NCBI GenBank assembly: GCA_001724265.1
Contig: MEDY01000022.1
Span: forward strand, 1-64,000
From: Rhizaria sp. SCN 62-66
Lineage: Eukaryota
DNA: 64,000 nt
Reading direction: 5' to 3'
Part shown: positions 1-64,000 of the stretch, piece by piece
Position numbering within the stretch: position 1 is the stretch's first letter
Layout of the letters: each line of letters begins with the position of its first letter
Notes under the pieces: model-generated
Told to the model about the DNA's origin: nothing
The model's input: the letters and a program-made list of their open reading frames with translations, nothing else
The model's database searches: none
Made by a program: the position numbers and the translations under genes

Positions 1-213
1 AGGTGTGACATCGTAAGCCGTCAACACGGGCTGGGTGTCGGTCACAATGTTACCGCTGTTCTTGCTCCCCTCAATCTTGGCCTTGGCAGCTGCGTGGTAA
101 TCCGCGTGGCGCTTGGGACGCACATAAATGCCAACAGAATGGCCCGCACGGTGTAGTGCAAGCGCATACGTTACGCCTACCGCGCCGGCGCCGCCGACAA
201 GCAAATGCTTCAT
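1..213 (-). CDS. Ketopantoate reductase (PanE/ApbA)-like NAD(P)-binding protein, N-terminal part; runs off the window start
   Basis: Not in the ORF track because it has no stop in the window. ATG at 213 reads MKHLLVGGAGAVGVTYALALHRAGHSVGIYVRPKRH..., a Rossmann GAGAVG motif followed by L-x-x-AGH-x-V, typical of PanE/ApbA N-termini. Open to position 1. Confidence 0.7.
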   Translation of the reverse strand, partial: MKHLLVGGAGAVGVTYALALHRAGHSVGIYVRPKRHADYHAAAKAKIEGSKNSGNIVTDTQPVLTAYDVTP

Positions 214-859
214 GGCTACACGGACGTAGATATCAAACGAAGAAGATTGTGAAGTTCAAGCTCAAGTGAATCCTGGTTCAGTCGATTTCCGCGTGTAACT
301 GCAGTATAGTGAAATGCAATTTTAGGAAAGTGCATCGGCATATATATTTTACTCGATAAATACATGTTCATCCTTGATGTCGGCCGATTTACGACAGTAA
401 ATGTGGTAAAATTCAGCTCGATCGATGCTGACTGGCCGCACTGCCACACGCTGCAATCCAGAACATCCCCCAGTTTTCTGAAGACATATTCGTCATCTTA
501 AGATCGGAGAGTCAAGTATTTTATGTACTGTACTAGGACAATTCAAGGTACGATATGTTTACAGCTTGAGCTGGTCCTTCTAAAGAGGATTGTCGCCTAA
601 ACAGCTAACTCCAGCAACCACCACAAGCTACTTTTGAGTGACAAACAGACATGCAACGTATAAAAAAGCTTTGAGATTGAAAAGGAAGCTTTGTATGGCA
701 TTATCGGCGCCTACACTCACGGGTAGACGCATTTGCACTTGATATAGAACAAAAAAGAAAGAAATATAAAAAGCAAGACGAAAAACAACAAACTATACGT
801 AGATTGAAACACAAATCACAACAAGGAAGCAAACGCGTGGTACTCCTGCCCGGCTGGGC

Positions 860-3606
860 TTAGAACACCTCCTCGGGCGGCGCGACGACCTTCTTGCGGG
901 GCATCTTGGGCGGCTTCATGGGCCCCTTCTCCTTTGCGGGCGCGACCGCGAGGACCTTGGCCGAGACGAGGGGCGCGAGGTGCGCCTTGGCCATCACGGC
1001 GGGCTGCACCAGCGTGTCCTCCGTGGGCAGCACCAGCACCTTATTGAAGGCCGCGTAGTGCTCCAGCACCGGCGCGGCCTGCTCAGCAAACGCCTTGATC
1101 GACGCGAGCTGCTGCTCGCGAGGTGCCTGAGGGGAAATAAAAAGAAATGAGCGAAAATGAGGAGAACGAAGTGAGAAACATGTACGATAATAGAAACAAT
1201 ACATAAGCCGTCAAGATCGAAAAAAAGAATGCTTACAGTGCAGGTGTACTCAAATTATGTAATATTAAAAGGACTATCGTGAGACATCTCGCCTTTAGCA
1301 AGAAGACGTACCTGTGAGGACTGCGTGGCGACGAGACGCGTGAGCGCGGCGTCGTCGCTGCACGCGAACGACAGCACGGCCGCGGGGGCGTCGAGCGCCT
1401 GCTCGAACGCGAACGCGTCGTCGAGCGACAGCGGGAACTGCGCCAGCAGCACCGCGCGCGACACACGCACAGTCGCAGCGCCAGTCTTGCCGCCGTTGGC
1501 GGTGTTGTTGTTGGGGACGACGGACTGGCTCTGCAGGATGGCCTGCTGGATCAGCGTGACGACGATGTGCGAGGGCGCGGGCCGGCCCAGCTCACGGTGA
1601 CGCTTGAGCACGCGCCCGCACTCAGTGTGCTGGTCCACCGCGGCCGCCAGCAGCGTCGGCACGTGGATCACGTCGAGGGAGAGCGAGTGTCCCAGCGCCT
1701 CCACGAGCAGGTCCTGGCCCGAGCCGGGACCGCCGATCGACCACAGGATCTTGGGCTTCTTGGCCGAGGCCTTGACCGACACCACCGGCGCCGCGGCCCA
1801 GGGGTCCACCACGACCATGCCCGCGTCGGCCGCGCCGCCCGCGCCGGAGCTGCTAGCGCTGGCGCTGGCGCTGGCGGTGACGCCGACGACGTCGGTGTGG
1901 CTCTTCTGCGGACGCACGGTCACCACGACGCCCTGAGAGGTCGCGGCGGCCTGCGGGAGCCGGCTGCTGCCCGCGGCGGCCGCAGCGGCCTTGGTGCCGG
2001 CGCCGGAGACTGCGACGGCGCCCGCGCGGCCCGTGGCGGCGCGCGGGAGCAGCGCGGGCTGCACTGTCACGGCGGAGCTGCCACTGACCGTGATTCCGTC
2101 CTCGTTGTCGCCGCCGTCGTCGTCGTCGTCGTCGTCGTCCGCGGGCGCGTGCGTGACGGTCATCTGTGGCTTGTTGGGGTTGTTGCGCAGCAGCCAGTTG
2201 ACGAGCCACATGATGGCGTCGTCGCCGACGGGCTTCACCTTGCACAGCGCGGCCAGTCCTTCGCCCAGCACATCCTTGAGCGACTTGGGCACCTCGGCGC
2301 CGGGCCGCACGGGGCCCGCGCGAGCCGTGAGGATCACCTCCACCTCGTCCGCTGTCGGCACGCGCTCCGCGGCCAGGTGCGGGAAGAAGGCCGCGATGTC
2401 CGCGGCGGCCGCGGCGGCGTCAGCCGAGGCGTCGACGGCGTTGCGCAGCGAGTCAGCGCCGAAGCGCGCGCGCAGCGAGCGCGGGGCAAACTTCTGGCCC
2501 GTTGCGGGGTCCGAGGGGCCGACGAGCGCGCGCAGGGATGCGATCGCGGCGGGCTTGGAGAGCAGCACGGCGATCGAGGGGCCGGAGGACATGTACGACA
2601 GCAGGTCAGCGTAGTAGGGCTGGCCCTTGAGGTGCGCGTAGAGCACTTCGCAGCGCGTCTGTGAGAGGTACACGGTGTCCTGCGCCTGAACCTGGAAGCC
2701 GTGCGCGCGGATGGCGTCGAGCATGTGGTGCGCGTGCGGCGCGCCGTCGGGCTTGATCAGCGCGACGGTGCGCTCCAGCGGGAACGGAGCAGGGAACAGC
2801 GCGGCCGCGTCCGACTGCGCGCGGTCCGCCGAGTCCGAGTTGTAGCAGATGTTGTTGAGCAACGAGGTGCCCAGGCGCGCGCGCAGCGTGTAGGGCGCGT
2901 GCACGCGAGCCTCCTCGGGGTCCTGCGGGCCCAGTAGCAGCTTCAGGTCCGCCACGGCGTTGAGCTTTTCCAGCACCAGCGAGATCGACACCTCGGACGC
3001 AAGCAGGTCCGCCTCGGCGGAGCGGATCGCGGCCTCGGCGGGGTCCAGCGGCGCGGCGGCGGCCGAGGGGGCCGCGTCGGGGTCGGCGGCCGCGGCCTCG
3101 GCGGCGGCGGCGGCGGCGGCGGGCGTGACGGCGCCGACGAGGCTCTGTGCGAGGTCGAGCGGCAGCACGCGCGCGGCCTTGCCCAGGACAACGAAATTGT
3201 TCTCCACGAGCGCGTCGAGCACCGTGGTGAGCGTGTCGGGTGCGTAGCCGGGCTTGACGACGACGACGACACGCTCGAGCAGCGGCGTCGGCGGGAAGAG
3301 CAGCTGCTGGTCGCGCAGCGCCAGGAACTGCGTGTGCGTGTAGTAGAGGTCGTCGAGCTGGGGGAAAATCTGGCGCATGGTGTCGAAGGCCTTTTCGCGC
3401 TTGAGCAGGAGCAGCACGACGGGGCCCATGTAGTACAGCTTGGCCTCAGAGTCGGGCACGTTAAGCTTGGCCACCTGCTCGGGCGTCAGCTGCGCCTTGC
3501 GCTTATCCGCGATCAGGAAGCCCTCCTCGGTGAGAATTTCAATGTTCGAGTCGACCACATCGTTCAACACACCCTGTGCGTTGACGATCGCAACAATGGT
3601 CTCCAT
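860..3606 (-). CDS. Multidomain protein: three NDK-like domains + Dpy-30 motif + C-terminal adenylate-kinase-like domain (NME5/RSP23-like, probably ciliary). Exons 3606-1312 and 1126-860, ~853 aa
   Basis: NDK-like repeats (METIVAIVN..., LERVVVVVKPG...LRARLGTSLLNNICY, LERTVALIKPDG...YMSSGP...SLRARFGADSLRNAVD). Dpy-30 motif VLGEGLAALCKVKP...AIMWLVNWLLRNNP. AK-like KILWSIGGPGSGQ...LLAQFP. A phase-0 intron joins the last exon, which ends in TAA. Start uncertain: an acceptor-like TTTACAG near 3615 may link to an upstream exon starting at ATG 4004. Confidence 0.8.
1127..1311 (-). other. Spliceosomal intron (185 nt)
   Basis: CAG|GTACGT...TCAG|GCA; AT-rich; restores the frame of the AK-like domain. 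Confidence 0.85.
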
Positions 3607-4404
3607 TGCGCGGTCTGTAAACAGGTCCAAAGGCGCAGCACAACGTAACAGCAAAATGGGAGTCAAAGTGGGCGACAAAAATGAGGCAAGTTCGTACGGA
3701 TGCAAGGACTCTGTCAAAAAACACGTTTTAAGAACAGCACTAAACAGCATAACTAGTCTCATAAATGGGTGTCATATATTTCACATGCGGTCAATGGGTG
3801 CAGACGAGCGGGTCAAAGTTGAGATGAAAGAGGAGCCGTTACTAGTCGCGGTGGAACACCCAAACATTTTTCGGCCCCGTCGCGTTCGCTGCTTCCGTCC
3901 GCCGCTCGTCGTTCACCAACGCGCCTAACCCGTTCACCACGAATATTTATCGTCTGATCTGTCAAAACATTGGTTTGGAACCATTGGTGGATTGCATTGT
4001 CCATTTTCTATATGAAAAGCATAATTATATCTTGCAGAAAGTTGTATATGTGTCACGATGACTCCTTAAAATCAGCCGACTGATCACTCAGTTCGCCTGA
4101 CACCTTCTCGGCACGTCCAACCGCTCTCACGATCCTCACTTGATTAAATGTCTGAATATCTCGTGTGATCTTCCACGTGTAGCTTAGCTCAGCGCGGTTG
4201 TACCCCAACACAATCTTGTTGGCGCGTGCTGCCCCACTCTCCCGCCCTTATCCCGCCACCACAGCCGAGGTTGCTCGCTGCTGGTGGACGGACTCTCGGT
4301 AACTCCGGCGCCACCGCCTGCGTCCCTCTATCAGCTCACTCCCCGCGTCACATTATCGTTGCACAACGCTTGCTACGTGCCCGCGCTGTCCCGGGACCCG
4401 GACG

Positions 4405-7400
4405 ATGTCGAACCGTGGCCGCGCCGCCGTCGCTGCGGCTCAGCAGAGTGTCACAACACAACAGATGCAGCTGAGCGCGCGTGATCTGGACTCAACGGCA
4501 GCGACAACTGTTACAGCCGCGAGTTTGGTGTCAACCCCTGCGCCGACGACGGTGACTGGGCTGCTCTCGAGCACTGTGGCGCCTGTCGTCTTTGGCCCTT
4601 CACAAGCGTCAACGTCGCAGACTCAGTCATCAGTCCTGTCGTCTGCTGCGATGTCGTCTGCTGCGACATCCGCATCGAGCAGCACTGCTTATCACGGCGA
4701 CACGAGCCGCGACGCTGTTACAGACTATGGCGATCAACGCAGCGACGAGAATAGCGACAACAATGCCTCTGCTGACGACGACGATGACGACGAGCTGATT
4801 ACGTCGCCAACGCCTATCCTCGTCAACCCCTACTCCGTGCTCGCCTCCGGCGCACCGCTCATCACAGTCACCTCCACGCTGAACTCTGCGACGACGATCA
4901 ACCCGCTGACGGGGGCAGCTGCAGCTGCGGCGGCGTATAATCCCATGAACAGCAGCCCCGCAGCGCAGAGGCTGCTGCCTCTGTCCGCATCGGCGTTGTC
5001 TGCGTCTGTGGGGGGTCGAGGGGCTTTGGCGCAGAAGACGGCCGTGGCTGCAGCGGCAGCGGCGGCGGCTGCGTTGGCAAACAGCAGACAGCGCCTTTTG
5101 CTGCCATCAGCTGGGGCAGCGGCGAACGCAGTCAACGATAGTGATCTGAATGAAGATGTATTGTCTGCATCAAATGAAAGATCGGAGTCGCAGTCTCAGT
5201 CTCATGTTCAAGCACGTATCACAGAGGGCAAGAGCAGCACCAGAAGCAGTCTTAGCAGTGACAACAATGACGATAACAGTAATCCCGGCAAGCTCGCGTT
5301 GGTCACTTCTACTCGTTCGTCGGCAGCACAGAACACCACCGAGAGCCACAGGAACAGCAACAGCAGCAGTCTCATGAACGACGGCCCTGACGCCAACGCT
5401 GCCGACGCCAACGACAGCGACGATGACGAAGACTGCGAGCGCCACGTCCTGCGCCGCCTGCCGTCGCCGTCGCGGCAGCCGCTGCGGCCCGCCATCCGCC
5501 CCCTGACGCCCGCGGCGGCGCTGGCATTGCGCCACCGCATCGCGCCCGCGGCCGCTCACCCGGCGCTCGTGGCGCGCGCCAACTACTCGCGGTCGGGCGA
5601 CTCTGACCCGCTGGCGGAGCTGGCGCGCGTGAGCAGGCTCGCCGCAGAGGAGGAGGCCGCGGCGCTCTCGCTCGTCAGCTCCAACGCCAGTCTTATCATC
5701 GGCGCGGGCGCAAGCACGGGCGCTGCCATTGGGGCTGCTAATGTAACGAGTGGTGGTGGCGGGCTTATGGCGATGCTGAATGCGGCTGCGGGTGGCTCTG
5801 GTAGCAGTTTCATCACGGGTGGTGTCCCTTTTATGGGTTCGCCGAGCAACGCCAACGCGGCCGGCTCGGGTGGCAATATGGGCGCTGGTGGCAACACCAG
5901 CGGTGTCGGCGCGGTCGCCGTCGCTGCCGCCGTTGCCGCCGCGGTCGCTGCAGCGGCCAATGCCGGCGTCAGCACCAGCTTCTTCTCGTCGCCAACGAAC
6001 GCGAGCAGCAGCAGCATCAGCAGCAGCAGTAGTGCCGCGGGTGTAGGTGTTAACGCGACGCCGACGACTTACAGCGGCAACGCCGGGAGCCGTGGTTTTG
6101 TGAACATATTCGCCTGTGTCGGAAACAGCAGCATGGACACACCCACAAAGTCTCACGTATCTGCGTCTGCTGCTTCTGTCGCTGCTTCCGTTGCTGCTGC
6201 CTCTGCTGCTGCATCTGCGTTGTCTCGGTCGCAGAGCGCGCGCGTGCCGCTGTCGCGGAGGCCGCTTACGATGACGCCGCCGCGCAGCAACGTGAACACC
6301 AGCAATAACCTGGCAGTTGACCACCTCGCGGCAACCTCTGCGTCGGCTTTCGCTCTAACAGCAACAACAAACGAGAACGTGGGCAACACCGACAGTAGTG
6401 ACAGCGCCTCGGCAGCATCTCCGCCTGAAACAACAGCACTCCTGAACACTGACGCGAGCAACAGCAACGACGACGACAGCAACAGCAGCAGCAGCAGCAG
6501 CAACAGCCGCAACAGCAGCAGCTATGCGATGTCCGACACCGACAGTAGCGGCGCCGCTGCTAGCGTCGCGCACGGTGCGATTGCGCTGGTATCGCTCGCG
6601 GGCGGCGCGGGCGCTGCGGGCCGGCGCGCGCGCGCTGCGCTGATGAAGGAGTCCCCGCTTGCGCGCACCAGCAGCGCGGCGGTCGCGGCGGCGGCGCTGG
6701 GGCTCGGGTTGGGGCAAGGCGCTGGCTCGACTCCGACCGCGGCCGCTGCGACTACAACGGCAGCGACAGGGTTGTTGGGGACGCCGACGAATGTCTTCAG
6801 CAACAGTGCCGAGCTGAGTCACGCCAGGCCTGGTCCAGCTGTGCCGCTGCTCTTTGCGCCCTCCACGCAGCAGCAACATCAGCAACAGCTCAGCACAATG
6901 ATTACGCCAACGCGCGGAGGCCGGTCGACCCAGGCGACGCCGACGTCAGCGCTGACGGCGGCGACCTCCGCTGCGGCTGCTGCTGCCTCTGTCCCGCTGC
7001 CTTTTCTCAACTCGCTCAACAGCTTCGGCAGCCCCCAAACAACATCTGCGCCCACTATGACGACGCCCAGCGCTGTCGTTAACACAAACGTCGTGTTTTT
7101 GTCCGGAGTCGCTGCGACGCCGACGAACACCGGCGGCATCAGGGGTAGCGGGATCTCAGTGCCGCTCTTCTCACCGGCCTCGGGCCGCGAGAGCACCGTG
7201 AACACGGCCAGCACGAGTGCTGCTCTCGGCACCGCTGTGCTGTCGCCCGGTGTGCCCTCGCTGACGTCGACGCCGGTGGCAGCGCTGCCGACGCCGGCCA
7301 ACTCGGCCCCGGTCTCCGTCTCGCGCACCAGCTCCGTCGCTGGGGACGCGGGCTTGAGTGGCGTAAACAGCAGCGCTAGTGTGACATCCGTCGGTGTTGG

Positions 7401-8766
7401 CAGTGGCCATGTGCGGCGCACAGCATCTGGCAATGGGATTGCTGTGCCGACACTGGAGGCGCAGACGTCACAGTCGCTGATGTTGCAACAGCCGCAAATG
7501 CATAGGCAGACGCGCGCGCGCACTCCTGCTGCTGCTGCGGCTGCCGCGGCGGCGGCGGCGGCGGCGGCGGCGACGGCTGCTGCTGCCGCTACGAAAGCAA
7601 CAACTACGCCAACGCGCTATGCTTCTGAGAGCAGCAATGGCGTGACGGCAAATGAAGACGACTCGAGCGTGACTGGTAGCGGCAAGCGTCGTCGCGTTAG
7701 CACGATCAGCTCTAGCCTCAGCGCGCCTGATCTCAACGCGAATGCGTCCGCTTCTGTCGGTGCGTCGACAGTCAATAGCCAGTCGCTGTTCGTATCCCCC
7801 GCCCGTGGCACTGCAGCAGGCGGCCTGACTTCTGGTGCGAACGCTACCGTGACCTTGAACGTCAAAGGCTCTGGTGAAGCTGATGTTCAGCTCCCGAGCC
7901 CTAATTCGAGCGCGAGCGCAGAAGCGAGTGCGAACGGCAGCAACAACACTCGCGGTGTCTCGACTACCGCAGGCGCAGTGCCCGATCTCACTGCAAATGC
8001 AATGAGTGACGCTGTGAACGACGCAAGCTCATCTTCAGCGAGTTATACTGTGAGTGCGAGTGCTGGCGGTATAAACAGTACGCCGTTGTCCCGCTCCGAC
8101 ACAATGCCTATTCCCCTCGCAGTCTCAATCTCGCCGCCACCCCAGGCCACCGCGCCCGCGGCGTCGCGCTCCGGGGGCCGCTCGGTGCGCTTTGACATGA
8201 CGCTTAACGAAGTGTTCTACGTCTCTAGCACCTCTTGGAGCGCCAATCCTTTGATCAATGTCACCGTTCCTAGCGCTGTTGCCGGTGCGACATCTCGAAC
8301 CATTGCAGATCCTGCTGCGCCAATTGTTGCTGACTCGGGTGTGTCAACGCTGCGCCCGCCTGTCACGGCATCCGTCGCACACTTCGCGTCGCTTTCAACC
8401 ACGGCAACAACAGCGGCGCCCGGCGAAGAGCGCGAGTGCGTGATGACGGCGTCGCTGTCGCGGGACGCGGCGCGGTCTGACCCGTCGACGTCGCCGCTGC
8501 TGGCCGCGCTGCGGGCCACGGGCACGGGCGTGGCTGCAGCGGCAACCGCGAATATCAGGAACAAGATCAACAACAGCGACGGCAAGAGCAGCATGGGCAG
8601 CCCAACTGCGACTCAAAGTGGAGGCAATTCTAGTAATACTGCTGGTGATGGCACAGTGAGTTCCCTCGATCTCATTGCGACTGAGACAGAACTCGCCGGG
8701 TCATCTGCGCCTAGCGTGAGCAGCAGTGCTTCTAGATCGCGGGGAGCAGCCGCCGTTGCCGCAGCC

Positions 8767-8832
<66 letters not shown>

Positions 8833-11316
8833 GCCACGGTTGCAACTGCGGCGGCTGAGAGCGCAGCAGCAACAAAGCCTGTGAGTGTTGAATCAAGCGA
8901 AAGCAGAGGCAGCGCTGGCCAGTTGGCCAACGCAGCAGTCGCGTCATTTCCGCCGTATCCAGCAGCATCGGCAGCAGCGCAGGCCGCTGCGACGGAGAGC
9001 GGCGACGCTGCCAGTATGCGGTCGTCGTCGGCGCCGGCGTCTCCGCTGCGCTCGCCGCCGCCGCTGCCCGCACCCTCGCGGCCCATGCCTGCCTCGGTAT
9101 CGTCGCCCTCACGCGCGCTCTCGTTCGGCGCATCGCCTTTCGCTGCGGTCCCCAACACCGCTAACGTTAACTCGAACAGCGTCTCTGGTGCGAATGGGCT
9201 CGCCCGTGCCGCCTCTGCTGCCGCTGCTACCGCTGCTCAGCCGGTCAGCAGCCCCACCAGCGGCGCCGAGGCCGTTGAAGTTACACCGAACTTCCGCCCC
9301 GTGTCGCCGGCCATCTTCCTCCGCCGCGCGCGCCAGATGTCGTTCGTGCAGCGCCCGCGCGTGGTTATTGCGCTGTCATCGTTCAACCGCCACTACGGCC
9401 ACCTGTCCGCGCACGACAACACACCCACGCCATTCATCGACTACGCCGACAACGATACGCGCGGCGCAGGCAGCAGCACGGGCGTGAGCCGCACTGCAAC
9501 GGGTGCGCACAGCGGCGGCACTGCTGACGAGTCTGTCGCAGGACAGGGACGCGTTGGACTAACGCGTTCTACGAGCATCAATCTCGGGAACGCGCGCAGC
9601 AGTGATTATTGCAGTAGCAGCAGCAACGCTGGGCCAGTTTCTTCGGCGGCCTTGCTTACGACTGCTGCCACGCCGCCCCCGTACGGAGCTGTCTCTGTGC
9701 CGCTGCAACTGCGTCCGCAGTCGCCCAAACCTGTTGATAAAGCGGCGCCGCGCAGTCCTGTCCGTGTCAACAGCAGCAGCTCCAGCACGCAGTCGCTTGC
9801 TGCGAGTCCCGCTCGCGCCCGCAAGCAAGCACTTGCAGCCTCTCGTTTATGTGACCTCAACTCTGACGCCAGTGCCACTGCTGGCACCGGTGGAGCGAGT
9901 CCGCGCGCGAGTGTGATGGATGCCAGTGCCAGTGCCAGTGCGGCGCTCAGTGCGCCGGCCCCGCGCCGCTCTGCGCGGACCGGTGTCGGAGCGCTTATGC
10001 CGCGGCGCAATGGGAGCGACCTCGACTCGTTCCCTGACCCCGCTGCTTTGCTTGCGGCGTCCGTCGGCCGGTATGCGAGCGAGCCGCTTTCGCCGTCTCG
10101 CTCGACTGTCAATACAAACACGGGCAACAGCAATAGCAGTACCAGTGGCAATGGCAACAATGTCAGTCAGACGAATGGTGGAACCTCTGCAGCGACTGTG
10201 GGTAATGCGGAAGACGATGGCGGCGACTCAACACCTGTTATAACGCGCTCTCGTGACGCGGTTAGCGGCGACGGCAACACCGCACGCGCGAAACTTGTAT
10301 TCTCTGATGCTGACCATGGTGGTAACACAAAGAGTGCGACTGCTACTGCTGCAACTGAGAACGCTGCATCAACGGGCCCTACACCCTCGCCGTACCGCAT
10401 GCGTCTGTTCCAGTCTGCATCGTTCACTCTCGGCTCGACGACCGCGCCTCCTCTGACTGTCTCTGCAACCGCATCAACCTCGTCTTCATCGTCGTCATCG
10501 TTGCCGCTATTATTTGGACAGTCTCAGTCTTCATTGATTGCAGCTGCGCCATCGTCAGCATCGATGCCGCTGTTTCTGTCGTCCTCGTCGTCGATGTCCC
10601 CGGCCTCTGTCAAGATGTTCCTGCTGGGAGGCAACGCCGGTGTCGCCACCAGCAGTCTGGGCAACGGTTTCGGAGGTGTGCGGACACCGCCAGCGTGCAT
10701 GGTAAGCTTGGGCAGCATGAGCAGCGCGAGCAAGAAGGTCCCCGTCCCCATGATCGACAATGATAACGACGCTGACGACTACAACGACACGGATGACGCG
10801 GGAAACAACAGCAACAGCAGCAGTGAAAGCATGGGTGACAAAGGCGATGGACGCCTTCCTAGAAAGGATGTTGGTGACGACTAGACTGAAAGCAAGAGCT
10901 GCGGGGTTGTGACTGCCGCTATGGATGATCACGATGATCAAGACTATGCCTCAAGTCGCTTCACAGCAGTCGGCAAATCTGCCGTGCTTTCGTCGCCGCC
11001 GCCCTTGCAGAGCGTGAACACGCTGATCTCGCCGCTCGCTCTTGCGTCACCTGTCTCTGTGCCCTCAACTGCAGCAGCAGCAGCAGCAATGTCAGCAGCG
11101 ACAATGACAACTCCCTCGGCGCCGAATACGTCCTACGACAAGGGCGTACAAAAGAAGTTCAGTGGCCCCGCCGGTCGTGCCGCTGCCGCAGTCGCTGCCG
11201 CTGCAGCAGAAGCAGCCGCAACGTCCGCAGCGTCGACTGCAGCAGCAACTGATACTGCCACTGTCGGTGTCATCAGCAATATCGGCAAGGACGTCGGCGA
11301 CGATCGGCGTCCTTAA
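4405..11316 (+). CDS. Large low-complexity Ser/Ala/Thr/Asn-rich, probably disordered protein (~2303 aa if the in-frame TAG at 10882-10884 is read as sense)
   Basis: The 2159-codon ORF continues in the same frame after one TAG for 143 more codons of similar composition to TAA at 11314-11316, after which the DNA turns AT-rich. Contains an RVxF-like motif (RSVRF). No globular family recognised. Confidence 0.7.
8770..8823 (+). repeat. (GCT)18 trinucleotide repeat encoding poly-Ala
   Basis: Perfect GCT run read directly from the sequence. Confidence 0.95.
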
Positions 11317-11727
11317 ACACGTGTACAGCTTGAAATAGTTAAATTATTTTGCTACCTAGAACTCCCCCAATACAGCTTTGATTCTTTATCGCGTGTTCAT
11401 GTGAATCAACAATACCAGCCTATCAATCGTTCACATATTTTGATTCATAATTGTTTTGTAAATATCATTTCTGGCGTTTTATATTTTTCATACTCAAACA
11501 TTTGGCACAGATAATGAAAATGAGGAAAAACGAAAACATAGTGAATAATGTTCAATTTTGTATTTCACGTAAAGAGATTTAATATTTAAATGCATAAATA
11601 GACAAGCAAACAATATCATAATATTTCTCTCCAATCCCTCAATATATCCCGTCAAAAGTTCACATAATGATAAAAACAAAGTTGGTATAAACCTCCTTCA
11701 GCCTAGTTTTTGTTTTGACTGACTTGC

Positions 11728-13194
11728 TTACAGGGGCTTGTTGGAGGTCTGCGAGGCAAACGAGGTGTAGCTGTTGTCCTGCCTGAGCCACGCGCGCTCG
11801 TACTCGCCGTCGATGTGCGTCAGCGCGCTGCGGAGCGTCGAGTGCTGGAACTCGTACCCCGTCGCAAGCGCCTTGGCGGGATACACCTTGGTGGACTCAG
11901 TCATGAGCTCCGCCCGCAGCGCACCGTACCGCTTGACAACGCTCTTGCGCGGAACGTTAAAGGGCAGGAAGGGCTTATCGAGCACGTGCGCGATGCCCGA
12001 CATGATCTCGGTGTTGGTCGCGGGGACGGGCGCAACGCCGTTGAGTGCGCCACGGACGTCGCTGCACGTAAGTCCGTGGACGAAGAGCCCCATGGCGTCG
12101 TCAACGTGCACCCACGGCGTGTACTGCTCGCCCGAGCCCAGTCCAGCCAGCACGGCGTGCGAGGCCGCCTCCTCGACCACGGGCGCGGAGCGGCCGATGA
12201 CGGCGCCCAGCCGGAGGTTGACGACGCGGACGTCAGCGTCGGTGCGCGGCGTCGTCTCCCAGTCGATGTCCGACATCGACCGCGCAACCTCGGGGATCAC
12301 GTACGTGTTCTGCCCCAGCGGCAGCCCCGCCAGGTCAAGTGAGTTGAGCCCGCCGCGCTCGAACGCGTCGCGGTCGGCCATAGCCTCGGTCGTGATGCGC
12401 TGGAGCTCGCGCTCGGCCTCAACATCACCCTTGGCGGCGCGCGCGGCCAGCTCCATGCGCTGCTTCTCCGCCTTGTAGATCGTCTCGCCGCGCGCGTTGC
12501 GGCCGACCTTGTACAGGTTCTTCGGGATCACCGGGGCGGCCTTCTCGCCGGCGCCCAGGATGATGGAGGCGTTCTCGGCCGCCTCGGCCAGGCGCGAGAA
12601 GTACGGCAGCGAGAGCGCGCCGAACTGGTCCAGATCGGGGTGGCGGTACCTAAAAACGGTCAAAAAAGTCAAAACAAAAGAAAATAAGTTCAACAGATTA
12701 GACTTTCTGAGGTGAAGATATCGGTAGTGTTTAAATTCTGAGGGATTGATTGAAACGTACCGCTCGTCGTAGACGGTGGTGCGCGAGGGCGGGTAGTAGC
12801 TGGCGCACGACGCCGTAATAAACGCGCGGGGCTTCGAGTCGCTCTGGCGGATGGCCTGCGCGAGGATGCCGTTGGTGTAGACGCGAGACGCCTCGATCTC
12901 GGCCTTGGCGGCGTCGGAGAAGTGGCCCTTGGTCAGCACGCGCGCGCCAGCGACGTTGATCACAAAGTCGATGCCGCGCGGCAGCCCATGGTCGACGACG
13001 TCGGTCCACTCGATCTGCGTGAACTCGTCCACGGGGCCAGAGCGGTTGCGCGACAACGGGAGGACCTCGAAGTTGCGCGAGCGGAGGTGGTGCTCGAGGC
13101 AGCGGCCCAGGTAGCCGCCCGCGCCGCCGAGCAGCACGCGCAGCGGCCGGCCCGCGGACTTGAGCGAGATGTACGACGTGGAGGCCCTGCTCAT
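11728..13194 (-). CDS. SDR39U1: NAD-dependent epimerase family protein, SDR39U1/YfcH (TIGR01777)-like. Exons 13194-12761 and 12649-11728, ~451 aa
   Basis: VLLGGAGGYLG Rossmann motif, VINVAGA, IEASRV, FITASCASYY, RVVNLRLGAVIG, LGSGEQYTPWVHVDD, GALNGVAP and C-terminal KVYPAKALATGYEFQH (DUF1731-like). TAA stop. Confidence 0.88.
   Translation of the reverse strand: MSRASTSYISLKSAGRPLRVLLGGAGGYLGRCLEHHLRSRNFEVLPLSRNRSGPVDEFTQIEWTDVVDHGLPRGIDFVINVAGARVLTKGHFSDAAKAEIEASRVYTNGILAQAIRQSDSKPRAFITASCASYYPPSRTTVYDERYVSINPSEFKHYRYLHLRKSNLLNLFSFVLTFLTVFRYRHPDLDQFGALSLPYFSRLAEAAENASIILGAGEKAAPVIPKNLYKVGRNARGETIYKAEKQRMELAARAAKGDVEAERELQRITTEAMADRDAFERGGLNSLDLAGLPLGQNTYVIPEVARSMSDIDWETTPRTDADVRVVNLRLGAVIGRSAPVVEEAASHAVLAGLGSGEQYTPWVHVDDAMGLFVHGLTCSDVRGALNGVAPVPATNTEIMSGIAHVLDKPFLPFNVPRKSVVKRYGALRAELMTESTKVYPAKALATGYEFQHSTLRSALTHIDGEYERAWLRQDNSYTSFASQTSNKPL
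12650..12760 (-). other. Spliceosomal intron (111 nt, in-frame and stop-free)
   Basis: CG|GTACGT...TTTTTAG|G; an AT-rich island inside a GC-rich ORF. Confidence 0.85.
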
Positions 13195-14047
13195 CTTGAT
13201 GGTAAATGCGAAAGCGGCGAACGACGGGGTCGCAGGGAAGGGTGCGGCGGAGTGTTTAGGAGTGTGTTCTTCGGGGAGTTGGGTTGGGAAGGGCTGTAAG
13301 TGGTGACAATGGAATAGGGTGGAGATACGGGAAAGATTATGAGAAATTTACGCAATATAAAACTTCACTGGATGCGTTAAATATCTCGACACTACGTTAT
13401 TGTATGAGATATGCTGGATGGCAAGTGGCCGCTTGAAGCTGAGCACTTTGGGTCTGTTCAAGGGTCTAGATAGGCACCATAGACGTGATATCAGGAGATA
13501 GCATTTTGGAAACAAGGAGATCAGAGCAGAAAAGACAAGATACAAGAGCGCGATGTCTATTTCACGACGGGATCTAGAACTCGTCCAGTCGATTTTCCGT
13601 CGCCTCTCGGGCCCCCAAACCCCCGATCTCGACCAGATCATTCTGGCAGCGAAATGCAGGAACGAATCAAGACACAGCTTGCAACTGGGTGACGGGTTAT
13701 TTGTTTCTTTTGTATTCATATGTAGGTGAGATAGTAATCAATACATCTCATCAAGAGTCTCATATAAGTAAACAACGTGTTCTTATCTCGCTATAGCTCG
13801 TATTATCAAAGTGCATCGCATTCCGCACGCGTTACAACATGCAGATGCTTTTTTTCTCTTATCGGAGATAACAACAATTCATAGATGATGTGCAGAGTAC
13901 TGGCATTACCATTTACAACAGCCACACATCTCTCTCAGGGCTGACCCTTCATGGCCCTGCATGATCAACAACAGCAACAACATCACAACAACAGCAGCAA
14001 GCATCACTCACAGAACCGGAAACTCCCTCAGCCGCGCGTTACGCCGC

Positions 14048-15370
14048 TCAGATGCGGATGGCGTAGTTGCCGTTCCTGGTGAGGTAGCGGACCCACTTGA
14101 CGGCCTCGTACTGGCTGCGCTCAACGACCTTAAGGAAGCGCACGCGTAGCCCCGACGACGTGAACATAGGCACGTTGAACTCGAGCGTGATGGGCGGCCT
14201 CGACCACACTTTGTCCTCGACCGACGCCGCGATGATGGCTTCACCGCGCAGCGTGTAGATGCCGTTGCCCGCAAAGCGCGGGATCTTCCACTGCAGCGCG
14301 TTGAGCAGCGGCTTGTACTTGCCGCGGCCCGTCGAGACCTTGGCGCTGCCGCTGGCCGTATTGGGCGGCGTCGGGATTAGCATGCGCACGTTGGCGGCGA
14401 CGAGGTTGGGGTCGAAGTTGCCCTTGATCGTGATCTCGTACTCGATGCGCGAGCGGCCGCGCACGATGATCGACGGGGACACGGTGAAGGGCAGCAGGAT
14501 GTTGTTGGTGATGCGGTACTTCATGAGCGTGAACTCGCCGTCGGGCGGCACGAACGACACCGTGCGGTCGTGGTCGAACTGCGCCAGCGACACGCAGCGG
14601 TGGAACGTCACGTCGTCTATGGCGACACTCGTCTTGCGGCCCTGGCCGCGCATGCCCGCGGCGGCGCGGCGGTCCGACTCCTTGTCCATGAGCAGCTTGT
14701 CGTTGAGGCCGAACTTGCACTCGGGCATGCCGCTGAGGTACGTCTTCATCTGGATCTTGCCCGAGACGTCGGAGCGCAGCACGGTGCCGTCGGCCGACAT
14801 GAGCACGTTCACGGCCTCCAGCACGTCCATGTACACCTCGTTGGTCTTGTAGAAGTGCTTGTTGGGCTCGCGCCAGTCGACGCCACCGGTGATGAAGCTG
14901 GTGATCTTGTCCATGCCGTGCTGAGTCGCGCCCGCGCCCAGCTCGCCGGAGCCCTTGACGGAGCCGAGCGAAATGGCAGACTTGAGGTGGTTGATCGCCG
15001 TGAGCTGCGGGTAGCCGTGGTCCATCATCTCGTCCAGGAGCTCGTAGATGAGGACGAAGTTGCTGCGGCAGCCCTCCTCGGTGAACTTGGTGCCGAAGTA
15101 GGCCGAGAAGACGTTGATGAGCGCGATGATGAACTCAAACGCGATCATCGGGTTCGCGTTGAGGCGCGTGGCAGCAACGATGAACATGTCGTTCTGGCGC
15201 GTGTACATGAAGGAAGCGCCGTCGATGTTGACCACGGGCGTGGCGTTGACGAGCCCCGCGAGGACCTGCTGGCGGAAGGCGTCGACGGCCGTGGTGGGGA
15301 TGTCGTCGCGGAAGAACCGCTGGATGACAATCTCACCCTTGAGATTGACAAACAGGATGGCACTGAGCAT
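14048..15370 (-). CDS. AP2M1: AP-2 complex mu (medium) subunit, 440 aa, intronless CDS
   Basis: N-terminal longin-like NLKGEIVIQRFFRDDI, NFVLIYELLDEMMDHGYPQ, LSGMPECKFGLNDK, DDVTFHRCV, SFVPPDGEFTLMKYR, WSRPPITLEFNVPMFTSSGLRVRFLKV, KWVRY. The WSRPPI and FRDDI motifs fit mu2 best. TGA stop. Confidence 0.92.
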   Translation of the reverse strand: MLSAILFVNLKGEIVIQRFFRDDIPTTAVDAFRQQVLAGLVNATPVVNIDGASFMYTRQNDMFIVAATRLNANPMIAFEFIIALINVFSAYFGTKFTEEGCRSNFVLIYELLDEMMDHGYPQLTAINHLKSAISLGSVKGSGELGAGATQHGMDKITSFITGGVDWREPNKHFYKTNEVYMDVLEAVNVLMSADGTVLRSDVSGKIQMKTYLSGMPECKFGLNDKLLMDKESDRRAAAGMRGQGRKTSVAIDDVTFHRCVSLAQFDHDRTVSFVPPDGEFTLMKYRITNNILLPFTVSPSIIVRGRSRIEYEITIKGNFDPNLVAANVRMLIPTPPNTASGSAKVSTGRGKYKPLLNALQWKIPRFAGNGIYTLRGEAIIAASVEDKVWSRPPITLEFNVPMFTSSGLRVRFLKVVERSQYEAVKWVRYLTRNGNYAIRI

Positions 15371-16372
15371 CCGGCTGTGTGCAAAACGCGCGCGATGACA
15401 GCGAGTGAGAACAAGGCATGTTTGTTGTTGAGCAAACAGGAAGGAGAAGAAGTATAGAGGCGTCGTTTGTCCGTTCAGGTTGGTGACGAGACGGAAAGGA
15501 CGCGTTTGTAGTCGCGAGCGGAGGCGGAAAAGAGATACAAGTCAAGCATAACAGTATATGAGCAAATGGAGATGACAATTGTTGGCGGACAGAGCGCAGA
15601 AGTGATGATTGACGTGGCAGGATGAGGTGTAAGTGAAGCTGTGGAGGGACGCGAGGACTGACGTGCGGCGAGGGATCCAGGAGAGAATTTTGTGTGGCCA
15701 GCCAGAGTCGGTATAAACAGCAGCGCACGAATACGGGTATGTAAAACAACGGCTCATGTTCCACCGCTGTTTAAATCGGCATAACACAAGAGCGAGGCTG
15801 TTTCAAGACGTGGTTTCTGCATCTCGTGCTTGTCTCTGCACCCCACCCAACAATATCTTAGCCGTCACCATCGAGCTCCGGGCTCCATTTGCGCAAATGT
15901 TACTACACAAACAAAACATAACAAAACGTAATCTAAGTTACGGTGCAATTACAAACTGTGAAAGTGACACGGTGGCCTCCAATGAGCAAAGATCTTTCCA
16001 AATCGGAACTATGACGCGGCTTAACTTTCTGCCCGCCCCAGCGTCCCGTTGAAAACCCCCAATACATCCGCGATATCCATACAATGAATATTTACAGTAT
16101 GTTTGACATTGCAACAGCATTTATCACGACGATTTCATTATTATATTGCAAAGTTGCAAGTTAGATTTATGTTCTTAGCAAGTATCAATGCGTTATTGTG
16201 ACTCCTACCGACCATTCAAGTCCGGTCAAGTCTTATATCGCAGCGTCAAATGCATTGAGACAAAATTAGATTCTAATAAAAACAATGCAATAATCTATGA
16301 AAAATAGAGTGCTATGTAAATTGGCTGAAAAAGCCTTATTGCTGCAACGCATATGTTGTTAGTTTTGGTGAT

Positions 16373-17239
16373 TTAAGATGTCTTGGAAACACTTGTGACA
16401 GCGGTCGCTTTGCCGCGACTGCTCTTGGCCCTCGTTGTGACGCCCACACACATATCTTGTGCATTATCATCAACAAAACGCTGTGCGCTATCACACAACG
16501 CAGTATGGGAGCTTACGATAAGTGTCTTAGTACTCTGCTGTGAAGCTGAAGCAGAGTGATTGCGAGCTGTTTGCTGTTCTGGCGGCAGGTTGTACAGAAT
16601 GCGGTTCACGACCGACAGCGGGACTTGGTACGCGTTCGCGATCGAGCGGTCGTCCACAGCACCACCGTCAGCAGCGTCGTCGTCATCGCTGTAGTCGCAA
16701 TGTGCGCTAGTGTTTGTGGAGTTGGCAGAACGTGCTGAGTCGAGCGCGCGCGCGACAGAGGCGACGCGGGCGGCTTCTTTGACGTCCCAGTGCGTCCGGA
16801 GAACGCTAGAGGTGTCCGCAATCGTCGTCAGAGAGGTCGCGGGGTAAGTGTTGGCAAGGTTGAACGCGATGTAGCCAAACAACATTGCAAGAATGGTGGC
16901 AATTAGCCAGCTCAGACCTGCAACAATCCAATACCTGGTCAGGACGAGACAAAATGGCATATAAAGTGGGTAAGACATCACTTCTTGTACAATTCAAAAA
17001 CACGAGATCAGATTAATCAACTTGCATTACATGTTCGATTGATGGGTCACATGTTATGAACGACTTGATACGTACTTGTCTGGGTAGAAAGTGAAGCCGA
17101 GTTGGCGGAGAGTTGAGTCTGGAAGATAGGCCACCGCCATGATGCAGAACCAGGCGATGATCACAGAGACGCGCAGAACGAATCCGCACACTTCAACCGA
17201 CAGGTGTCCATCTTTTGGCTGGCGCGCGGGTTTGGCCAT
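16373..17239 (-). CDS. PIGP: GPI-GlcNAc transferase subunit PIG-P/Gpi19. Exons 17239-17076 and 16934-16373, ~241 aa
   Basis: Spliced product EVCGFV...AYLPDSTLRQLGFTFYPDK|YW...FNLANTYPATSLTTIAD...VPLSVVNRILY matches the PIG-P pattern (two TM helices, YP-x-KYW, VNRILY). TAA stop. Confidence 0.88.
16935..17075 (-). other. Spliceosomal intron (141 nt)
   Basis: AA|GTACGT...CCAG|G; restores the conserved PDKYW motif. Confidence 0.9.
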
Positions 17240-17638
17240 TTGACGGACTTCTGCCCTCCATATCCTTACTTGTTTGACCGACCTCACCTTCGTGTCTCGG
17301 TCCCCGTTCGCCCACCGCCACCAGTCAGTCGCGACCGTTTTTTGGGGCTTGAATTGTTTAGTGTTGGGATACTATCCAGATCCGTCTGATCGCAATTTCA
17401 TTTGAATATGCGATGTTTCGCAACACGAACTACTCTAGCTTTGTTTCTCATTTTTCCAGCTTCTTGCTCAGCAGTTCAAGGTATGCCTTACGATCTCGCT
17501 TGCGAACACTGCTCACCATGCTTCCCAATCAAACATATCCTCTTCCCCTGGCCCCAGAACTGCACCGAAGCCGACTTTTGTCTCTCTACACAGTACTCCT
17601 GACAATCTTGATTAGGTAAATTCTGCTCAACGTCTGAG

Positions 17639-17718
17639 ATGTCTCAGCCCCCGTTGGGTTCCCGCGATGCGGCGAGCGTCACCCTCCCGGGCATCCACGC
17701 CCGCCGCTCCGCTGCCTC

Positions 17719-17753
<35 letters not shown>

Positions 17754-20700
17754 CGGGCTTCTCGCACTCCGCGCGTCTCCCCTCTGGCTCCCCGGCCGCG
17801 CGCGCCCCGGCTATCGCTGCCCCGCTGACCGCGCGCCTCGCCCCCGCCACCGCCTCAGCTGCCACCTACAGCGCCAGCAGCGGGCCCACGCATCCACCCG
17901 GCGCGTTCGGCTCCACCTACGACACGGGCGCCGCGCCGTTCCGCGCCATGCCGCGGTCTGCGCCGGAGAACTTCACGCCGCTGGCGCCGCTGCCGGCCGG
18001 CTACACGGGCAATCAGCCGCCCGCGTCGCGCGTCTCGCTGGTTGACGGCCAGGCCGCGCACAGCAACAACCAGGCCCAGATCGAGCACGCGCGCCAGCAG
18101 AGGCACGCCGCCACCGCGGGGCCCGGCCAGGCGCCGCTGCCGGCCTCCCCGCGCCGGCCCTACGCGCTCGCGCCGGGGCCCAACACGCTCGGCCCCGCGG
18201 GCGCTGTGCCGCCCTCGCTCGCAGCCACGGTGAACCAGAGCTCTAGTTCGAGCTCTAGCTCCGGCTCCGGCGCTGGTCTCAGCGCGAATGACGCCGCTGC
18301 GGTCGCGGCGCGCTCCCCGCACGCGTTGGCCGCGGCGTCTCGCATCGGGATTATTCCGCCCGCCGCGCCGGGCTCGGCCAAGGCGCTGCCGCTGGTCTTC
18401 TTCTTGCTGGGCGGCCCCGGCGCAGGCACTAACTCGGCCGCGCGCGCGCTCGCGCAGCAGTACGCGCTCACGCCGGTGTCCGCGCTGGACTTGCTGCTGG
18501 CCGAGCGCGCCACGGGCTCCCCCGCTGGCGCGCTTATCGCGCGTGCGCTGAACCTGCCGCTGGTGCGCAAGGCTGGCGACCACGGCAACAGCAACAGCAA
18601 TGGCGGCGATACCGGCTCTGATGCCTCGGGCAGCGGCAGCGGTAGAGCCGACGGCGCGACGACGGCGACGCTCAGCGGTGCCGACGGCGCCGCCGCGTCC
18701 TATGGCGACGGCAGCGGCGGCAGCGGCAGCACCAGCGGCGTGCGCGTGACCGAGGCGGCCGCCGTCGCGCCGTGCGTCACCACAGGGCTGGTGCCAGCCG
18801 ACATCACGCTCTGTCTGCTGCAGCGCGTGCTGGATCACCACGTCTCGCACGGGCGCACCGCGTTCCTTGTCACGGGCTTCCCGCTCTCGGTGGGCGACTG
18901 GGAGGCCTGGGCGCTCGCCACCAAGGGCTACTGCAACGTCGGCGGCGTCATCTACCTCGACATGCCGCTGCAGGCGCAGTTCGACCGCCTGCGCGCCGCG
19001 CTCGACGACGCGCGCCAGGAGTGCGCAATCACGGTTCCGAAAAAGTCCTCCGCCACGCAGCAGCAGCCCCCTGCGATCACCAACGCGTCCTCGTCCTCGT
19101 CCGCGGTCCCGGGGGCTGGTTCCCTGTCCTCCGCCGCCGCCGCTGAGGCCGCCGCGGGCGCCGCCATCTCGAGCGGCGCCTCAGTGCGCGGCGGCGGTGC
19201 GGGCTGGGGCTCTACGCCGGCCCCCGCGACGGTCTACGGCACGCGCCGCCGCCCAGGCTCGCCCTCGCTCTCCGGCGACGCCGGCGCGGGCGCGGGCGCC
19301 GCGGGGGCCCGGTCCACGGCGCTGACGGTGCCTGCTGACGTCAACGCCAACGCGGCCGAGCACGCGCGGCTGCGGTCGCGCAAAGTCTTCGTGCTGGACG
19401 AGGACGCCGTCGACGCTGCGCTGCGCCTGCACGCCACGCACGGGCTGCGGCTGCGCGACGTCTTCATCGCCGCGGGCCGCCTCAAGCGCGTTGACGCCAC
19501 GCTGTCCTCCGCGGACATGGCTGAGGCGTTCCGCGCCCACCTGGCGCCGTTCCCGTCGCTGGCGCTGCCCTTCGCGGGGGCCGGCGGCGCGCGCGGGGCC
19601 GCAGGCGGCGGCGCGCTGCTGCCCTGGCAGGGCGCTGCCAAGCCCGTGCTTGTGCTCCTCACGGGCGGACCCGGCGCGGGCGTCACGACCGTGGCGCGTC
19701 GCATCATGGCTAAGTACCGCTTCGTCGACGTCGACGTTGCGGCGCTGGTGCGGGAGCATACCGCGGCCACCGCCAACACCGCTCGTGGCCCTGGCGCCGG
19801 CGGCAACAACAACAACTCCAAGGACGGCTTGACCGCGCGCAGCAGCAGCAAAGGCAATTCCGGTGCTAACGACAAGGCCGAGAAGGACAAGACCTCTCGC
19901 TTTGGCAAGTCTCTTCCTGCCGAGGTCGTTGTTTCGCTGTTGCAGTCCTTCATCGAGGAGGAGCTCGCGCGCCGCAGCCACGCACAGCACTTCCTCCTCC
20001 GCGGTTTCCCCCAGAACCTCGCCAGTCTGGACGTGTTCGAGGCCGCCCTGGGCGACAAGGTCGACATCAAGCTCGTCATCTTCCTCGACTGCCCCGAGGC
20101 CACGCGCAAGCGCCGGCTGATGGCCGCCGCGGCCGAGCGCGCGCACACGCAGTCGCAGCTCCAGGCACAGTCGCAGGCGAGTCTGACGGCGCAGGGCTCC
20201 ACGGGCGCGCTCGGCGCGACGCGGCGCAGCTTCCACCACAGCAACAGCGCGGCGTCGGTCTCGCCCGCCGTGCTGGAGCACCGCGCGCTGGCTCAGGCCG
20301 AGGCCAAGGTGTCGGCCAAGTGCCAGCGCTTCCTGCTGGCGACGATGCCGCTGATCGAGGAGATGGAGGCGCGCGGCGTCGTCCAGTCCGTCAGCGCGTC
20401 GCCCGCCGAGAAGGACGTGTGGCGCGACGTCGACCGCCTCCTGCTAGCGCGCTTCCCGCACATGCGCAAGTTTGCCTTCGCCATCCCCGCCGCGCTCGCG
20501 CCCAGCAAGCTGCACTACGTGCCCGTCAACCCCGGCACTGCGTCTGCCGCGGCCGCGTCGGCCGATAAGCACTCCGGCGTCGTCGTCGCCTCTTCGCCCA
20601 CCGCCTCTGGCTTTGCGAGTGCTGACCCGAGCGCGGCGGCGGGCGCGGGCACTGAGATGGTTGTCTACAACTCTCCGTCTAACGCCAGCGCTAATGGTGT

Positions 20701-23700
20701 CAGTTCTAGTAGTAGTGGCGGCGATTCGGCGGCGGCGCAGTCGATGCAGCGCGCCGTCGTGGTCTTCATGCTTGGTGGCCCCGGCTCCGGCCGCCGCCAA
20801 ATTTGCGCGCGCCTCTCCCGCGACTTTTCCTTCCAGTGCATCATTGCGCACGATTTGTTGACCGCCGCCGCACGCAAGGGCCCGCCGGCGCAGCGCGAGC
20901 TGCTGGCGCGGTGCCTCGAGCGGGGCACGCCGCCACCCGCCGAGGTCACGGCGAGCCTGCTGCGCGCCGAGGTAGTTGCGCACCTGGGCGAGGGCCGGCG
21001 CTTCTTCCTCATCATCGGCACGCCGGCCTCGCAGGACGACCTCGATTGCTGGCAACAGGAGCTCTCGTCCTTCGCGGACGTGTCCCACGCGGTCTACCTC
21101 TCCTGCCCTGTGCACGTGCGCATTCGCCGCGAGCTGCACCGCCTGCGCGGCCGCGGTGAGCTGGCCGCCATCCAGCATCAGCAGCAGCAGCAGCGCGCGG
21201 CGGCCGCGGCGGCGCGGTCGGCGACGCTGTCCCCCGCCTCGCGCCATAGTAAGCAGGCCTCCTGGGCCCCCACGCCCACCAACGCTAACGCCGCTAACCA
21301 GAGCGGCGCGAGCTACAGCGGCGCCGAGCCCGGCCAGGGCGTTTTGACTAACACGGCCCCTGCGGGCGCGCTGTACGACGCCCACAGCCACAGCACCGGC
21401 GACGAGGACGGCGTCGTGGACGAGGAGGCCGCGCGCGCGCTGCACGCGCAGAACGCCTTCTTCACCGACTACACGCTGCCGATGATCGAGTCGGTGCTTG
21501 CGCACGAGCCTGGCGCGCTGCAGCCCGGCATGTTTGTCGGCACGGCGGCCCGTCTCCCGCCCGCCGCCTCCCACCGCGACGCCGCCACGGGCCGGCCGCT
21601 GGGTTTCGGGCTGGTCGAAGTGCCCACGCACCCGATCAGCGAGGAGGAGTCGTACGCCGCTGTGAAGGCCTCGTTCAAGCACCTCTTGGCGCTGTCGCAC
21701 GCGTACCGCGAGCAACACGAACTCTTCATGCAGCCGGAGCGCCCCGCCGTCGTGTTCCTCACCGGCCCGCCCGGCGCCGGCCGCGGCACCGTTGCCGCCG
21801 ACATCCTACGCCAGTTCGCGCTCACGCTCATCAGCGTCCGCGACCTGCTCGACGCGGCAGCCAACAGCACAGGCGCCGACGACCACTTGATCCAGTACCT
21901 CCAGTCCGCGAACAAGGAAGTGCCCGCTGATCTGGTGGTGAAGCAGCTGCTGCGCGCGATTGACCGCGCGGTTAAGACGGATAAGAAGCGATTTTTCCTC
22001 ATCACGGGTTTCCCGCGCCTCGCGGCGGACTGGGCTGCGTGGCGGCAGCTGGCAGAGCCATTGGTGGACGTGCGCGCCGTGGTGGCGCTGGCGTGCCCGC
22101 CCTCGGTCTGCGAGCAACGGCTCATCCAGAAGCACCTCCGCATCCACGCCTCGTTCGCACCCGAAGACGCCAGCGCGAGCGCTGCCAACGACGCGAGCGC
22201 GAGCGCGAATGGTGACTCGGCGAGTGCGGGCAGCAATGCTGGCAGCAGCACTGGCGGGATGACTCTGTCGGCGCTGCGCCAGGACATCGTGCAGTCGACC
22301 GCGCAGCTGCAGATGGCGATCCAGCCGATGATGACGCATTGCGCCGAGCTGGACACCGCCGCGCGCCTGCAGGCACAGGGCCAGCCGCAGTCGAAGCCGC
22401 AGGCAGTCGCCGCGGGCAGCAGTAGCACGACGGCGCTGGTGCCGTTTGCGGCGCCCCGCGCGCCCGCGTCTGCCGTCCCCGGCGCGGCCTCGCTGCCGGG
22501 CGCGCCACGCTGGCCCATCGTGCGCAGCCTCGACACGAACCGCTCCCCCGCCGAGGTCTGCGAGGACGCTGGCGCGCTGCTCGGCGACCTGTACCCGCTG
22601 CGGCACGAGGCGCTGCTCTCGCGCGCGCTCGCCCTCCGTGCTCCGCCGCTCAACCCGACGATCCTGCGCCGCATGGAGGAGATCCGCCTCCGCGAGGCCG
22701 CCGCCGCCGCTGCTGCCGCCGAGGCCGACGCCGCCGCGACGGCTGCGTCCGCCGCTGCCGCTGCCGCCGCTGCGTCGGCGTCCGGCGAGGCGTCCCCGGC
22801 CGCGCACCCGCAGTCTGCGGCCAACAGCGCGTCGCAGCCGTCGCCGCTGTCGGCACAGCTGACGCCGCTGTCGCCATCGTCGTCCGTGGTCGCCGACGCC
22901 GTGATTCTGGCCGCCGCGCCTGGCAGCGGCGCCGAGTTCGTGGCGCGCATCGCGAGCCAGCAGTACGACCTGCCGTGGGTGTGCGTCACGACGCTGGTGC
23001 AGCAGTTCGCCGAGTCCGACTACGTGCCCGAGGGCGGCGGCGCGCAGACGCTTACCTCCGCCGGCGCGGCGCCGTCCTCGGTCGCCGCCGCGGGCGCCGG
23101 CAACGACGTCGCCGCGGTCGCTGGGCTCAGCTCATTGCAGAACCAGACGCGCGAGGCCGTGCGTCTCGCGCTGCGCAACGGCTACGCGCCGGACCCGCTC
23201 ACGGTGCTCTCGCTGCTGCGCAGCCGCGTGCGCTACCTGGCCGAGCAGCGCGGCGCGCGCCGCGTCGTCATCACGGGGCTGCCGCTGTCCGTGGCGTCCG
23301 CGCTTGCGGCCGCCGCGCCCACGCTTGACAGCCTCGACGCTCTCGACCCCAACAGCAACGCTAGCGCGACCGCGAACAACAGCCACATCGCAAGCAAGAA
23401 CCCCAGCGATAAAAACGGCGACGGGAGCGAGCTGCCGCCCAGCGCAGTGGCGACGTGGTCGCTGTGGGAGCGCGAGCTCGGCATTGCGGGCGTGCGCCTG
23501 CGCGGCGTGATCGCGCTCGACGTGCCGCTGCCGACGCTGCGCCGCGCCATCGAGCACCGCGAGAACCTCGCCCGCGGCATCGGCGCGAACGGGCACGTGA
23601 ACAACGCGCGCGGTGGCGTCGTTGACGGCGCGGCCATTTCGCGCTCGCGCGACGTGGCTGAGGCCGTGCGCGCCGAGATCATGATGCTGCGCCGGTCGAT

Positions 23701-26700
23701 CCTGCCGCAGATCATCGCGCTGCCCGCCGCGCTGGCGTCGCAGCTGCCCGAGGCGTCGTCCAGCGCGGGCTTCCACTTCGCGCGCGTCGTCTCTGGCTCG
23801 CCCTGCGGCGCGGCGCAGCTGCACGGCGTGCTAGACGCGCTCCAGGACACCTTCCGCAGCGACATCGACGCCGACCCGGCGCTCTTCTACCGCACCGACG
23901 CGCCCGCGCTGCCGGCGCGCCCGGCGCCGCGGCAGACGGAGCTGGACGAGTCCCGCGGCCGCATTGGCTTGCTCACGGTCATTCCGCGCGAGGCATACCC
24001 GCCGCAGCCGCGCAACAGCACGGCCAACGCCGCGAACGGTGCGGCGAGCACCAAGAGCGCCTCGCGCGCGCTCACCGTCTCTGCCGCGCAACAACAGCAA
24101 CAGCAGGACGGCAGCGAAGGACCTGAGCTGTCTCCGCTGCACCTGCTCGCGGGCTCCGGCTCGTCCCTCGCGTCGTCGTCGCTGCTGCCGCTGGCGTTCC
24201 CGCACGACCCGTCCTCGGCGACGCCCTCGTCGCTGCTCTCGGCCGCGGACCGCGACGCCGGGCTGCCGCTCGTGCGCGTGCTGCTGCTCGCCGGCGGGCC
24301 GGGCTCGGGCCGCGGCACTCTCGGCCGCGCGCTGGAGAAGAGCTACGACATGCTCTACATCGACGTCGAGGAGCTGCTGCGCCAGAACTGCCTCAACGGC
24401 ACCTCGGCGCAGTCGGCCGTGATCGCCCCGCACCTCGCGTCAGGCGTGATTGTGCCCTCGGAGGTCGCTGCGCACGTCGCGCTCGCCGCCGTGCAGGCCG
24501 CGCGCCGGCAGCGTTTCTTCCACGTCGTCCTGCGCGGCTTCCCTGAAGAAGTCGCCGCTCTGCAGACGTGGGAGGTCACGCTCGCGCCCGTGTCGCGCAT
24601 CGTCGCCGTGCTCTACCTCGACGCCGACCCTGCCGTCCGCACGCAGCGCGCGCTCGCGCACTGGCGCGCAGTCTCGGGCCAGTACGACCCATCGGCCGCG
24701 GCGTCGCGCGCTGCGACGGGACTGCCGTCGGGCTTCGTGCCGCCGACCCCTGGCGACGCGCGCTGGCGCGGATATCCCTGCTCCGAGGCGGAGCTCATGA
24801 ACCGCATCGCGCAGTTCGACTCGCACACGCTGCCGCTGCTCGCCGAGCTCGCGCGCCGCGGGCTGGTCGTCAAGCTCGCCGCGGGCGCGCCGCCGGAGCG
24901 CGTGGCGGCCGACGCTGAGGCCGCGCTGCTGCGGCTTAACTGCCGCAAGTCGCTCGACGACGCCGTCCGCGCCGCCGGACTCGTGGCCCAGGACCTGCGC
25001 TCGCCGCTGCCCTTCCTCTGCGTCTTTGTCGTCGGCCCCCCAGGCGCCGGCAAGACGACGGTGGCGGCGCAGCTGGCCGCGCTGTACGGCGTCGAGCACG
25101 TACATGTGCCGACGGTGCTGCGGCGCGAGGCTGCGTCGCGCAGCCCGTTCGGCCGCGTCATCGCGCGCTGCGAGACCGAGGGCGCGCCCGTGCCCGCGCC
25201 GCTGCTCGTCGACGTCCTGCGCACGTACATCACCGACCGCCTGCTTGGCATGGGCGAGGACTACCGCGCCTTCGCCACGCAATACCTGCTCTCTCAGGGC
25301 AGCTCGGGTAACGAAGCGGCTGTTGCGCGCGCGCGCGAGGCCGCGCTGGTGCGGCTGACGTCGCCAGTGTTCCTGGTCGACGGCGCGCAGATGGAGGCCG
25401 CGACGTTCGACGCGCTGCAGCTCATGCTCGGCCGCTCGGGCTCCGATCCCGTCATGCTGCACGTCTCCGCAACCATGTCCAAGTGCGCCGACAATCTCAC
25501 CGCGCGCGCCCGCGTGCCGCCCGCCGCGGTCCGCGCCCGGCTGGCGTCCTTCTCGCTCACGGGCTTCACCGCGCTGTCCCGCGCGCTGGCCGCGGCGGCG
25601 TCGTCGTCCTGCGGTGGCGCCGTTGCGCACGCGCACATCCGCGACGACGACGACGCCGACGCCGCCGTGCTGCTGCGCGCGCGCCCGGCCTTCGAGTCGC
25701 TGCTGGCGCGCATGATGGTGATGCACCCGCGCTACATTGCCGCCGTCGTCGCGCACAACATGGCCCGCGCGCCCGGCGTGGACCTGGGCGCCGTGGCCAC
25801 CGCGGCCGCGTCACTGGCGCCGCTGGCGCTCGACGACCCCGCCGTGGCACGCGCGGCCGCCGCCTCCCCCGCTGCCGTGGCTGCGGGCGAGGAAACGGCG
25901 CGGTTGGCCACCGAGGCCGCCGTCATTATGCAGCGCCGCGCCGTCGTCGACGCCGAGCGGCACACGGTCGAGCAACAGATCCGCGACCTGGAGACGGCAA
26001 TCGCGCGCCTGCAGCCCGGCCAGAGCCTCTCGGCGCAGCACTTCCCGCCCGGTAGCGTCGGCGACGTCCCCAGCGCGGTCGCCAGCAACAAGGGCGCGCT
26101 CGTCCCCGGCACTGGTGGCGCCGGCTCGAGCGCGAACAGCTACAGTAGCGCGAGCGCGGGCAGTGCTGGCGACGCGGACTCGAGCGTGCCGACGCTGCGC
26201 TTCCTGCCGCTGTTCGTGGTCGGCGCGCCGTGCGCGGGCAAGTCGCACGCGTGCGCGGCCATCGCTCTGGCGACCCACGCCGTGCACCTCGACGTCCCGG
26301 CGCTGCTCGCGCTCGAGGCGCGCGACGCGTCCTCCGCACTGGGCGCCGTCGTGCGCGACTTCGTGCGCGCAGCGAGCCCCGTGCCGCCGGCCGCCGTGAC
26401 CGACATCCTGCTCGCGCACGTGCAGCGTTACGCGCAACACGGGCAGACCACGTTCCTCATCGAAGGCTTTCCGGCCTCGCTCGACGAGTGGAGCCATTGG
26501 TGCACTGCGCTTGGCCTCCCGCCCACACCCGCGCCCGCCGCCGTCGCACGCGCGCGCGCCACCAACGGCGCGTCCGCGGCTGCCGCGTTCGGTGACGCGT
26601 TCGGCGCCGGCGAGGTGCCGCCGTCGTCGCTCGCGGGCTACTTCATCTCGGTCGACGCGCCCTACAATGTCGCCGCGGAGCGCTTCGCGGCCCGGTACCG

Positions 26701-29700
26701 CGCAGAGATCTCGCAGCACGCGGCCGCGGCGCCCGCGTCGACGCGCCGCAGCAGCGGCAACGGCAGCATGGCGCTCGTGCCCGCCGGTGCCCACGGCCAC
26801 GGCCACGGCCACGGGCACATGGGCGACGAGGCCGCGGACGACCCGGTTCACTCTGTCGCCGCGCGTCTGGCTCCCGGCTCACAGTTTCCGCTCGTCCCGG
26901 CCTCAGGCTCGTCATCGGCCAACGCGGCCGCCGCGGCGTCCGTCTCCGCGGCCTCGCTCCGTGGCTTCGAGGACACTTACTGGGCTCGCACTGAGGTACG
27001 ATGACATCAAACACTGATTCTACATTTTTTCATGCCATGTCTTTAATTGCATCGTCTCCACCAATCCTCGCTCTTACATATTTTGTGTTTCTCATTTTGT
27101 TTCGCTAATCACTTCAGGCTTTGCAAGAGGTTCTCGCTGCGGCGCGCTTCCTCTGGGGTCAGTCCTCCGGCGTGCGCGCCCTCGTCCACAACGTCGACGC
27201 GCGCGGCTCGCCCATGTCGGTTCAGGCCGCGCTGCTCACGGTCATCACGCGCGTCCTCCACTCGCTCGACATCCCCCTCGGTATCGCTGCCGCGGCCAAC
27301 GGCAGCGCCAACGCTAGCAGCCGTGGCAACGTGGCGAACGCAGGCGCGTCGTCGACCGCGATGACTCCCACTGGCGGCGCTGGAGCGAGCGCTACTGGCC
27401 GTCCCCCGCGTCCTCTGCGCGCGCGCACGTCGTGGGTGTTCCCAATCTTCCTCCTGGGCGGCCCCGGCGCGGGTAAGATGACGCTCGCGGGCCGTCTCGC
27501 GCGCGACCTCGGGCTCACTCACATCAACACGCCCGCGCTGCTTGAGGCCGAGGCACGCGCGCGCTCGCGCTACTCGCCCAAGATCATCGAGTGCGCGCGC
27601 GTGGGCGCCCCCGTGCCCGGCGAGATCGCCGCCGCCGTGGTGTGCCGCGCCGTCGCGCAGGCCGTCGAGGCCGGCAACAACGTCTTTGTCGTCAACGGCT
27701 TCCCGCAGTGCACCGACTCGTGGACCGCGTGGACGCAGTGGCTCGGCGGCTATCCCTCGCATGCCGCCACTATTGTGCTCGATTGTCCCAAGGACACCCG
27801 GCTGCGGCGCCTGATCCGCCAGGAGGAGCAGCACCAGGCGGCGTCTAAGCAGCGCCTGGGCCGGCCCGTGTCGATGCCCGAGTCTTCGCACCTGTCCACG
27901 CGCCTCGGCTTTGGCCGCGAGGCCGGATTGGCCTTTACACGCGGCGCGTCGATGGGCATCGAGAAGGCCGGCTGGGTGTACGACACGATCACGCAGCACG
28001 CCGAGCTGGCGCTGCTCCACGCACCCACCGCGGGGCCCGCGCTCGTGGTCAACGCGCTCGAGGCGCCCGACGCCGTCGCCGCCAAGACCACGCTGTGGGT
28101 TGCCGCGCTCATGTGTCGCCTCCAGGTCGCTCTGAAGCCCGCTCTCGCGTTCGCCGAGGCGCTCGAGGACGACGCTGCGGCTGGCACTGGCGTCGTCGGC
28201 GCGCTCACGGGCGCTGCGGGCGCTGGCGGCGCTGCGAGCACGCTCGCGGGCGCGATCGCGGCCAGCAGCAGCGCGCTACGCGTGGATCCCGGCGTGCTGA
28301 TGGGCGCCATCGCGACCCTTGCGGGCGGCGCCGGTGCCGTGCTGCGCCCGCAGCTGAGCCCGCTGGGCCCCACGCGCGCCCCGCTGCCCGCGGCCGTGCT
28401 GTCGGCATCGACCTTCGCGCCGCTGATGCTGTCGTCTGCGGTCTCGCTGCAGTCGTCCTCGGCCATGGGCTCCACAGCCTCTGTCCTCGCGCGGCTGACG
28501 TTCAACCCGCAGTCGCAGCCCGCGACCGCGGTGGCAGCGTCGCTCGCGGCGCCTCTGATCGCCGCGGCCGCGACCAACCCCGCCGCGGCGGCCGTGCTCG
28601 CGCGCACTTTCCCGCTGCTGCTATCATCCATCGCGGCCGCCACGGGCGGCAGCAGCAGCATGCTGTCCGCCGCCGCCGCCGCCTCGGCCGCTGGTGCTCG
28701 CAAGACCTCCGCTTTGACCTCTGCGTCCTCCGCTGTCGGTGCTAGCGCTGTCACACAGAGTTCCGCCGCCGCCGCTGCCGCTGCCGCCGCCGCCGCAGCC
28801 TCCGCGGCCGCCGCGGCCGACCCGTTCTACCTGGCCGCGGGCACGCTCTCCGCGTTCGTGCCCGCGGTGCTGGGCGCGGGCCCCACGCACGCCATCACGC
28901 CGCGCGGGCTGCACATCGTCCACATCCTCGGCGCGCCCGGCTCCGGCACCACAGAGCTCGCGCGCGCGGTCTGCGGCCGCTACGCCATGGGCTACGTCGA
29001 CACCGACGCACTGCTTGACGAGCTCTGGGCCAAGGACGCCGAGCGCGCCGCCGCCGCGAAGCTCGGCCTCCGCGGCAACAACGGCAACAGCGACGCTGCT
29101 GAGGGCAGCGAGCCGGCCTTCCCGGCGGGGGCCGCGCTGCACGGCGTTATCGGCGGCGCCTTCCCGGACGTATTGGCCGCTCGCGTGTGGGCGCTCGTGT
29201 GCGCGCTGCACCGCGAGGGCCACTCGGCCGTGCTGGTGCCGGGCTTCCCCGCCTCGCAGACGCAGCTGCTGCGGTGGACGGCGCTCACGGCGGGCCGCGC
29301 CACGCTCGCGGGCGCCGTGTTGCTCGACGTGCCCGCGCAGGCGTGCTCCGACGCGCTGCTCGCGCGCGGCATGGCGCCCACGCGCGCGCTCGCGATGCTG
29401 ACAGACTACAACACCAATACGCTCCCCGTGCTGCAAGACCTGGCCTCGGGCGCTGTCTCCGCGGCCACTTTTGCCCCCGGGAGCGCGCGCGCCGCCGCGG
29501 CCGCCGCCGCTGCCGCCGCCGCCGCGGTCGCTGCAGACGTCTCACATGCCATCGCCGACGTCGCCGCGATCCTCGGTGCACCCGCCGCGGCGTCGGCCGC
29601 CTCGGCCGCCGGCCTTGCGTCGGCCGTGATGCCCGTCACGGCCTCGGCGTTGTCGCCCACGGCCTTCATGCTCCCGCTCTCGCTGCCCGTTTCGGCCGCG

Positions 29701-32700
29701 ACGGCGCCCGCGCAGGCCGTGTCGGCGCTGGCGCCCGCGCTGGCGGCCTACAGCGACCTGGCTGTGCTGCCGACGCCGCCCGCGGGCGTGGAACTCGTGT
29801 ACCCCGACTCCGCGTCGGCCGCGCTTGTCGTCGCCGCCCCAGTCAAGGAGCCGCTCGTCGTGCTCGTCGTCGGCGGGCCCGGCGCGGGCAAGCGCGCCGC
29901 AGTGTCAGCGCTCATCCGCAGCGACGCTGAGCTCTCCGCCGCCGGCGCGTCCCCCGCCAGCGCGGTCCTCGGCGGTCCCAACGGCGGCGCGGGCCCGCGG
30001 TTCGTGGCGGTGTTTGCGGCGTCGCTCGTCTCCCTGGAGGCGAGCAAGGACACGGACACGGGCGCGGTGGTGCGCCACTGCCTTGAGCAGGACGCGCCCG
30101 TGCCGCCGCGCATCGTCGCCTCAGTCGTGCGCCGCTTTATTTGGGAGCAGCACGCGCTGCTCACCACCTCGCCCGACGCTGTTGCGCTCGCCGCCGCCGC
30201 CGCGCCCGCGCTCGCGGCCTCCGGCGCTGACGCCGACGACGCGACGTCGCCCGACGCCATTGCGCGCGCGCTGCCGCCGACCGTGTTCCTCGTCGTCGGC
30301 TTCCCCTCAGACCCGGCCGCGCTGGCGCAGTGGCTGGCCTCGGTGCGCGACGTCCCGCCCTCGGTCTGCGCCGGCTCATCTGCCTCGTCCGTGTCCGCCT
30401 CGGCCGCGGCTCCCGCGTTCGCCGTGTGGGTTGAGAGCCCGGACCGCGCGCGCATGCGCCGGCTGCTGCAGCGCGGCGAGTCGGAGCGCTCCATCCTCGC
30501 GCGCTGCGAGCGCTGGGCGCTCTCCCGCGGGCCGCTGCTCGAGGCCCTCCGCAGCCTCGGCGGCGCCGTCGCCGTCGTTGACGCCGCGCGCATCGCGCGC
30601 TCGGTGCTGCGCCGCGCGGGCGCCGCCCCCGACGCGCGCGCGGGCGAGGTGGTGACGCCCGAGCAGTTGGTGCCACACCTGCGCACCGCCGTCCAGGGCC
30701 TTGTCGTCGCCGCCACCGCGCAGCGCAGGCTCTCGACCGCGCTCGCCCGCTCCGCCGCGCTGCTTGCGCACCATGCCGCCGCCGGCAACTCCAAGAACAA
30801 TTCCATCGCGCGCTCGCGTGCGCCGCTGCCCGCGCTGCCCGCCCCTGCCGGCGTGGCCGCTGCGCCGGCACAGTCGCAGGCGCAGTGGCAGATGCTGGTG
30901 CTGCTGACGCCGCACCAGGCCGTCGCGGACGCGGTGGCGTTGCGCGTGTGCGCAGGCTACAAGGCGGCGTACCTCTCGCGCTTCGCCGTGCTCTCCAGCG
31001 TCGGCTCGCCGCTCGCGCTCGCGTCCCCCGCGCGCCCCTCTGCGGACCCGCACGGCGACGCCACGGCCGTCGCGTCGCTCTTCCTGCGCTCGATGCAGGA
31101 GCGCGCGCAGGACGGCGGCGTCACGCACTTCGTCGCGCACGGCTTCCCTGCCAACGCCGAGGAGCTCGCCGCGCTGACCCGCGCCGCCGGCGCGCGTGTT
31201 GCCATCGTCGCCGTCGAGATCATCGACAGCGAGAGCGCCGCCGCCGCGGCTGCCGCCGACGAGGCCGCGCTGCGCTCGCCCACCACGGCGGCCGCGGCCG
31301 CTGCGAACAAGCGCGGCAGCGGCGGCAACTTCTCTACGGCCTCGCCCCGCGTCCCGAATACCGCCACCGCGAGCGCTGCGAACGCCGCGCCGCTGCCCGA
31401 CGTTGCCGGCACCGCCGCCGCCGCCGCGCGCGCACTGGCCGCGGACGGCTCCGTGCGCTTTTTCGCGCTGTCTGCACCGCGCTCGTCACCGCGCCCCTTC
31501 GCGCCCGCCGTCGCGCCCCCGAGCTCCGCCACCGCCGCCCAGTCGCACTCGCTGAGCGGGGCCAGCGAGCGCGACCAGGCTGACATGCAGCAGGCGCTGC
31601 TCGCGCCCGTGAACCCGCTGCCCGTGGCGCGCTGGGCGTTGGCGCTGGACGAGATCTTCGCCGAGATGCGCCGCGTGGTGCAGTTGCCGTACCTCTGGGC
31701 CGCGGCCTCGGTCGAGCCCGCCTCGTCCTCGGCTGTCGTCGCCCAGTCCGCGCTGCAGAACATCGGCGCCGTCATCGCCTACAGCAACAACGCCAACAAC
31801 AACGTCACTGCGAGCGCTGTGGTCGCGGCTGTGGACGCGTCAGTGATGCTGCTGTTTGCGCTGGGCGACCCGTCGCTGTCGGCGATGTCGCACGAGCTCA
31901 CGCGGCTCCGCGTGCAGCTGGGCTTTACGCTGCTCGACCCCACGCCCGTGCGCCTTGTGCTGCGCGTGCTCTACACGCTGCGCCGCATCCTCCGCGCGCG
32001 CAACCAGCGCCTCGTCGCAGTCTCGGGTGCCCTCGCCGCTGGCCTCGCAAAAGGCCGCCGCGGCTCCACCACGCTCGCCACCGCGACTGCCGCCACTGCG
32101 GCGACGACCAACACCAACGGCGTCTCCGCTGCGCCCACGCCCGCTGCCGCTGCAGCAGTGGCCGCATCCGAGCTGTGCCCGGCGCTGGCCGCCGCCGCGG
32201 TGGCCGACGCGCTCTCGGCCAGCAGCGCGCTGACCGCCGGCGCCGGCGCGCTGTCGTGGGCCGCCACGGCGCGCTTCCTGCTCACCATCTCCGGACTGGG
32301 CCACCTGCACGACGTGCGCGACGCGCTCATTACCGCCGAGACCGAGGCCGCCGTGCACCACAGCAACAGCGCCGCGGCGGCCAACGCGGTGACTGCGGGT
32401 GCCGGCGACAGCGACGCCGCCGCAGAGGCCGCCGCGCTCGTCGCGTGGCTGCACTGGGAGCTCCAGTCCGTCGCCGCTGCCGCCGCGCCCATGGTCACCA
32501 CCACCGCGGCCAACGGCAAGCACCGCGCTGCGGCAGTGAGCGTCACATCCCGCGGCGCGCACGTCGCGGTCACGGGCTTCCCCGCTTCGCTGGCCGAGTG
32601 GACCGCCCTCGCGCGCTCGCCGCTCGCGCCCACACCCGCGGCGCCTGCGTTCGCGCTCGCCTTCGCGGGCTCGCAAGCGTTGCTGCAGGCGCAGGCCGTC

Positions 32701-35700
32701 GACAAGGGCATCCTCGCGCTCCCGGCCTCCGCGCTCGCCTCAGCGTCGTCCTTCACGGCGGCTGCGGCCCCCGTGGCGTCCCCCGCGGCCGCCGCGCTGG
32801 CGCCCGCCGCCACTGAGTCCGCGGCCTTCGCGGGGGCCTGGGCGCCGCACGCCTCCCCCGCGGGCGCCGAGGCCGCCGACGCACAGAAGCGTCTGGTGAC
32901 TGCGTTACCGGCGTTGTGCACGCTCACGGTCGACCAGGCGGTGTGCCGCACGCCGGTGCAGGTGGCCACCGCGGTCGACTCATGGCTGCACCAGCTCGAG
33001 GCCGCCAGCGCCGCCGGGCTGCTCACCGTCACCGCGCCCAGCGGCGCGGCGGTCAACAACGATCGCAGCAACGAGAGCGAGATCGAGAGCAAGGATGCCT
33101 CGCTGTCGCGTCAGAACAGCGGCGCCTACGGCAGCAGCGGCGACGAAGGCAACGTGTTGATCCACGTCGGCCACGCCACGCTCGCGCTCGCGCCCGAGGA
33201 CGTCGCCACAGGCTCGCTGCTGCAGACGCTGTCCCGCGCCAAGTCCAGATCGGGCTCCCGCCGTGCGCTCACCACCGCGGCAGCGTCCGACAGCGCTGCC
33301 GCGGCGCTCACCGCGGTCGGCGGCGCGCGCGGCGAGAGCCTCAGTCTGCTGAGCTTCCGCTTGGGCTACACCGCGCTGCCGCCCGTCTCGGCCGCGGCGC
33401 CGCGCGCGTGGCTGCTCTCGGCGTGGCGGCCACAGGCGATGCCGATCGCGCGCGCGGTGTTCCTCGTCGCGCCACCAGGGTTCCCGCTCTTCCCGCTGTG
33501 CAACCATCTGACGACGGCCTACGACTTCAAGTGGCTCGACCTGCCCTCGCTTGTCGAGCGCGCCGTCGCCGAGGCCCCCGCGTCGCCCGTTGCCGGTATT
33601 GTGCGCCGCACCGTGGTGAAGCATGGCATGCTGCTCACGGACATGGCCAGCGGCGCCGCCGGGTCCGCCGCGTCAGCCGCGCGCGCCTACTCGGCCTCGG
33701 TCGCCGCTGGGTCCACCGTGGTGCCCGTCTCGGCCACGGCTATTGCGGCCGTCATCTCGAAGCTGCCGCCCGCGCTGCTCGTGCACGTGCTCCAGGACGC
33801 GATGCAGCGCGAGATCGCGCTCCCGCTCGCCGCCGCGGAAGACACCAACATGTCCACCGTCGCCGCGCACAGTCACCGCAACGCCAACGGCGGTGTGATG
33901 ACGGCGACGTCCGCGGCCGGCCTTAAGTCCGCACGCGCGCTGTCTGCGGGCCGCGCGTCGTTTATCGTCTCCGGCTTCCCCGCCGACAGCGACGCGTGGA
34001 CCGTCTGGCGCGCCTCTGCCGCCGCGCGCGCGTGTCCGCAGTCGCTGCTGGTGCTGCTGGACCAGGACCCGCTGGTGGCGGCGCTGTCGCCGAGCCCCGC
34101 CGCGCTGCAGGCCGCCCGCGAGGTGGCCGAGCGCGCCGCGCAGGAAGAGCGCGAGCGTCGTATGACCGACGCCATCGACCTCCAGCGGCGCTGCCGCGCG
34201 CGCGCGACGGCCGCCGTGGCGCCCGCGCTGGAGCGCGCCGCCGCCGTGGCGTGGCTGCGCGACACGGCTGCCGCCGAGCGCGCGCGCGCCGCCGCGCTGC
34301 GCACCGCGGCCGACGCCGTCGTTGCGGCCGCCGCGGAGGAGGCTGCGCGGCTGGCGCCCGGCGAGACGCAGGAGCGCGGCGAGCGCATGGCGCGCATCGC
34401 GGCCGCGCAGGACACGCGGCTGTGCACGTTTGCGCTCTCCTGCACCTTCCTGCCCGCCATCCTTGCCGAGGCCGACTACAACAGCGGCAACGGCCAGGGC
34501 AGCGCTGGCGGTGACGGCAGCGGTGGCAACGCCGTGCTGCGCCTGCACCGGCGGGTGTCCGGCGCGGCGGCCGCGGGCGTGAGCGCGCCCCTGCAGCAGT
34601 CCTCGGCCGTGGCGCCCGGCCGACACGCCGAGTTCGCGGCGCACATCGTGCTGCGGCTGCCGATGGCGCTGCCACGGTCCGCGCTCTCGGCTGCACAGGA
34701 GCAGGCTAAGCTCCAGCAGCAGCAGCAGCAGCAACAGCAGTTGCAGCAGGTTGACGCTGACGGCGAGCTGATTGAGCACGTCTCCGGCAACACCGGCAAC
34801 GCGAACGCCGTCGTGCCCGAGGCCGAGGACGACTCGGCAGCCATCCGCGCCGCCGCCAATGCATACCTCAGCCGCGAGCTCGCCACCCAGTACGTCTTCA
34901 CAATCTCTCGCCCCAGCTCGAGCAATGGCAGCGGCGACGGCGGCGCGTTTTCGCTTGACGACGTCGTCGCCGTGGCCGAGGTTACCGCGGCCGAGCTCGT
35001 CGCCGCCGCCCGCTCCGGCTCTCTTGTGGCCCGCCTGACGCCCGCGGCGGGCGTCGCGCTGTCGCGCTCGGCGCAGCTCGTCGTGCGCACCGTCTCCGTC
35101 GCGCCTACGCCCTTCGACGCCGCGGCGGCCGAGCCCGAGTCGGCGCTGCTCTCCGCCGCCGCCGCGGCCGCCGCCGAGGCCCACCGCGCCGAGGCCGCCC
35201 GGTGCGACGCGCGAGCACAGGAGACCGACGCGGAGCTCGCGCTGGTGCTGTCCGGCCGCGCCCCCGCGCCCGAGGTGCCGCCCGCGGCCGCCGCGACGTC
35301 GCCGGCCGCCGCGCTGGCGCTGGACGCCGTGGCCGCGGTGCGCCGCCGCGCCGCCGACGCCGCGGCGGCCATGGCGACGGCGGATGCTGGCGTGCGCGCG
35401 CTCGAGGCCGAGGCCGAGGCCGCCGCGGCGGGCCCCGCGACGCCGGCGCCGCTGGTGCGCGACAAGGTTCTCGCGCAGCTGTCGCCGCAGGACCGCGCGC
35501 AAGTGCTGGTGTTCGAGGAGGCGACGCTGCCGCTGTGCCGCTCGCTCGCCGCCGAGGACCAGTGCGCGGTCGTGCCCGTGGCGGCCGACGCCGAGCGCGA
35601 AACGGTGTACGAGCACCTCGTCGCCGCCATGCACCAGCGGCTGCCGGACATCGAGGTGCTGTCGATGGCCGAGAAGGAGGCGCTGCCCGCCGCGCTCGAC

Positions 35701-36489
35701 GCCGCGGAAGCCGCCACGGCCGGCACGCACGCCAACAGCCTCGGCAGCGGCACGTCCACGGACGCCAATGCCGCCGCCGCCGCTGCTGCTGCGGGCGCTC
35801 GCAAGCCGAAGCCGCCGCTGCGTCTGTCATTCCTGCTGGGTCCCGCGGGCAGTGGCAAGCGGTCCCTGGTCAAGAGCGTGCTGCAGAAGTACTCCAGCAG
35901 CGTCGTGCACCTGGATGCCGCGAAGCTGGTCCAGGAGGAGCGCGAGAGCGCCCTCGACCTCGGCGCGGGTTCCCCAGGCGCCGGATCCGCGGGCGCGGAG
36001 GAGCACGTGGACCAGGCCGCCGTGCGCATCATCCTGCGGCAGGCGGCGGCGATCGCGGCCGCGGCGGGGGGAAACAGCACGAGCAGCTTCGTCGTGACCG
36101 GCTTCCCGCAGACGGTCAGCGGGTGGGGCTTCCTGCTCCAGGAGCCCACGGTTTCGCGCGCCAACGCGGCCGGCCGCAGCAAGGAGGCCGCCGGCGGCGG
36201 GCTCCGCGGGCCGCGCTTTGAGGTGGCCTCGGTGCTGCTGCTCGCATGCCCGCAGAACACGTGCCTGCAGCGCATGCTGAAGCAGGGCGTGCCGCTCAAG
36301 GCGGCGCAGGCGGCAGGCAAGGAGTACGAGGCCAACCAGAAGCACGTCGTGGCGCGGCTGATGCAAGAGGAGCCCATCCTGTCCACGACCGTGTCCGCCA
36401 ACGGGCCGCTCGAGACGGTTGCCGGCGAGGTCGCCGCGCATCTGGCCAAGGTCCTCGTGCTCGCGCCCGACAACGGCAACAACGCGTAA
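17639..36489 (+). CDS. Giant protein (~6242 aa) with ~15 tandem adenylate/UMP-CMP-kinase-like P-loop domains. Exons 17639-26995 and 27118-36489
   Basis: The 3121-aa and 3122-aa ORFs are joined by a phase-0 122-nt GT-AG intron. The recurring unit is hydrophobic strand-GGPG(A/S)G(K/R/T)...LL...hhhhxGFP...hhhLD(C/V)P, separated by Ala/Ser-rich linkers. TAA stop. Confidence 0.88.
26996..27117 (+). other. Spliceosomal intron (122 nt)
   Basis: GAG|GTACGA...GCTAATCACTTCAG|GCT; AT-rich, with a CTAAT branch-point-like motif just upstream of the AG; phase 0 on both sides. Confidence 0.9.
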
Positions 36490-37213
36490 GCGATAACACG
36501 TAAGCAAACCAGATGGAAGAGAAATTGAGTCTATGGCGTCGATAATAATGTTCTAGCACTTGTCGACGAAAAAACGAAGTTGAATTTAGTTAATTTGTGT
36601 TGTACGAGTTTTATGATTGAGTTTGTCAAAAATTATATGCGTTACCACGCATGATATACACAATAGTATTCCGTTTTTATCATCAGAAGTCACCCTGTTT
36701 TCTTGGGATAGAGGCACCTGCTTTCAGACCTTGGCGAAAAAAACATTTAATAAATCTAAGATAATCAACACTGTGCGTTCTTGAACTGTGTTGACGCGAT
36801 GTGCGCTTAGGATCGATGAGATATGCCTGTGAAATCGACGTAAGGAGAAATTCTGTTCTTAAGTCCAACATTTTCGCGAACCGTCCCAAATTGAATTCGG
36901 CCAACCGCGCTGACTTGGCCTTTGGTAAAAAGTCTTCTGTGGAGGTCTTACCGCTGTACAATAGCGACCATATTTTGTACCTGAACTATATGCTCCGCAT
37001 TCTATCTATTTGTCGTGTTATTCTTTTCCGTTCCCCTAGAGGTACCCCACGTTTCCTGACTGACTCACAGCTCAGTGAGATCTGCGCGGCTCTCATCTAA
37101 AGTTCACCTCTCGACACCGTTTGTGCGAGATCCATTCTTCTGTTTGTTATCATACTACGCTCATATGCTCATCGGCGTCTATATGCTGCGATTCCCCTTT
37201 GTTATAGCTTTGT

Positions 37214-38334
37214 ATGGCCTCAAATCCTCGGGGGTCATTCGCAAACACTAATGATCGAGGAGGTCCCAATGCCTGGGGTTCCCAAAGGTTCGTTCCCTTG
37301 CCCTGCTAGCCCAAGCTCTCAGCGATCTCAACAATAACCAACTGAATTCACACGTCCTGTACCTTGCTCATATCTATGTCATTTTTTACTTCTGTTCCAG
37401 GCCCGTGCACAACAGTAACCTGAAGCCCCACAACCCTGCTTCCCCGACCGGCCTCGTGGCCATGCCGCCTGGCGCCTACCCCGTGCACGCCCACGCGCCC
37501 CCGCACGGCTCCCCGCACGGTCACCAGCCACCCCACGCGCACCCGTATCTGCACCACGGCGTCCCGCACGTCATGCGCTACCCGGGGGCCGGATACCTCC
37601 CCGCCTCGTCACTTTCACCCGCCGCGTTCCCCAACCAGCACCACCCGCAACAGCAGCAGCTCAACAGCAACAACCCTGCCGCCGCCGCCGCCGCCGCGGG
37701 CCTCGCCGCCGCAGCCATGTACGCGCCCCCTCCCGGCGGCCTCGCGTCGCGCCCCCCCGGCCCCGGCGGTCTGCCCGGCCCCGCTGGCCCTGCCGGCCTC
37801 GCCGCCGTGCCCGCCTCCAGCGCCAGCAGCGCGCTCGCCGGGGGCCCCGTTGCTGTGACCCCGACGCGCCCCACCGCGGGCGGTGCCGGCGGCGGCGGCG
37901 GGCCGCGCAAGCCTGCGGGGTACTTCAACGCGGCGACGCCCAACCGCGAGGAAATGGCCGCCGCGGCCGCGGGCGTGTCGCCCCAGGTCCCCGGCGGTGG
38001 CGGCAGCGCCAGCGTCGGAATGGGCTCTCTCCCAGGCTTCTCCCAGCAGCAGCAGCAGCAGACATTTGGTGACGGCTACGGCGCGGGCGCGGGTGCCGGC
38101 CAGCCGCAGCAGCAGCAAGGCCTGACAATCCCGTCGGCTGCATTCGCCTACTACGGCCAGCAACAGCAGCCGTCTCAGCAGCAACCTCAGCAGCAGCAGC
38201 AGGGCGCCAATGCCGGCGCTGGCGCTGGTGCAGGCCAACAGGGCTTTTACCCCGCCTACCAATACCAGTCTCTGCCTCAGCAGCAGCAACAGCAACAGAT
38301 GGCGTTTCTGATGCAACAGCAACAGCAACAACAA

Positions 38335-38376
<42 letters not shown>

Positions 38377-40518
38377 GGCGGCAATGTCAACGCCAACAGA
38401 GGGCTGTTCTCAGTCCCTCCCGCCGCCACCACCGGCGCTGCTACCGCGACTGCCGGCGCCGGCTCTGGCTCTGGCGCTGGCTCCGGCTCTGGCTCAAGTG
38501 GCAGCGGCAGCGGCAGCGGCAGCGGCAGCGGCAACAAGTTGGGCACCAAGCTATCGATCGCGGCGGCCTCCTTTGTGCCCCGCTCGGTCGCTGCCACCGC
38601 TGCGCCCGCGGTTGTCGCCAGCAACAACAGCGCGGGCACTCTGAACGCTGGCCTCGGCTACGGCGGCTACCAGCAGCAGCAGCACGGGTACGGGACTGCC
38701 CACGGTCACTCGCCCGCCCACGGTCACTTCCAGCTGGGCGCCATGCCGGCCTACTTCCAGGGCCCCGGCGCCGGCGGCGTCCCCGCCCCCGGCAGTCAGC
38801 CGCAGCCGGCCTCGGCTGCGGCTACAGGCGGCGGCGCCGGCGGCGTCGGTGTCGGCGTCGGCGGCCAGGGGGGCTCGGGCTCCTCCGCGGGCTCTGCAGT
38901 GGCCGCAGGCAGTGGTAACACCGCGGGTACAGGCGCGGGCGCTGGCGCGGGCGCGGGCGGCGCGGCGTCGCTGCTGGCTGACGTCGACTACTCGTCGGTC
39001 GGCGCCGGCATGCGCAACCTCTACGCCCACTCGCACGCCCACGGCCACGGTCACGGTGTGAGCGCCGTCTCTGTTGGCGGCCCCGCTCCCGGCGTCACCG
39101 CCTCCTCTGCCGCCGCCGCGGCCGGCGGCGCCGGCGCCCGTGCGGCCGCCGACTCGGCCGCCGCGGCGGCTACGGCGCTCGCGCTGAGCAGCCTCGCCGC
39201 GGGGGGCATCCCCTCGGAGGCCTTCGACGTGCCGGGGCTGCCCTCGCTTGACTCCAGCACTATCACTGGGACCACCACCACCAACAACAACAGCAGCGCC
39301 AGCAGCGGCAGCAGCGGCGGCGCGAGTAACACTGGCGGCGCGGGCGCTGCGGGCGCGGGCTCCGGGAGCTCCGGCGCGGGGGGCTCCGAGCTCTTCTTCG
39401 GCGGCGACTACAGCTCGATGCTCGCGAACCTGTCGCTGTCACAATTCACGCCCCCTTCGCTCACCGACAACAGCAACGCTAGCTCTGCCCACGCGACGGA
39501 GAGCACGACCAGTGCATTTGGCTCTCTCAACACCACGGCCGATGCCGCTGCTACCAGCCCGCTTGCGATGGATCTGCCCGAGCCGTTCACCGACAACTCG
39601 AGCGCCAGCGCCGCCAGTGCCGGCAGCGCCAGCAGTGCCACTGCCGACTCCGCTGCTCCGGCCGCGACCGCGAGTGTTGCCGCCACGGCGCCCTCGCCTG
39701 CTGGGACTGCCAGCGCTGACCGCTTCCCCAAGAGCGAGGCCGCCATCGCCGCCGCCAACGCCGCCGCCGCCGCGGCTGCCGCTGCTGCCGCGGGCGGTGT
39801 CCATAGTGCGGAGACGGGGGAGGACGGCCGCGGCTACTCGCTGCGCGCCGCGCAACCGCTGCGGCCCTTTGTGCCCACACACACGGCCGTGTCCGCCGTG
39901 CGGACGCCGCTGACGAGCGCGACCTTCTACCCCTCTGCGGGTGCGGTGGCCCCGGCGCCGGCGCAGCGCGCGCGCTACACGCTGACGCAGATGCTGCTGC
40001 TGCGGCACCAGCTGCTCTCGCGCCCGGGCGCGGCCGTCGCGGCGGCCCACCAGCCCGCGCGCACGGCGGTCCGGGCCTCGCTGCCGGACCTGCTGCAGGC
40101 CGCGGTGCCCGAGGCGCTGACGCCCGCCTCGGCCGCGCACGCGCGCCGCGCCGCCGCCGTTGCCGCGCTCGAGGCCGAGTGGCAGGCGCAGGTCCAAGCT
40201 GAGCTGGCCAAGCACGGCGGTGTGCTCCCCACAGGCCACCCCTTCCTGGCGGCCTCCGCGCTCGCGGCGGACGACGCGAGCAGCGCCGAGGCCGCTGCGG
40301 GCGCGGGCGTGGACGGGGGTGTGACACTGGGCATCATGGGCCGCGCCAGCGCTAACGCAGACGCGTCCAGCTCCAGCTCCAGCTCCAGCTCGAGCTCTGC
40401 GACGACGACTGCGGCGTCGACCGCGTCAGCAAGTCCCACGGCCGCCAGTGCCGGAGCCGGGGCCGGCGGCGACACGTTGCCCCCGCAGCGGAGCATGTTC
40501 GGCACCGCGCTCCAACAG

Positions 40519-40573
<55 letters not shown>

Positions 40574-43560
40574 CAGAAGCTAGCTCGAGTGCGAGTGCGG
40601 GTGCGAACGGCAACACTGACCGGACGCTGTCGCGCGAGACCATGGGTTCTGCTGTCACGGCCGCCGCCGCCGCTGCCTCTGCGGCGACGCCGACCGAGAT
40701 CGAGGTCGCGTCGCTGCTGTCCATCTCCCCCTCGCACTCCGACGCCAGCTTAAACTCCGGCTCTGGCTCTGCGACCACGACCGCGACCGTGTCGTTCGCC
40801 CCTACGCCCTCCCCTGTCTCGGCCGGCGCCGCGCTCCGCCCCTCGGGCTCCGCGGGCCCCACGAGTTCCGGCGCTGGCGGCGCTGGCGCAGTCACGGGTA
40901 CGGTGGGGTGGACGCCGCTGTCGCGCCGGTCCACCTCCAGCTCGGGCCACAACCCGGTCGCGAGCACCGGGCTCGGCTCGGCCTCCTCCTCCGCCGCCGG
41001 CTCCTTCCACAGCAACAACAGCTCCGCCCCCGGCGGCAGCGGCGCGCTGGCGGCCGTGGCGGGTGCGCCCGCGGCGGTGTCGGCGCTCGAGGCGCTGCAG
41101 AGCCGCGTGGTTGCGCGCGTGATGGGCTCGCTGAACCGCCTCACGGTCGAGCGGTTCGCGTCGGTGTCAGACAAGCTGACGTCGTTCCTGCTCGACAGCA
41201 CGGGCGCGACACCCGAGACGGTCGAGGTCGTGATCCGCCAGGCCGCCACGCTCACCGTCGAGAAGGCCTTCAGCGAGCCCAAGTACGCGTCCATGTACGC
41301 CCAACTGCTCCGCAAGCTCTGGCTCGCAATTCCCGCGGTCGCGTACATCCCTACCGCCGCCGCCCCCGCGAAGCCGAGCGCCGGCCATCGTGGCCGCGGC
41401 GACTCTGCGCCGGCGACGACGACGACTGTGCCGACGGTCATCCTGCCCGAGGACAAAGCGGCCGTGCTGGGCCGCGCCTCCTGCGCCGTGCCCACCTCCG
41501 CCGCTGGCAGCGGTGGCAGCGGCACGGTCAGCGCACTCGCGTCGCCCTCCGCAGCCGCCGCCGCTGCGGGCACTGCAACCGCGACCGCGACTGTGTCCGC
41601 GGCGGCGGCGTCCCCCGCCGTCGTCGCTGCCTCTGCCGCGGCCGCCGCCGCCGCGACAGTGGCAGCGACCGCCGCCGCCGCCGCGGCTGCAGGCACCGGC
41701 ACCGTGGCCGTGGCGCCGCCGCGCCCGCGGTACATCGACGTCCGCTTGGTGGCGCTGCAAGTGTGCCAGGACGAGCTGCGCGCGCTCTCGGCCCGCGACC
41801 AGTCGGCCGCGATCGCGGAGCTCACGGCGCAGCTCATGGCCACGGGCGAGTTCCCCGAGCGCGAGCTGGCCGTCGCCGCGGCCGTGCAGCGCCGCCGCCA
41901 GCGCCGCGCGGGCAACCTGCGGCTCATCGGCGCGCTCTACCTGGAGGGCATCCTGCGCGACAACGCCGTGGTGGACTGTCTGGCCACACTCGGCGCGGTC
42001 TGTCCCGACGCGGCCGCAAGCCACCTGCAGTCGCCGCTGACGGGCGATAACATCGGATCCATCTGCTCCTTGCTGACCACCGTCGGCAGCCAGCTCGCGA
42101 GCCGCAAGCGTGACACGGTCGAGCACATCTTCGACCGGCTTAAGTTCGCCACGCTGGGCACGCCGTTGCCGCGCGGCGTCGCGGCGCCTATCACCACGGG
42201 GCTCACCGTCGACCCGCGCCTGCGCTTCGCCGTCGAGGACCTCATCGCGCTGCGCAAGAACGCTTGGCAGCCCACGCGCGCTGTCGCCGATGCGCCGTAC
42301 TCGCGGTCCGAGCGCGAGGCCGTGGCCCGACACGACGCGCCCGTCTCGCAGCGCCTCGGGCTCAACCTCAGCACGCCCCTCACCTCGCCCGGGGCTGGCG
42401 CGGGCGCGGCAGGCACCGTCGACCGATACGCGCGCCTCGCCTCGCTGTCCTCCCCCGCCGCCGCCTCCGCCGCCTCTAACGCGATTGCTGGTGCCGACAG
42501 CGCTGCGCCCGCGACTACGAGCGCCGGTGTGAGCTCGGGAGCGTTCATGACGCCTCCCCGCGCCGCGCGCCCCAGCGCCGCCAGCGCCGCCGCCGCCGAA
42601 GCCGCCGCCGCCGCTGATAACACCGCTGCTGCTGCTGCGGCGGCGGCGAGCGGCGCGCTGTCTGCCGAGGAGATCGACACGCTGCTATCGTCAGCGATGC
42701 TGGAGTTCTCGAAGACGCACGACATCACCTCCGTGCGCGTGCACGTGCTGCGCATCCTCTCCCGCGTTGGCGCGCCGCTGCTAGAGGTCTTCCTCCAGTC
42801 CAACCCTGCCACCGGTGACGACGCCAGCTCGGGGGCTGCGGCTGCGGTGCGGCTGGTGCCGCTGCCGGCCCGCCTGGCGACCGCGCTGGTGCGCGCCTCG
42901 GTGCGCGACATCTGCGTGACCAACGGCACCGGCAAGGCGGCCTCGCCCGTGCTGGCCTCGCTGCTGCCACGGCTGCTGCACGCTCCGCCGCTGTCGGCCG
43001 CCGCCGTGGCCGCGGCGCGCGCGCTGGCCGCGGATCCCGCCGCCGCGGCCGCCGTGGCCGCGGGCACGGCGCCTTACAGCATGATGGAGACGGTGGCCGC
43101 GCTCTGGACGATCCCGCGCAGCTCCGTCGTGACGGGGCTGTGCGAGGTGGCCGTCGACAGCGACCTGCTCTTCGACGCGCCGCGGCTGCCGCAGCTGCTG
43201 GGCTCGTTGCTCGCGGCCTGGGCGCTGCCCACCGCCCTCGACGCGTTCGGCAGCACCGCCGGCGGCAACGCGCTGCCGCCTGTGCTGGGGCTGCGGGACG
43301 TCAACACTGTACTCAAGGCTGCCGCCGAGGCCGCGGGCCACGTCCCCGCGACGGCGACGCGCCCGCTCGCGACGGGGCTGCACACGGCGCACGCTCTCGC
43401 CGCGGCTGGGCCCGGAGCCATGCGCGCGTTTGCCGGCGCCGCGCCGCGCAGGGTCGTCATCCCCGCTCTGCTGATGGTGCCGCTCGAGACCGTGGGCGAG
43501 CAGGCCTGGGTCAGGGAGGGGCTGCCCGATGCGGAAGTCTGGCCGCCTGCGCTCCAGTGA
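37214..43560 (+). CDS. EIF4G: Eukaryotic translation initiation factor 4G-like protein. Exons 37214-37287 and 37401-43560, ~2077 aa
   Basis: PAM2-like KLSIAAASFVP (38548-38580); eIF4E-binding YxxxxLphi motif YTLTQMLL (39976-39999); MIF4G domain (GSLNRLTVERF...EKAFSEPKYASMYAQL...GNLRLIGALY...SLLTTVG...RLRFAVEDLIALRKNAW); MA3-like C-terminus (DLLFDAPRLPQLLG). Exon 1 (MASNPRG...WGSQR) is inferred from splice phase. TGA stop. Confidence 0.85.
37288..37400 (+). other. Spliceosomal intron (113 nt)
   Basis: AG|GTTCGT...TTCTGTTCCAG|G; phase 2 links an ATG-initiated exon to the long ORF. Confidence 0.75.
38314..38373 (+). repeat. CAA/CAG repeat encoding Gln20; a second poly-Q tract lies at ~40513-40572
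   Basis: Read directly from the sequence. Confidence 0.9.
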
Positions 43561-46231
43561 GCAGTGAGTGCGATACGAAACGCCACACTGAACATTGAGG
43601 GCGTCGCAGTGTGTGCAATCCACAGTGTGCAGTCTTGCGGTGTGGTTGCGTGTGGTTGGGTGCCATCGATCTGTCTATGATCGATGAAGTATATACTATG
43701 TAAGGTGTATCGTGCTTGACAGTTTGTTCACTCGTAGTTTGAGTGTAAGTTCTAACTTAAAAAGGCGAGAAACTTTCGGCAAGGCTCTTTTTATTAGAGG
43801 TTTACGTAGTATTACGTTGCGCAACTCCCTGTTTTTTAAAGTTCATTGTGGTTCTGATATGCTCGTTCGCAGTTTTCCTATTTTTAGTGTTTGTGTGTAA
43901 TGCATGTAAGGTTTGTCAAGGGTATCTTGTGTATTATTATGTTTGGTAGTCGTATTCTTCAGTCTTGTATTAATATATTATTCATTCATAGAACATGTTG
44001 TGATGAAATACACAATTCAAACACGCTATTCAGATCCACGCTTGAGCATAAGTGATGATAATTGTGTATGATATCGCGATTGGGAGACAAAAAAAGAAGT
44101 TCACCAAGGCGCAAGCGCGCACGAACACGTCGACAGCGACGATACGGCGGCAGCAAGATGCGCGTGGGGGGTATTATAATAGTTGTTGTGGGATTAACAG
44201 CAAAAAGAGGGGTATGGACAGTGACAGAGGGCAACAGGGAAATGAGAACTAAAGAGTGATGGCAAATTCGAAAATGATCGACACATAAACGAAATTGACG
44301 AAAACAAATCAAATCTGACATAATCGTGTCAAAGAAATGAGCGTGTCTTTTGGGTGAGTATACGAGGGTGAGAAAGACACACGGTGAGTTAACCATGGTG
44401 AGAGGAGATGTAAGGGAGAGGACTATAGGGGGAAACGAATAAAGAGAGAAAGAGAGAGAGATGGAGAGATGGAGACTGTGTAGAGGCGCGCAAGGGAGAT
44501 GGGTGACTCGAGACCTAGTGCGAAGATAATCGAATACGCGGAGATTGCTCGGGAGACCGCCGCGGTCGAGATGGCAACACAGCAGTGGAAGAGAGAACAT
44601 AGCACGCGCGCGCAGAAAGAGATAACGAGAGCAAGAGGGAGAGAGAGAGAGAGAGCGTGATGAACAAAAAGCTCGTCACAGGCATGCGATGCAGTGCATG
44701 AGAGCGATATGTTGATTTTTGTTCTGGGCACCAGTTGCGACGTCGCAAGACATCTAGAGAGAGGGGTTTTGAGACGCGCGCGCGAACGGAGGTTATAATT
44801 GTTGTAATTGCTGAGTATTTAAGCGAAATCACAAAGGATAACAATCTAGAGTAAGAAGTGGGAGTGTGCGTGACGGTGAGCGCGAGTGCAGAGGCGGTCA
44901 TGTGGGTTTAGAGAGACAATATCACCTAATTGCAGTCACTGTGACGAGAGTGACAATGAGCGACGATGATGCTAACATTAATGTGATACGTAGACGGATA
45001 CACGCGCGTACACTCATGACGAGTATGAAACGGTTGTCGAGCCGCTACTTTGTTAACAAAACGAAAACGAGGACAGAACATGTGGTGAGTAAAAAACACA
45101 AAAGTAGGCGTTAAAAGATAGCAAAAAAAGACGGTCAAATAAGCCGCCGATAAAAAGTATATGAATGCGATGATTACACATATGATCAGTGTTATCGTGA
45201 AGAAAGGCAACGAGAGGCACCATCGGACGACGTGACTGTAAGAGCGAGAGTGGTCGCCGCGTCACGGCCGAAGCGTGGGTTTCGTCGCCGGGAGAGGGGG
45301 AGAGGGCACTACAAGTGTTGTAATTGAGATATACGTAGGAACTGCAGCTGAGTGCGTGTTATCATGAGTGCGTGTGACTCTGGGCATGGTGGTTATGCGT
45401 GCGAATTGACTGGGTGCAAGATCGTGATGGATGAGTTGTCATTCTTGTGGTAACGAATGAACTAACAACGGAGAAGTATTAAACAACTTAAAAAACAAAT
45501 AACGACGATGTGGGGGCGCGCAAGCAGCTGATATAGCGGCAATATTTTTGTTTTGAAGACTAAGAAAATAAATAAAACTACAACGGAACTACAACGGAAA
45601 TGAACTATTATTACAAAAATAAAGCACTGAATGATCTCCCTGAAACACATGTGTGCGAACAACGTCTGGTGGCTGGGGCAGTAGTGAATAACAGAGAGCT
45701 GCTGGTTGGATCTACACAGTAAGTCCCGTGGAAAAAACAACAACAATCAAGCTGGCTGCATTCATTATGTTGTACCATCAGGACCTGAGACAACATGTTT
45801 GTTTAGGGTTTCGAGAAAGGATAAAAAAGGAAAAATACAAAGATACAAATAGAAAAATACGAGTATACAAAAACAACACACTGGGTTACAATATTACGCA
45901 AGGTTGCCTGCGACGGCGAGGCAAGCTGCTGCAATGGCGCACACGGTTGATGATGCGCACATTGACACACGTTCACTTTACAGTCAGAATCACACTGAAA
46001 AACGCAAAAATAAGAAATGAAGGAGGACACAAACATGTCAAGAACAGAGAAATTCACACAAAAAAATGCGTTCGTGAATTTCAGTGTCACACCTTTTACA
46101 CGCAACAATGCGCACATGTGGCGATTCGTGACCTTGTCATGCTGGTGTTGCCGGGTGCAATTTGAGACATAACGACTGACATGTCTTTGCACACAGCGGC
46201 AGAGCGGGTGTCGTTGAACAGCAGTAAGCGC

Positions 46232-47086
46232 TTACTGATCGAACTGGTCCTGCGAGTAGTCTTGCTCCGCCGCCACGTCGGCCGTGGTGGCAGTGGCGGA
46301 CGCCGATGCAGAGGCCGGGGCCGACGCCGCGGCGGTCACGGGGTCTGAGTCGGTGTCGTAGACGAAGGTGTCGTCCTCGGCATTGTCGTCGGCGCCGCTG
46401 CTCGCGGGGCGCTGCAGGGGCACCGCGCTGCGCGCGGCGGGTGCAGAAGCGGTGTCGCGGTCGGTTGGGGAGGCGCGGACGAGTGCGGAGAAAGCAATAA
46501 ATGATATAGAGGAAGGTGGATGAGCGGTCGGAGATTAGGGTTTTGCGAAGAGTGACAGACATATCAAAATCAGATCACCGGTTTAAGGCCATGAATAGAT
46601 GAGATGCATAAACACAAATTAGCGCGTGGTAACGTACGCATCAGCGTCCTGGGCGCGCCGCACCTCGATCTGGGCGACCTGACCACCGACGAAGCCGACG
46701 TCAACGAGGGAGAGCACATCATCGAGGACCTTGCCACTCGAGGCGACGTCAATCACAGACTGGTTAAAAAGCATCACGCGGTCCAGGTAGGCCTTAAGGT
46801 AGGAGACGGGGAGGTCAAGGCGGAACTCCTCGGTCGCGATGTGTTCGGTGTTGTCGGGGAGGGTAAAGACGACCTGCGGCGCGGCGAGCAACAAGAAACG
46901 AGCGAAATGGGAAAAAGAAAGGCGATAGAAAGTGAGTTCAACAATGTCTTTAGGAGCAATGGGAACGATATCCTGCAGAGAGATGGATATAACTCGTGTT
47001 AGACATACCTTTAGAGAACCTTGGTTGACGGGGGCGTGAGACTTGCGGGTTTCGTCGGAGATGTTGGCCAAGTTGAGCTTGAACAT
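46232..47086 (-). CDS. Small protein with a probable ubiquitin-like (beta-grasp) domain and acidic tail. Exons 47086-47009, 46873-46638, 46427-46232 (~169 aa; 3' end uncertain)
   Basis: GC-rich exons joined in frame by GT-AG introns: MFKLNLAN...GSLK|VVFTLPD...EEFRLDLPVSYLKAYL...SSGKVLDDVLSLVDVG...IEV. The V-x-x-LK...GK-x-L-x-D-x-x-SL-x-D pattern is ubiquitin-like. The TAA overlaps a possible GTAAGC donor. Confidence 0.65.
46428..46637 (-). other. Spliceosomal intron (210 nt)
   Basis: GC|GTACGT...GCGCAG|C; phase 2 is consistent with the downstream acidic exon. Confidence 0.7.
46874..47008 (-). other. Spliceosomal intron (135 nt, in-frame and stop-free)
   Basis: AAG|GTATGT...CCGCAG|GTC; AT-rich. 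Confidence 0.75.
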
Positions 47087-47624
47087 TGGTACGTCTGTTT
47101 GGGGGCATTGGGAGGAGAAATACAGCGTATAAGATGATCGAGTGAGAAGTTGCGTATATGATCCGATATGTCCCCGTGCGCGGTATGTACCACACGCAAT
47201 TGAGTTGTTAAAAAAGTGGGCGCTGACGGCGTGAAGGTGGCTTTCAGAGAGGTGAGCAACATGTTGGTGCCTGCTTGAGCGATGCCCTTCCAGGAGAATT
47301 TGATGAAGGCCAAACACAACAGCTTCGAAATTTCTATCAAAACGTGACATGAGTCCACACGGTTTCCGCGCTAACGTTATACTGAATTGCGCTTTCACCG
47401 ACCACACGACGAGAACAAAACATGTTATGCAAAATTGGATTCGCCCCATGCTCACCCAACCAAGACTTCCGCAATCAGCAGGTTCGCGAAAACGCGGCGA
47501 GCTAAGAGGAGAGAGCAGAGACGTCAGAGCTGGGGTGTGGTGCGTTGCGCACTCGAGAGCTTTTGACCAACCTTTTGAACGTCAGTTCCAAATTTTCCAA
47601 GCTTATTAGGTGTATCACGTAACA

Positions 47625-50165
47625 ATGCAACCGACTCGCAAAGAGCGCAAGGATGGCGCGCGCAATGAGCTGCGCTCATATACCCAGCGCGCCGTCAACA
47701 AGATGCCTCTGCGCTCCGACTCTGAGCGCCTGCCGAACCTGGCCGAGAACAGTGACTCCGAAGACGAAGTCGTGAACAACCGCATCGGCAACGTTCCGCT
47801 TTCGTGGTACGACGACGAGGAGCACATTGGTTACGACATCTATGGCAAGCCCATTGGCAAGAAGGACCACGGTGACTCGATTGACGCCTTCATCGCCCGC
47901 ACAGACGACCCCAACGCATTGTACGTCTCTTACTATATATGCTTAGCGCATCATTTATCCATCACGTTTATTTGATACGTTATTTTATCTTGATTCTATT
48001 TACATTCTTTTTATTTTTTAACACTCTTTATCCACTCTGTTCTAACCATTTCCATTCCCTCTACTTTCTTGGCTGTGCTTCCTATTCTCCTTTGCCCTCT
48101 TCGCGACCCCGTACCCCACAGCCGCACTGTCTACGATGCACTCAACGACGAGAAGATTGTCCTCACCGACGAGGAGCTCTCGATCATTAACCGCATCCGC
48201 AAGGGTAAGTTCCCGCACCGCAACTTCGACCCGTACACCGACTACTCAGCCCCCATCGAGGTCGAGGTGGCGCAGCTGCACAACCCCATCGAGCCCAAGC
48301 GCCGCTGGCAGCCCTCGCGCTGGGAGGCCAAGAAGATCATCAAGATGGTCCACTCTCTGCGCAACGGCTGGATGCGCGACCCCACCCTCCCGCCCGAGGA
48401 GGAGAAGTCGTTCATCGACGACGTCTTCGACATGTGGGGCGACGACGATGACGCCAACGTCAACGACAAGCACAACCGCTTCCTCGCGCCGCCGCGCCGC
48501 CCGCCGCCCGGGCACGTCGAGTCGTTCAACCCGCCGCCGGAGTATCTGCTGACAGAGGCGGAGAAGGAGGAGGAAGAGAGCAAGGACCCGCACCTGCGCC
48601 GCTTCCCCTTCACGCCCGCCGTCTACGGCTCGCTCCGCGCCGTCCCGGCCTACGACAAGCTCATGCGCGAGCGCTTCGAGCGCTGCCTCGACCTCTACCT
48701 ATGCGTGCGCGAGAAGCGCGAGAAGAAGGCGTTTTTCGACACAGAGCAGCTTATCCCGCAGCTGCCCAAGCCCAAGGACCTGCGCCCATTCCCCACTGCG
48801 CTTTCCTTAGAGTACATCGGCCACACCGGTGCCGTGCGGTGCATCGACGTCTCGCCGTGCGGCCAGTGGCTCTGCTCGGGCTCCGAGGACGGCACGGTGC
48901 GCGTCTGGGAGGTGACCACGGCCCGCTGCGCGCGCGTCTGGGACATGAAGGAGCGCGTCGTCTCCGTCGCCTGGAACCCTAACCCGTCGCTGCCTCTCGT
49001 TGCGGCCGCGCTGTCGTCTGGTGTCGCGGTGCTGCACACGGGCACGGGCTCCGTCGAGCAGGGCGCCAACGCTGAGCACCTGCTCCGCGCGGCGCCCGTG
49101 CTGTTCAAGCGCGGCTCGTCGCTGGCGCAGTCGGCCGCGTCGGCCACTGAGAAGGGTGGCCGTGCGGCCGTGTCCCGCGCGGAGAAGATGGCCAAGCTCG
49201 TCAACTGGGTGTCGTGGTGGCGCCGCAACGACTCGGACTTCGAGGAGGACTTCGCACCGCAGGAGGACGGGCTCGACGCCGCGGGCGTCGACGTCGAGGA
49301 GAAGCGCCGCGAGGCCCTCGCCGTCGCCTCGCTGGCCAAGCGCGCCGAGCAGGGCCTGGCGATCAACGCGACTGTCAAGGACGTCAAGGCGCTGGCCGAC
49401 AAGCTCAAGCTGGCGGCCGAGGGCGACGCCGCTGAGGCCAACGGCGAGGACTTCCTGCTCTCGCTCGAGGATGCTGACGAGTGGGACGCCACCCAGGGGC
49501 TCGCGCGGCTGTTCATCCGCATCAAGGCGGGTGTGTCGTGTGTGGCATGGCACGGCAAGGGCGACTACCTCGCCACCGTGTCTCCCGTCGCGACCTCGAC
49601 CGCCGTCGTCGTGCACCGGCTCTCGGCGGCCGCGTCGCAGCTGCCCTTCAGCAAGAACAAGGGCATGGTCCAACAGGTGTTGTTCCACCCCACGCAGCCC
49701 ATGTTCCTGGTCGCCGCGCAGCGCCACATCCGGACCTACTCGCTGCTGTCGCAGAAGTCGGCCAAGACGTTCCGCTGCCCCACCAAGTGGATCTCCAGCT
49801 TCGCGGTCCACCCGCGCGGCGAGCACCTCCTCATCGGCGGCTACGACCGCAAGGTGAGCTGGTACGACATGGAGCAGGCGGCGCAGCCCTACAAGACGCT
49901 GCGCTACCACCGTCGCGGCGTGCGCGCCGTTGCCTTCCACAAGCGATACCCGCTCTTCGTGACGGGGTCTGACGACGGCTGTCTGCACGTCATGCACGGC
50001 ACCGTTTTCGACGACTTGGTGACTGACCCGCTGCTGGTGCCCGTCAAGATCATCAACGCGCACTTTCCCGTCGACGACCTGGGCGTGCTCAGTGCCGTCT
50101 TCCACCCTACGCAGCCCTGGGTGTTCTCCGCCGCCGCCGACAAGACCATCCGCCTTTTCTCTTAA
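47625..50165 (+). CDS. BOP1: Ribosome biogenesis protein BOP1/Erb1 (BOP1NT + WD40). Exons 47625-47920 and 48122-50165, ~779 aa
   Basis: SDSEDE..NRIGNVPLSWYDDEEHIGYDIYGKPI, PEPKRR-like PIEPKRRWQPSRWE, PGHVESFNPPPEYL, SLRAVPAY, ERFERCLDLYL, LPKPKDLRPFP, WD40 repeats, FHPTQPWVFSAAADKTIRLF. TAA stop. Confidence 0.95.
47921..48121 (+). other. Spliceosomal intron (201 nt)
   Basis: TT|GTACGT...CACAG|C; gives DPNAFRTVYD, collinear with the BOP1 family. Confidence 0.9.
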
Positions 50166-50629
50166 GTGAGTGGCTGTTTGTCGTGGCTTGTTTGTTCGAT
50201 GAGCGTGCGTTTCGTGTCGCTTGCTGCGTGAGGATTTATAACAAGTAGTTGAGGGTTCTTGGTTTTTATTTTTGAGAGTATGATCGAGATATAGTAATGT
50301 AGTATTGTATTTTAAGGTCGTTGCATACATCACCGACGTTTTATCATTGCATTCCCATTATTTTTTTGATTAGTTCCGGTGTTGGCGAAGTTGAGAGCTG
50401 TCACCGAGGAGCTTCGGAGGTCTTGAGCTGGTCATTTTGTCTTACGTATTCCGAGCTTATTTGATCGTAGAATGAGTGTAATTGGACTTAGCTAGCTTTA
50501 AACTCCTGATTTTATCTTGTCTCTTTTTGGAAACTATTTTGTGACTCATATTTCTCAACTTATCACTAGTTTTCTCCAGGGCTGTTTGAGTCTAGCTTCA
50601 GTGCTGTTCCTGAGCTCTACTCGCCCGTC

Positions 50630-53077
50630 ATGCAACCCCAGGACAGCGACTCTAGCGTCACTGCTCCTGGTGAACCTATAGATCTTCCACCTGGTTTTTC
50701 CTTAAAGCGCCGACGCGGTACAGTCTGCGTCCAGCCTCTGCAAACCGAGCACGACCCCACCAACTTCGTCCTGCAGTCGCTCAACCTCACAGCATCATCC
50801 GACGCAAACACAAACACACTTGAAGCAAACTCGACTGCGCCGAGCTTCGGTCTCTCCGCAGCAGCTACCAGCTCTCCCATCATCAAGCTCTCGCAGATCA
50901 CCACCGATCTCGCCAAGAGCAAGCTGCGCACTGTACTGGCGTCACACGCAACGTTCAAGCTCCTGTCCCCGCGCGTTCTCGACTCGCTGCTCACACAGTT
51001 CACGCTTGCTCTCCACACGAGCCCCGGCAAGACGCTGCTTGCGCCACCGCAGGAAGCGCCGTTTGACACGTTTCTCGTCGTGCTCACTGGCGCTGTCGCA
51101 GTCACTCGCACTGCAACAACATACGCTGATGCAGTGACATCTGGCGCAAATCGCAACACTGCTGTATCTATGGGTGAGGCAGAGACTGAGACGACGACGA
51201 TTGTGCTGACTGCGCCCGCGACTGTGGGCGATGTGGTGCTGGTTCATCCCCAGTTTCCTCCCCCGCTGCTCACAGTCACATCTCACGCCTACAGCAACAA
51301 CTTCAACAACAACACCACCTCCACGAACACGAGATGTCTCGCTGACACTGACAGCGTGGACTCTGCTGCTGCGGCTGCTGCCGCTGCTGTCGATGCTTCA
51401 GTCTTGAATACCACCGCGAGCGACGTGCTGTCGCGCTCTCTGCCTGTCGGCGCAGTCGTCACCGCGGCGCTGGATGGCGGCCGATACCGGTTCGTGGTGG
51501 CTAAGCAGGCCCAGCAGACGCGCGCTGCACTCATGGCTGCGCTCACACCCGTCGCGATTTCACTGCTTGCAAATCGCCCAGATTGCGCGGCCCTGCAACA
51601 GCAACCGCAGCAGCAGGAACAACAGCTTGTGACGCGCATCGCGTCCGCGCTGTCTGACCGTGCGCACTTGTCCTGGCTCTCGGTGTCAAGCTCGAAGACT
51701 CACACCGGTGCCGGCTATGGCTCTGGCGCCGGCGGTGTTCGAGGTGCGCAGATGTTCAGCTGGGACGAATTGGTCGAGGCAGAGTCGCACATAACGGCGC
51801 ACGCGCGCAGGCAACGTCGGAGTACGGGCAATGCGCTGACTAACCACACGATCACGAACGTTAATGCTGTGAAGACCCACCGTAGTGTGCAGCGCAAGCG
51901 CACGAGTATTGCGAACATCAAGCTCCCTCTGTCGGCGTGTGACAACGAATCGAGTGCGACAGAGCACGAGACTGCGCCCAGCGACTACTCGGTGCCCAAC
52001 TCCCGTCAGGACTACCCCAGCTCACGTGCAAACATTGGTGTCACCGCGAGTGCTGTTCAGAGTGTGAAGAAGGCCGGTCTCAGCAAGCTGCCCTTGATTC
52101 GCGAGTCGGCGATGATTGATGCAAGCACTCATGACGCACAACCCGGCGATGCTATGCGGAGTGCAGCGGCGTTGCCTAGTTCTACCACTGTCCGCCCCGC
52201 AGTGACTGAGCTGCACTCTGGCTCCGAGGCCGACTGCTCTGACACGGACGGCGCTTCAGACTACCGTCACACCGACGCAGCGAGCGCGCGGGCCCGCAGT
52301 CGCGGCGGCAAGGACAAGAAGAGCGCCAGCGACAACGGCCGCGATAGTACTAGTGAGAGCGCGAGTGCGAGTGTTAGCGAAGATGAGAGCGAGTTTCAGA
52401 GCGACTGTGAGAACGCGCACTACGGCCTCAGTCCGCTGCTGCTTACGGTCTCGCACGGCAACGTCACCGCAGTGCAGGACACGTACCACGACCGCTGCTG
52501 CCCGTCACAGGCGCACACTCGCGGCAAGCACACTTCTGGCACTGGCCACACGAAGAGTGTCGATTCCATTGCGAAGCAGCGCCACCGTGTGGCACCAGGT
52601 GGTCGTGCCAACGCCAATTACGGCGCGGCGAGTAACGATACCGCAACGTCTGTTGTGCAGATGTCCAACAACGACGACGATGACGACGATGACACTGTGC
52701 ACCTACCGTTTCCCAACGCGCATCAGAGTGCGAGCGCGACTGCATTGCTTTCCACAGCTGCGCCTGCAAGGTTGCGCGAGGTTCCCGTCCCCGCACTGCG
52801 AACTGTGCGCCTTGCCCGCCCCGTCTCGCTGCACGTGCGGTGCGCCCCGTGCTACACCACAGCCGCGCTCGAAACCAACGCCGACGCTGCGGTTGTCTGG
52901 GTCAGTGAGCGCGCCGCTGCCGAGGCCGTCGCCGCCGTTGTGGGTGCTGCCCGCCGTAACGTTAAGGCAAACGGTAGCCCCTGGAACACTGCGGTTGATG
53001 ATGACGAGGCTGGCAGCGCGTGCGTTGCAGCTTACGCCGCGGCTTTAACATGTGTCGATATCAATCACACGAATTAA
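50630..53077 (+). CDS. Divergent cyclic-nucleotide-binding-domain protein resembling a PKA regulatory subunit, 815 aa
   Basis: KRRRGTVC inhibitor-site-like motif, then LRTVLASHATFKLL...FDTFLVVLTGAVAV...TVGDVVLV...ALDGGRYRFVV...R...L, collinear with PKA-R CNB-A; long low-complexity insertions. TAA stop. Confidence 0.6.
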   Translation: MQPQDSDSSVTAPGEPIDLPPGFSLKRRRGTVCVQPLQTEHDPTNFVLQSLNLTASSDANTNTLEANSTAPSFGLSAAATSSPIIKLSQITTDLAKSKLRTVLASHATFKLLSPRVLDSLLTQFTLALHTSPGKTLLAPPQEAPFDTFLVVLTGAVAVTRTATTYADAVTSGANRNTAVSMGEAETETTTIVLTAPATVGDVVLVHPQFPPPLLTVTSHAYSNNFNNNTTSTNTRCLADTDSVDSAAAAAAAAVDASVLNTTASDVLSRSLPVGAVVTAALDGGRYRFVVAKQAQQTRAALMAALTPVAISLLANRPDCAALQQQPQQQEQQLVTRIASALSDRAHLSWLSVSSSKTHTGAGYGSGAGGVRGAQMFSWDELVEAESHITAHARRQRRSTGNALTNHTITNVNAVKTHRSVQRKRTSIANIKLPLSACDNESSATEHETAPSDYSVPNSRQDYPSSRANIGVTASAVQSVKKAGLSKLPLIRESAMIDASTHDAQPGDAMRSAAALPSSTTVRPAVTELHSGSEADCSDTDGASDYRHTDAASARARSRGGKDKKSASDNGRDSTSESASASVSEDESEFQSDCENAHYGLSPLLLTVSHGNVTAVQDTYHDRCCPSQAHTRGKHTSGTGHTKSVDSIAKQRHRVAPGGRANANYGAASNDTATSVVQMSNNDDDDDDDTVHLPFPNAHQSASATALLSTAAPARLREVPVPALRTVRLARPVSLHVRCAPCYTTAALETNADAAVVWVSERAAAEAVAAVVGAARRNVKANGSPWNTAVDDDEAGSACVAAYAAALTCVDINHTN

Positions 53078-53899
53078 TTGGTTTTATTTAGAAATTAGAT
53101 CGGAAACATTTCTTTCACATTGTCATGTAGTCTATCTTGCGCCTTTATCTCCATGTGCGCGACCGATTGTGCACTCCATTTTGTTTCGATCTATTCTTGC
53201 AGGAGTGTTTCTGCTTGATAATCGTTTTATCTATTCATATACTCAGTGGTCTTATACGTATGACGTATCACCTTTCTTTTCATTCTTTTTTTTGAGTGAC
53301 TTGTCTTTTAAAAATGTCGAATCATTAAATCTGCAACAACCGTTTCATGTCTTTCTACATCGTTTAACAATCCCGGACATAATAGTTCGCAGATGTCATC
53401 TCTGCGGAATGCTCGATAACAGGTAGCCACCGCTTTTGAGCTCTTTCTTTTAGCGTGGACTCAGATTTACTTTATACGAGTCACCCGTACATCATATCTT
53501 CATTATTTGATTCACCCTCCGTACTCAAACATGATTTTTCCGTGAACACCATCGTACATCTGTGTATTCCTTCATTCTCTACTTTTATCTGTGCTTTAAA
53601 TCTCAATCAGTTATCTCCTGCTGATGTACTTTTGTTGTTCTCACAAACTGTGCTGCTGTGTTTTGATATCCACTCCCATACATTAAACCTTATGGTGTTT
53701 CATCGTATGACTCTTCACTGAAGTCACATAGTTTTGTTGTGTATTGTTGTTCTACTTCATACCAATACGTTTGACTGCCTTATGGTTGCGATAGCGAGTG
53801 ATTATCTTAGTATCAACGATGCATGATTGATTTTCAACATCCAGGAAGATATACGTACGTGTACGTACATCGAAATTCCGCGAGTTGTGCTGCTTAGAC

Positions 53900-56800
53900 T
53901 TAGAGCAGCATCTCAAGCTCCCACCGCCTGTTAATGTTGTTCTCGTCGTCCTCGATCTTGGGGAAGGCTGCGACCATGGCGTCCTGGCACGCGACGTACA
54001 TCGCGTTGTAGTACCGCCAGTAGACGCTGCGGACTTTGCGCGCAGGGTGGAACAGCCCCGCCGCGAGGTACAACATCATGCGCTGTGGCCCCAGCGCCAG
54101 GCGCAGCCCCTCGACGGCGTCGGACACGGCGTTCATGACGTGCGGCGACGTCTCGAACATGTTGGGCCAGATGAGGTTGAGAAAGTGCTGCATCGCGTCC
54201 TCGCGGCCGAGCCCAGTGACCCCCAGCGCGATGTGCTTAACCACGCTGCACGCCGTCTGCCGGTGCACGATGTCGCGGTCCGTCAGCGCGTCCTCGAGCA
54301 GTGGCGCGACGGCGTACACGTAGTCCTTGCCCAGCTCGCCGACGTACTCGAACAGGAACGACAACGTCTTGAGTACGCCGTTCTGCACGTTGAGGTCGGG
54401 CGCGCGATACTCGTTCATGAGCGCCGGCAGCACCGTGAAGGGTTGGCAAGTCTCGGCAACGATCGCAATCGCCACGCTCGTGCAGACACGGGACGTGCGG
54501 TCCTGCACCTTGAGGTTGTTGAGCAGCGTGACGAGCACCTCGTGCGGGCCGATGGCGCGCGCGATGAAGCCGAACGTGTTGGCGGCGGCGCGGCGGATGG
54601 CCTTGCGGGGCGCACGCAGCATGTCGAGCAGGTCGAAGCAGATGCGCATCCACTCTTTCTGCGAGACGTGGTCCGCGCCGCGGTCCGCGATGCAGCCGAT
54701 GAGGTCAATCAGGCTCTCCTGCACGCGCTCGTGCTTATTCTTGATGATGGGCGTAAGGCGCGGCAGCAGGTCGCCGATGGGCGGCGTCATGACCTCCATG
54801 CCCACCACGCGCACGATGGCGCGCATGGCGCCGATGACCGACGCGAGCACCTCGGGGTACTCCTCGCCCAGCGACTCAAACAGCACGACGCCTAGCGAGC
54901 AGAGCACGGCCTCCTCGCCGCACTGCGCCATCACGGGCGCGACGCGCGCGAGCAGGTCCGCCGCCTGCTGCCGCATCTTGGCGTAACGGTTGTTGAGCAG
55001 GAACTTAACCATCCCGCACACGGGCGGCACGTAGTTCTTGGCGCGCTGCCCGAAGGTCGCGAACACCGCGCTGAAGGCGACCAGAATGGCGTTGCCGCCG
55101 GCGCTGTTGTCCACCTCGTCCGCGGTCGCCGAGGTGATCTGGAGCTGGAACGCGTGGATCATGCCATCGAAAACGCGCTCCTCGAGCCGCTTGTCCACGT
55201 CCGCGACGCCCAGCTGCGTGACGATGCCCTCGATGGCGTCGGCGACCATACGGCGGTACTGCGGCGCCTCGTCCTTGAGGTCGTCGACGAGCCGCTCGAC
55301 CAGCGCGGCGCCGCCGACCTTGATCGCGAGGTCGATCGTGGCCACCACCACGGCCTTGCGGTTGCGCACGTCCAGCGCTGTCCGGCGGTTCCAGAAGGCC
55401 GCGAAGAAGGGCGGCACGACCTCGGTGCGGACGTAATCCGCGTCGATGCCCTCGGCGGCGACGAGCTGCTTGACCACCACGAGCACGATGCGCTTCATCT
55501 CGGTGTCGCTCGAGGCGAACTCGCGGACGACGATCTCCATCGCGTTCTTGGCGTAGTGCGCGGCGTGCTCAGGCGACATGAGTGGGACGATGAAGCCGAC
55601 GGCCTTGAGGAAGGCGGCGAGCGTCTTGCCCTTGTTGATGCGGACGCCCTGCCAGAGCGAGTGCAGCACTTCGTCGAAGGCGTCGATGCCATAGGGGTAC
55701 GCGCCCTCGGCCAGTGACGCGAGCGCGAGCGCCGTGATGCACCGCACCTTGGTGCTCTCGTCCGTGAGCCCGTGCTTGATGGTGTCGATCAGCGAGGGCA
55801 GGTGGGGCAGCACGGAACAGCCAATCAAAACAGCGATCTGCTGCACGATCTTAATGCCTGTGTGGCGAGCCTCCCAGCTCTTGGTGTACTTGGTCACGGC
55901 CTTGAGGAAGGGAACGGTCGACGCGATGCCCAGCGTCGAGGCGACGACAGCGAAGGCGCGCGCGGTGGCGTTGCGTGTGTACTCGTCGGGGCTGTCGATA
56001 TCTGCGCGCATCGTGCTGATCATCGTGGCCAGCCCGGCCGCCTTGGACAGGTTGGCGATCAGCTCGCGGGCCTCGGCGCGCGCGTAGTGGTCCTCGTCCA
56101 GGAGCATCGGCTGGATCACCACGAGCAGCTTGTGCACATACGGCCGCACGCGGTCGTCGAGCCGGTACAGAACGCGGTCGATCACCTTGACGAGGCGGTG
56201 GCGCTCGATCGCGTCCAGCTCGTCCGACATGAACAGCGGCAGGATGACCGAAAACAGCGCCGAGGGGCCGTACACGGGCGCGCGGTCTGTGATGGCGCGC
56301 AGCGCCGACTTGCGCTGCGGGGGCGCGCCGTTCTTGATCTTGAGCAGCAGCAACAGGATCTGGCGCTCATGTTGCTCGGCGGTCGACAGCGAGTCGTCGT
56401 CGACGGACTCGAGGAGCTTGCCGAAGTGCTTCACGTCATCCTTTTTGGTGAAGGCGATGTTGTCCAGCTCGGGCGGCAGCTCCACGCCGTACTCCTTGGC
56501 CGTCTCAGCGAACGTCGCGGCCGTGGGGCTGGTGGACCGCGCGAGCGCGCCGCCCAGCACGGCCTTGCTGGCCCCGTCCTCCTCCTCCTCCTCGTCGTCG
56601 TTGTCGCTGGCGCCCAGCGCGTCGTGCTGCGCGGCCAGCAACGCGTCGGCCTCGGCGGACCGCGCGGGCGCGTAGCCAGCGGGCGGGGCGACGACGACGA
56701 AGCCCTCGGCCTCACCGGGCAACAGCGCGTCCAGCTCCGCGTCGCTCAACGGACGCGTGTGCTGCTCAGACAGGCGCTGGCTGCGCGCCTCAATCGCGCC

Positions 56801-57654
56801 GATCGTCGCGGCGGCGGCGGACGCGGCGGCCGTGGCGGCAGGGGCAGTGGCGGGGGCGGTGTCCCAGCGGGAGACGCGCGCGGGCGCGGCGGGCGCGGTG
56901 GCCGCGGCACTGCCAGAGGCTGACTGGGCGACAGAGGGCCCGGCGACACTGCCAGAGGCGTTGATGAGAGTGGACGCGGGCTTGGCGGGCCAGTCGTCGT
57001 CGTTCATCGCCATTCCGCCCTCCTCCTTCTTCACTGCGCCGTCGGCCGCTGTCATGATGGGGAGGGGCGCGGGTGGCACCGCGGGCCCGTCGTCCCAGCG
57101 GCGGCGCTTGGCGCGCGCGGGCGCCGCTGAGGGCGCGGAGTCGCTCGGCGCGGTCGCGGGCACGGCGACTGTGGCCGCGGCGGAGCTGGCGAGCTCGCGG
57201 GCCAGCGAGTCAGCCTCCTGCTTCTGCTGGATCTGGCGCAGGACGACCTGGCGCTCCCGCTCCAGCCGCTGCTCCTCCAGCGCGTCCTTGAACGAGCGCA
57301 GCTCCCCCGCGCCCGCGGCGGCGGCGGCGGAGTTGGCCGAGGGCGCGGCAAAGGGGTCAGCGCGCTCGGGGGATAGCGCGCGGTTGTGGCGGCGCTTCTG
57401 GTAGTCGGATTCCTTGTCGGCGAGAGTTGCGCGGCGGCGGTCCGCCAGCGGGTCCGAGTGCAGCGCGCCCTCCTTGGACGCGGTGTCCAGGGCCGCGCGA
57501 ATGATATCTACGCAACGGGGAATGTGACAAATGGAGATGTGATGATGATGTTGCAGTGAGATGTGATAGCGTGGTTGTGTGGAGGTAATGAACGGTCGGG
57601 AGCGACAGTGATTGAATTTGGAAGTGGGGACGGACCTTCTTGAGACTGCGACAT
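53900..57654 (-). CDS. SF3B1: Splicing factor 3B subunit 1. Exons 57654-57636 and 57507-53900, ~1208 aa
   Basis: ADKESDYQKRR...SPERADPF, RRRWD ULM, RPLSDAELDALLP, LLLKIKNGAPPQRKSALR, HEAT repeats with DEYTRNATARAF, WEARHTGIKIVQQI, LGEEYPEVL, C-terminal GLFHPARKVR...WELEMLL. A 19-nt first exon (MSQSQE-D) is inferred from phase. TAA stop. Confidence 0.96.
57508..57635 (-). other. Spliceosomal intron (128 nt)
   Basis: GAAG|GTCCGT...GCGTAG|AT; phase 1 links ATG 57654 to the SF3B1 frame. Confidence 0.75.
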
Positions 57655-58122
57655 TTTACGCTCGCACAAGCGTATATACGCACGTTGACTTCCTTGCTCC
57701 GGTAGTTAGAGTTGCGTGGGTGTGTTTCTTAGGGAGCTGTTGGACTATGGAGTCGAATAAAGGTGAGGCTGCGGTTTGCTGTGAGCACGGGTCAGGAGCA
57801 TGACGAGTACATCATATGGATAGTCGTCAATACAAATTTCACTTTAGTTACAGATAAGTTGCAATGTGAACATGCAACTCAAAGAATGATGATGCTAATT
57901 GACGTGGTGAGCGATTGAGATTTCATATTCATTTCGAACCGCGGTTGGACGCTGACCGTGGGTCGTGTTGGAGCTGGCTGATTGCGACCCGTTAGCGCCT
58001 CTTGCCACGTAAACAAACGAGAATTTACGTTCCAAGTAGTAATGTATTGATTCTAGTCTAAAATTGAATTATGTCACATAAACATGGTATTTATATATCT
58101 AAACAAGCTTATTATTATGAAA

Positions 58123-61100
58123 TCACTTGCGGATGTTGGACCAGAGCGAATTCTGAGGCGCGCTCTTGATGAGTTGATCCGACGGGCGCGGCGTCTTAGC
58201 TGCCGTTGCATCCGCCTTAGCAGCGCCAGCTGCGTTCGCAGGACGCTTCTTAGCCTTGTTCAGCAGCGCCACTGATGACTGAATGGCGTTGTCGGCCTGC
58301 GCAAGAAGAGCAAGGTGCTCCTAAGAGAGACCGGCGCCGACAGCAGTGTGTTGTTGATGCTGTTGTGGTTGTTGTTGTGCGGTAACATGAGCATTGCCAG
58401 TCGCGAGAGAGCTCGAGTTCAGGTGAGGCTGAGCGGCGGCGTGCATCGAGTGCGCCGCGGGGTCGTATAAGTACGAGTGCGAGTGCTCAGCGTCGTCGTA
58501 CACGCTGTTGAAACCGCCGTTGCTGCTATCGATCGCAGTGTGGCTCTGAGCGGCGAGGGCGGCAGCTTCCTCATGCTCCCACTGCTCCTGCTGGGTGTTG
58601 TATTGACGACCATCGGCAGCGTAGTACTGGCCGTGGCCGTGCTCGTCGCTACCGTAGTCGTCGTCGTTGTAGTCACCAGAGACGTCGTTGATGTTGTCGA
58701 CACCAGCGTGAGCTGACTCAGCGAAACGAACACGAAACGCGCTCGCGTCCGCAATGTTGCCACTGGTCGCAGTCATGCCAGGAGGATAGTATTCCTCGTT
58801 TTCGTCCTCGCCATTGTAGTTGTCAGCATCAACACCATCGTACTGATCATAGTCATCGCCGTTTTTGTTGTAGTCGTTGACGCGGACAGGGCTGTGGCGC
58901 TGCGTCGCGATTGCGCGCTGCAGGATCATCGCATCAGCCATTGCCTCAGCCTCCGCGTCCGCCGCGTCAGCAGCCTCCGCGTTTGCGGCGACAGCGGCGA
59001 TCGCGGCCTGCTCGTAGTCGTACTCGTCTTCGTCCTCCACAGTGGCGTCGCCAGCATCGCCAGCGTGACCCTGCTCTTGCTCGTCGTGGCCATACGGGTC
59101 ATGGTTGTAGTCGTTGCCATATGCATCAGGTGCAGCGTGCCCATTGACGTTGTTGCGGTTGATGTTGTAGTCGTAGTGGTGGATGCTGTCACGCTCGTCG
59201 CCGCCGTCGTCATTGTCACCTTCAACGCCGTCATCGTGGTTGTTGGTGTTAAAAACGACATCGCTATCGACATTGGCGGCGTCAGAGTAAGGGTCGTAGC
59301 TGAAACCATCTTCGACAGCAGCAGTGGGCACAGTCAGAAGGTCATGCTGACGTTGCCGCTGAACCTGATGTTGCTGGTAAGAAAAAGAAGCTTCCTGAGC
59401 AGAAAGTACACCATTTTTGTTGTCGTTATGAGCGACACCGCTGTGGCTCGAGTCGGCAACGCCTTCAACAGCTCTAACAACGCCGCCGTGCTGCATGCTC
59501 GCGTTCGCGCTGTGGTTGCCCGATGCGCTCGAGCTGAACACACTCGCGTTCGCGTTATCAACAGCAGTGACCTGACTATTGTTGGCACTAGCGCCGTTGG
59601 AGTGAATGCCATCGTCAGTGATGGCGCCATGAGAAAGGTTATTGGCTCTCACTTTCCAGTACCCCAGTCCACTCCGTTCAGCGTCACCGACCGAGTCATC
59701 CGAGTCGTTCGTTCCATGCACCGCTGCGGCGTGCGACACAACAGGAACGGCGTTCGCGGCGTCAGTGTGACGATCGCTTGCCTAAGGCCTGCGGGACACG
59801 TTGGTGTTGTTCTCAGCCGTCGCGTTGGCGTCATCATCGAACCCGAGTTGCCGGCGCAAGTTCGCGATCGCGCTTGTGTGACCCCGCGCGTTGACCGGAG
59901 ACCAGCCTGCATAGCCCGTCGCGCTGTTGCCGTTCGCGCTCAAGCTCGTGGTCGCGCTCGTGGTCGAAGTGGCGACCTGTACGCGCACGAGCTCACGTCC
60001 CGCGACGCCCGCCCTGACCGCGTCGGGATGCAGTGGCGCGCGGTCGGCGACGCCGGCCAGCACAGCGACGGGGTCGACGGTGATGCCCACGTCGGGCACC
60101 GCGCGCTCCGCGTAGAAGGTGCGGCCAGCGTTCGCCTTGTGCTGCGGCGACGCGAGGTACGTCTTGGTGAACTCGCGCTGGCTTGACGGAAGCACGGCGT
60201 GCGCGTTGGCCCCACCTGAGGCCGCGGCGGAGGCGGCAACGGCGAGAGGAACGCCCGTGGCGGCGGCGATGTCGGCGACCTTGCGCTTCTGCTGCAGCGA
60301 AGTTGATCCCGTGTAGAACGGAGGCTTGCTGCCGCTGCCGCTGGCATTAGCAGATGCGCGAGCGTGGGGCGAGCGCGAGCGGGAGTTCGACTGCGTCGAC
60401 TGCGACTGCGAGCGGGAGCGGGTCTGCGACCGCGAGCGCGACTGCGAGCGCGAGCGCGAGGTGCGCACGCGGGAGCTTTTGACCAGATCATACACCGCGT
60501 CACCAGCGTTGCTACTCGCAGCAGCGGCGGCCGCGTTGGCGGCGGCGACGTCAGCCTCGTAGGAGCGGCCCAGAGCGACGGGCGTGTGCTCACGCTGCGT
60601 CGGCGGGCGGTACACTGCGCCAGTAGGTGACACGACGAGGTTGCCCACGCGGGACGACGACGACGACGGGGACATCGCGCTACCCGCAGCAGCGGCAGCG
60701 GTGGCGGCAGAGCGGGGGGAAACGACGTCAACGGTGAGCTTGTCGTTCATTGCAATGCGGACGCTGCTGGGGCTACCGCCTGCAGCGGCATTGCTGCCGT
60801 ATGACGCCGCGGGGATGCGAGGCAGGTAGTGACTGCTGCTACTACCACTAGAGATGTTGTTCTCGTCGGCACCGGGGACGTACTCCGCGTAGTCAGCCTG
60901 CGCCCACTGGCCGTGCGCGGCGGCGGGGCCAGGCACGGTCGCGACGGGCTGGTTGCGCTTGAGCTGGTTCTGGGCGATGTACACGTCGACGACGTCCTCG
61001 CGCTCGCCGTCGTTGGCAGCAGAAGCGGCGGTGGATGTGTTAAGACTGTTGTTCATCAGCATACTCGCATCACGCGCGTTGCCGGAGACGAGGTGGATGC

Positions 61101-64000
61101 GCGAGTGCGACACATCGTGCTGCTGCTGGTGTCGCTGAGTCGCGATGCTGGTGTCGATGTTGCTGACAGTGTAGTGGTCTGAGGTGCGGCGAGGCGCGGC
61201 ACCGGCGGCGGCGGCGGACGCGGCGAGACTCGCGTTCGGCGAGGCGCCCAGGCCGACGATCTCGCCGTTGCTCGCGGTGGCACGGGCAGAGGGCAGCGGG
61301 GACGTGAGGTTGTTCGCAGCCCCCTTGGTGCCACTGCGAGCTGTGTTGCTCTGAGGGGAGGCGGCGGCGGCCGAAAGCGAATACTTATTGACGCGGCCGT
61401 CGGTGTGCTCGATGATGACGTCGACGTTGCGGCCCTCGGTGTCAACAAAGTCGTCCGTGTTGATGACCACGTGCGCGCTGACCGACTCGGCAGCGACGCG
61501 GGTGTCATCAGCGCCGCGCGTGTTGCTGCTGGCAGCGGGAGCGCGAGAGTAGTTCATGGCGCTCACGTTGTTGCGGCTATTGCCGTTCATGTGGCCGTGA
61601 GCCAATGTCGACACCCACTGTGACACACCGAGATCGTCAGCGTCGACGTTCGTCGTCGCATTCACGGCGCCGAACGTGACGTTGCCGTCCGCGCCCGCGT
61701 GCATCGCCGCGCCACCCGGCAGCACTGTGGCGAAGATGTCGTCGAGCGGAGCCAGCCCGCGCTGCGCCAGCACCACGGGCGGCGCCATGTCGTTGTTCAC
61801 CTTAGCCACGTACACCAGCTCCGTCTCGAAGCGCTCGATCGCGGCCGTGAAGGCGTTCGGGTCGTCGCCAGCGGTTGCCTCGACGACGGCCTTGAACAGG
61901 CGGCCAAGACGCTCGGTGGCTCCGTTGAGCGCGCGCGTGAGCTTGTGACTGGCGCGGTACGCTACGGAGAGGCGGTCGCGCTGCTCACGGAAAGCAGCGG
62001 CGCGCTCACGCTCAGCCTCAGCCGCGGCCTCAGCGGCGCCGGCGCGGGCGTTCACGACTTCCTCGACGCGCGCAGAGCGTGCGATGGCGAGCTGCGCCTC
62101 GTTCTCGATCGCGCGCGCGCGGGCCTCCCCGTCAGCCTCTGCGCGGCGCGTGCGCTCCTCGCTGTGTGCGAGCACCTCCGCGCTCTGCGCTTGCTCGGAT
62201 GCGATCCGGGAGCCAGCGCGCTTGACGTCGGCCTCGGCGGCCGCGAGCGCCTGCTGCAGCAGCTCGATCGCGCCCTCGCGCTTGGCCAGCATCGCGCGCA
62301 CGGCCTCCAGCTCGGCGCGCGCGCGGTGCCCGGCCTCGGCGTGGTCGCTGCGCAGCGCCTCAACGAACGTGGCATGCTGCGCCTGCGCGTCCCGCAGCGC
62401 GGCGGCCGAGTCCAGTGCGAGCCGCTCCAACCGCGCGGCCTCGTCGTCGCGCGCAGAGTCTGCGCGGGTCTCCCACACGCGCTTCTGGTCGACCAGCTCC
62501 CTCGTCAGCGTCTCGACGCGCGTGTCGGCGGCCGCGGCGGCCTCGGTGGCCTGCGCAAGCCGCGTGCGCAGTTGCGCCTGGTCGGCCTCCATCTTGGCGC
62601 GGCGCTGCTCCTCCTGCGCCAGCTTGCCGCGCGTCTCGGCCGCCTCGGCGCGCGCGGCAGTGAGCTTGCCCTCGAACGCGGCAGCGTCGGCGCTCGCGGC
62701 CGCCGCGTCTGAACGCGCCTCCGCGACAGCGTGGCGTAGGCGCGTTGCCTCGTCGTCGCTGTTGGCGCGGGCGTGTGCGTCAATGCGAGCGCGCACTTCA
62801 GCAGCCGCGGCGAGCTCCTTCGCGGCCTGTGTGGCGGCGGCGGCGGCAGCGGCGTCGGCAAGTGCGGCGTCGAGCTTGCTCTGCATTGCGCGCACGGCGG
62901 CGCGCTCGCGCTCGAGCCCGGCGCGCGTGTCTTCGTGCGCGGCCTCCGCGGTCGCCACAGCGCGGCGCCAGGTGACCGCGGCCTCCGCCACGGCGGCCTC
63001 GCCGCGCGCGCGCTCCTCGGCCAAGGACTCGGCGAGGCGGTCGCGCTCGCGCCGGGCCTCCTCAGCGGCGGCCTGCGCGCGGCGCAGCTCCTGCAGGTGA
63101 GCGCGCGCAGCGGCGTCGGCGGTGTCGCGCGCCTCCTTGGTGGCGTCCTGCGCGCGCGCGTGCGCCTCCGTCTCGCAACGGCGCACCGACTCCTGCGCGG
63201 CGCGCAATGCGGCCTCAGCGGTCTCAGCGCGAGCGGTGGCGTCGGCCGCGCGGCGCAGCGCGTCGTCACAGCGGCGCTCAGCATCAGCCGCGGCGTCCGC
63301 GCGCTGGCGCTCCGAGCCCTCCTTGACTGCGGCGAGGCGCGCGGCGGCATCGGCGGCGGCGCGCGTAGCCAGGTCGAGCTTCTCCTGCATGTGCGCGACG
63401 GCTGTGGCGGCGTCAGCGGCTGCGGCGTCGACCTTGGCCTGCCACGCCTTCTCGCGCGCGCCCGTCGCAAGCGCGCTGCGCTGGCCCTCGGCCGCTGCGG
63501 CGCCCAGCGCGGCCGACAGCTCGGCGCGCAGAGTCTCTTGTGCGACCGAGCCCTGCGTCAGCAGCACGTCCTTGGTCCGGATCTCGGCCAGCGCCGAGTC
63601 AAGCTGCGCCTGCATCTGCGTGCGCGTCTGCGCCAGCGCCACGGTGGTATCGCCGAGCTGCTTCTTAAGCTCCTCACTGGCGCTCTGAAGGGCGGACATA
63701 CGGCGCTCGTGGCCCTCCGCCTCGCTGCTCTTGCGCTGGCGCTCGGCAGTCTCGGTCGCGAGCAGCGCTTCAAGCTCACGGACGCGCGTCTCGTGCTGCG
63801 CGCGCGTTTCCTTAAAGCGCGCGGCGGCCTTCTCGGCGGCGGCCTTGGCCTTGGCGACCTCGTCCTCGGAGGCCACCGCGCGCGCAACAGCGCTCTCGGC
63901 CTCGGCAGTCAGGCGCGCGAGCTCGGCCTTGACGGCGCGGTCGCAGCGGTCCACGTCAGCGCGCGCCTGCGCCGCGGCCTGCGCGCGCTCGTGCTCCAGC
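58123..64000 (-). CDS. Large Ala/Glu/Arg-rich coiled-coil protein with a disordered acidic C-terminal half; 5'-partial, >1950 aa, containing two in-frame TAG codons (59782-59784 and 58321-58323)
   Basis: The frame is open from the window end. ORFs 59782-63954 and 58321-59739 share a frame and are separated only by TAG. After the second TAG, 65 more codons (EHLALLAQADNAIQSSVALLNKAKKRP...SLWSNIRK) run to TGA at 58123-58125, followed by AT-rich DNA. Confidence 0.75.

Follow-up and report, generated by a model that had tools for sequence, protein, structure and literature searches.

Two long genes on opposite strands of the window, as the whole 64,000-nucleotide stretch of DNA analysed here is called, are interrupted by in-frame TAG codons behind which the reading frame stays open for up to several hundred codons (Table 1). 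Gene 1 lies on the plus strand, with one such codon (TAG1), and converges on an epimerase-like gene from which an AT-rich spacer separates it; gene 2 lies on the minus strand near the other end of the window, with two such codons (TAG2 and TAG3), and its main ORF runs out of the window. The window is a metagenomic contig, and near-identical sequence was found in bioreactor, wastewater, activated-sludge, and microbial-fuel-cell runs of nine studies. Judged by its encoded proteins it is eukaryotic: these include SF3B1, BOP1, an AP-complex mu subunit, PIG-P, an MIF4G protein, and an NDK-Dpy-30-ADK fusion, along with two proteins of ~3100 residues with repeated adenylate-kinase domains. Two introns are recognisable in the window, one GT..AG intron each in BOP1 (201 nt) and SF3B1 (128 nt), both of them pyrimidine-rich and with GTNCGT donors. 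The coding DNA is GC-rich, with GC3 up to 0.94, and the spacers are AT-rich; a repeat search of the window returned low-complexity codon repeats only.

Table 1. Coordinates of the two TAG-containing genes, their tails, and adjacent features within the window.
Feature	Position	Strand	Remarks
Gene 1 main ORF	4405..10881	+	2159 codons; Ser/Ala/Thr-rich, low complexity; no Pfam family; GC3 0.67
KDVGDD copy 1 (AAG GAT GTT GGT GAC GAC)	10864..10881	+	Immediately 5′ of TAG1
In-frame TAG1	10882..10884	+	DNA contigs (three studies) and a poly(A)-RNA contig all agree
Tail 1	10885..11313	+	143 open codons; frame 0 coding-like
KDVGDD copy 2 (AAG GAC GTC GGC GAC GAT)	11287..11304	+	Followed by RRP, then the final stop
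Final TAA of gene 1	11314..11316	+	
AT-rich spacer	11317..11727	.	GC 0.31; separates convergent gene 1 and epimerase-like gene
Final TGA of gene 2	58123..58125	-	AT-rich sequence directly 3′
Tail 2B	58126..58320	-	65 open codons; coding-like (+24.8)
In-frame TAG3	58321..58323	-	
Tail 2A	58324..59781	-	486 open codons; Asp/Asn/His/Tyr-rich; frame 0 coding-like from codon 1
In-frame TAG2	59782..59784	-	GC3 step 0.83 to 0.63 exactly here
Gene 2 main ORF	59785..63999	-	At least 1405 codons, leaves the window; coiled-coil, then low complexity; GC3 0.85

The original prediction, made from the letters of the sequence, held that a TAG in frame with 4405-10884 is followed by 143 coding-like codons that end at a TAA just before an AT-rich spacer, and the locus is built as described. 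The codon stands in the context GGT GAC GAC TAG ACT GAA AGC AAG in the same frame as 4405-10881, no stop follows until the final TAA, and GC falls from 0.60 in tail 1 to 0.31 in the 411 bases 3′ of the TAA (11317-11727). The open frame after TAG1 is more than chance, as frame 0 of the tail stayed open in a fraction of 0.00985 of 20,000 mononucleotide shuffles, and each of the five other frames contains 4-5 stops. A codon model trained on the genes of the window favours frame 0 of the tail by 20-99 log units, and the coding minus non-coding log-odds of its successive thirds in this frame are +9.8, +17.5, and +27.6.

TAG1 is covered with zero differences and zero gaps by contigs of four runs from three studies, dating from 2016 to 2025 (X2, 9000-11085; X4, 9731-11175; X6, 10870-11020; and the poly(A)-RNA run X7, 10800-11008). 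The poly(A)-RNA contig, which extends 82 nt 5′ and 124 nt 3′ of the codon, is collinear with the DNA, unspliced, and unedited, so that this molecule shows neither splicing nor editing at the site; the same would be seen with a 3′ UTR, and the library may contain DNA. The RNA contigs of X7 leave 11106-11316 uncovered, which, in contig data, says nothing on the transcript end. Sequencing error and splicing had been named in the original prediction as ways in which TAG1 could prove illusory, and neither was found at this site. An artefact in the wider sense, whether an error of sequencing or assembly, removal of the TAG with an intron, or editing of the RNA, is scarcely credible in view of the four concordant runs and the collinear, unedited RNA contig; nothing resembling the introns of the window lies around any of the TAGs, where the local GC is 0.50-0.68.

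A second locus on the opposite strand had also been predicted, and gene 2, with its two TAGs, provides it. Between TAG2 and the first ATG downstream lie 95 codons that score +37.7 in frame 0, compared with -19.7 and -73.7 in the other two frames, a result that bears on whether the tails could be separate downstream genes fortuitously placed in the same frame. ATG-started ORFs do occur in the tails, for example at 58321..59496 (391 aa), and the GC3 of tail 2 is that of the low-GC3 gene class of the window. Against this, the coding signal begins at codon 1 after each TAG, including the ATG-free beginning of tail 2A, no AT-rich spacer parts the ORFs, unlike the other genes of the window, and three same-frame coincidences would be needed, with tail 2A itself still ending in a TAG that is followed by coding-like sequence. 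Separate genes are accordingly a very improbable explanation. In the database, nothing of the gene 2 tail is present except as unconnected pieces, one of 336 and one of 49 residues, and the final 1150 residues of gene 2, used as query in a full HMMER scan, recovered only two pieces of gene 2 itself.

The sequence behind the TAGs was compared with that behind the genuine stops of the window. All three in-frame TAGs precede stop-free runs, of 143, 486, and 65 codons, whereas the next in-frame stop after ten genuine TAA or TGA stops comes 1-86 codons on, with a median of about 12. The post-TAG segments all score as coding over non-coding in frame 0, at +9.8 to +40.8 and from codon 1, while none of 11 control stretches (143 codons each after a TAA or TGA) is positive in its own frame (-23 to -155), under a non-coding model whose training regions include these control stretches. 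Ten of the 11 controls score below zero whichever of the three frames is read. The remaining one, after ADKx7, has a positive score only when read in frame with the following gene, whose start lies 210 nt downstream. GC drops to 0.31-0.41 only past a final TAA or TGA, and across 694 tail codons there is no TAA, no TGA, and no loss of frame, with periodicity and coding log-odds retained. The final stops of 12 genes, a small sample in which TAG1 and TAG2 are not counted as ends, are TAA in eight cases, TGA in four, and TAG in none; four more ORFs without a family match also finish in TAA or TGA. The TAGs are real, then, and the sequence that follows them is coding-like. From these patterns all three tails are probably translated through UAG, a level of confidence that is the sum of those attached to two trans-acting readings, one in which UAG is ambiguous and one in which it is cleanly reassigned.

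Features that bear on the choice between these two readings lie at the TAGs themselves. GC3 is 0.83 in the 30 codons before TAG2 and 0.63 in the 30 after it, and the drop is found in nearly every amino-acid class (404/90 G/C- versus A/T-ending codons before, 304/175 after; Fisher p 1.7e-10). The corresponding drop at TAG1 of gene 1 is smaller, with p 0.003 against the whole gene and 0.09 against the adjacent 143 codons. A fall in GC3 after TAG may be understood in terms of termination, because lower ribosome flux past a leaky stop would relax codon selection. In gene 1, moreover, the hexapeptide KDVGDD is present twice: one copy abuts TAG1, and the other, within the last nine residues of the long form, is set three residues ahead of the final TAA. 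The two copies differ in four of six codons, with every difference synonymous, a pattern that also speaks for translation of tail 1. KDVGDD arose in none of 5000 shuffles of tail 1, and at none of 2153 other positions of gene 1 do the preceding six residues recur at the protein end. As fractions of ORF length, TAG1 is located at 0.94, TAG2 at 0.72 at most, and TAG3 at 0.97. Taken together, the GC3 step, the KDVGDD pair, and the 3′-near positions of the TAGs suggest that UAG still terminates in part, and it looks as if both isoforms of gene 1 need the same C-terminus. The tripeptide RRP, which stands in front of the gene 1 TAA as well as in front of TAG2 in gene 2, was read in the same sense. 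The arguments from the motif and from the GC3 step were noticed post hoc, and each of these observations may be coincidence.

Clean and complete reassignment would make UAG a 62nd sense codon that is rare, non-preferred, and non-terminating. Consistent with this are the absence of TAG from the ends of all 12 genes, with UAA and UGA both serving as stops, the weakly biased sequence in which all three TAGs sit (GC3 0.55-0.67), a setting shared with the UAGs of exLh described below, and the lack of any common context or structure at the TAGs. The same reading gives no reason for a GC3 step exactly at TAG2, and it leaves unexplained both the KDVGDD directly before TAG1 and the confinement of all TAGs to the last 30% of their ORFs. 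Nor does it sit well with the absence of TAG from the first 2159 codons of gene 1 and from the nine Pfam-recognised genes of the window (about 11,900 codons); because none of these nine genes has a TAG, no alignment places a residue at a UAG. Because of the partial-termination features taken together, an ambiguous, trans-acting UAG is preferred to a clean 62nd sense codon, which is a respectable candidate that nevertheless has the balance of probability well against it.

A more ordinary account would leave UAG an efficient stop throughout and have both genes truncated by fixed TAG mutations, with the tails as untranslated remnants that have not decayed. Under the codon usage of the window, TAG is the outcome of 67-74% of single-step nonsense mutations; the two genes, both long, disordered, and orphan, may tolerate the loss of a C-terminus; the TAGs are near the 3′ ends; and a single additional stop across the 551 codons 3′ of TAG2 is what slight neutral divergence could leave. 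An open frame, a codon signature, and a repeated motif would also outlast a recent truncating mutation for a while. In tail 2, however, GC3 is 0.64, compared with 0.81-0.93 in the preceding 1400 codons, while GC1 stays at 0.67 and the frame is intact. Simulated neutral decay of GC3 from 0.82 to 0.64 produced ~13 in-frame stops, with one stop or fewer in none of 300 runs, and tail 2 contains one. Because decay to the observed GC3 would bring ~13 stops, the frame of tail 2 appears to be maintained and not that of a decayed dead tail, and on the truncation account the GC3 step at TAG2 would have to be coincidence. It would be a further coincidence, of about 1 in 2154 positions, for a nonsense codon to arise just behind KDVGDD. 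In addition, two of 12 genes would have been hit, one of them twice, with no frameshift, TAA, or TGA in 694 tail codons, and the same state would be fixed in the samples of three studies over about ten years. Truncation of both genes is for these reasons unlikely.

Programmed readthrough of viruses and of some cellular genes is of the UAG-CARYYA type or couples UAG with a downstream pseudoknot, and the extended forms envisaged here share with it a C-terminally extended isoform produced through UAG. If gene-specific readthrough were driven by cis signals at the three sites, with UAG otherwise a normal stop, the resulting nested isoforms would account both for the step in GC3 and for a C-terminal motif that occurs twice. 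The window differs in that it has no such context or shared structure. Its contexts (UAG-ACUGAA, UAG-GCAAGC, and UAG-GAGCAC) are unrelated and none is CARYYA-type, in agreement with the original prediction, which gave A as the base after the first TAG and G after the other two and saw no CARYYA/CTAG-type context; the 120-nt segments 3′ of the TAGs have folding z-scores of -1.99, +1.52, and -0.48, none of them indicating a clearly stable fold. Three sites in two of 12 neighbouring genes, with tails of 143-551 codons, are moreover far past the usual range, and programmed readthrough is an improbable explanation of the three sites.

The preferred explanation is an ambiguous, organism-wide UAG, partly a stop and partly an amino acid, which accounts best for these features and to which a probability somewhat short of even is attached. 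The ribosomes of the window organism would stop inefficiently at UAG, where an amino acid would be inserted instead, presumably from a tRNA whose anticodon is CUA. With UAG ambiguous or leaky in trans throughout the organism, some ribosomes would stop and the rest would read on, giving nested short and long isoforms. The long product of gene 1 would comprise 2303 residues and terminate at the TAA at 11314-11316, and that of gene 2 would pass two UAGs and end at the TGA at 58125-58123.

Genome-wide UAG reassignment, put forward in the original prediction in preference to gene-specific readthrough or pseudogenisation, is plausible and in part supported. In its favour are the coding-like tail of gene 1, the recurrence of the pattern twice in a second gene, the absence of TAG ends among 12 genes, the absence of readthrough contexts or structures, and, for gene 2, the exclusion of a decayed pseudogene tail. 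The further step, that reassignment is genome-wide and readthrough is not involved, would have to rest on three codons in two orphan low-complexity genes. In-frame TAG occurs at a rate of 3 in 16,737 codons and in two of 12 genes, both orphan, fast-evolving, and of low complexity. That TAG is the codon in three of three cases was considered as a strong argument and set aside, with P 0.29-0.41 under plain nonsense mutation. ARAGORN predicted zero tRNA genes on the window, and there is no eRF1 gene within it. Word-indexed searches with the C-terminus of gene 1 returned nothing at E<=0.001 or E<=0.01, with low-complexity sequence filling the candidate lists; like the HMMER scan for gene 2, they yielded no orthologue. 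Scanning metagenomes with the epimerase next to gene 1 retrieved one 2.2-kb contig of a relative (L001, 67% identity), the 650-nt tail of which is non-coding, and there is thus no gene 1 orthologue on that contig.

The lineage of the window organism was approached through SF3B1, which shares 81% identity with one metagenomic protein and 62-66% with all others listed, the nearest named sequences including those of the Rhizaria Mataza, Amorphochlora, and Paulinella. In a tree of 35 SF3B1 sequences, the window and its 81% relative share a very long branch and stand with Rhizaria and unnamed sequences across a split from plants, Amoebozoa, and animals (SH-aLRT 99), a placement that is provisional because the tree left out alveolates, stramenopiles, excavates, and fungi. 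Rhizarian affinity is treated as no more than a lead, one that would gain interest from the leucine reading of UAG in the sainouroid exLh (PMC5304391). The ESM Atlas taxonomy for the window reads 'Eukaryota' only. When prokaryote genomes were scanned with SF3B1, AP-mu, and BOP1, no eukaryotic contamination from the window lineage came to light, and the sole match, in Colwellia, was spurious.

Nuclear reassignment of UAG alone has been described in the sainouroid rhizarian exLh, which reads UAG as leucine, and in Iotanema spirale, where UAG encodes glutamine (PMC5304391), as well as in phyllopharyngean ciliates, Protocruzia, and Scotinosphaera (PMC11687900). In these cases, as in the window, UAG lies inside ORFs, UAA and UGA terminate, and no UAG ends are seen; the UAG codons of exLh are also concentrated in weakly biased genes (PMC5304391), a further likeness. 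Those systems have hundreds of UAGs, many at conserved residues that gave the amino acid. The window has three; conserved genes contain none of them, they all sit close to 3′ ends, and signs of partial termination accompany them. The window also differs from these UAG-only reassignments in that its genome is GC-rich, with coding GC3 up to 0.94.

Ambiguous codes, in which one codon is both sense and terminator as proposed here for UAG, are known from Condylostoma magnum and Parduczia (PMC4967479), from karyorelict ciliates (bioRxiv 10.1101/2022.04.12.488043), and, for UAA, from Blastocrithidia nonstop (PMC12153298). In such organisms the sense use is common all along genes, whereas termination depends on proximity to the 3′ end of the mRNA. 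In the window, by comparison, only UAG would be involved, it is very rare (3 in 16,737 codons), and its dual use is deduced from codon bias and a C-terminal motif. A literature search, with supplements outside its scope, turned up no account of UAG recoding in a GC-rich eukaryote from wastewater.

To our knowledge, departures from the standard nuclear code in which UAG and UAA differ in meaning are confined to few lineages, most of them AT-rich ciliates. If the reading proposed here is true, the window would add a further independent origin of UAG recoding, in a GC-rich, intron-poor eukaryote without a close sequenced relative, and a GC-rich case would bear on whether low GC content matters for such code changes. 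Gene callers that apply the standard code will truncate or split proteins of the window organism, as with the gene 2 tail and its pieces of 336 and 49 residues. It is conceivable, at a lower probability than that given to an ambiguous UAG as such, that a deeply branching, GC-rich wastewater eukaryote has been caught at an ambiguous intermediate stage of stop-codon reassignment that concerns UAG only and extends organism-wide. The same C-terminal peptide before the UAG and the final UAA, and the relaxed codon bias after UAG, would at that intermediate stage reflect selection on both ends, a proposal put forward just as tentatively. If UAG does still partly terminate in this organism, the 'ambiguous intermediate' route of codon reassignment would become directly studiable.

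The genes of the window fall into two codon-bias classes distinguished by GC3 (for example, 14048-15370 versus 50630-53077). The class with a GC3 of 0.85-0.94 comprises the NDK fusion, the epimerase, AP-mu, both ADK giants, MIF4G, BOP1, SF3B1, and the body of gene 2, the minus-strand gene with two in-frame TAGs, while the 0.55-0.67 class comprises gene 1, the plus-strand gene with one such TAG, an 815-aa orphan, PIG-P, and the tails, the coding-like in-frame stretches that follow these TAGs. Low-GC3 sequence contains or borders all three in-frame TAGs. The residues RRP, with the proline encoded in each case by the rare codon CCT, stand directly before the TAA that finally ends gene 1 and also directly before TAG2, the first in-frame TAG of gene 2, and RRP is possibly a common C-terminal or termination-context feature of these two sites.

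Loose ends of other contigs from metagenome runs X4 and X2 were found at 10806-10823, matching via a CAG/CAA repeat. These contigs, from elsewhere in the two metagenomes, have strings such as ...CAC CTG TAG CAC CAG CAG..., with a consensus agreement of only 0.64, and if read in that frame the TAG may lie within a glutamine-codon repeat. The string is a candidate lead to residue identity, from contigs possibly belonging to another organism. Public metagenomes do contain relatives of the window's lineage, on short contigs, since the 2.2-kb metagenome contig L001 carries an epimerase-like gene at 67% identity, with T-rich non-coding sequence 3′ of its stop.

Coordinates of features in the window and on metagenome contig L001
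Feature	Position	Strand	Details
NDK-Dpy-30-ADK fusion protein	1255-3762	-	
RRP and final TAA, gene 1	11305-11316	+	
PIG-P	16373-16993	-	
Giant protein	17639-27004	+	3121 aa; 7 matched adenylate-kinase stretches
Giant protein	27214-36489	+	3091 aa; at least 1 matched adenylate-kinase stretch, several P-loops
Low-GC stretch	43600-46600		~3 kb; GC 0.36-0.47; strong purine skew
BOP1 intron	47921-48121	+	201 nt; donor GTACGT
SF3B1	53900-57654	-	unusually divergent
SF3B1 5′-end intron	57635-57508	-	128 nt; donor GTCCGT
RRP and TAG2, gene 2	59782-59793	-	
Epimerase-like gene of relative	L001:194-1561		stop TAA

The two giant proteins are encoded by neighbouring genes and, together with the NDK-Dpy-30-ADK fusion, may be flagellar or axonemal. 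The purine-skewed stretch (GC skew and AT skew both +0.27 at 44001-46000) is without a convincing ORF or Pfam match.

Only two introns are recognizable in the window, both pyrimidine-rich, and the one in SF3B1 is preceded by a first exon of just 19 nt, with the ATG at 57654. PIG-P probably has an upstream exon too, because its Pfam profile is matched from position 41 onward only. Identity of SF3B1 to its counterparts is 62-66% whether these come from plants, animals, Amoebozoa, or Rhizaria, and the protein shares a very long tree branch with one metagenomic relative at 81% identity. This divergence fits an intron-poor organism whose spliceosome is reduced.

Follow-up and report, generated by a model that had tools for sequence, protein, structure and literature searches.

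A predicted giant protein of 15 tandem degenerate NMP-kinase-like domains, probably a scaffold and not an enzyme

Introduction

A gene at positions 17639–36489 on the forward strand of the window (the whole 64,000-nucleotide stretch of DNA that was analysed) is predicted to encode a protein of 6,242 amino acids, here called the giant, in which 15 adenylate/UMP-CMP-kinase-like (NMP-kinase-like) units, d1–d15, follow one another in tandem. NMP kinases need the P-loop Lys, the NMP-site Arg and the GFPR Arg for phosphoryl transfer. None of the 15 units holds all three residues in an alignment at 16–30% identity, which argues that the giant is an array of pseudo-kinases. The preferred reading, drawn from the sequence and given a probability of about 0.6 as a whole, is that the giant is one two-exon gene, split in two by the ORF track, and that its product is a pseudo-kinase scaffold, not a phosphotransfer enzyme. 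A second array of the same kind, P0003, was found in a public run assembly. The host of the giant is an uncultured, probably flagellated eukaryote of wastewater or activated-sludge metagenomes.

Gene model

The ORF track contains two ORFs on the forward strand, at 17639–27004 (3121 amino acids) and 27121–36489 (3122 amino acids). An earlier note on this DNA had proposed that they hide one giant gene, and the predicted junction agrees: joining them in phase 0 across the GT–AG segment at 26996–27117 gives 6,242 codons from the ATG to the stop, with no internal stop codon. Exon 1 (17639–26995; 3,119 codons) would contain the N-terminal low-complexity region, d1–d7 and most of d8, and exon 2 (27118–36489; 3,123 codons and the stop) the presumed end of d8 followed by d9–d15. 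The predicted phase-0 intron (26996–27117; 122 nt; GTACGA...TTCAG) is AT-rich, with a GC content of 0.369 against 0.735 in exon 1 and 0.752 in exon 2, and the GC contents of the three codon positions over the coding sequence are 0.736, 0.590 and 0.905. Two further short AT-rich introns are present in the window, one of which, the BOP1 intron, has a GTACG donor like that of the giant. Read by eye, the C-terminal elements of d8 appear to run on across the intron; a weak phmmer match of residues 3130–3211 to d4 (0.0053) also speaks for this continuation, but a C-terminal-only profile gave no match to the C-terminal part of d8.

Domain composition

The Pfam ADK profile (PF00406) scored 263 bits over nine stretches of ORF1 and 65 bits over one stretch of ORF2. 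When the domains were scanned individually (16 segments examined for the 15 domains), eight units, d1–d4 and d6–d9, passed the gathering score of 26.8 bits with 31.1–60.7 bits, d15 remained below it at 17.8 bits while scoring 24.6 bits with AAA_17, and d5 and d10–d14 gave no ADK match. An independent profile took its input solely from another organism's protein, P0003, with its 13 domains; it found 19 stretches at an i-Evalue of 1e-3 or below and covered all 15 units, the weakest of which were d5 (4.6e-4), d12 (5.1e-4) and d13 (1.9e-4). When it was run against the sequence in reverse and against 30 local shuffles, no match reached 1e-2 or below. All 15 motif positions of the earlier note agree to within about 20 nt with a unit located by computation, but its P-loop motifs stand only in part, with the G-x-x-G-x-G loop intact in 11 units and the Lys in only five. 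The variant of the FLIDGFPR strand said to follow each P-loop was found after 14 of the 15 positions, the exception being d7. The closest solved relatives of single units are UMP/CMP kinases (best, d4 against Dictyostelium UMP/CMP kinase 1qf9, E 3e-17), in line with the adenylate/UMP-CMP-kinase-like repeats described before. The units are only 16–30% identical to each other and are therefore old, not recent copies.

The chain begins with 251 residues of low complexity (17639–18391; poly-Q, Ala/Ser/Pro-rich), and the first 250 residues gave no Pfam match at E ≤ 10 apart from one 6-bit chance match. A V-x-L-P-G-I motif near the N-terminus is common to P0003. Ala/Ser/Pro-rich low-complexity sequence, about 60% of the whole protein, both separates and interrupts the domains. 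In the first half of the array, d1 (18392–19000; GGPGAGT, GFPL) scored 40.0 bits with ADK and 4.3e-7 and 2.1e-12 with the P0003 profile; d2 (19634–20455; GGPGAGV, GFPQ; 56.0 bits; 1.5e-27) keeps the NMP Arg, and its C-terminal element was detected by the C-terminal profile (1.4e-6). They are followed by d3 (20738–21178; GGPGSGR, GTPA; 31.5 bits; 3.1e-27), by d4 (21740–22135; GPPGAGR, GFPR; 60.7 bits), the sole unit with the GFPR Arg, and by the degenerate d5 (22898–23542; AAPGSGA, GLPL; second P0003-profile stretch 0.016). The compact and complete d6 (24272–24940; GGPGSGR, GFPE; 49.6 bits) keeps the NMP Arg and matches the P0003 profile at 4.5e-24 over profile positions 9–187 and the C-terminal profile at 1.5e-7. 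Both the P-loop Lys and the NMP Arg are kept in d7 (25019–25237; GPPGAGKT; 36.0 bits; 1.9e-12), where the GFP strand is lost and DGAQM stands in its place, and the Lys is also kept in d8 (26210–26515; GAPCAGKS, GFPA; 31.1 bits; 4.1e-16).

Beyond the predicted intron, d9 (27430–27843; GGPGAGKM, GFPQ; 52.3 bits; 1.2e-28) has the Lys, d10 (28909–29457; GAPGSGT, GFPA) is matched by the P0003 profile at 4.8e-16, and d11 (29845–30597; GGPGAGKR, GFPS; 6.7e-4 and 4.4e-7) keeps the Lys and has large inserts. The P-loop is lost and GFPA kept in d12 (30892–31209) and in d13 (31843–32712), which has a long insert. An AF2 model of d13, with canonical kinases in its input alignment, has low confidence (pLDDT 55.1); with VIA-align this model, bearing the same input, gave Z of 9–10 to AK and UMP-CMPK chains over 150–170 residues, and with Foldseek nothing at E ≤ 1e-3 (top match 7e9v, E 0.2). 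The core of d14 (33448–34080; APPGFPL, GFPA; 6.1e-4 and 9.9e-8) is followed at the LID position by an insert of about 370 residues (34393–35493), composed of helical or coiled stretches and a further region. This insert has no Pfam match, its AF2 model is unusable (pLDDT 46.7), and Atlas matches to C2-like clusters, all below 0.9, are a lead only. A probable C-terminal element of d14 (35494–35637) matches P0003 profile positions 140–185 at 0.0049 and the C-terminal profile at a non-significant 0.32. The last unit, d15 (35827–36468; GPAGSGKR, GFPQ), is complete, keeps the Lys, matches the P0003 profile at 1.1e-14 over positions 12–191 and ends six residues before the stop.

Catalytic residues

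The P-loop Lys is present in d7, d8, d9, d11 and d15, is replaced by Arg, Thr, Val or Ala in seven units and is gone together with the loop in d12–d14. The NMP-site Arg, at the end of the D-L-L-R motif, is found in three units (d2, d6 and d7). The only unit with the GFPR Arg, d4, has Arg instead of Lys in its P-loop. The canonical kinases P0126 and P0149, aligned alongside as controls, show the full residue set. The LID Arg and Asp columns of the giant are mostly gaps or residues other than Arg, in a part of the alignment that is unreliable, and low-complexity sequence, or the insert in the case of d14, stands where the LID segment would be. The Lys-to-Arg P-loops of d3, d4 and d6 could still bind nucleotide.

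A second array

P0003 is a predicted protein of 2,813 amino acids with 13 back-to-back UMP-CMPK-like units, none of which has the full catalytic set; no printed description of it was found. In a search of 1.84 billion protein representatives, with tandem domains counted in the best 149 matches, its 13 domains were followed by seven in an apparently active chytrid protein and then by five. Like the giant, it has degenerate catalytic residues, the N-terminal V-x-LPGI motif and the Lys kept in units 7 and 8. The two arrays are partly collinear, with the row-best scores on the diagonal in four of 13 rows (permutation P 0.008), and their domain phylogenies interleave: in a tree of 23 domains, from which five short rows had been dropped, six of nine cherries were cross-species, with d3 sister to D3 of P0003 (support 0.91) and d5 sister to D5 (support 0.71). 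Since P0003 shares the degeneracy, the partial collinearity and the interleaved phylogeny, the array appears to be old and maintained. However, P0003 is compact, at about 210 residues per unit, lacks the low-complexity linkers and the d14-type insert, has two units fewer and is less than half as long. Sequence comparison gives moderate support to orthology of the two proteins, and they may provisionally be grouped as a 'pseudo-AK array' family, having at least 13 degenerate tandem units that pair across proteins, with two known members among the best 149 matches.

Alternative explanations

We consider it improbable that the two ORFs belong to different genes or transcripts, with a short spacer at 26996–27117. 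None of the listed contig joints falls at 26995/27118; one X4 contig (from a run of unknown kind) continues unspliced through 26910–27269, and gene callers list the 3121-residue ORF1 product alone. Both exons are touched by contigs from a polyA metatranscriptome (X5; eight listed pieces between 20614 and 36383), though RNA libraries can hold DNA too. The supposed spacer is nevertheless bounded exactly by GT and AG, in phase 0, and sits at the only GC trough, whereas the intergenic spacers adjoining the giant measure about 650–900 nt. Furthermore, the first in-frame ATG of exon 2 is at 27214, yet the 32 codons before it have a coding-type GC3 of 0.84, the end of ORF1 and the start of ORF2 both lie inside the apparent d8, and the P0003 units are continuous in one chain. 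The least probable explanation is a functionless, decaying expansion, in which runaway duplication drifts to low complexity, or an assembly artefact. It would be favoured by the composition of 23% Ala, by the roughly 60% of the chain that falls outside recognisable domain stretches and by the loss of the P-loop in three units. Against it stand the 18.7 kb open frame with its GC3 of 0.905, near-identical copies (1–3 amino-acid differences) found in further assemblies, the DNA contigs of several studies that cover the region, the age of the units and the partial collinearity with a distant array.

A relay of 15 active adenylate/UMP-CMP kinase sites would have precedents in active multi-domain enzymes, as the available portions of the sources describe for AK8 (two catalytic domains) and AK9 (three to four; PMC11779644; bioRxiv 10.1101/2025.05.19.654877) and for the triple AK of sea urchin, Sp-AK (PMC2680645), and also in the chytrid protein P0004; the Walker-A Lys of five giant units could be counted in its favour. 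The absence of any unit with the complete residue set, the Arg in the P-loop of d4 and the low-complexity LIDs leave the phosphotransfer role put forward in the earlier note very unlikely, while the nucleotide-binding scaffold named beside it fits the data. A pseudo-kinase array outside the cilium, acting as a scaffold in the cytoplasm or cytoskeleton, as a buffer for nucleotides or as a regulator of genuine NMP kinases, is unlikely but has more in its favour: Pfam scans turned up no domain for ciliary targeting or docking, DPY30 and RIIa included, the units are nearest to cytosolic UMP-CMP kinase/AK1-type enzymes and not to AK9, and one pseudo-kinase of this type, P0138, occurs on its own. 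However, the large multi-AK proteins of known location are axonemal in the parts available of PMC6678824, PMC11779644 and bioRxiv 10.1101/2025.05.19.654877, and the other long multi-AK proteins found all belong to flagellated groups (Chromera, Gefionella, Lagenidium, Thecamonas and chytrids).

Proposed function

The giant is thus probably a scaffold and not an enzyme. Its kinase-fold beads may serve as protein-docking modules, and d7, d8, d9, d11 and d15, with their Walker-A Lys, would be candidate nucleotide-binding or nucleotide-sensing modules. By analogy with AK7, AK8 and AK9 the likeliest site would be the axoneme; this is the weakest step, and we regard the location as possible but doubtful. 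A ciliary context would fit the presence of AK7, AK8 and AK9 in radial spokes and the make-up of a neighbouring gene. That gene, at 1255–3762 on the reverse strand, has an NDK, a Dpy-30 motif and a weak ADK match. A bolder conjecture, which we hold to be quite unlikely, is that the giant and P0003 represent an old conserved class in which 13–15 dead NMP-kinase folds, a few of them nucleotide-binding, form the structural beads of a rod with a length of tens of nanometres, whose task along the axoneme would be docking, measuring, or sensing of ATP/ADP.

If this were true, a pseudo-enzyme 'ruler/sensor' would exist that is distinct from the enzymatic AK7/AK8/AK9 system, in which the number of AK domains (one, two or three to four) sets the ATP-regenerating sites per 96-nm axonemal repeat. 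If at least two distant lineages have retained the array, the NMP-kinase fold would have been taken over wholesale as a building block without enzymatic function, and the giant would rank among the largest pseudo-enzyme arrays seen. Its units form a natural series in which catalytic residues are lost singly, which may help to separate nucleotide-binding from catalytic residues. ORF-based gene calling hides genes of this kind: the exon-2 half was missing among the top matches of the protein library, although the query profile included four exon-2 domains.

Comparison with known systems

The best sequence relatives of the units are short NMP kinases of the UMP-CMP kinase/AK1–AK5 type (1qf9, 1tev, 7e9v, 1uky and 2bwj), with which they have in common the β1-P-loop, the NMP-binding segment, the GFP strand and an LDCP-x-RL element. 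Unlike the giant's units, these are active single-domain enzymes of about 190–220 residues in which every catalytic Lys, Arg and Asp is in place. Active multi-AK proteins share with the giant the tandem AK domains in one chain and their occurrence in flagellated organisms, but their P-loops and GFPR motifs are mostly intact and, among the matches listed, they have at most seven units, as in P0004 (Entophlyctis luteolus KAJ3202892.1), with six intact P-loops and six GFPR motifs, or the ciliate-type proteins of about 1,000 residues with four to five. The claim that the array exceeds known architectures accordingly holds against AK8 and AK9, whose domain counts are far lower, and is tempered by P0003 and by this apparently intact chytrid protein.

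According to the portions available of PMC11779644 and bioRxiv 10.1101/2025.05.19.654877, AK7, AK8 and AK9 are structural parts of radial spokes. AK9 of the mammalian and Tetrahymena radial-spoke-3 head, which it shares with AK7 and LRRC23 (about 1,900 residues; PDB 9d2f_A and 9fqr_Xf), resembles the giant in being large and also structural, with several AK-fold domains, and it ranked first by summed score (126.9 bits) when the domain profile was compared with the PDB, although single units are nearer to UMP-CMP kinases. It differs in having catalytic domains and, as described in the part available of PMC11779644, a C-terminal DPY30 anchor; Dpy-30 gave no match in the giant, the threshold being E ≤ 1 for ORF2 and E ≤ 10 for the d15 segment. 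AK8, in the neck of radial spokes 1 and 2, has an N-terminal RIIa dimerisation/docking domain ahead of its two catalytic domains (same source, same part), and a Pfam scan of the N-terminal 250 residues of the giant found no RIIa. In these scans the giant has neither of the two anchors, DPY30 and RIIa, that occur among AK9, AK7 and AK8.

Kinase folds also occur within large axonemal scaffold proteins, namely CPC1/SPEF2, FAP42 and the ADK-like domain of HYDIN (PMC6678824, as far as available). In these proteins one or two AK-like modules stand beside domains of other types, CPC1 and FAP42 being likened by description. The score of d8 with Hydin_ADK (PF17213) was 12.6 bits (E 0.15), short of the cut-off at 27, and no ASH/MSP family was among those shown for either ORF (for ORF1, the best 25 of 39). 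For an AK fold in a non-enzymatic role, such central-apparatus modules are the nearest functional parallel.

Gene structure of the giant protein

Two long ORFs on the forward strand, 17639–27004 (3121 aa) and 27121–36489 (3122 aa), hide a single giant protein built from adenylate kinase (AK)-like units, as the earlier note proposed, provided that the intron predicted between them is spliced. Excision of 26996–27117 (+), a segment of 122 nt running from GTACGA to TTCAG, fuses the two ORFs in phase 0 into an uninterrupted frame of 6,242 codons and a terminal stop. The GC content of the segment is 0.369, versus 0.735 in the first exon (17639–26995) and 0.752 in the second (27118–36489); by codon position, that of the joined coding sequence is 0.736/0.590/0.905. 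Around the junction, seven GT-AG pairs would preserve the frame, of which only 26996/27117 fits the compositional trough, and the 32 codons from the acceptor to the first in-frame ATG of the second ORF (27214) already have a coding-type GC3 of 0.84. Similar short AT-rich introns are found in two other genes of the window, SF3B1 [about 57634–57510 (-)] and BOP1 [about 47921–48121 (+)], both of them close to the 5' end of the gene and with GT-AG borders. In SF3B1, just 19 coding bases precede the intron, and the BOP1 donor, GTACGT, resembles that of the predicted intron.

Splicing and a single mRNA are only predicted, because a joint at 26996–27117 was not found among the joints listed for contigs aligned to the stretch, and one contig, from a sequencing run of unknown kind (X4), is unspliced across 26910–27269. 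All of the runs compared over the intron consisted of assembled contigs rather than raw reads; therefore, absence of the spliced form is not to be concluded. Contigs from a polyA metatranscriptome cover both exons without gaps, with at least eight pieces listed. To look for an orthologue with an uninterrupted exon junction, metagenome contigs were also scanned, once using the start of exon 2 together with unit d9 and once using P0003, a 2,813-aa predicted protein of another organism; neither scan recovered a relative.

Detection and fold of the units

The earlier note had counted about 15 tandem units from their motifs, and this count was borne out. For the Pfam scan, the protein was split into 16 segments around the 15 motif positions. 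Eight units (d1–d4 and d6–d9) individually exceeded the gathering score of Pfam ADK (PF00406; 26.8 bits), d15 remained below it at 17.8 bits, and d5 and d10–d14 gave no ADK match in this per-segment scan. Searched as whole ORFs, the first scored 263 bits over nine stretches and the second 65 bits over one. A self-trained iterated profile recovers all units but becomes circular after the first round and was excluded as evidence; an independent profile was therefore made solely from the 13 units of P0003. Against the spliced protein this profile gave 19 stretches at an i-Evalue of ≤1e-3, covering all 15 units with consistent profile coordinates, the weakest being d5 (4.6e-4), d12 (5.1e-4) and d13 (1.9e-4). 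The reversed sequence and 30 shuffles in 50-residue windows gave no match at ≤1e-2. A profile of the C-terminal part alone was significant in d2 and d6 and in no other unit, so that the completeness of the others, and the continuation of d8 past the intron, rest on reading of the sequence. The profile-matched stretches make up about 40% of the protein; in the remainder, Ala accounts for 26% of the residues, and Ser, Pro and Gly are abundant.

The previous suggestion that the repeats resemble nucleoside monophosphate (NMP) kinases was supported. The best solved relatives of d4 are UMP/CMP kinases (1qf9 at 3e-17, followed by 7e9v and 1tev). For d13, the weakest unit, VIA-align superposed 150–170 residues of an AF2 model onto AK and UMP-CMP kinase chains with Z scores of 9–10; however, the model itself is of low confidence (pLDDT 55.1, pTM 0.41), and Foldseek returned no match at E ≤ 1e-3, with UMP-CMP kinase, AK5 and AK1 ranked at the top. 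The alignment of this model is supportive of a kinase fold, though not independently, because canonical kinases were present in the input alignment.

In d14, some 370 aa [34393–35505 (+)] are inserted at the LID position; the insert has no Pfam match, and AF2 from the single sequence gave an unusable model (pLDDT 46.7). Its language-model neighbours in the Atlas were exclusively clusters of C2-type β-sandwiches (RPGR1_C, C2, C2-C2_1 and NT-C2). All of these scores were <0.9, a recognition under the usual level, and a C2-like module within the kinase fold of d14 may be taken as a weak lead.

Catalytic residues

Key columns were taken from alignments with two canonical UMP-CMP kinases (P0126 and P0149), both of which have every key residue. 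The P-loop Lys is kept in five of the 15 units (d7, d8, d9, d11 and d15), the NMP-site Arg in three (d2, d6 and d7) and the Arg of GFPR in d4 only; no unit combines all three. Unit d7 has two of them, and its GFP strand is gone. The sole Arg of a catalytic column that is widely retained is the first of the R-L-L element, and low-complexity sequence stands in place of the LID. We conclude, from alignments at 16–30% identity on which the call depends, that all units are putative pseudo-kinases. In the earlier interpretation as a nucleotide-binding scaffold or a flagellar phosphotransfer or ruler element, the single giant protein and its extreme domain count stand, but the protein is most likely non-catalytic, having no complete catalytic set.

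Relatives in protein databases

A profile built from the cores of 11 units was searched against 1.84 billion representative proteins and gave 20,852 matches at E ≤ 1e-3. In the best 149 non-self matches of these, one protein has 13 units (P0003) and one has seven (P0004), followed by 26 proteins with five, 24 with four, 32 with three, 60 with two and five with one. The claim that the architecture exceeds any known one holds for the literature searched (open-access and bioRxiv main text), in which no description was found of a protein exceeding four AK domains or of an array of pseudo-AKs, but not for the databases, where P0003 is the one counterpart among these best matches.

The 13 units of P0003 follow one another back-to-back at about 210 aa apiece. 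As in the giant, none of them is catalytically complete (units 7 and 8 retain the Lys), and a V-x-LPGI motif is common to the extreme N-termini of the two proteins. In Smith–Waterman comparisons, four of the 13 rows had their highest score on the diagonal (permutation P 0.008). A tree of 23 units from both proteins, built with FastTree and omitting d7 and d11–d14 as too short, interleaves the two sets, and six of the nine cherries are cross-species pairs, namely d3–D3 (support 0.91), d2–D1 (0.84), d15–D9 (0.72), d5–D5 (0.71), d8–D7 (0.71) and d9–D6 (0.42). Most duplications are therefore older than the split between the two lineages.

P0004 (Entophlyctis luteolus KAJ3202892.1), annotated as hypothetical, has mostly intact motifs in its seven units. 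Another hypothetical chytrid protein, P0005 (Rhizoclosmatium KAJ3284513.1), has five units by profile and six Pfam ADK stretches, which appear to be intact. The unit counts of both are higher than those of any multi-domain AK that we found described. Other long multi-AK proteins have 3–5 units with mostly intact P-loops and occur in Chromera velia (2513 aa), Gefionella (3779 and 3876 aa), Lagenidium (2651 aa), Thecamonas (1099 aa) and fish (AK9-like proteins). In the Atlas, d2–d4 lie next to clusters of multi-ADK proteins some 1,000 aa long, the known taxa being ciliates.

P0138 (237 aa) is a stand-alone UMP-CMP kinase-like protein with Arg for the P-loop Lys and GFLQ for GFPR; by these residues it is a putative pseudo-kinase with a single domain, akin to the units of the giant. 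P0143 (Prymnesium parvum KAL1526249.1, 2758 aa) contains about 12 near-identical repeats with a weak match to the AK core and no P-loop, and looks like an independent, much younger expansion.

The exon-2 ORF was absent from the match list of the representative-protein search, which shows gaps in the library's coverage of eukaryotic genes. Word searches for relatives of near length (with region 1030–1600 of the first ORF and with P0003) returned the queries alone; these were word-limited, with 8000 candidates scored each, and are not proof that relatives are absent.

Genomic context and host organism

Runs from seven studies, on bioreactors, wastewater and activated sludge, contain the stretch. 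The HEAT region of SF3B1 [53900–57163 (-)] has a similar identity (63–65%) to its counterparts in plants, Amorphochlora, Physarum and Acanthamoeba, and this equality across several eukaryote groups defeated taxonomic placement by the gene. With a metagenome protein it shares 81% identity. Identity of just 63–65% to any named organism points to an unsampled eukaryote, whose lineage appears to be without a close sequenced relative.

An ORF at 1255–3762 (-) (835 aa) matches NDK at 148 bits, Dpy-30 at 21.7 bits (cut-off 22) and ADK at 25 bits (cut-off 26.8). The combination of these domains is typical of radial-spoke proteins, and the NME5/AK7-like mix suggests a protein of this type and hence a ciliated host.

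Elsewhere in the window, the ORF at 37405–43560 (+) (2051 aa) would encode an unusually long eIF4G-like protein, so assigned because its sole Pfam match is MIF4G (residues 1493–1619). The ORFs at 4405–10884 (+) (2159 aa) and 50630–53077 (+) (815 aa) have no Pfam match at E ≤ 0.001. Region 44001–46000, without a large ORF, has a low GC content of 0.456 and a strongly purine-skewed forward strand (GC skew 0.27, AT skew 0.27); Tandem Repeats Finder on 43000–48500 gave nothing beyond a trivial 22-nt repeat at 45830–45871.

Comparison with axonemal adenylate kinases

With the unit profile, AK9 was the top match in the PDB by summed score, and the Hydin_ADK score of the giant was far under its cut-off. 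According to PMC11779644 and bioRxiv 10.1101/2025.05.19.654877, AK8 has two catalytic domains and an N-terminal RIIa anchor and lies in the necks of radial spokes RS1 and RS2, and AK9 lies in the RS3 head with two AK7 and has a C-terminal DPY30 anchor; its catalytic domains number four in the former source and three in the latter. Neither anchor was detected in the giant, which, unlike AK8 and AK9, has no competent catalytic site, and for these reasons it is not an orthologue of AK9, AK8 or AK7. A triple AK of sea urchin is cited in PMC2680645. The giant is most likely a non-catalytic scaffold and may be likened to CPC1 and FAP42, whose AK-like modules are described in PMC6678824; a flagellar role would be only an analogy.

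Follow-up and report, generated by a model that had tools for sequence, protein, structure and literature searches.

Two genes in a 64,000-nucleotide stretch of Rhizaria sp. SCN 62-66 (contig MEDY01000022.1, positions 1 to 64,000; here referred to as the window) contain three in-frame TAG codons that are genuine letters of the DNA and are followed by an open, coding-like frame reaching AT-rich spacer. This pattern makes at least occasional readthrough of UAG probable, and the explanation we tentatively prefer is that it could be a leaky or ambiguous stop yielding both short and extended products. Under this explanation, most ribosomes would stop at the three TAGs to give the shorter protein, and a fraction would decode UAG via a near-cognate tRNA or a suppressor with a CUA anticodon and then continue in frame to a TAA or TGA. 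We infer the passage of ribosomes over the TAGs, its frequency, and the kind of tRNA responsible.

Layout and coding character of the two genes

On the minus strand, a frame entered at position 63999 runs for 1,958 codons, with TAG1 and TAG2 inside it, to a TGA at 58125-58123; the 5' end of this gene lies beyond the edge of the window. Segment A (59785..63999), comprising the 1,405 codons upstream of TAG1, has a coiled-coil-like N-terminal part followed by an Asn/Ser/Ala-rich, low-complexity part; its GC3 is 0.85, its frame 0 coding score is 0.474 bits/codon, and a Pfam search with it returned just a weak, sub-threshold match to Filament. TAG1 (59782..59784; codon 1406, context CCT TAG GCA) is followed by segment B (58324..59781; GC3, 0.64), in which 486 open codons encode an acidic, Asn/Tyr/His-rich sequence. 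TAG2 (58321..58323; codon 1893, context TCT TAG GAG) is in turn followed by segment C (58126..58320), which has 65 codons, is Lys rich, lacks a Met codon, and leads to the terminal TGA (58123..58125). A preliminary description of this region had given the positions of both TAGs and the lengths of the open frames behind them, and these coordinates and counts proved exact. It had also placed the end of the frame at the transition from GC-rich to AT-rich DNA, which agrees with a GC content (60-nt windows) of ~0.6 that drops to 0.17 to 0.30 directly past the TGA. If UAG is leaky, this gene would produce C-terminally extended isoforms, its products being A, A+B, and A+B+C.

The third in-frame TAG counted in that description lies on the plus strand in a second gene. 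Upstream of it is a 2,193-codon open frame (4303..10881, stop to stop; GC3, 0.67) that is Ser/Ala/Thr rich and of low complexity and has no Pfam match. TAG3 itself (10882..10884) has the peptide KDVGDD immediately on its 5' side and is followed by an extension of 143 open codons plus a TAA at 11314-11316 (10885..11316), at the end of which GC falls to 0.26 to 0.40, again a GC-to-AT boundary. Pfam searches with segments A, B, and C, the extension past TAG3, and an antisense ORF at 58717-60183 gave nothing above threshold.

Downstream of all three TAGs, no sense frame other than frame 0 is open, and none scores better for codon usage; the other frames score -0.04 to -1.9 bits/codon, and true spacers lie at -0.5 to -1.3 bits/codon whichever frame is read. 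Segment B contains no stops in frame 0, compared to 5 and 37 in the other two sense frames, and its score of +0.297 bits/codon compares with -0.037 for the next-best frame. Its tyrosine codons are 21 TAC and 4 TAT. The coding signal is weak over the ~160 codons after TAG1 (+0.07 and -0.03 bits/codon), and later blocks of segment B score as high as segment A (0.26 to 0.56). We rejected the antisense ORF at 58717-60186 as a shadow frame (-0.037 bits/codon versus +0.297 for segment B). Segment C scores +0.272 in frame 0 and -0.70 to -1.20 in the other frames, and because it has no Met codon it would be translated only via passage of TAG2. The extension past TAG3 scores -0.133 bits/codon in frame 0, which is the best of its frames.

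To put these open frames in context, they can be set beside those that follow other stops in the window. The in-frame runs past the three TAGs are 486, 65, and 143 codons long (GC, 0.58 to 0.60), and those past the 12 TAA or TGA gene ends span 1 to 65 codons with a median of ~11; in a rank test done by hand count, 2 of 455 subsets were as extreme. Our tally of the 12 definable gene ends (9 TAA, 3 TGA, and 0 TAG) reproduced the totals of the preliminary description, and four of these ends, those of AP-mu, SF3B1, BOP1, and an epimerase, are anchored by a C-terminal domain or homologue alignment. Three further candidates (TAA 1255, TGA 27002, and TAA 46619) were not accepted as gene ends and were read as intron-internal stops. 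No in-frame TAA or TGA was found in the conserved full-length ORFs, extensions follow TAG only, and a search of the spacers for additional TAG-containing genes gave none that was convincing.

Assembly errors, splicing, and editing as unlikely explanations of the TAG codons

Errors of assembly or sequencing, against which the preliminary description had advised a check, are an extremely improbable source of the TAGs. In favor of such errors, the DNA is low-complexity metagenome sequence, and many foreign contigs align partly to nearby GC-rich repeats. However, both TAG1 and TAG2 are covered by Logan contigs of X1, X3, and X4, three studies whose dates span 2015 to 2025, and no letter differs at either codon. 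X1 and X3 are possible sources of the DNA analyzed here, while X4, the 2025 study, is not flagged as such. TAG1 is covered by record 12 of X3 and record 22 of X4, and TAG2 is covered by record 9 of X3 and record 20 of X4. The two X3 records contain no other letters, and over the aligned stretch the two X4 records differ solely at 57503 and 58517; X4 thus carries SNPs of its own elsewhere and leaves the TAGs unchanged.

It is also very unlikely that in-frame introns carrying the TAGs are spliced out of the mRNA or that RNA editing alters these codons. The genome does have introns, TAG1 and TAG2 lie in acceptor-like contexts (pyrimidine-AG/G), and a GTACGA is present 178 nt 5' of TAG2. However, the two well-defined introns (185 and 122 nt) have a GC content of 0.37, GTACG donors, and long pyrimidine tracts, whereas GC around the TAGs is 0.50 to 0.75 without a dip. 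The 700 nt upstream of TAG1 contain no donor-like motif, removal of a candidate 181-nt intron with its end at TAG2 would put segment C out of the coding frame, and the frame 0 coding signal persists up to each TAG. The recognized introns are canonical and AT rich and none surrounds any TAG, which bears out the earlier observation that no AT-rich intron lies there. We also considered and rejected in-frame GT..AG "introns" of 15 to 21 nt ending at the TAGs; the one at TAG3 would remove the conserved VGDD. None of the sequencing runs listed as containing this DNA was an RNA run, and in two poly(A) metatranscriptome runs (study P3) the sampled words of this DNA were almost entirely absent.

Protein-end marks at TAG1 and TAG3

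The maximum-likelihood change point for GC3 in the 1,958-codon frame falls at codon 1405, and TAG1 is codon 1406. GC3 is 0.853 before this point and 0.643 after it. The change is one of synonymous codon choice (Mantel-Haenszel odds ratio, 3.05; p = 1e-14) and is also seen when 150 codons on each side of TAG1 are compared (odds ratio, 4.66; p = 3e-8). Such a drop is expected if the part downstream is translated less. The Asn/Ser/Ala-rich character of the protein runs on across TAG1. At TAG2 (codon 1893), in contrast to TAG1, neither GC3 nor amino acid composition changes exactly at the codon, the nearby shifts being in Asp/Glu near codon 1847 and in Lys near codon 1915.

At TAG3 the mark is the peptide KDVGDD, which a search of all six frames found just twice in the window. 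One copy abuts TAG3, and the other, at 11287-11304, lies three residues before the final TAA of the same gene, indicating that TAG3 behaves like a protein end. The two copies differ at four third positions, all synonymously, which suggests that both have been kept at the protein level. A tandem duplication of the gene end was considered as the origin of the extension and discarded, with the similarity restricted to the six-residue motif. Both coincidences, that of KDVGDD and that of the change point, were noticed post hoc.

These marks bear on the proposal of the preliminary description that UAG alone is fully reassigned, with UAA and UGA still acting as stops and TAG serving as a rare sense codon in weakly biased regions only. 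One part of that proposal stood, as the TAGs are genuine, lie outside introns of the type found in this genome, and have a coding signature downstream, and none of the definable genes ends in TAG. The other part, that UAG is an ordinary rare sense codon, was not supported as stated: a sense codon is expected to have no boundary effect, and here the change point lies within 1 codon of TAG1 and KDVGDD occurs both at TAG3 and at the gene's real end. In addition, TAG is absent from the 12,205 codons of the eight Pfam-supported ORFs in this 64-kb sample, in which CAA, itself a rare codon, is found 52 times, which suggests that UAG has no general role as a sense codon; the low-bias segments contain 3 TAG compared to 33 CAA, 34 GAA, and 32 TTG. 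The density of TAG is also far below that of known UAG-sense lineages, as far as these are described in PMC5304391. Full reassignment would account for the coding-like sequence after all three TAGs, the unbroken composition over TAG1, and the lack of any readthrough-type RNA structure or context, and the 9:3 ratio of TAA to TGA resembles the stop usage given for Iotanema and the rhizarian exLh in part of PMC5304391. The finding that none of the 12 ends is TAG also fits, but it is weak evidence, because the standard-code fornicate Euthynema terminates just 7 of 170 genes with UAG according to the relevant part of PMC9161772. Overall, we consider full reassignment unlikely.

We regard as quite unlikely, taken jointly, the two forms of the view that UAG is a plain stop: that the genes end at TAG1 and TAG3 and the sequence downstream is the untranslated remains of a recent truncation, or, for segment B, that it is a separately expressed unit. 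The codon-usage break exactly at TAG1, the C-terminal-looking KDVGDD 5' of TAG3, and the weak coding signal in the ~160 codons past TAG1 are consistent with truncation, and by our own reckoning a nonsense mutation of GC3-rich codons most often gives TAG. However, the 486 codons of segment B contain no TAA or TGA and its later blocks score like segment A. By a rough estimate, several stops and frameshifts should have arisen during a decay of unselected GC3 from 0.85 to 0.64. Segment C is coding-like despite being Met-less and ends at the AT-rich boundary, and the purely synonymous changes in the second KDVGDD argue for past selection on the protein encoded by the extension. Separate expression of segment B is countered by the position of its earliest ATG, 95 codons past TAG1, and by the lack of an AT-rich spacer like those separating other genes. 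Moreover, three truncations in 2 of 12 otherwise intact genes, all of them fixed in samples from 2015 to 2025, would be unusual.

A leaky or ambiguous UAG, the reading that we tentatively favor, draws support from the identity of the TAGs across runs, the coding-like extensions, and the long runs past the TAGs, and also from the Met-less segment C, the codon-usage break at TAG1, the KDVGDD pair, and the TAG-free conserved ORFs. Against it, there are three sites in two genes, neither of which has a homologue, and nothing in composition or GC3 changes exactly at TAG2. The bases at position +4 give UAG-G, UAG-G, and UAG-A for TAG1, TAG2, and TAG3, and neither UAG-G nor UAG-A is known to promote readthrough. 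No consistent downstream RNA structure was found (folding z-scores of +1.52, -0.48, and -1.99). A UAG that still terminates should also end some genes, and none of the 12 ends in this small sample is a UAG.

Related sequences and comparison with known systems

Searches for homologues recovered the organism itself. A word-index protein search with residues 1250 to 1958, which include both TAGs, gave no matches in 8,000 scored candidates of 1,076 to 3,427 amino acids. HMMER with residues 960 to 1958, in which TAG was translated as Q (table 15), returned two matches among 1.84 billion representatives, both being pieces of this very organism's protein that break off at the TAGs. No member of the protein clusters spans a TAG, and the clusters place the same proteins on an ENA contig of 139,679 bases. 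Gene callers truncate these genes at TAG, leaving stored fragments of 336, 472, and 49 residues. A tRNA scan and an Rfam scan of the 64-kb window found no tRNA gene and no Rfam match, and eRF1 is not among the genes of the window. A metagenome scan with SF3B1 gave 31 pattern matches, none of them a relative, and a second scan with a 76%-identical JGI relative (P0003) gave 20 loci, all just 50 to 60% identical and from other eukaryotes, which were left out of further analysis; an atlas search with AP-mu gave no taxonomic lead. On the basis of a quick tree, the host is an unplaced, divergent eukaryote from wastewater.

A meaning of UAG that is split from that of UAA is rare in nuclear genomes. 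Ciliate genomes are AT rich, unlike the genome studied here, which is GC rich and represented by 64 kb of contiguous genes. Phyllopharyngean ciliates read UAG as Leu or Gln, as described in part of PMC11687900. Other UAG-only codes, described in part of PMC5304391, are those of Iotanema spirale (UAG = Gln; 204 in-frame UAG in 126 genes, with 104 UAA and 15 UGA stops) and the rhizarian exLh (UAG = Leu; 384 in-frame UAG in 71 genes, with 56 UAA and 15 UGA stops). The window resembles these codes in having in-frame UAG only, UAA as the main stop, UGA as the minor one, and no UAG-ended gene in the sample. However, UAG is frequent in the conserved genes of those lineages and aligns with one residue, whereas there are three here, none of them in a conserved gene, and two of the three are at protein-end-like positions.

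Programmed readthrough generates C-terminal extensions in Drosophila genes and at viral gag-pol UAG codons. The likeness to this system lies in the in-frame, coding-like extension past a stop and in downstream parts that are seemingly translated less, and double readthrough in one gene is possible. In contrast, the sites here have no known promoting context or structure, the extensions are very long (143 to 552 codons), and the sites, which are without exception UAG, are dense (three sites in two genes out of 12). In Condylostoma, Parduczia, and Blastocrithidia, each of the three stops also serves as a sense codon along the whole length of genes. With these ambiguous codes the window would share a codon that both terminates and is translated, but none of the genes examined here has an in-frame TAA or TGA, and TAG is extremely rare.

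There is continuing debate about whether stop codons are captured by way of prior codon loss or pass through a period of ambiguity. The pattern of TAGs also makes it conceivable, if somewhat doubtful, that the organism is partway through the capture of UAG, with a UAG-decoding tRNA competing with eRF1 genome-wide. Ordinary gene ends would then have been purged of UAG, which would be kept only where a short plus an extended protein is tolerated or useful. If true, this would be a living example of an ambiguous intermediate on the way to a UAG-only code, outside ciliates, fornicates, and sainouroid rhizarians. Direct tests of the ambiguous stage would become feasible in a free-living eukaryote whose UAG codons terminate some products and are read through in others. 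Should UAG turn out to be a plain stop or cleanly reassigned, the case would be less interesting, yet it would still lengthen the short list of lineages with unusual UAG usage. The very low use of UAG for termination is shared with Euthynema mutabile, the standard-code relative of Iotanema, for which the authors suggested that low UAG use might mark the beginning of the loss of this stop (part of PMC9161772). Unlike that species, for which the same part of the source reports no in-frame UAG, the organism studied here has three TAGs with coding-like extensions.

In-frame TAG codons and the sequence that follows them

The minus-strand frame entered at position 63999 of the window runs for 1,405 codons (segment A) before it meets a TAG at 59784-59782 (TAG1, codon 1406). 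It then stays open for 486 codons (segment B) up to TAG2 (58323-58321, minus strand) and for a further 65, none of them Met (segment C), up to a TGA at 58125-58123, past which GC content drops to 0.17-0.30. On the plus strand, a Ser/Ala/Thr-rich frame (the second gene) has 2,193 open codons from 4303 before TAG3 (10882-10884), beyond which segment E stays open for 143 codons up to a TAA (11314-11316) lying exactly on the GC-to-AT boundary. The TAG positions, the open runs of 486 and 65 codons and the TGA at the edge of AT-rich spacer are as the preliminary description had them.

The chance that these TAGs are assembly or sequencing errors is close to negligible. In Logan contigs from metagenome X3 (records 9 and 12), TAG1 and TAG2 are covered with no other letters, and in contigs from X4 (records 20 and 22) both are unchanged; one contig from a third source, X1, spans the whole stretch. 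X1 and X3 are possible sources of the window DNA, and X4 comes from another study and year and carries no such flag. Since contigs from all three keep both TAGs, assembly error is unlikely. Over the compared stretch X4 differs from the window at 57503 and 58517 only. The latter, the sole variant seen within the extensions, is C>T on the plus strand and turns a Gly codon (GGC) of segment B into one for Asp (GAC). Segment A contains an Arg/Ser dipeptide run at 60390-60460 (minus strand; RSRSRSQSRSRSQTRSRSQSQS), and partial matches of many unrelated metagenome contigs to this run and other GC-rich low-complexity spots inflate depth there.

We scored coding potential as codon-usage log-odds (bits/codon) trained on eight Pfam-supported ORFs. 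Segments B, C and E lack stops in frame 0, whereas their other sense frames contain 1 to 37. Segment B scored +0.297 in frame 0 (next best, -0.037, an antisense shadow), segment C +0.272 (other frames, -0.70 to -1.20) and segment E -0.133 (other frames, -0.55 to -1.01). The second gene upstream of TAG3 scored +0.017 in frame 0, and all frames of three true spacers fell between -0.5 and -1.3. Codon choice in segment B follows the genome's preferences (TAC 21 versus TAT 4; CAG 19 versus CAA 10). The in-frame runs past the three TAGs (GC 0.58-0.60) compare with runs of 1-65 codons (median about 11) past the 12 TAA or TGA ends, and a hand count finds 2 of the 455 rank subsets equally extreme. From these long, open, coding-scoring runs, we infer that the DNA past each TAG is translated in the same frame, now or very recently.

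Splicing seems an unlikely explanation of the TAGs, and their removal by splicing or change by editing, taken together, highly improbable. GC content around them stays at 0.50-0.75 in 60-nt windows without a dip to intron-like values, in agreement with the earlier claim that no AT-rich intron surrounds TAG1 or TAG2, and the 700 nt upstream of TAG1 contain no donor-like motif. Canonical introns occur in this genome. One (1311-1127, minus strand; 185 nt, GC 0.37, phase 0, CAG/GTACGT ... pyrimidine tract ... CAG/G) leads into an exon (860-1126) that scores strongly as coding, and the true end of this NDK/Dpy-30/adenylate-kinase gene is the TAA at 860-862, not that at 1255. Another (26996-27117, plus strand; 122 nt, GC 0.37, phase 0, GAG/GTACGA ... 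CTAAT ... CAG/G) unites two ORFs of about 3,130 codons, both with adenylate-kinase domains, into a giant gene (17612-36489, plus strand; about 6,250 codons, eight or more adenylate-kinase domain matches, and an AAA hit at the C-terminus) in which a TGA at 27002 is intronic. A tentative multi-exon model at 46230-47010 (minus strand), whose last exon closes with TAA 46232-46234, has several candidate introns within 46.4-47.0 kb, among them ones with GTATGT at 47008 (CTAAC follows closely) and GTACGT near 46636. The sole length-compatible candidate at the TAGs, 181 nt from GTACGA at 58501 to the AG of TAG2, is improbable: it is GC-rich, codes in frame 0 and, by our own arithmetic, would throw segment C out of frame if excised.

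Gene ends and end-like marks at TAG1 and TAG3

Our count of the 12 definable gene ends in the window reproduced the preliminary totals of nine TAA, three TGA and no TAG. TAA ends the NDK/Dpy-30/adenylate-kinase gene, the second gene, the epimerase, PIG-P, the giant adenylate-kinase gene, the 46-kb gene (tentatively), BOP1, ORF 50570-53077 and SF3B1; TGA ends AP-mu, the eIF4G-like gene and the gene containing TAG1 and TAG2. The lack of TAG ends is weak alone, because the standard-code fornicate Euthynema mutabile also rarely uses UAG (7 of 170 genes; PMC9161772). TAG is absent from the 12,205 codons of the conserved ORFs, which contain 52 CAA; the low-bias segments have 3 TAG versus 33 CAA, 34 GAA and 32 TTG. 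Conserved genes of known UAG-sense lineages, by contrast, carry the codon often: PMC5304391 gives 204 occurrences across 126 genes and 384 across 71.

The maximum-likelihood two-segment change point in GC3 along 1,958 codons falls at codon 1405 (2-lnL support interval, 1361-1409), one codon before TAG1, with GC3 of 0.853 ahead of it and 0.643 after. Stratified by amino acid, GC-ending codons are favored before TAG1 (odds ratio 3.05, p = 1e-14; 655 versus 486 codons), as they are within 150 codons on each side (odds ratio 4.66, p = 3e-8). Because exon third positions are far GC-richer than introns and spacers, we take GC3 to reflect selection tied to codon use; on that premise, the sharp drop suggests that the part downstream of TAG1 is used less. 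A six-frame translation of the whole window yields the peptide KDVGDD exactly twice, at 10864-10881 (plus strand), directly before TAG3, and at 11287-11304 (plus strand), three residues before the final TAA. Four third-position differences separate the copies, none altering the peptide, so both appear to be retained as protein, each at an end; neither flank shows other similarity. The change-point and KDVGDD coincidences were spotted post hoc, and the TAG sites number only three. RRP is the last tripeptide before both TAG1 (RRP at 59793-59785, minus strand) and the second gene's final TAA, a possible shared C-terminal motif.

Possible meanings of UAG

Judged from sequence, ribosomes probably pass UAG at the three sites. 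We tentatively favor, at somewhat under an even chance, a leaky or ambiguous UAG that would yield short and extended isoforms. Something acting in trans, for instance a weak suppressor tRNA or an eRF1 with relaxed UAG recognition, would fit better than the site-specific signals of classical programmed readthrough: the bases directly after TAG1, TAG2 and TAG3 are G, G and A, and the 120-nt downstream folds are no better than shuffles at TAG1 (z +1.52) and TAG2 (z -0.48), while at TAG3 their advantage is marginal (z -1.99, 6/200 shuffles).

The preliminary description proposed that UAG alone is cleanly reassigned to sense. Coding that continues past the TAGs and the absence of TAG ends speak for this, but the GC3 change point and synonymous shift at TAG1, the placement of KDVGDD at TAG3 and near the final TAA, and a TAG-free conserved set unlike that of known UAG-sense lineages make it doubtful. 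Such a change would not be new, since UAG-only changes have been described in Iotanema, a rhizarian and phyllopharyngean ciliates (PMC5304391; PMC11687900; PMC10553269). That UAG is a plain stop, with downstream frames that are relics or separately expressed, is unlikely: segment B runs through all 486 codons free of TAA and TGA, and blocks further along it score 0.26-0.56 bits/codon, matching segment A; segment C and the second copy of KDVGDD seem to be under selection; and the TAGs are invariant in samples taken ten years apart. If true, dual use of UAG would make this lineage a new variant, useful for testing how stop codons come to be captured.

Window content and host lineage

No homologues of the regions around the TAGs were found, including by a full HMMER search of 1.84 billion representatives; the organism's stored proteins stop at the TAGs (336, 472 and 49 residues). 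Two metagenome scans, with SF3B1 and with its closest JGI relative, found no close relative's locus. Pfam matches identify the content as eukaryotic nuclear genes: SF3B1, BOP1, an AP-complex mu subunit, an eIF4G-like MIF4G protein, PIG-P, the NDK/Dpy-30/adenylate-kinase protein and the giant multi-adenylate-kinase protein. Coding DNA is GC-rich (GC3 of 0.85-0.91 in most genes), and spacers and introns are AT-rich. A convincing ORF was not found at 44001-46000, which has low GC (0.44-0.47) and strong plus-strand purine skew (GC skew up to 0.35, AT skew up to 0.29). The same DNA is present in Logan contigs of metagenomes from bioreactors and wastewater, in runs dated between 2015 and 2025.

SF3B1 (53900-57655, minus strand) shares at most 58% identity, in partial alignments, with the other entries among 99 hits, except for one JGI protein at 76%, and about 50-52% with full-length proteins of named eukaryotes. 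A quick tree of this one gene, with 22 rows and no Amoebozoa, Rhizaria, Discoba or Metamonada among them, places the window and its JGI relative on a long isolated stem, apart from the opisthokonts, stramenopiles, green algae, haptophyte and apicomplexan that it included. This divergence suggests that the host may belong to a deep or fast-evolving lineage.
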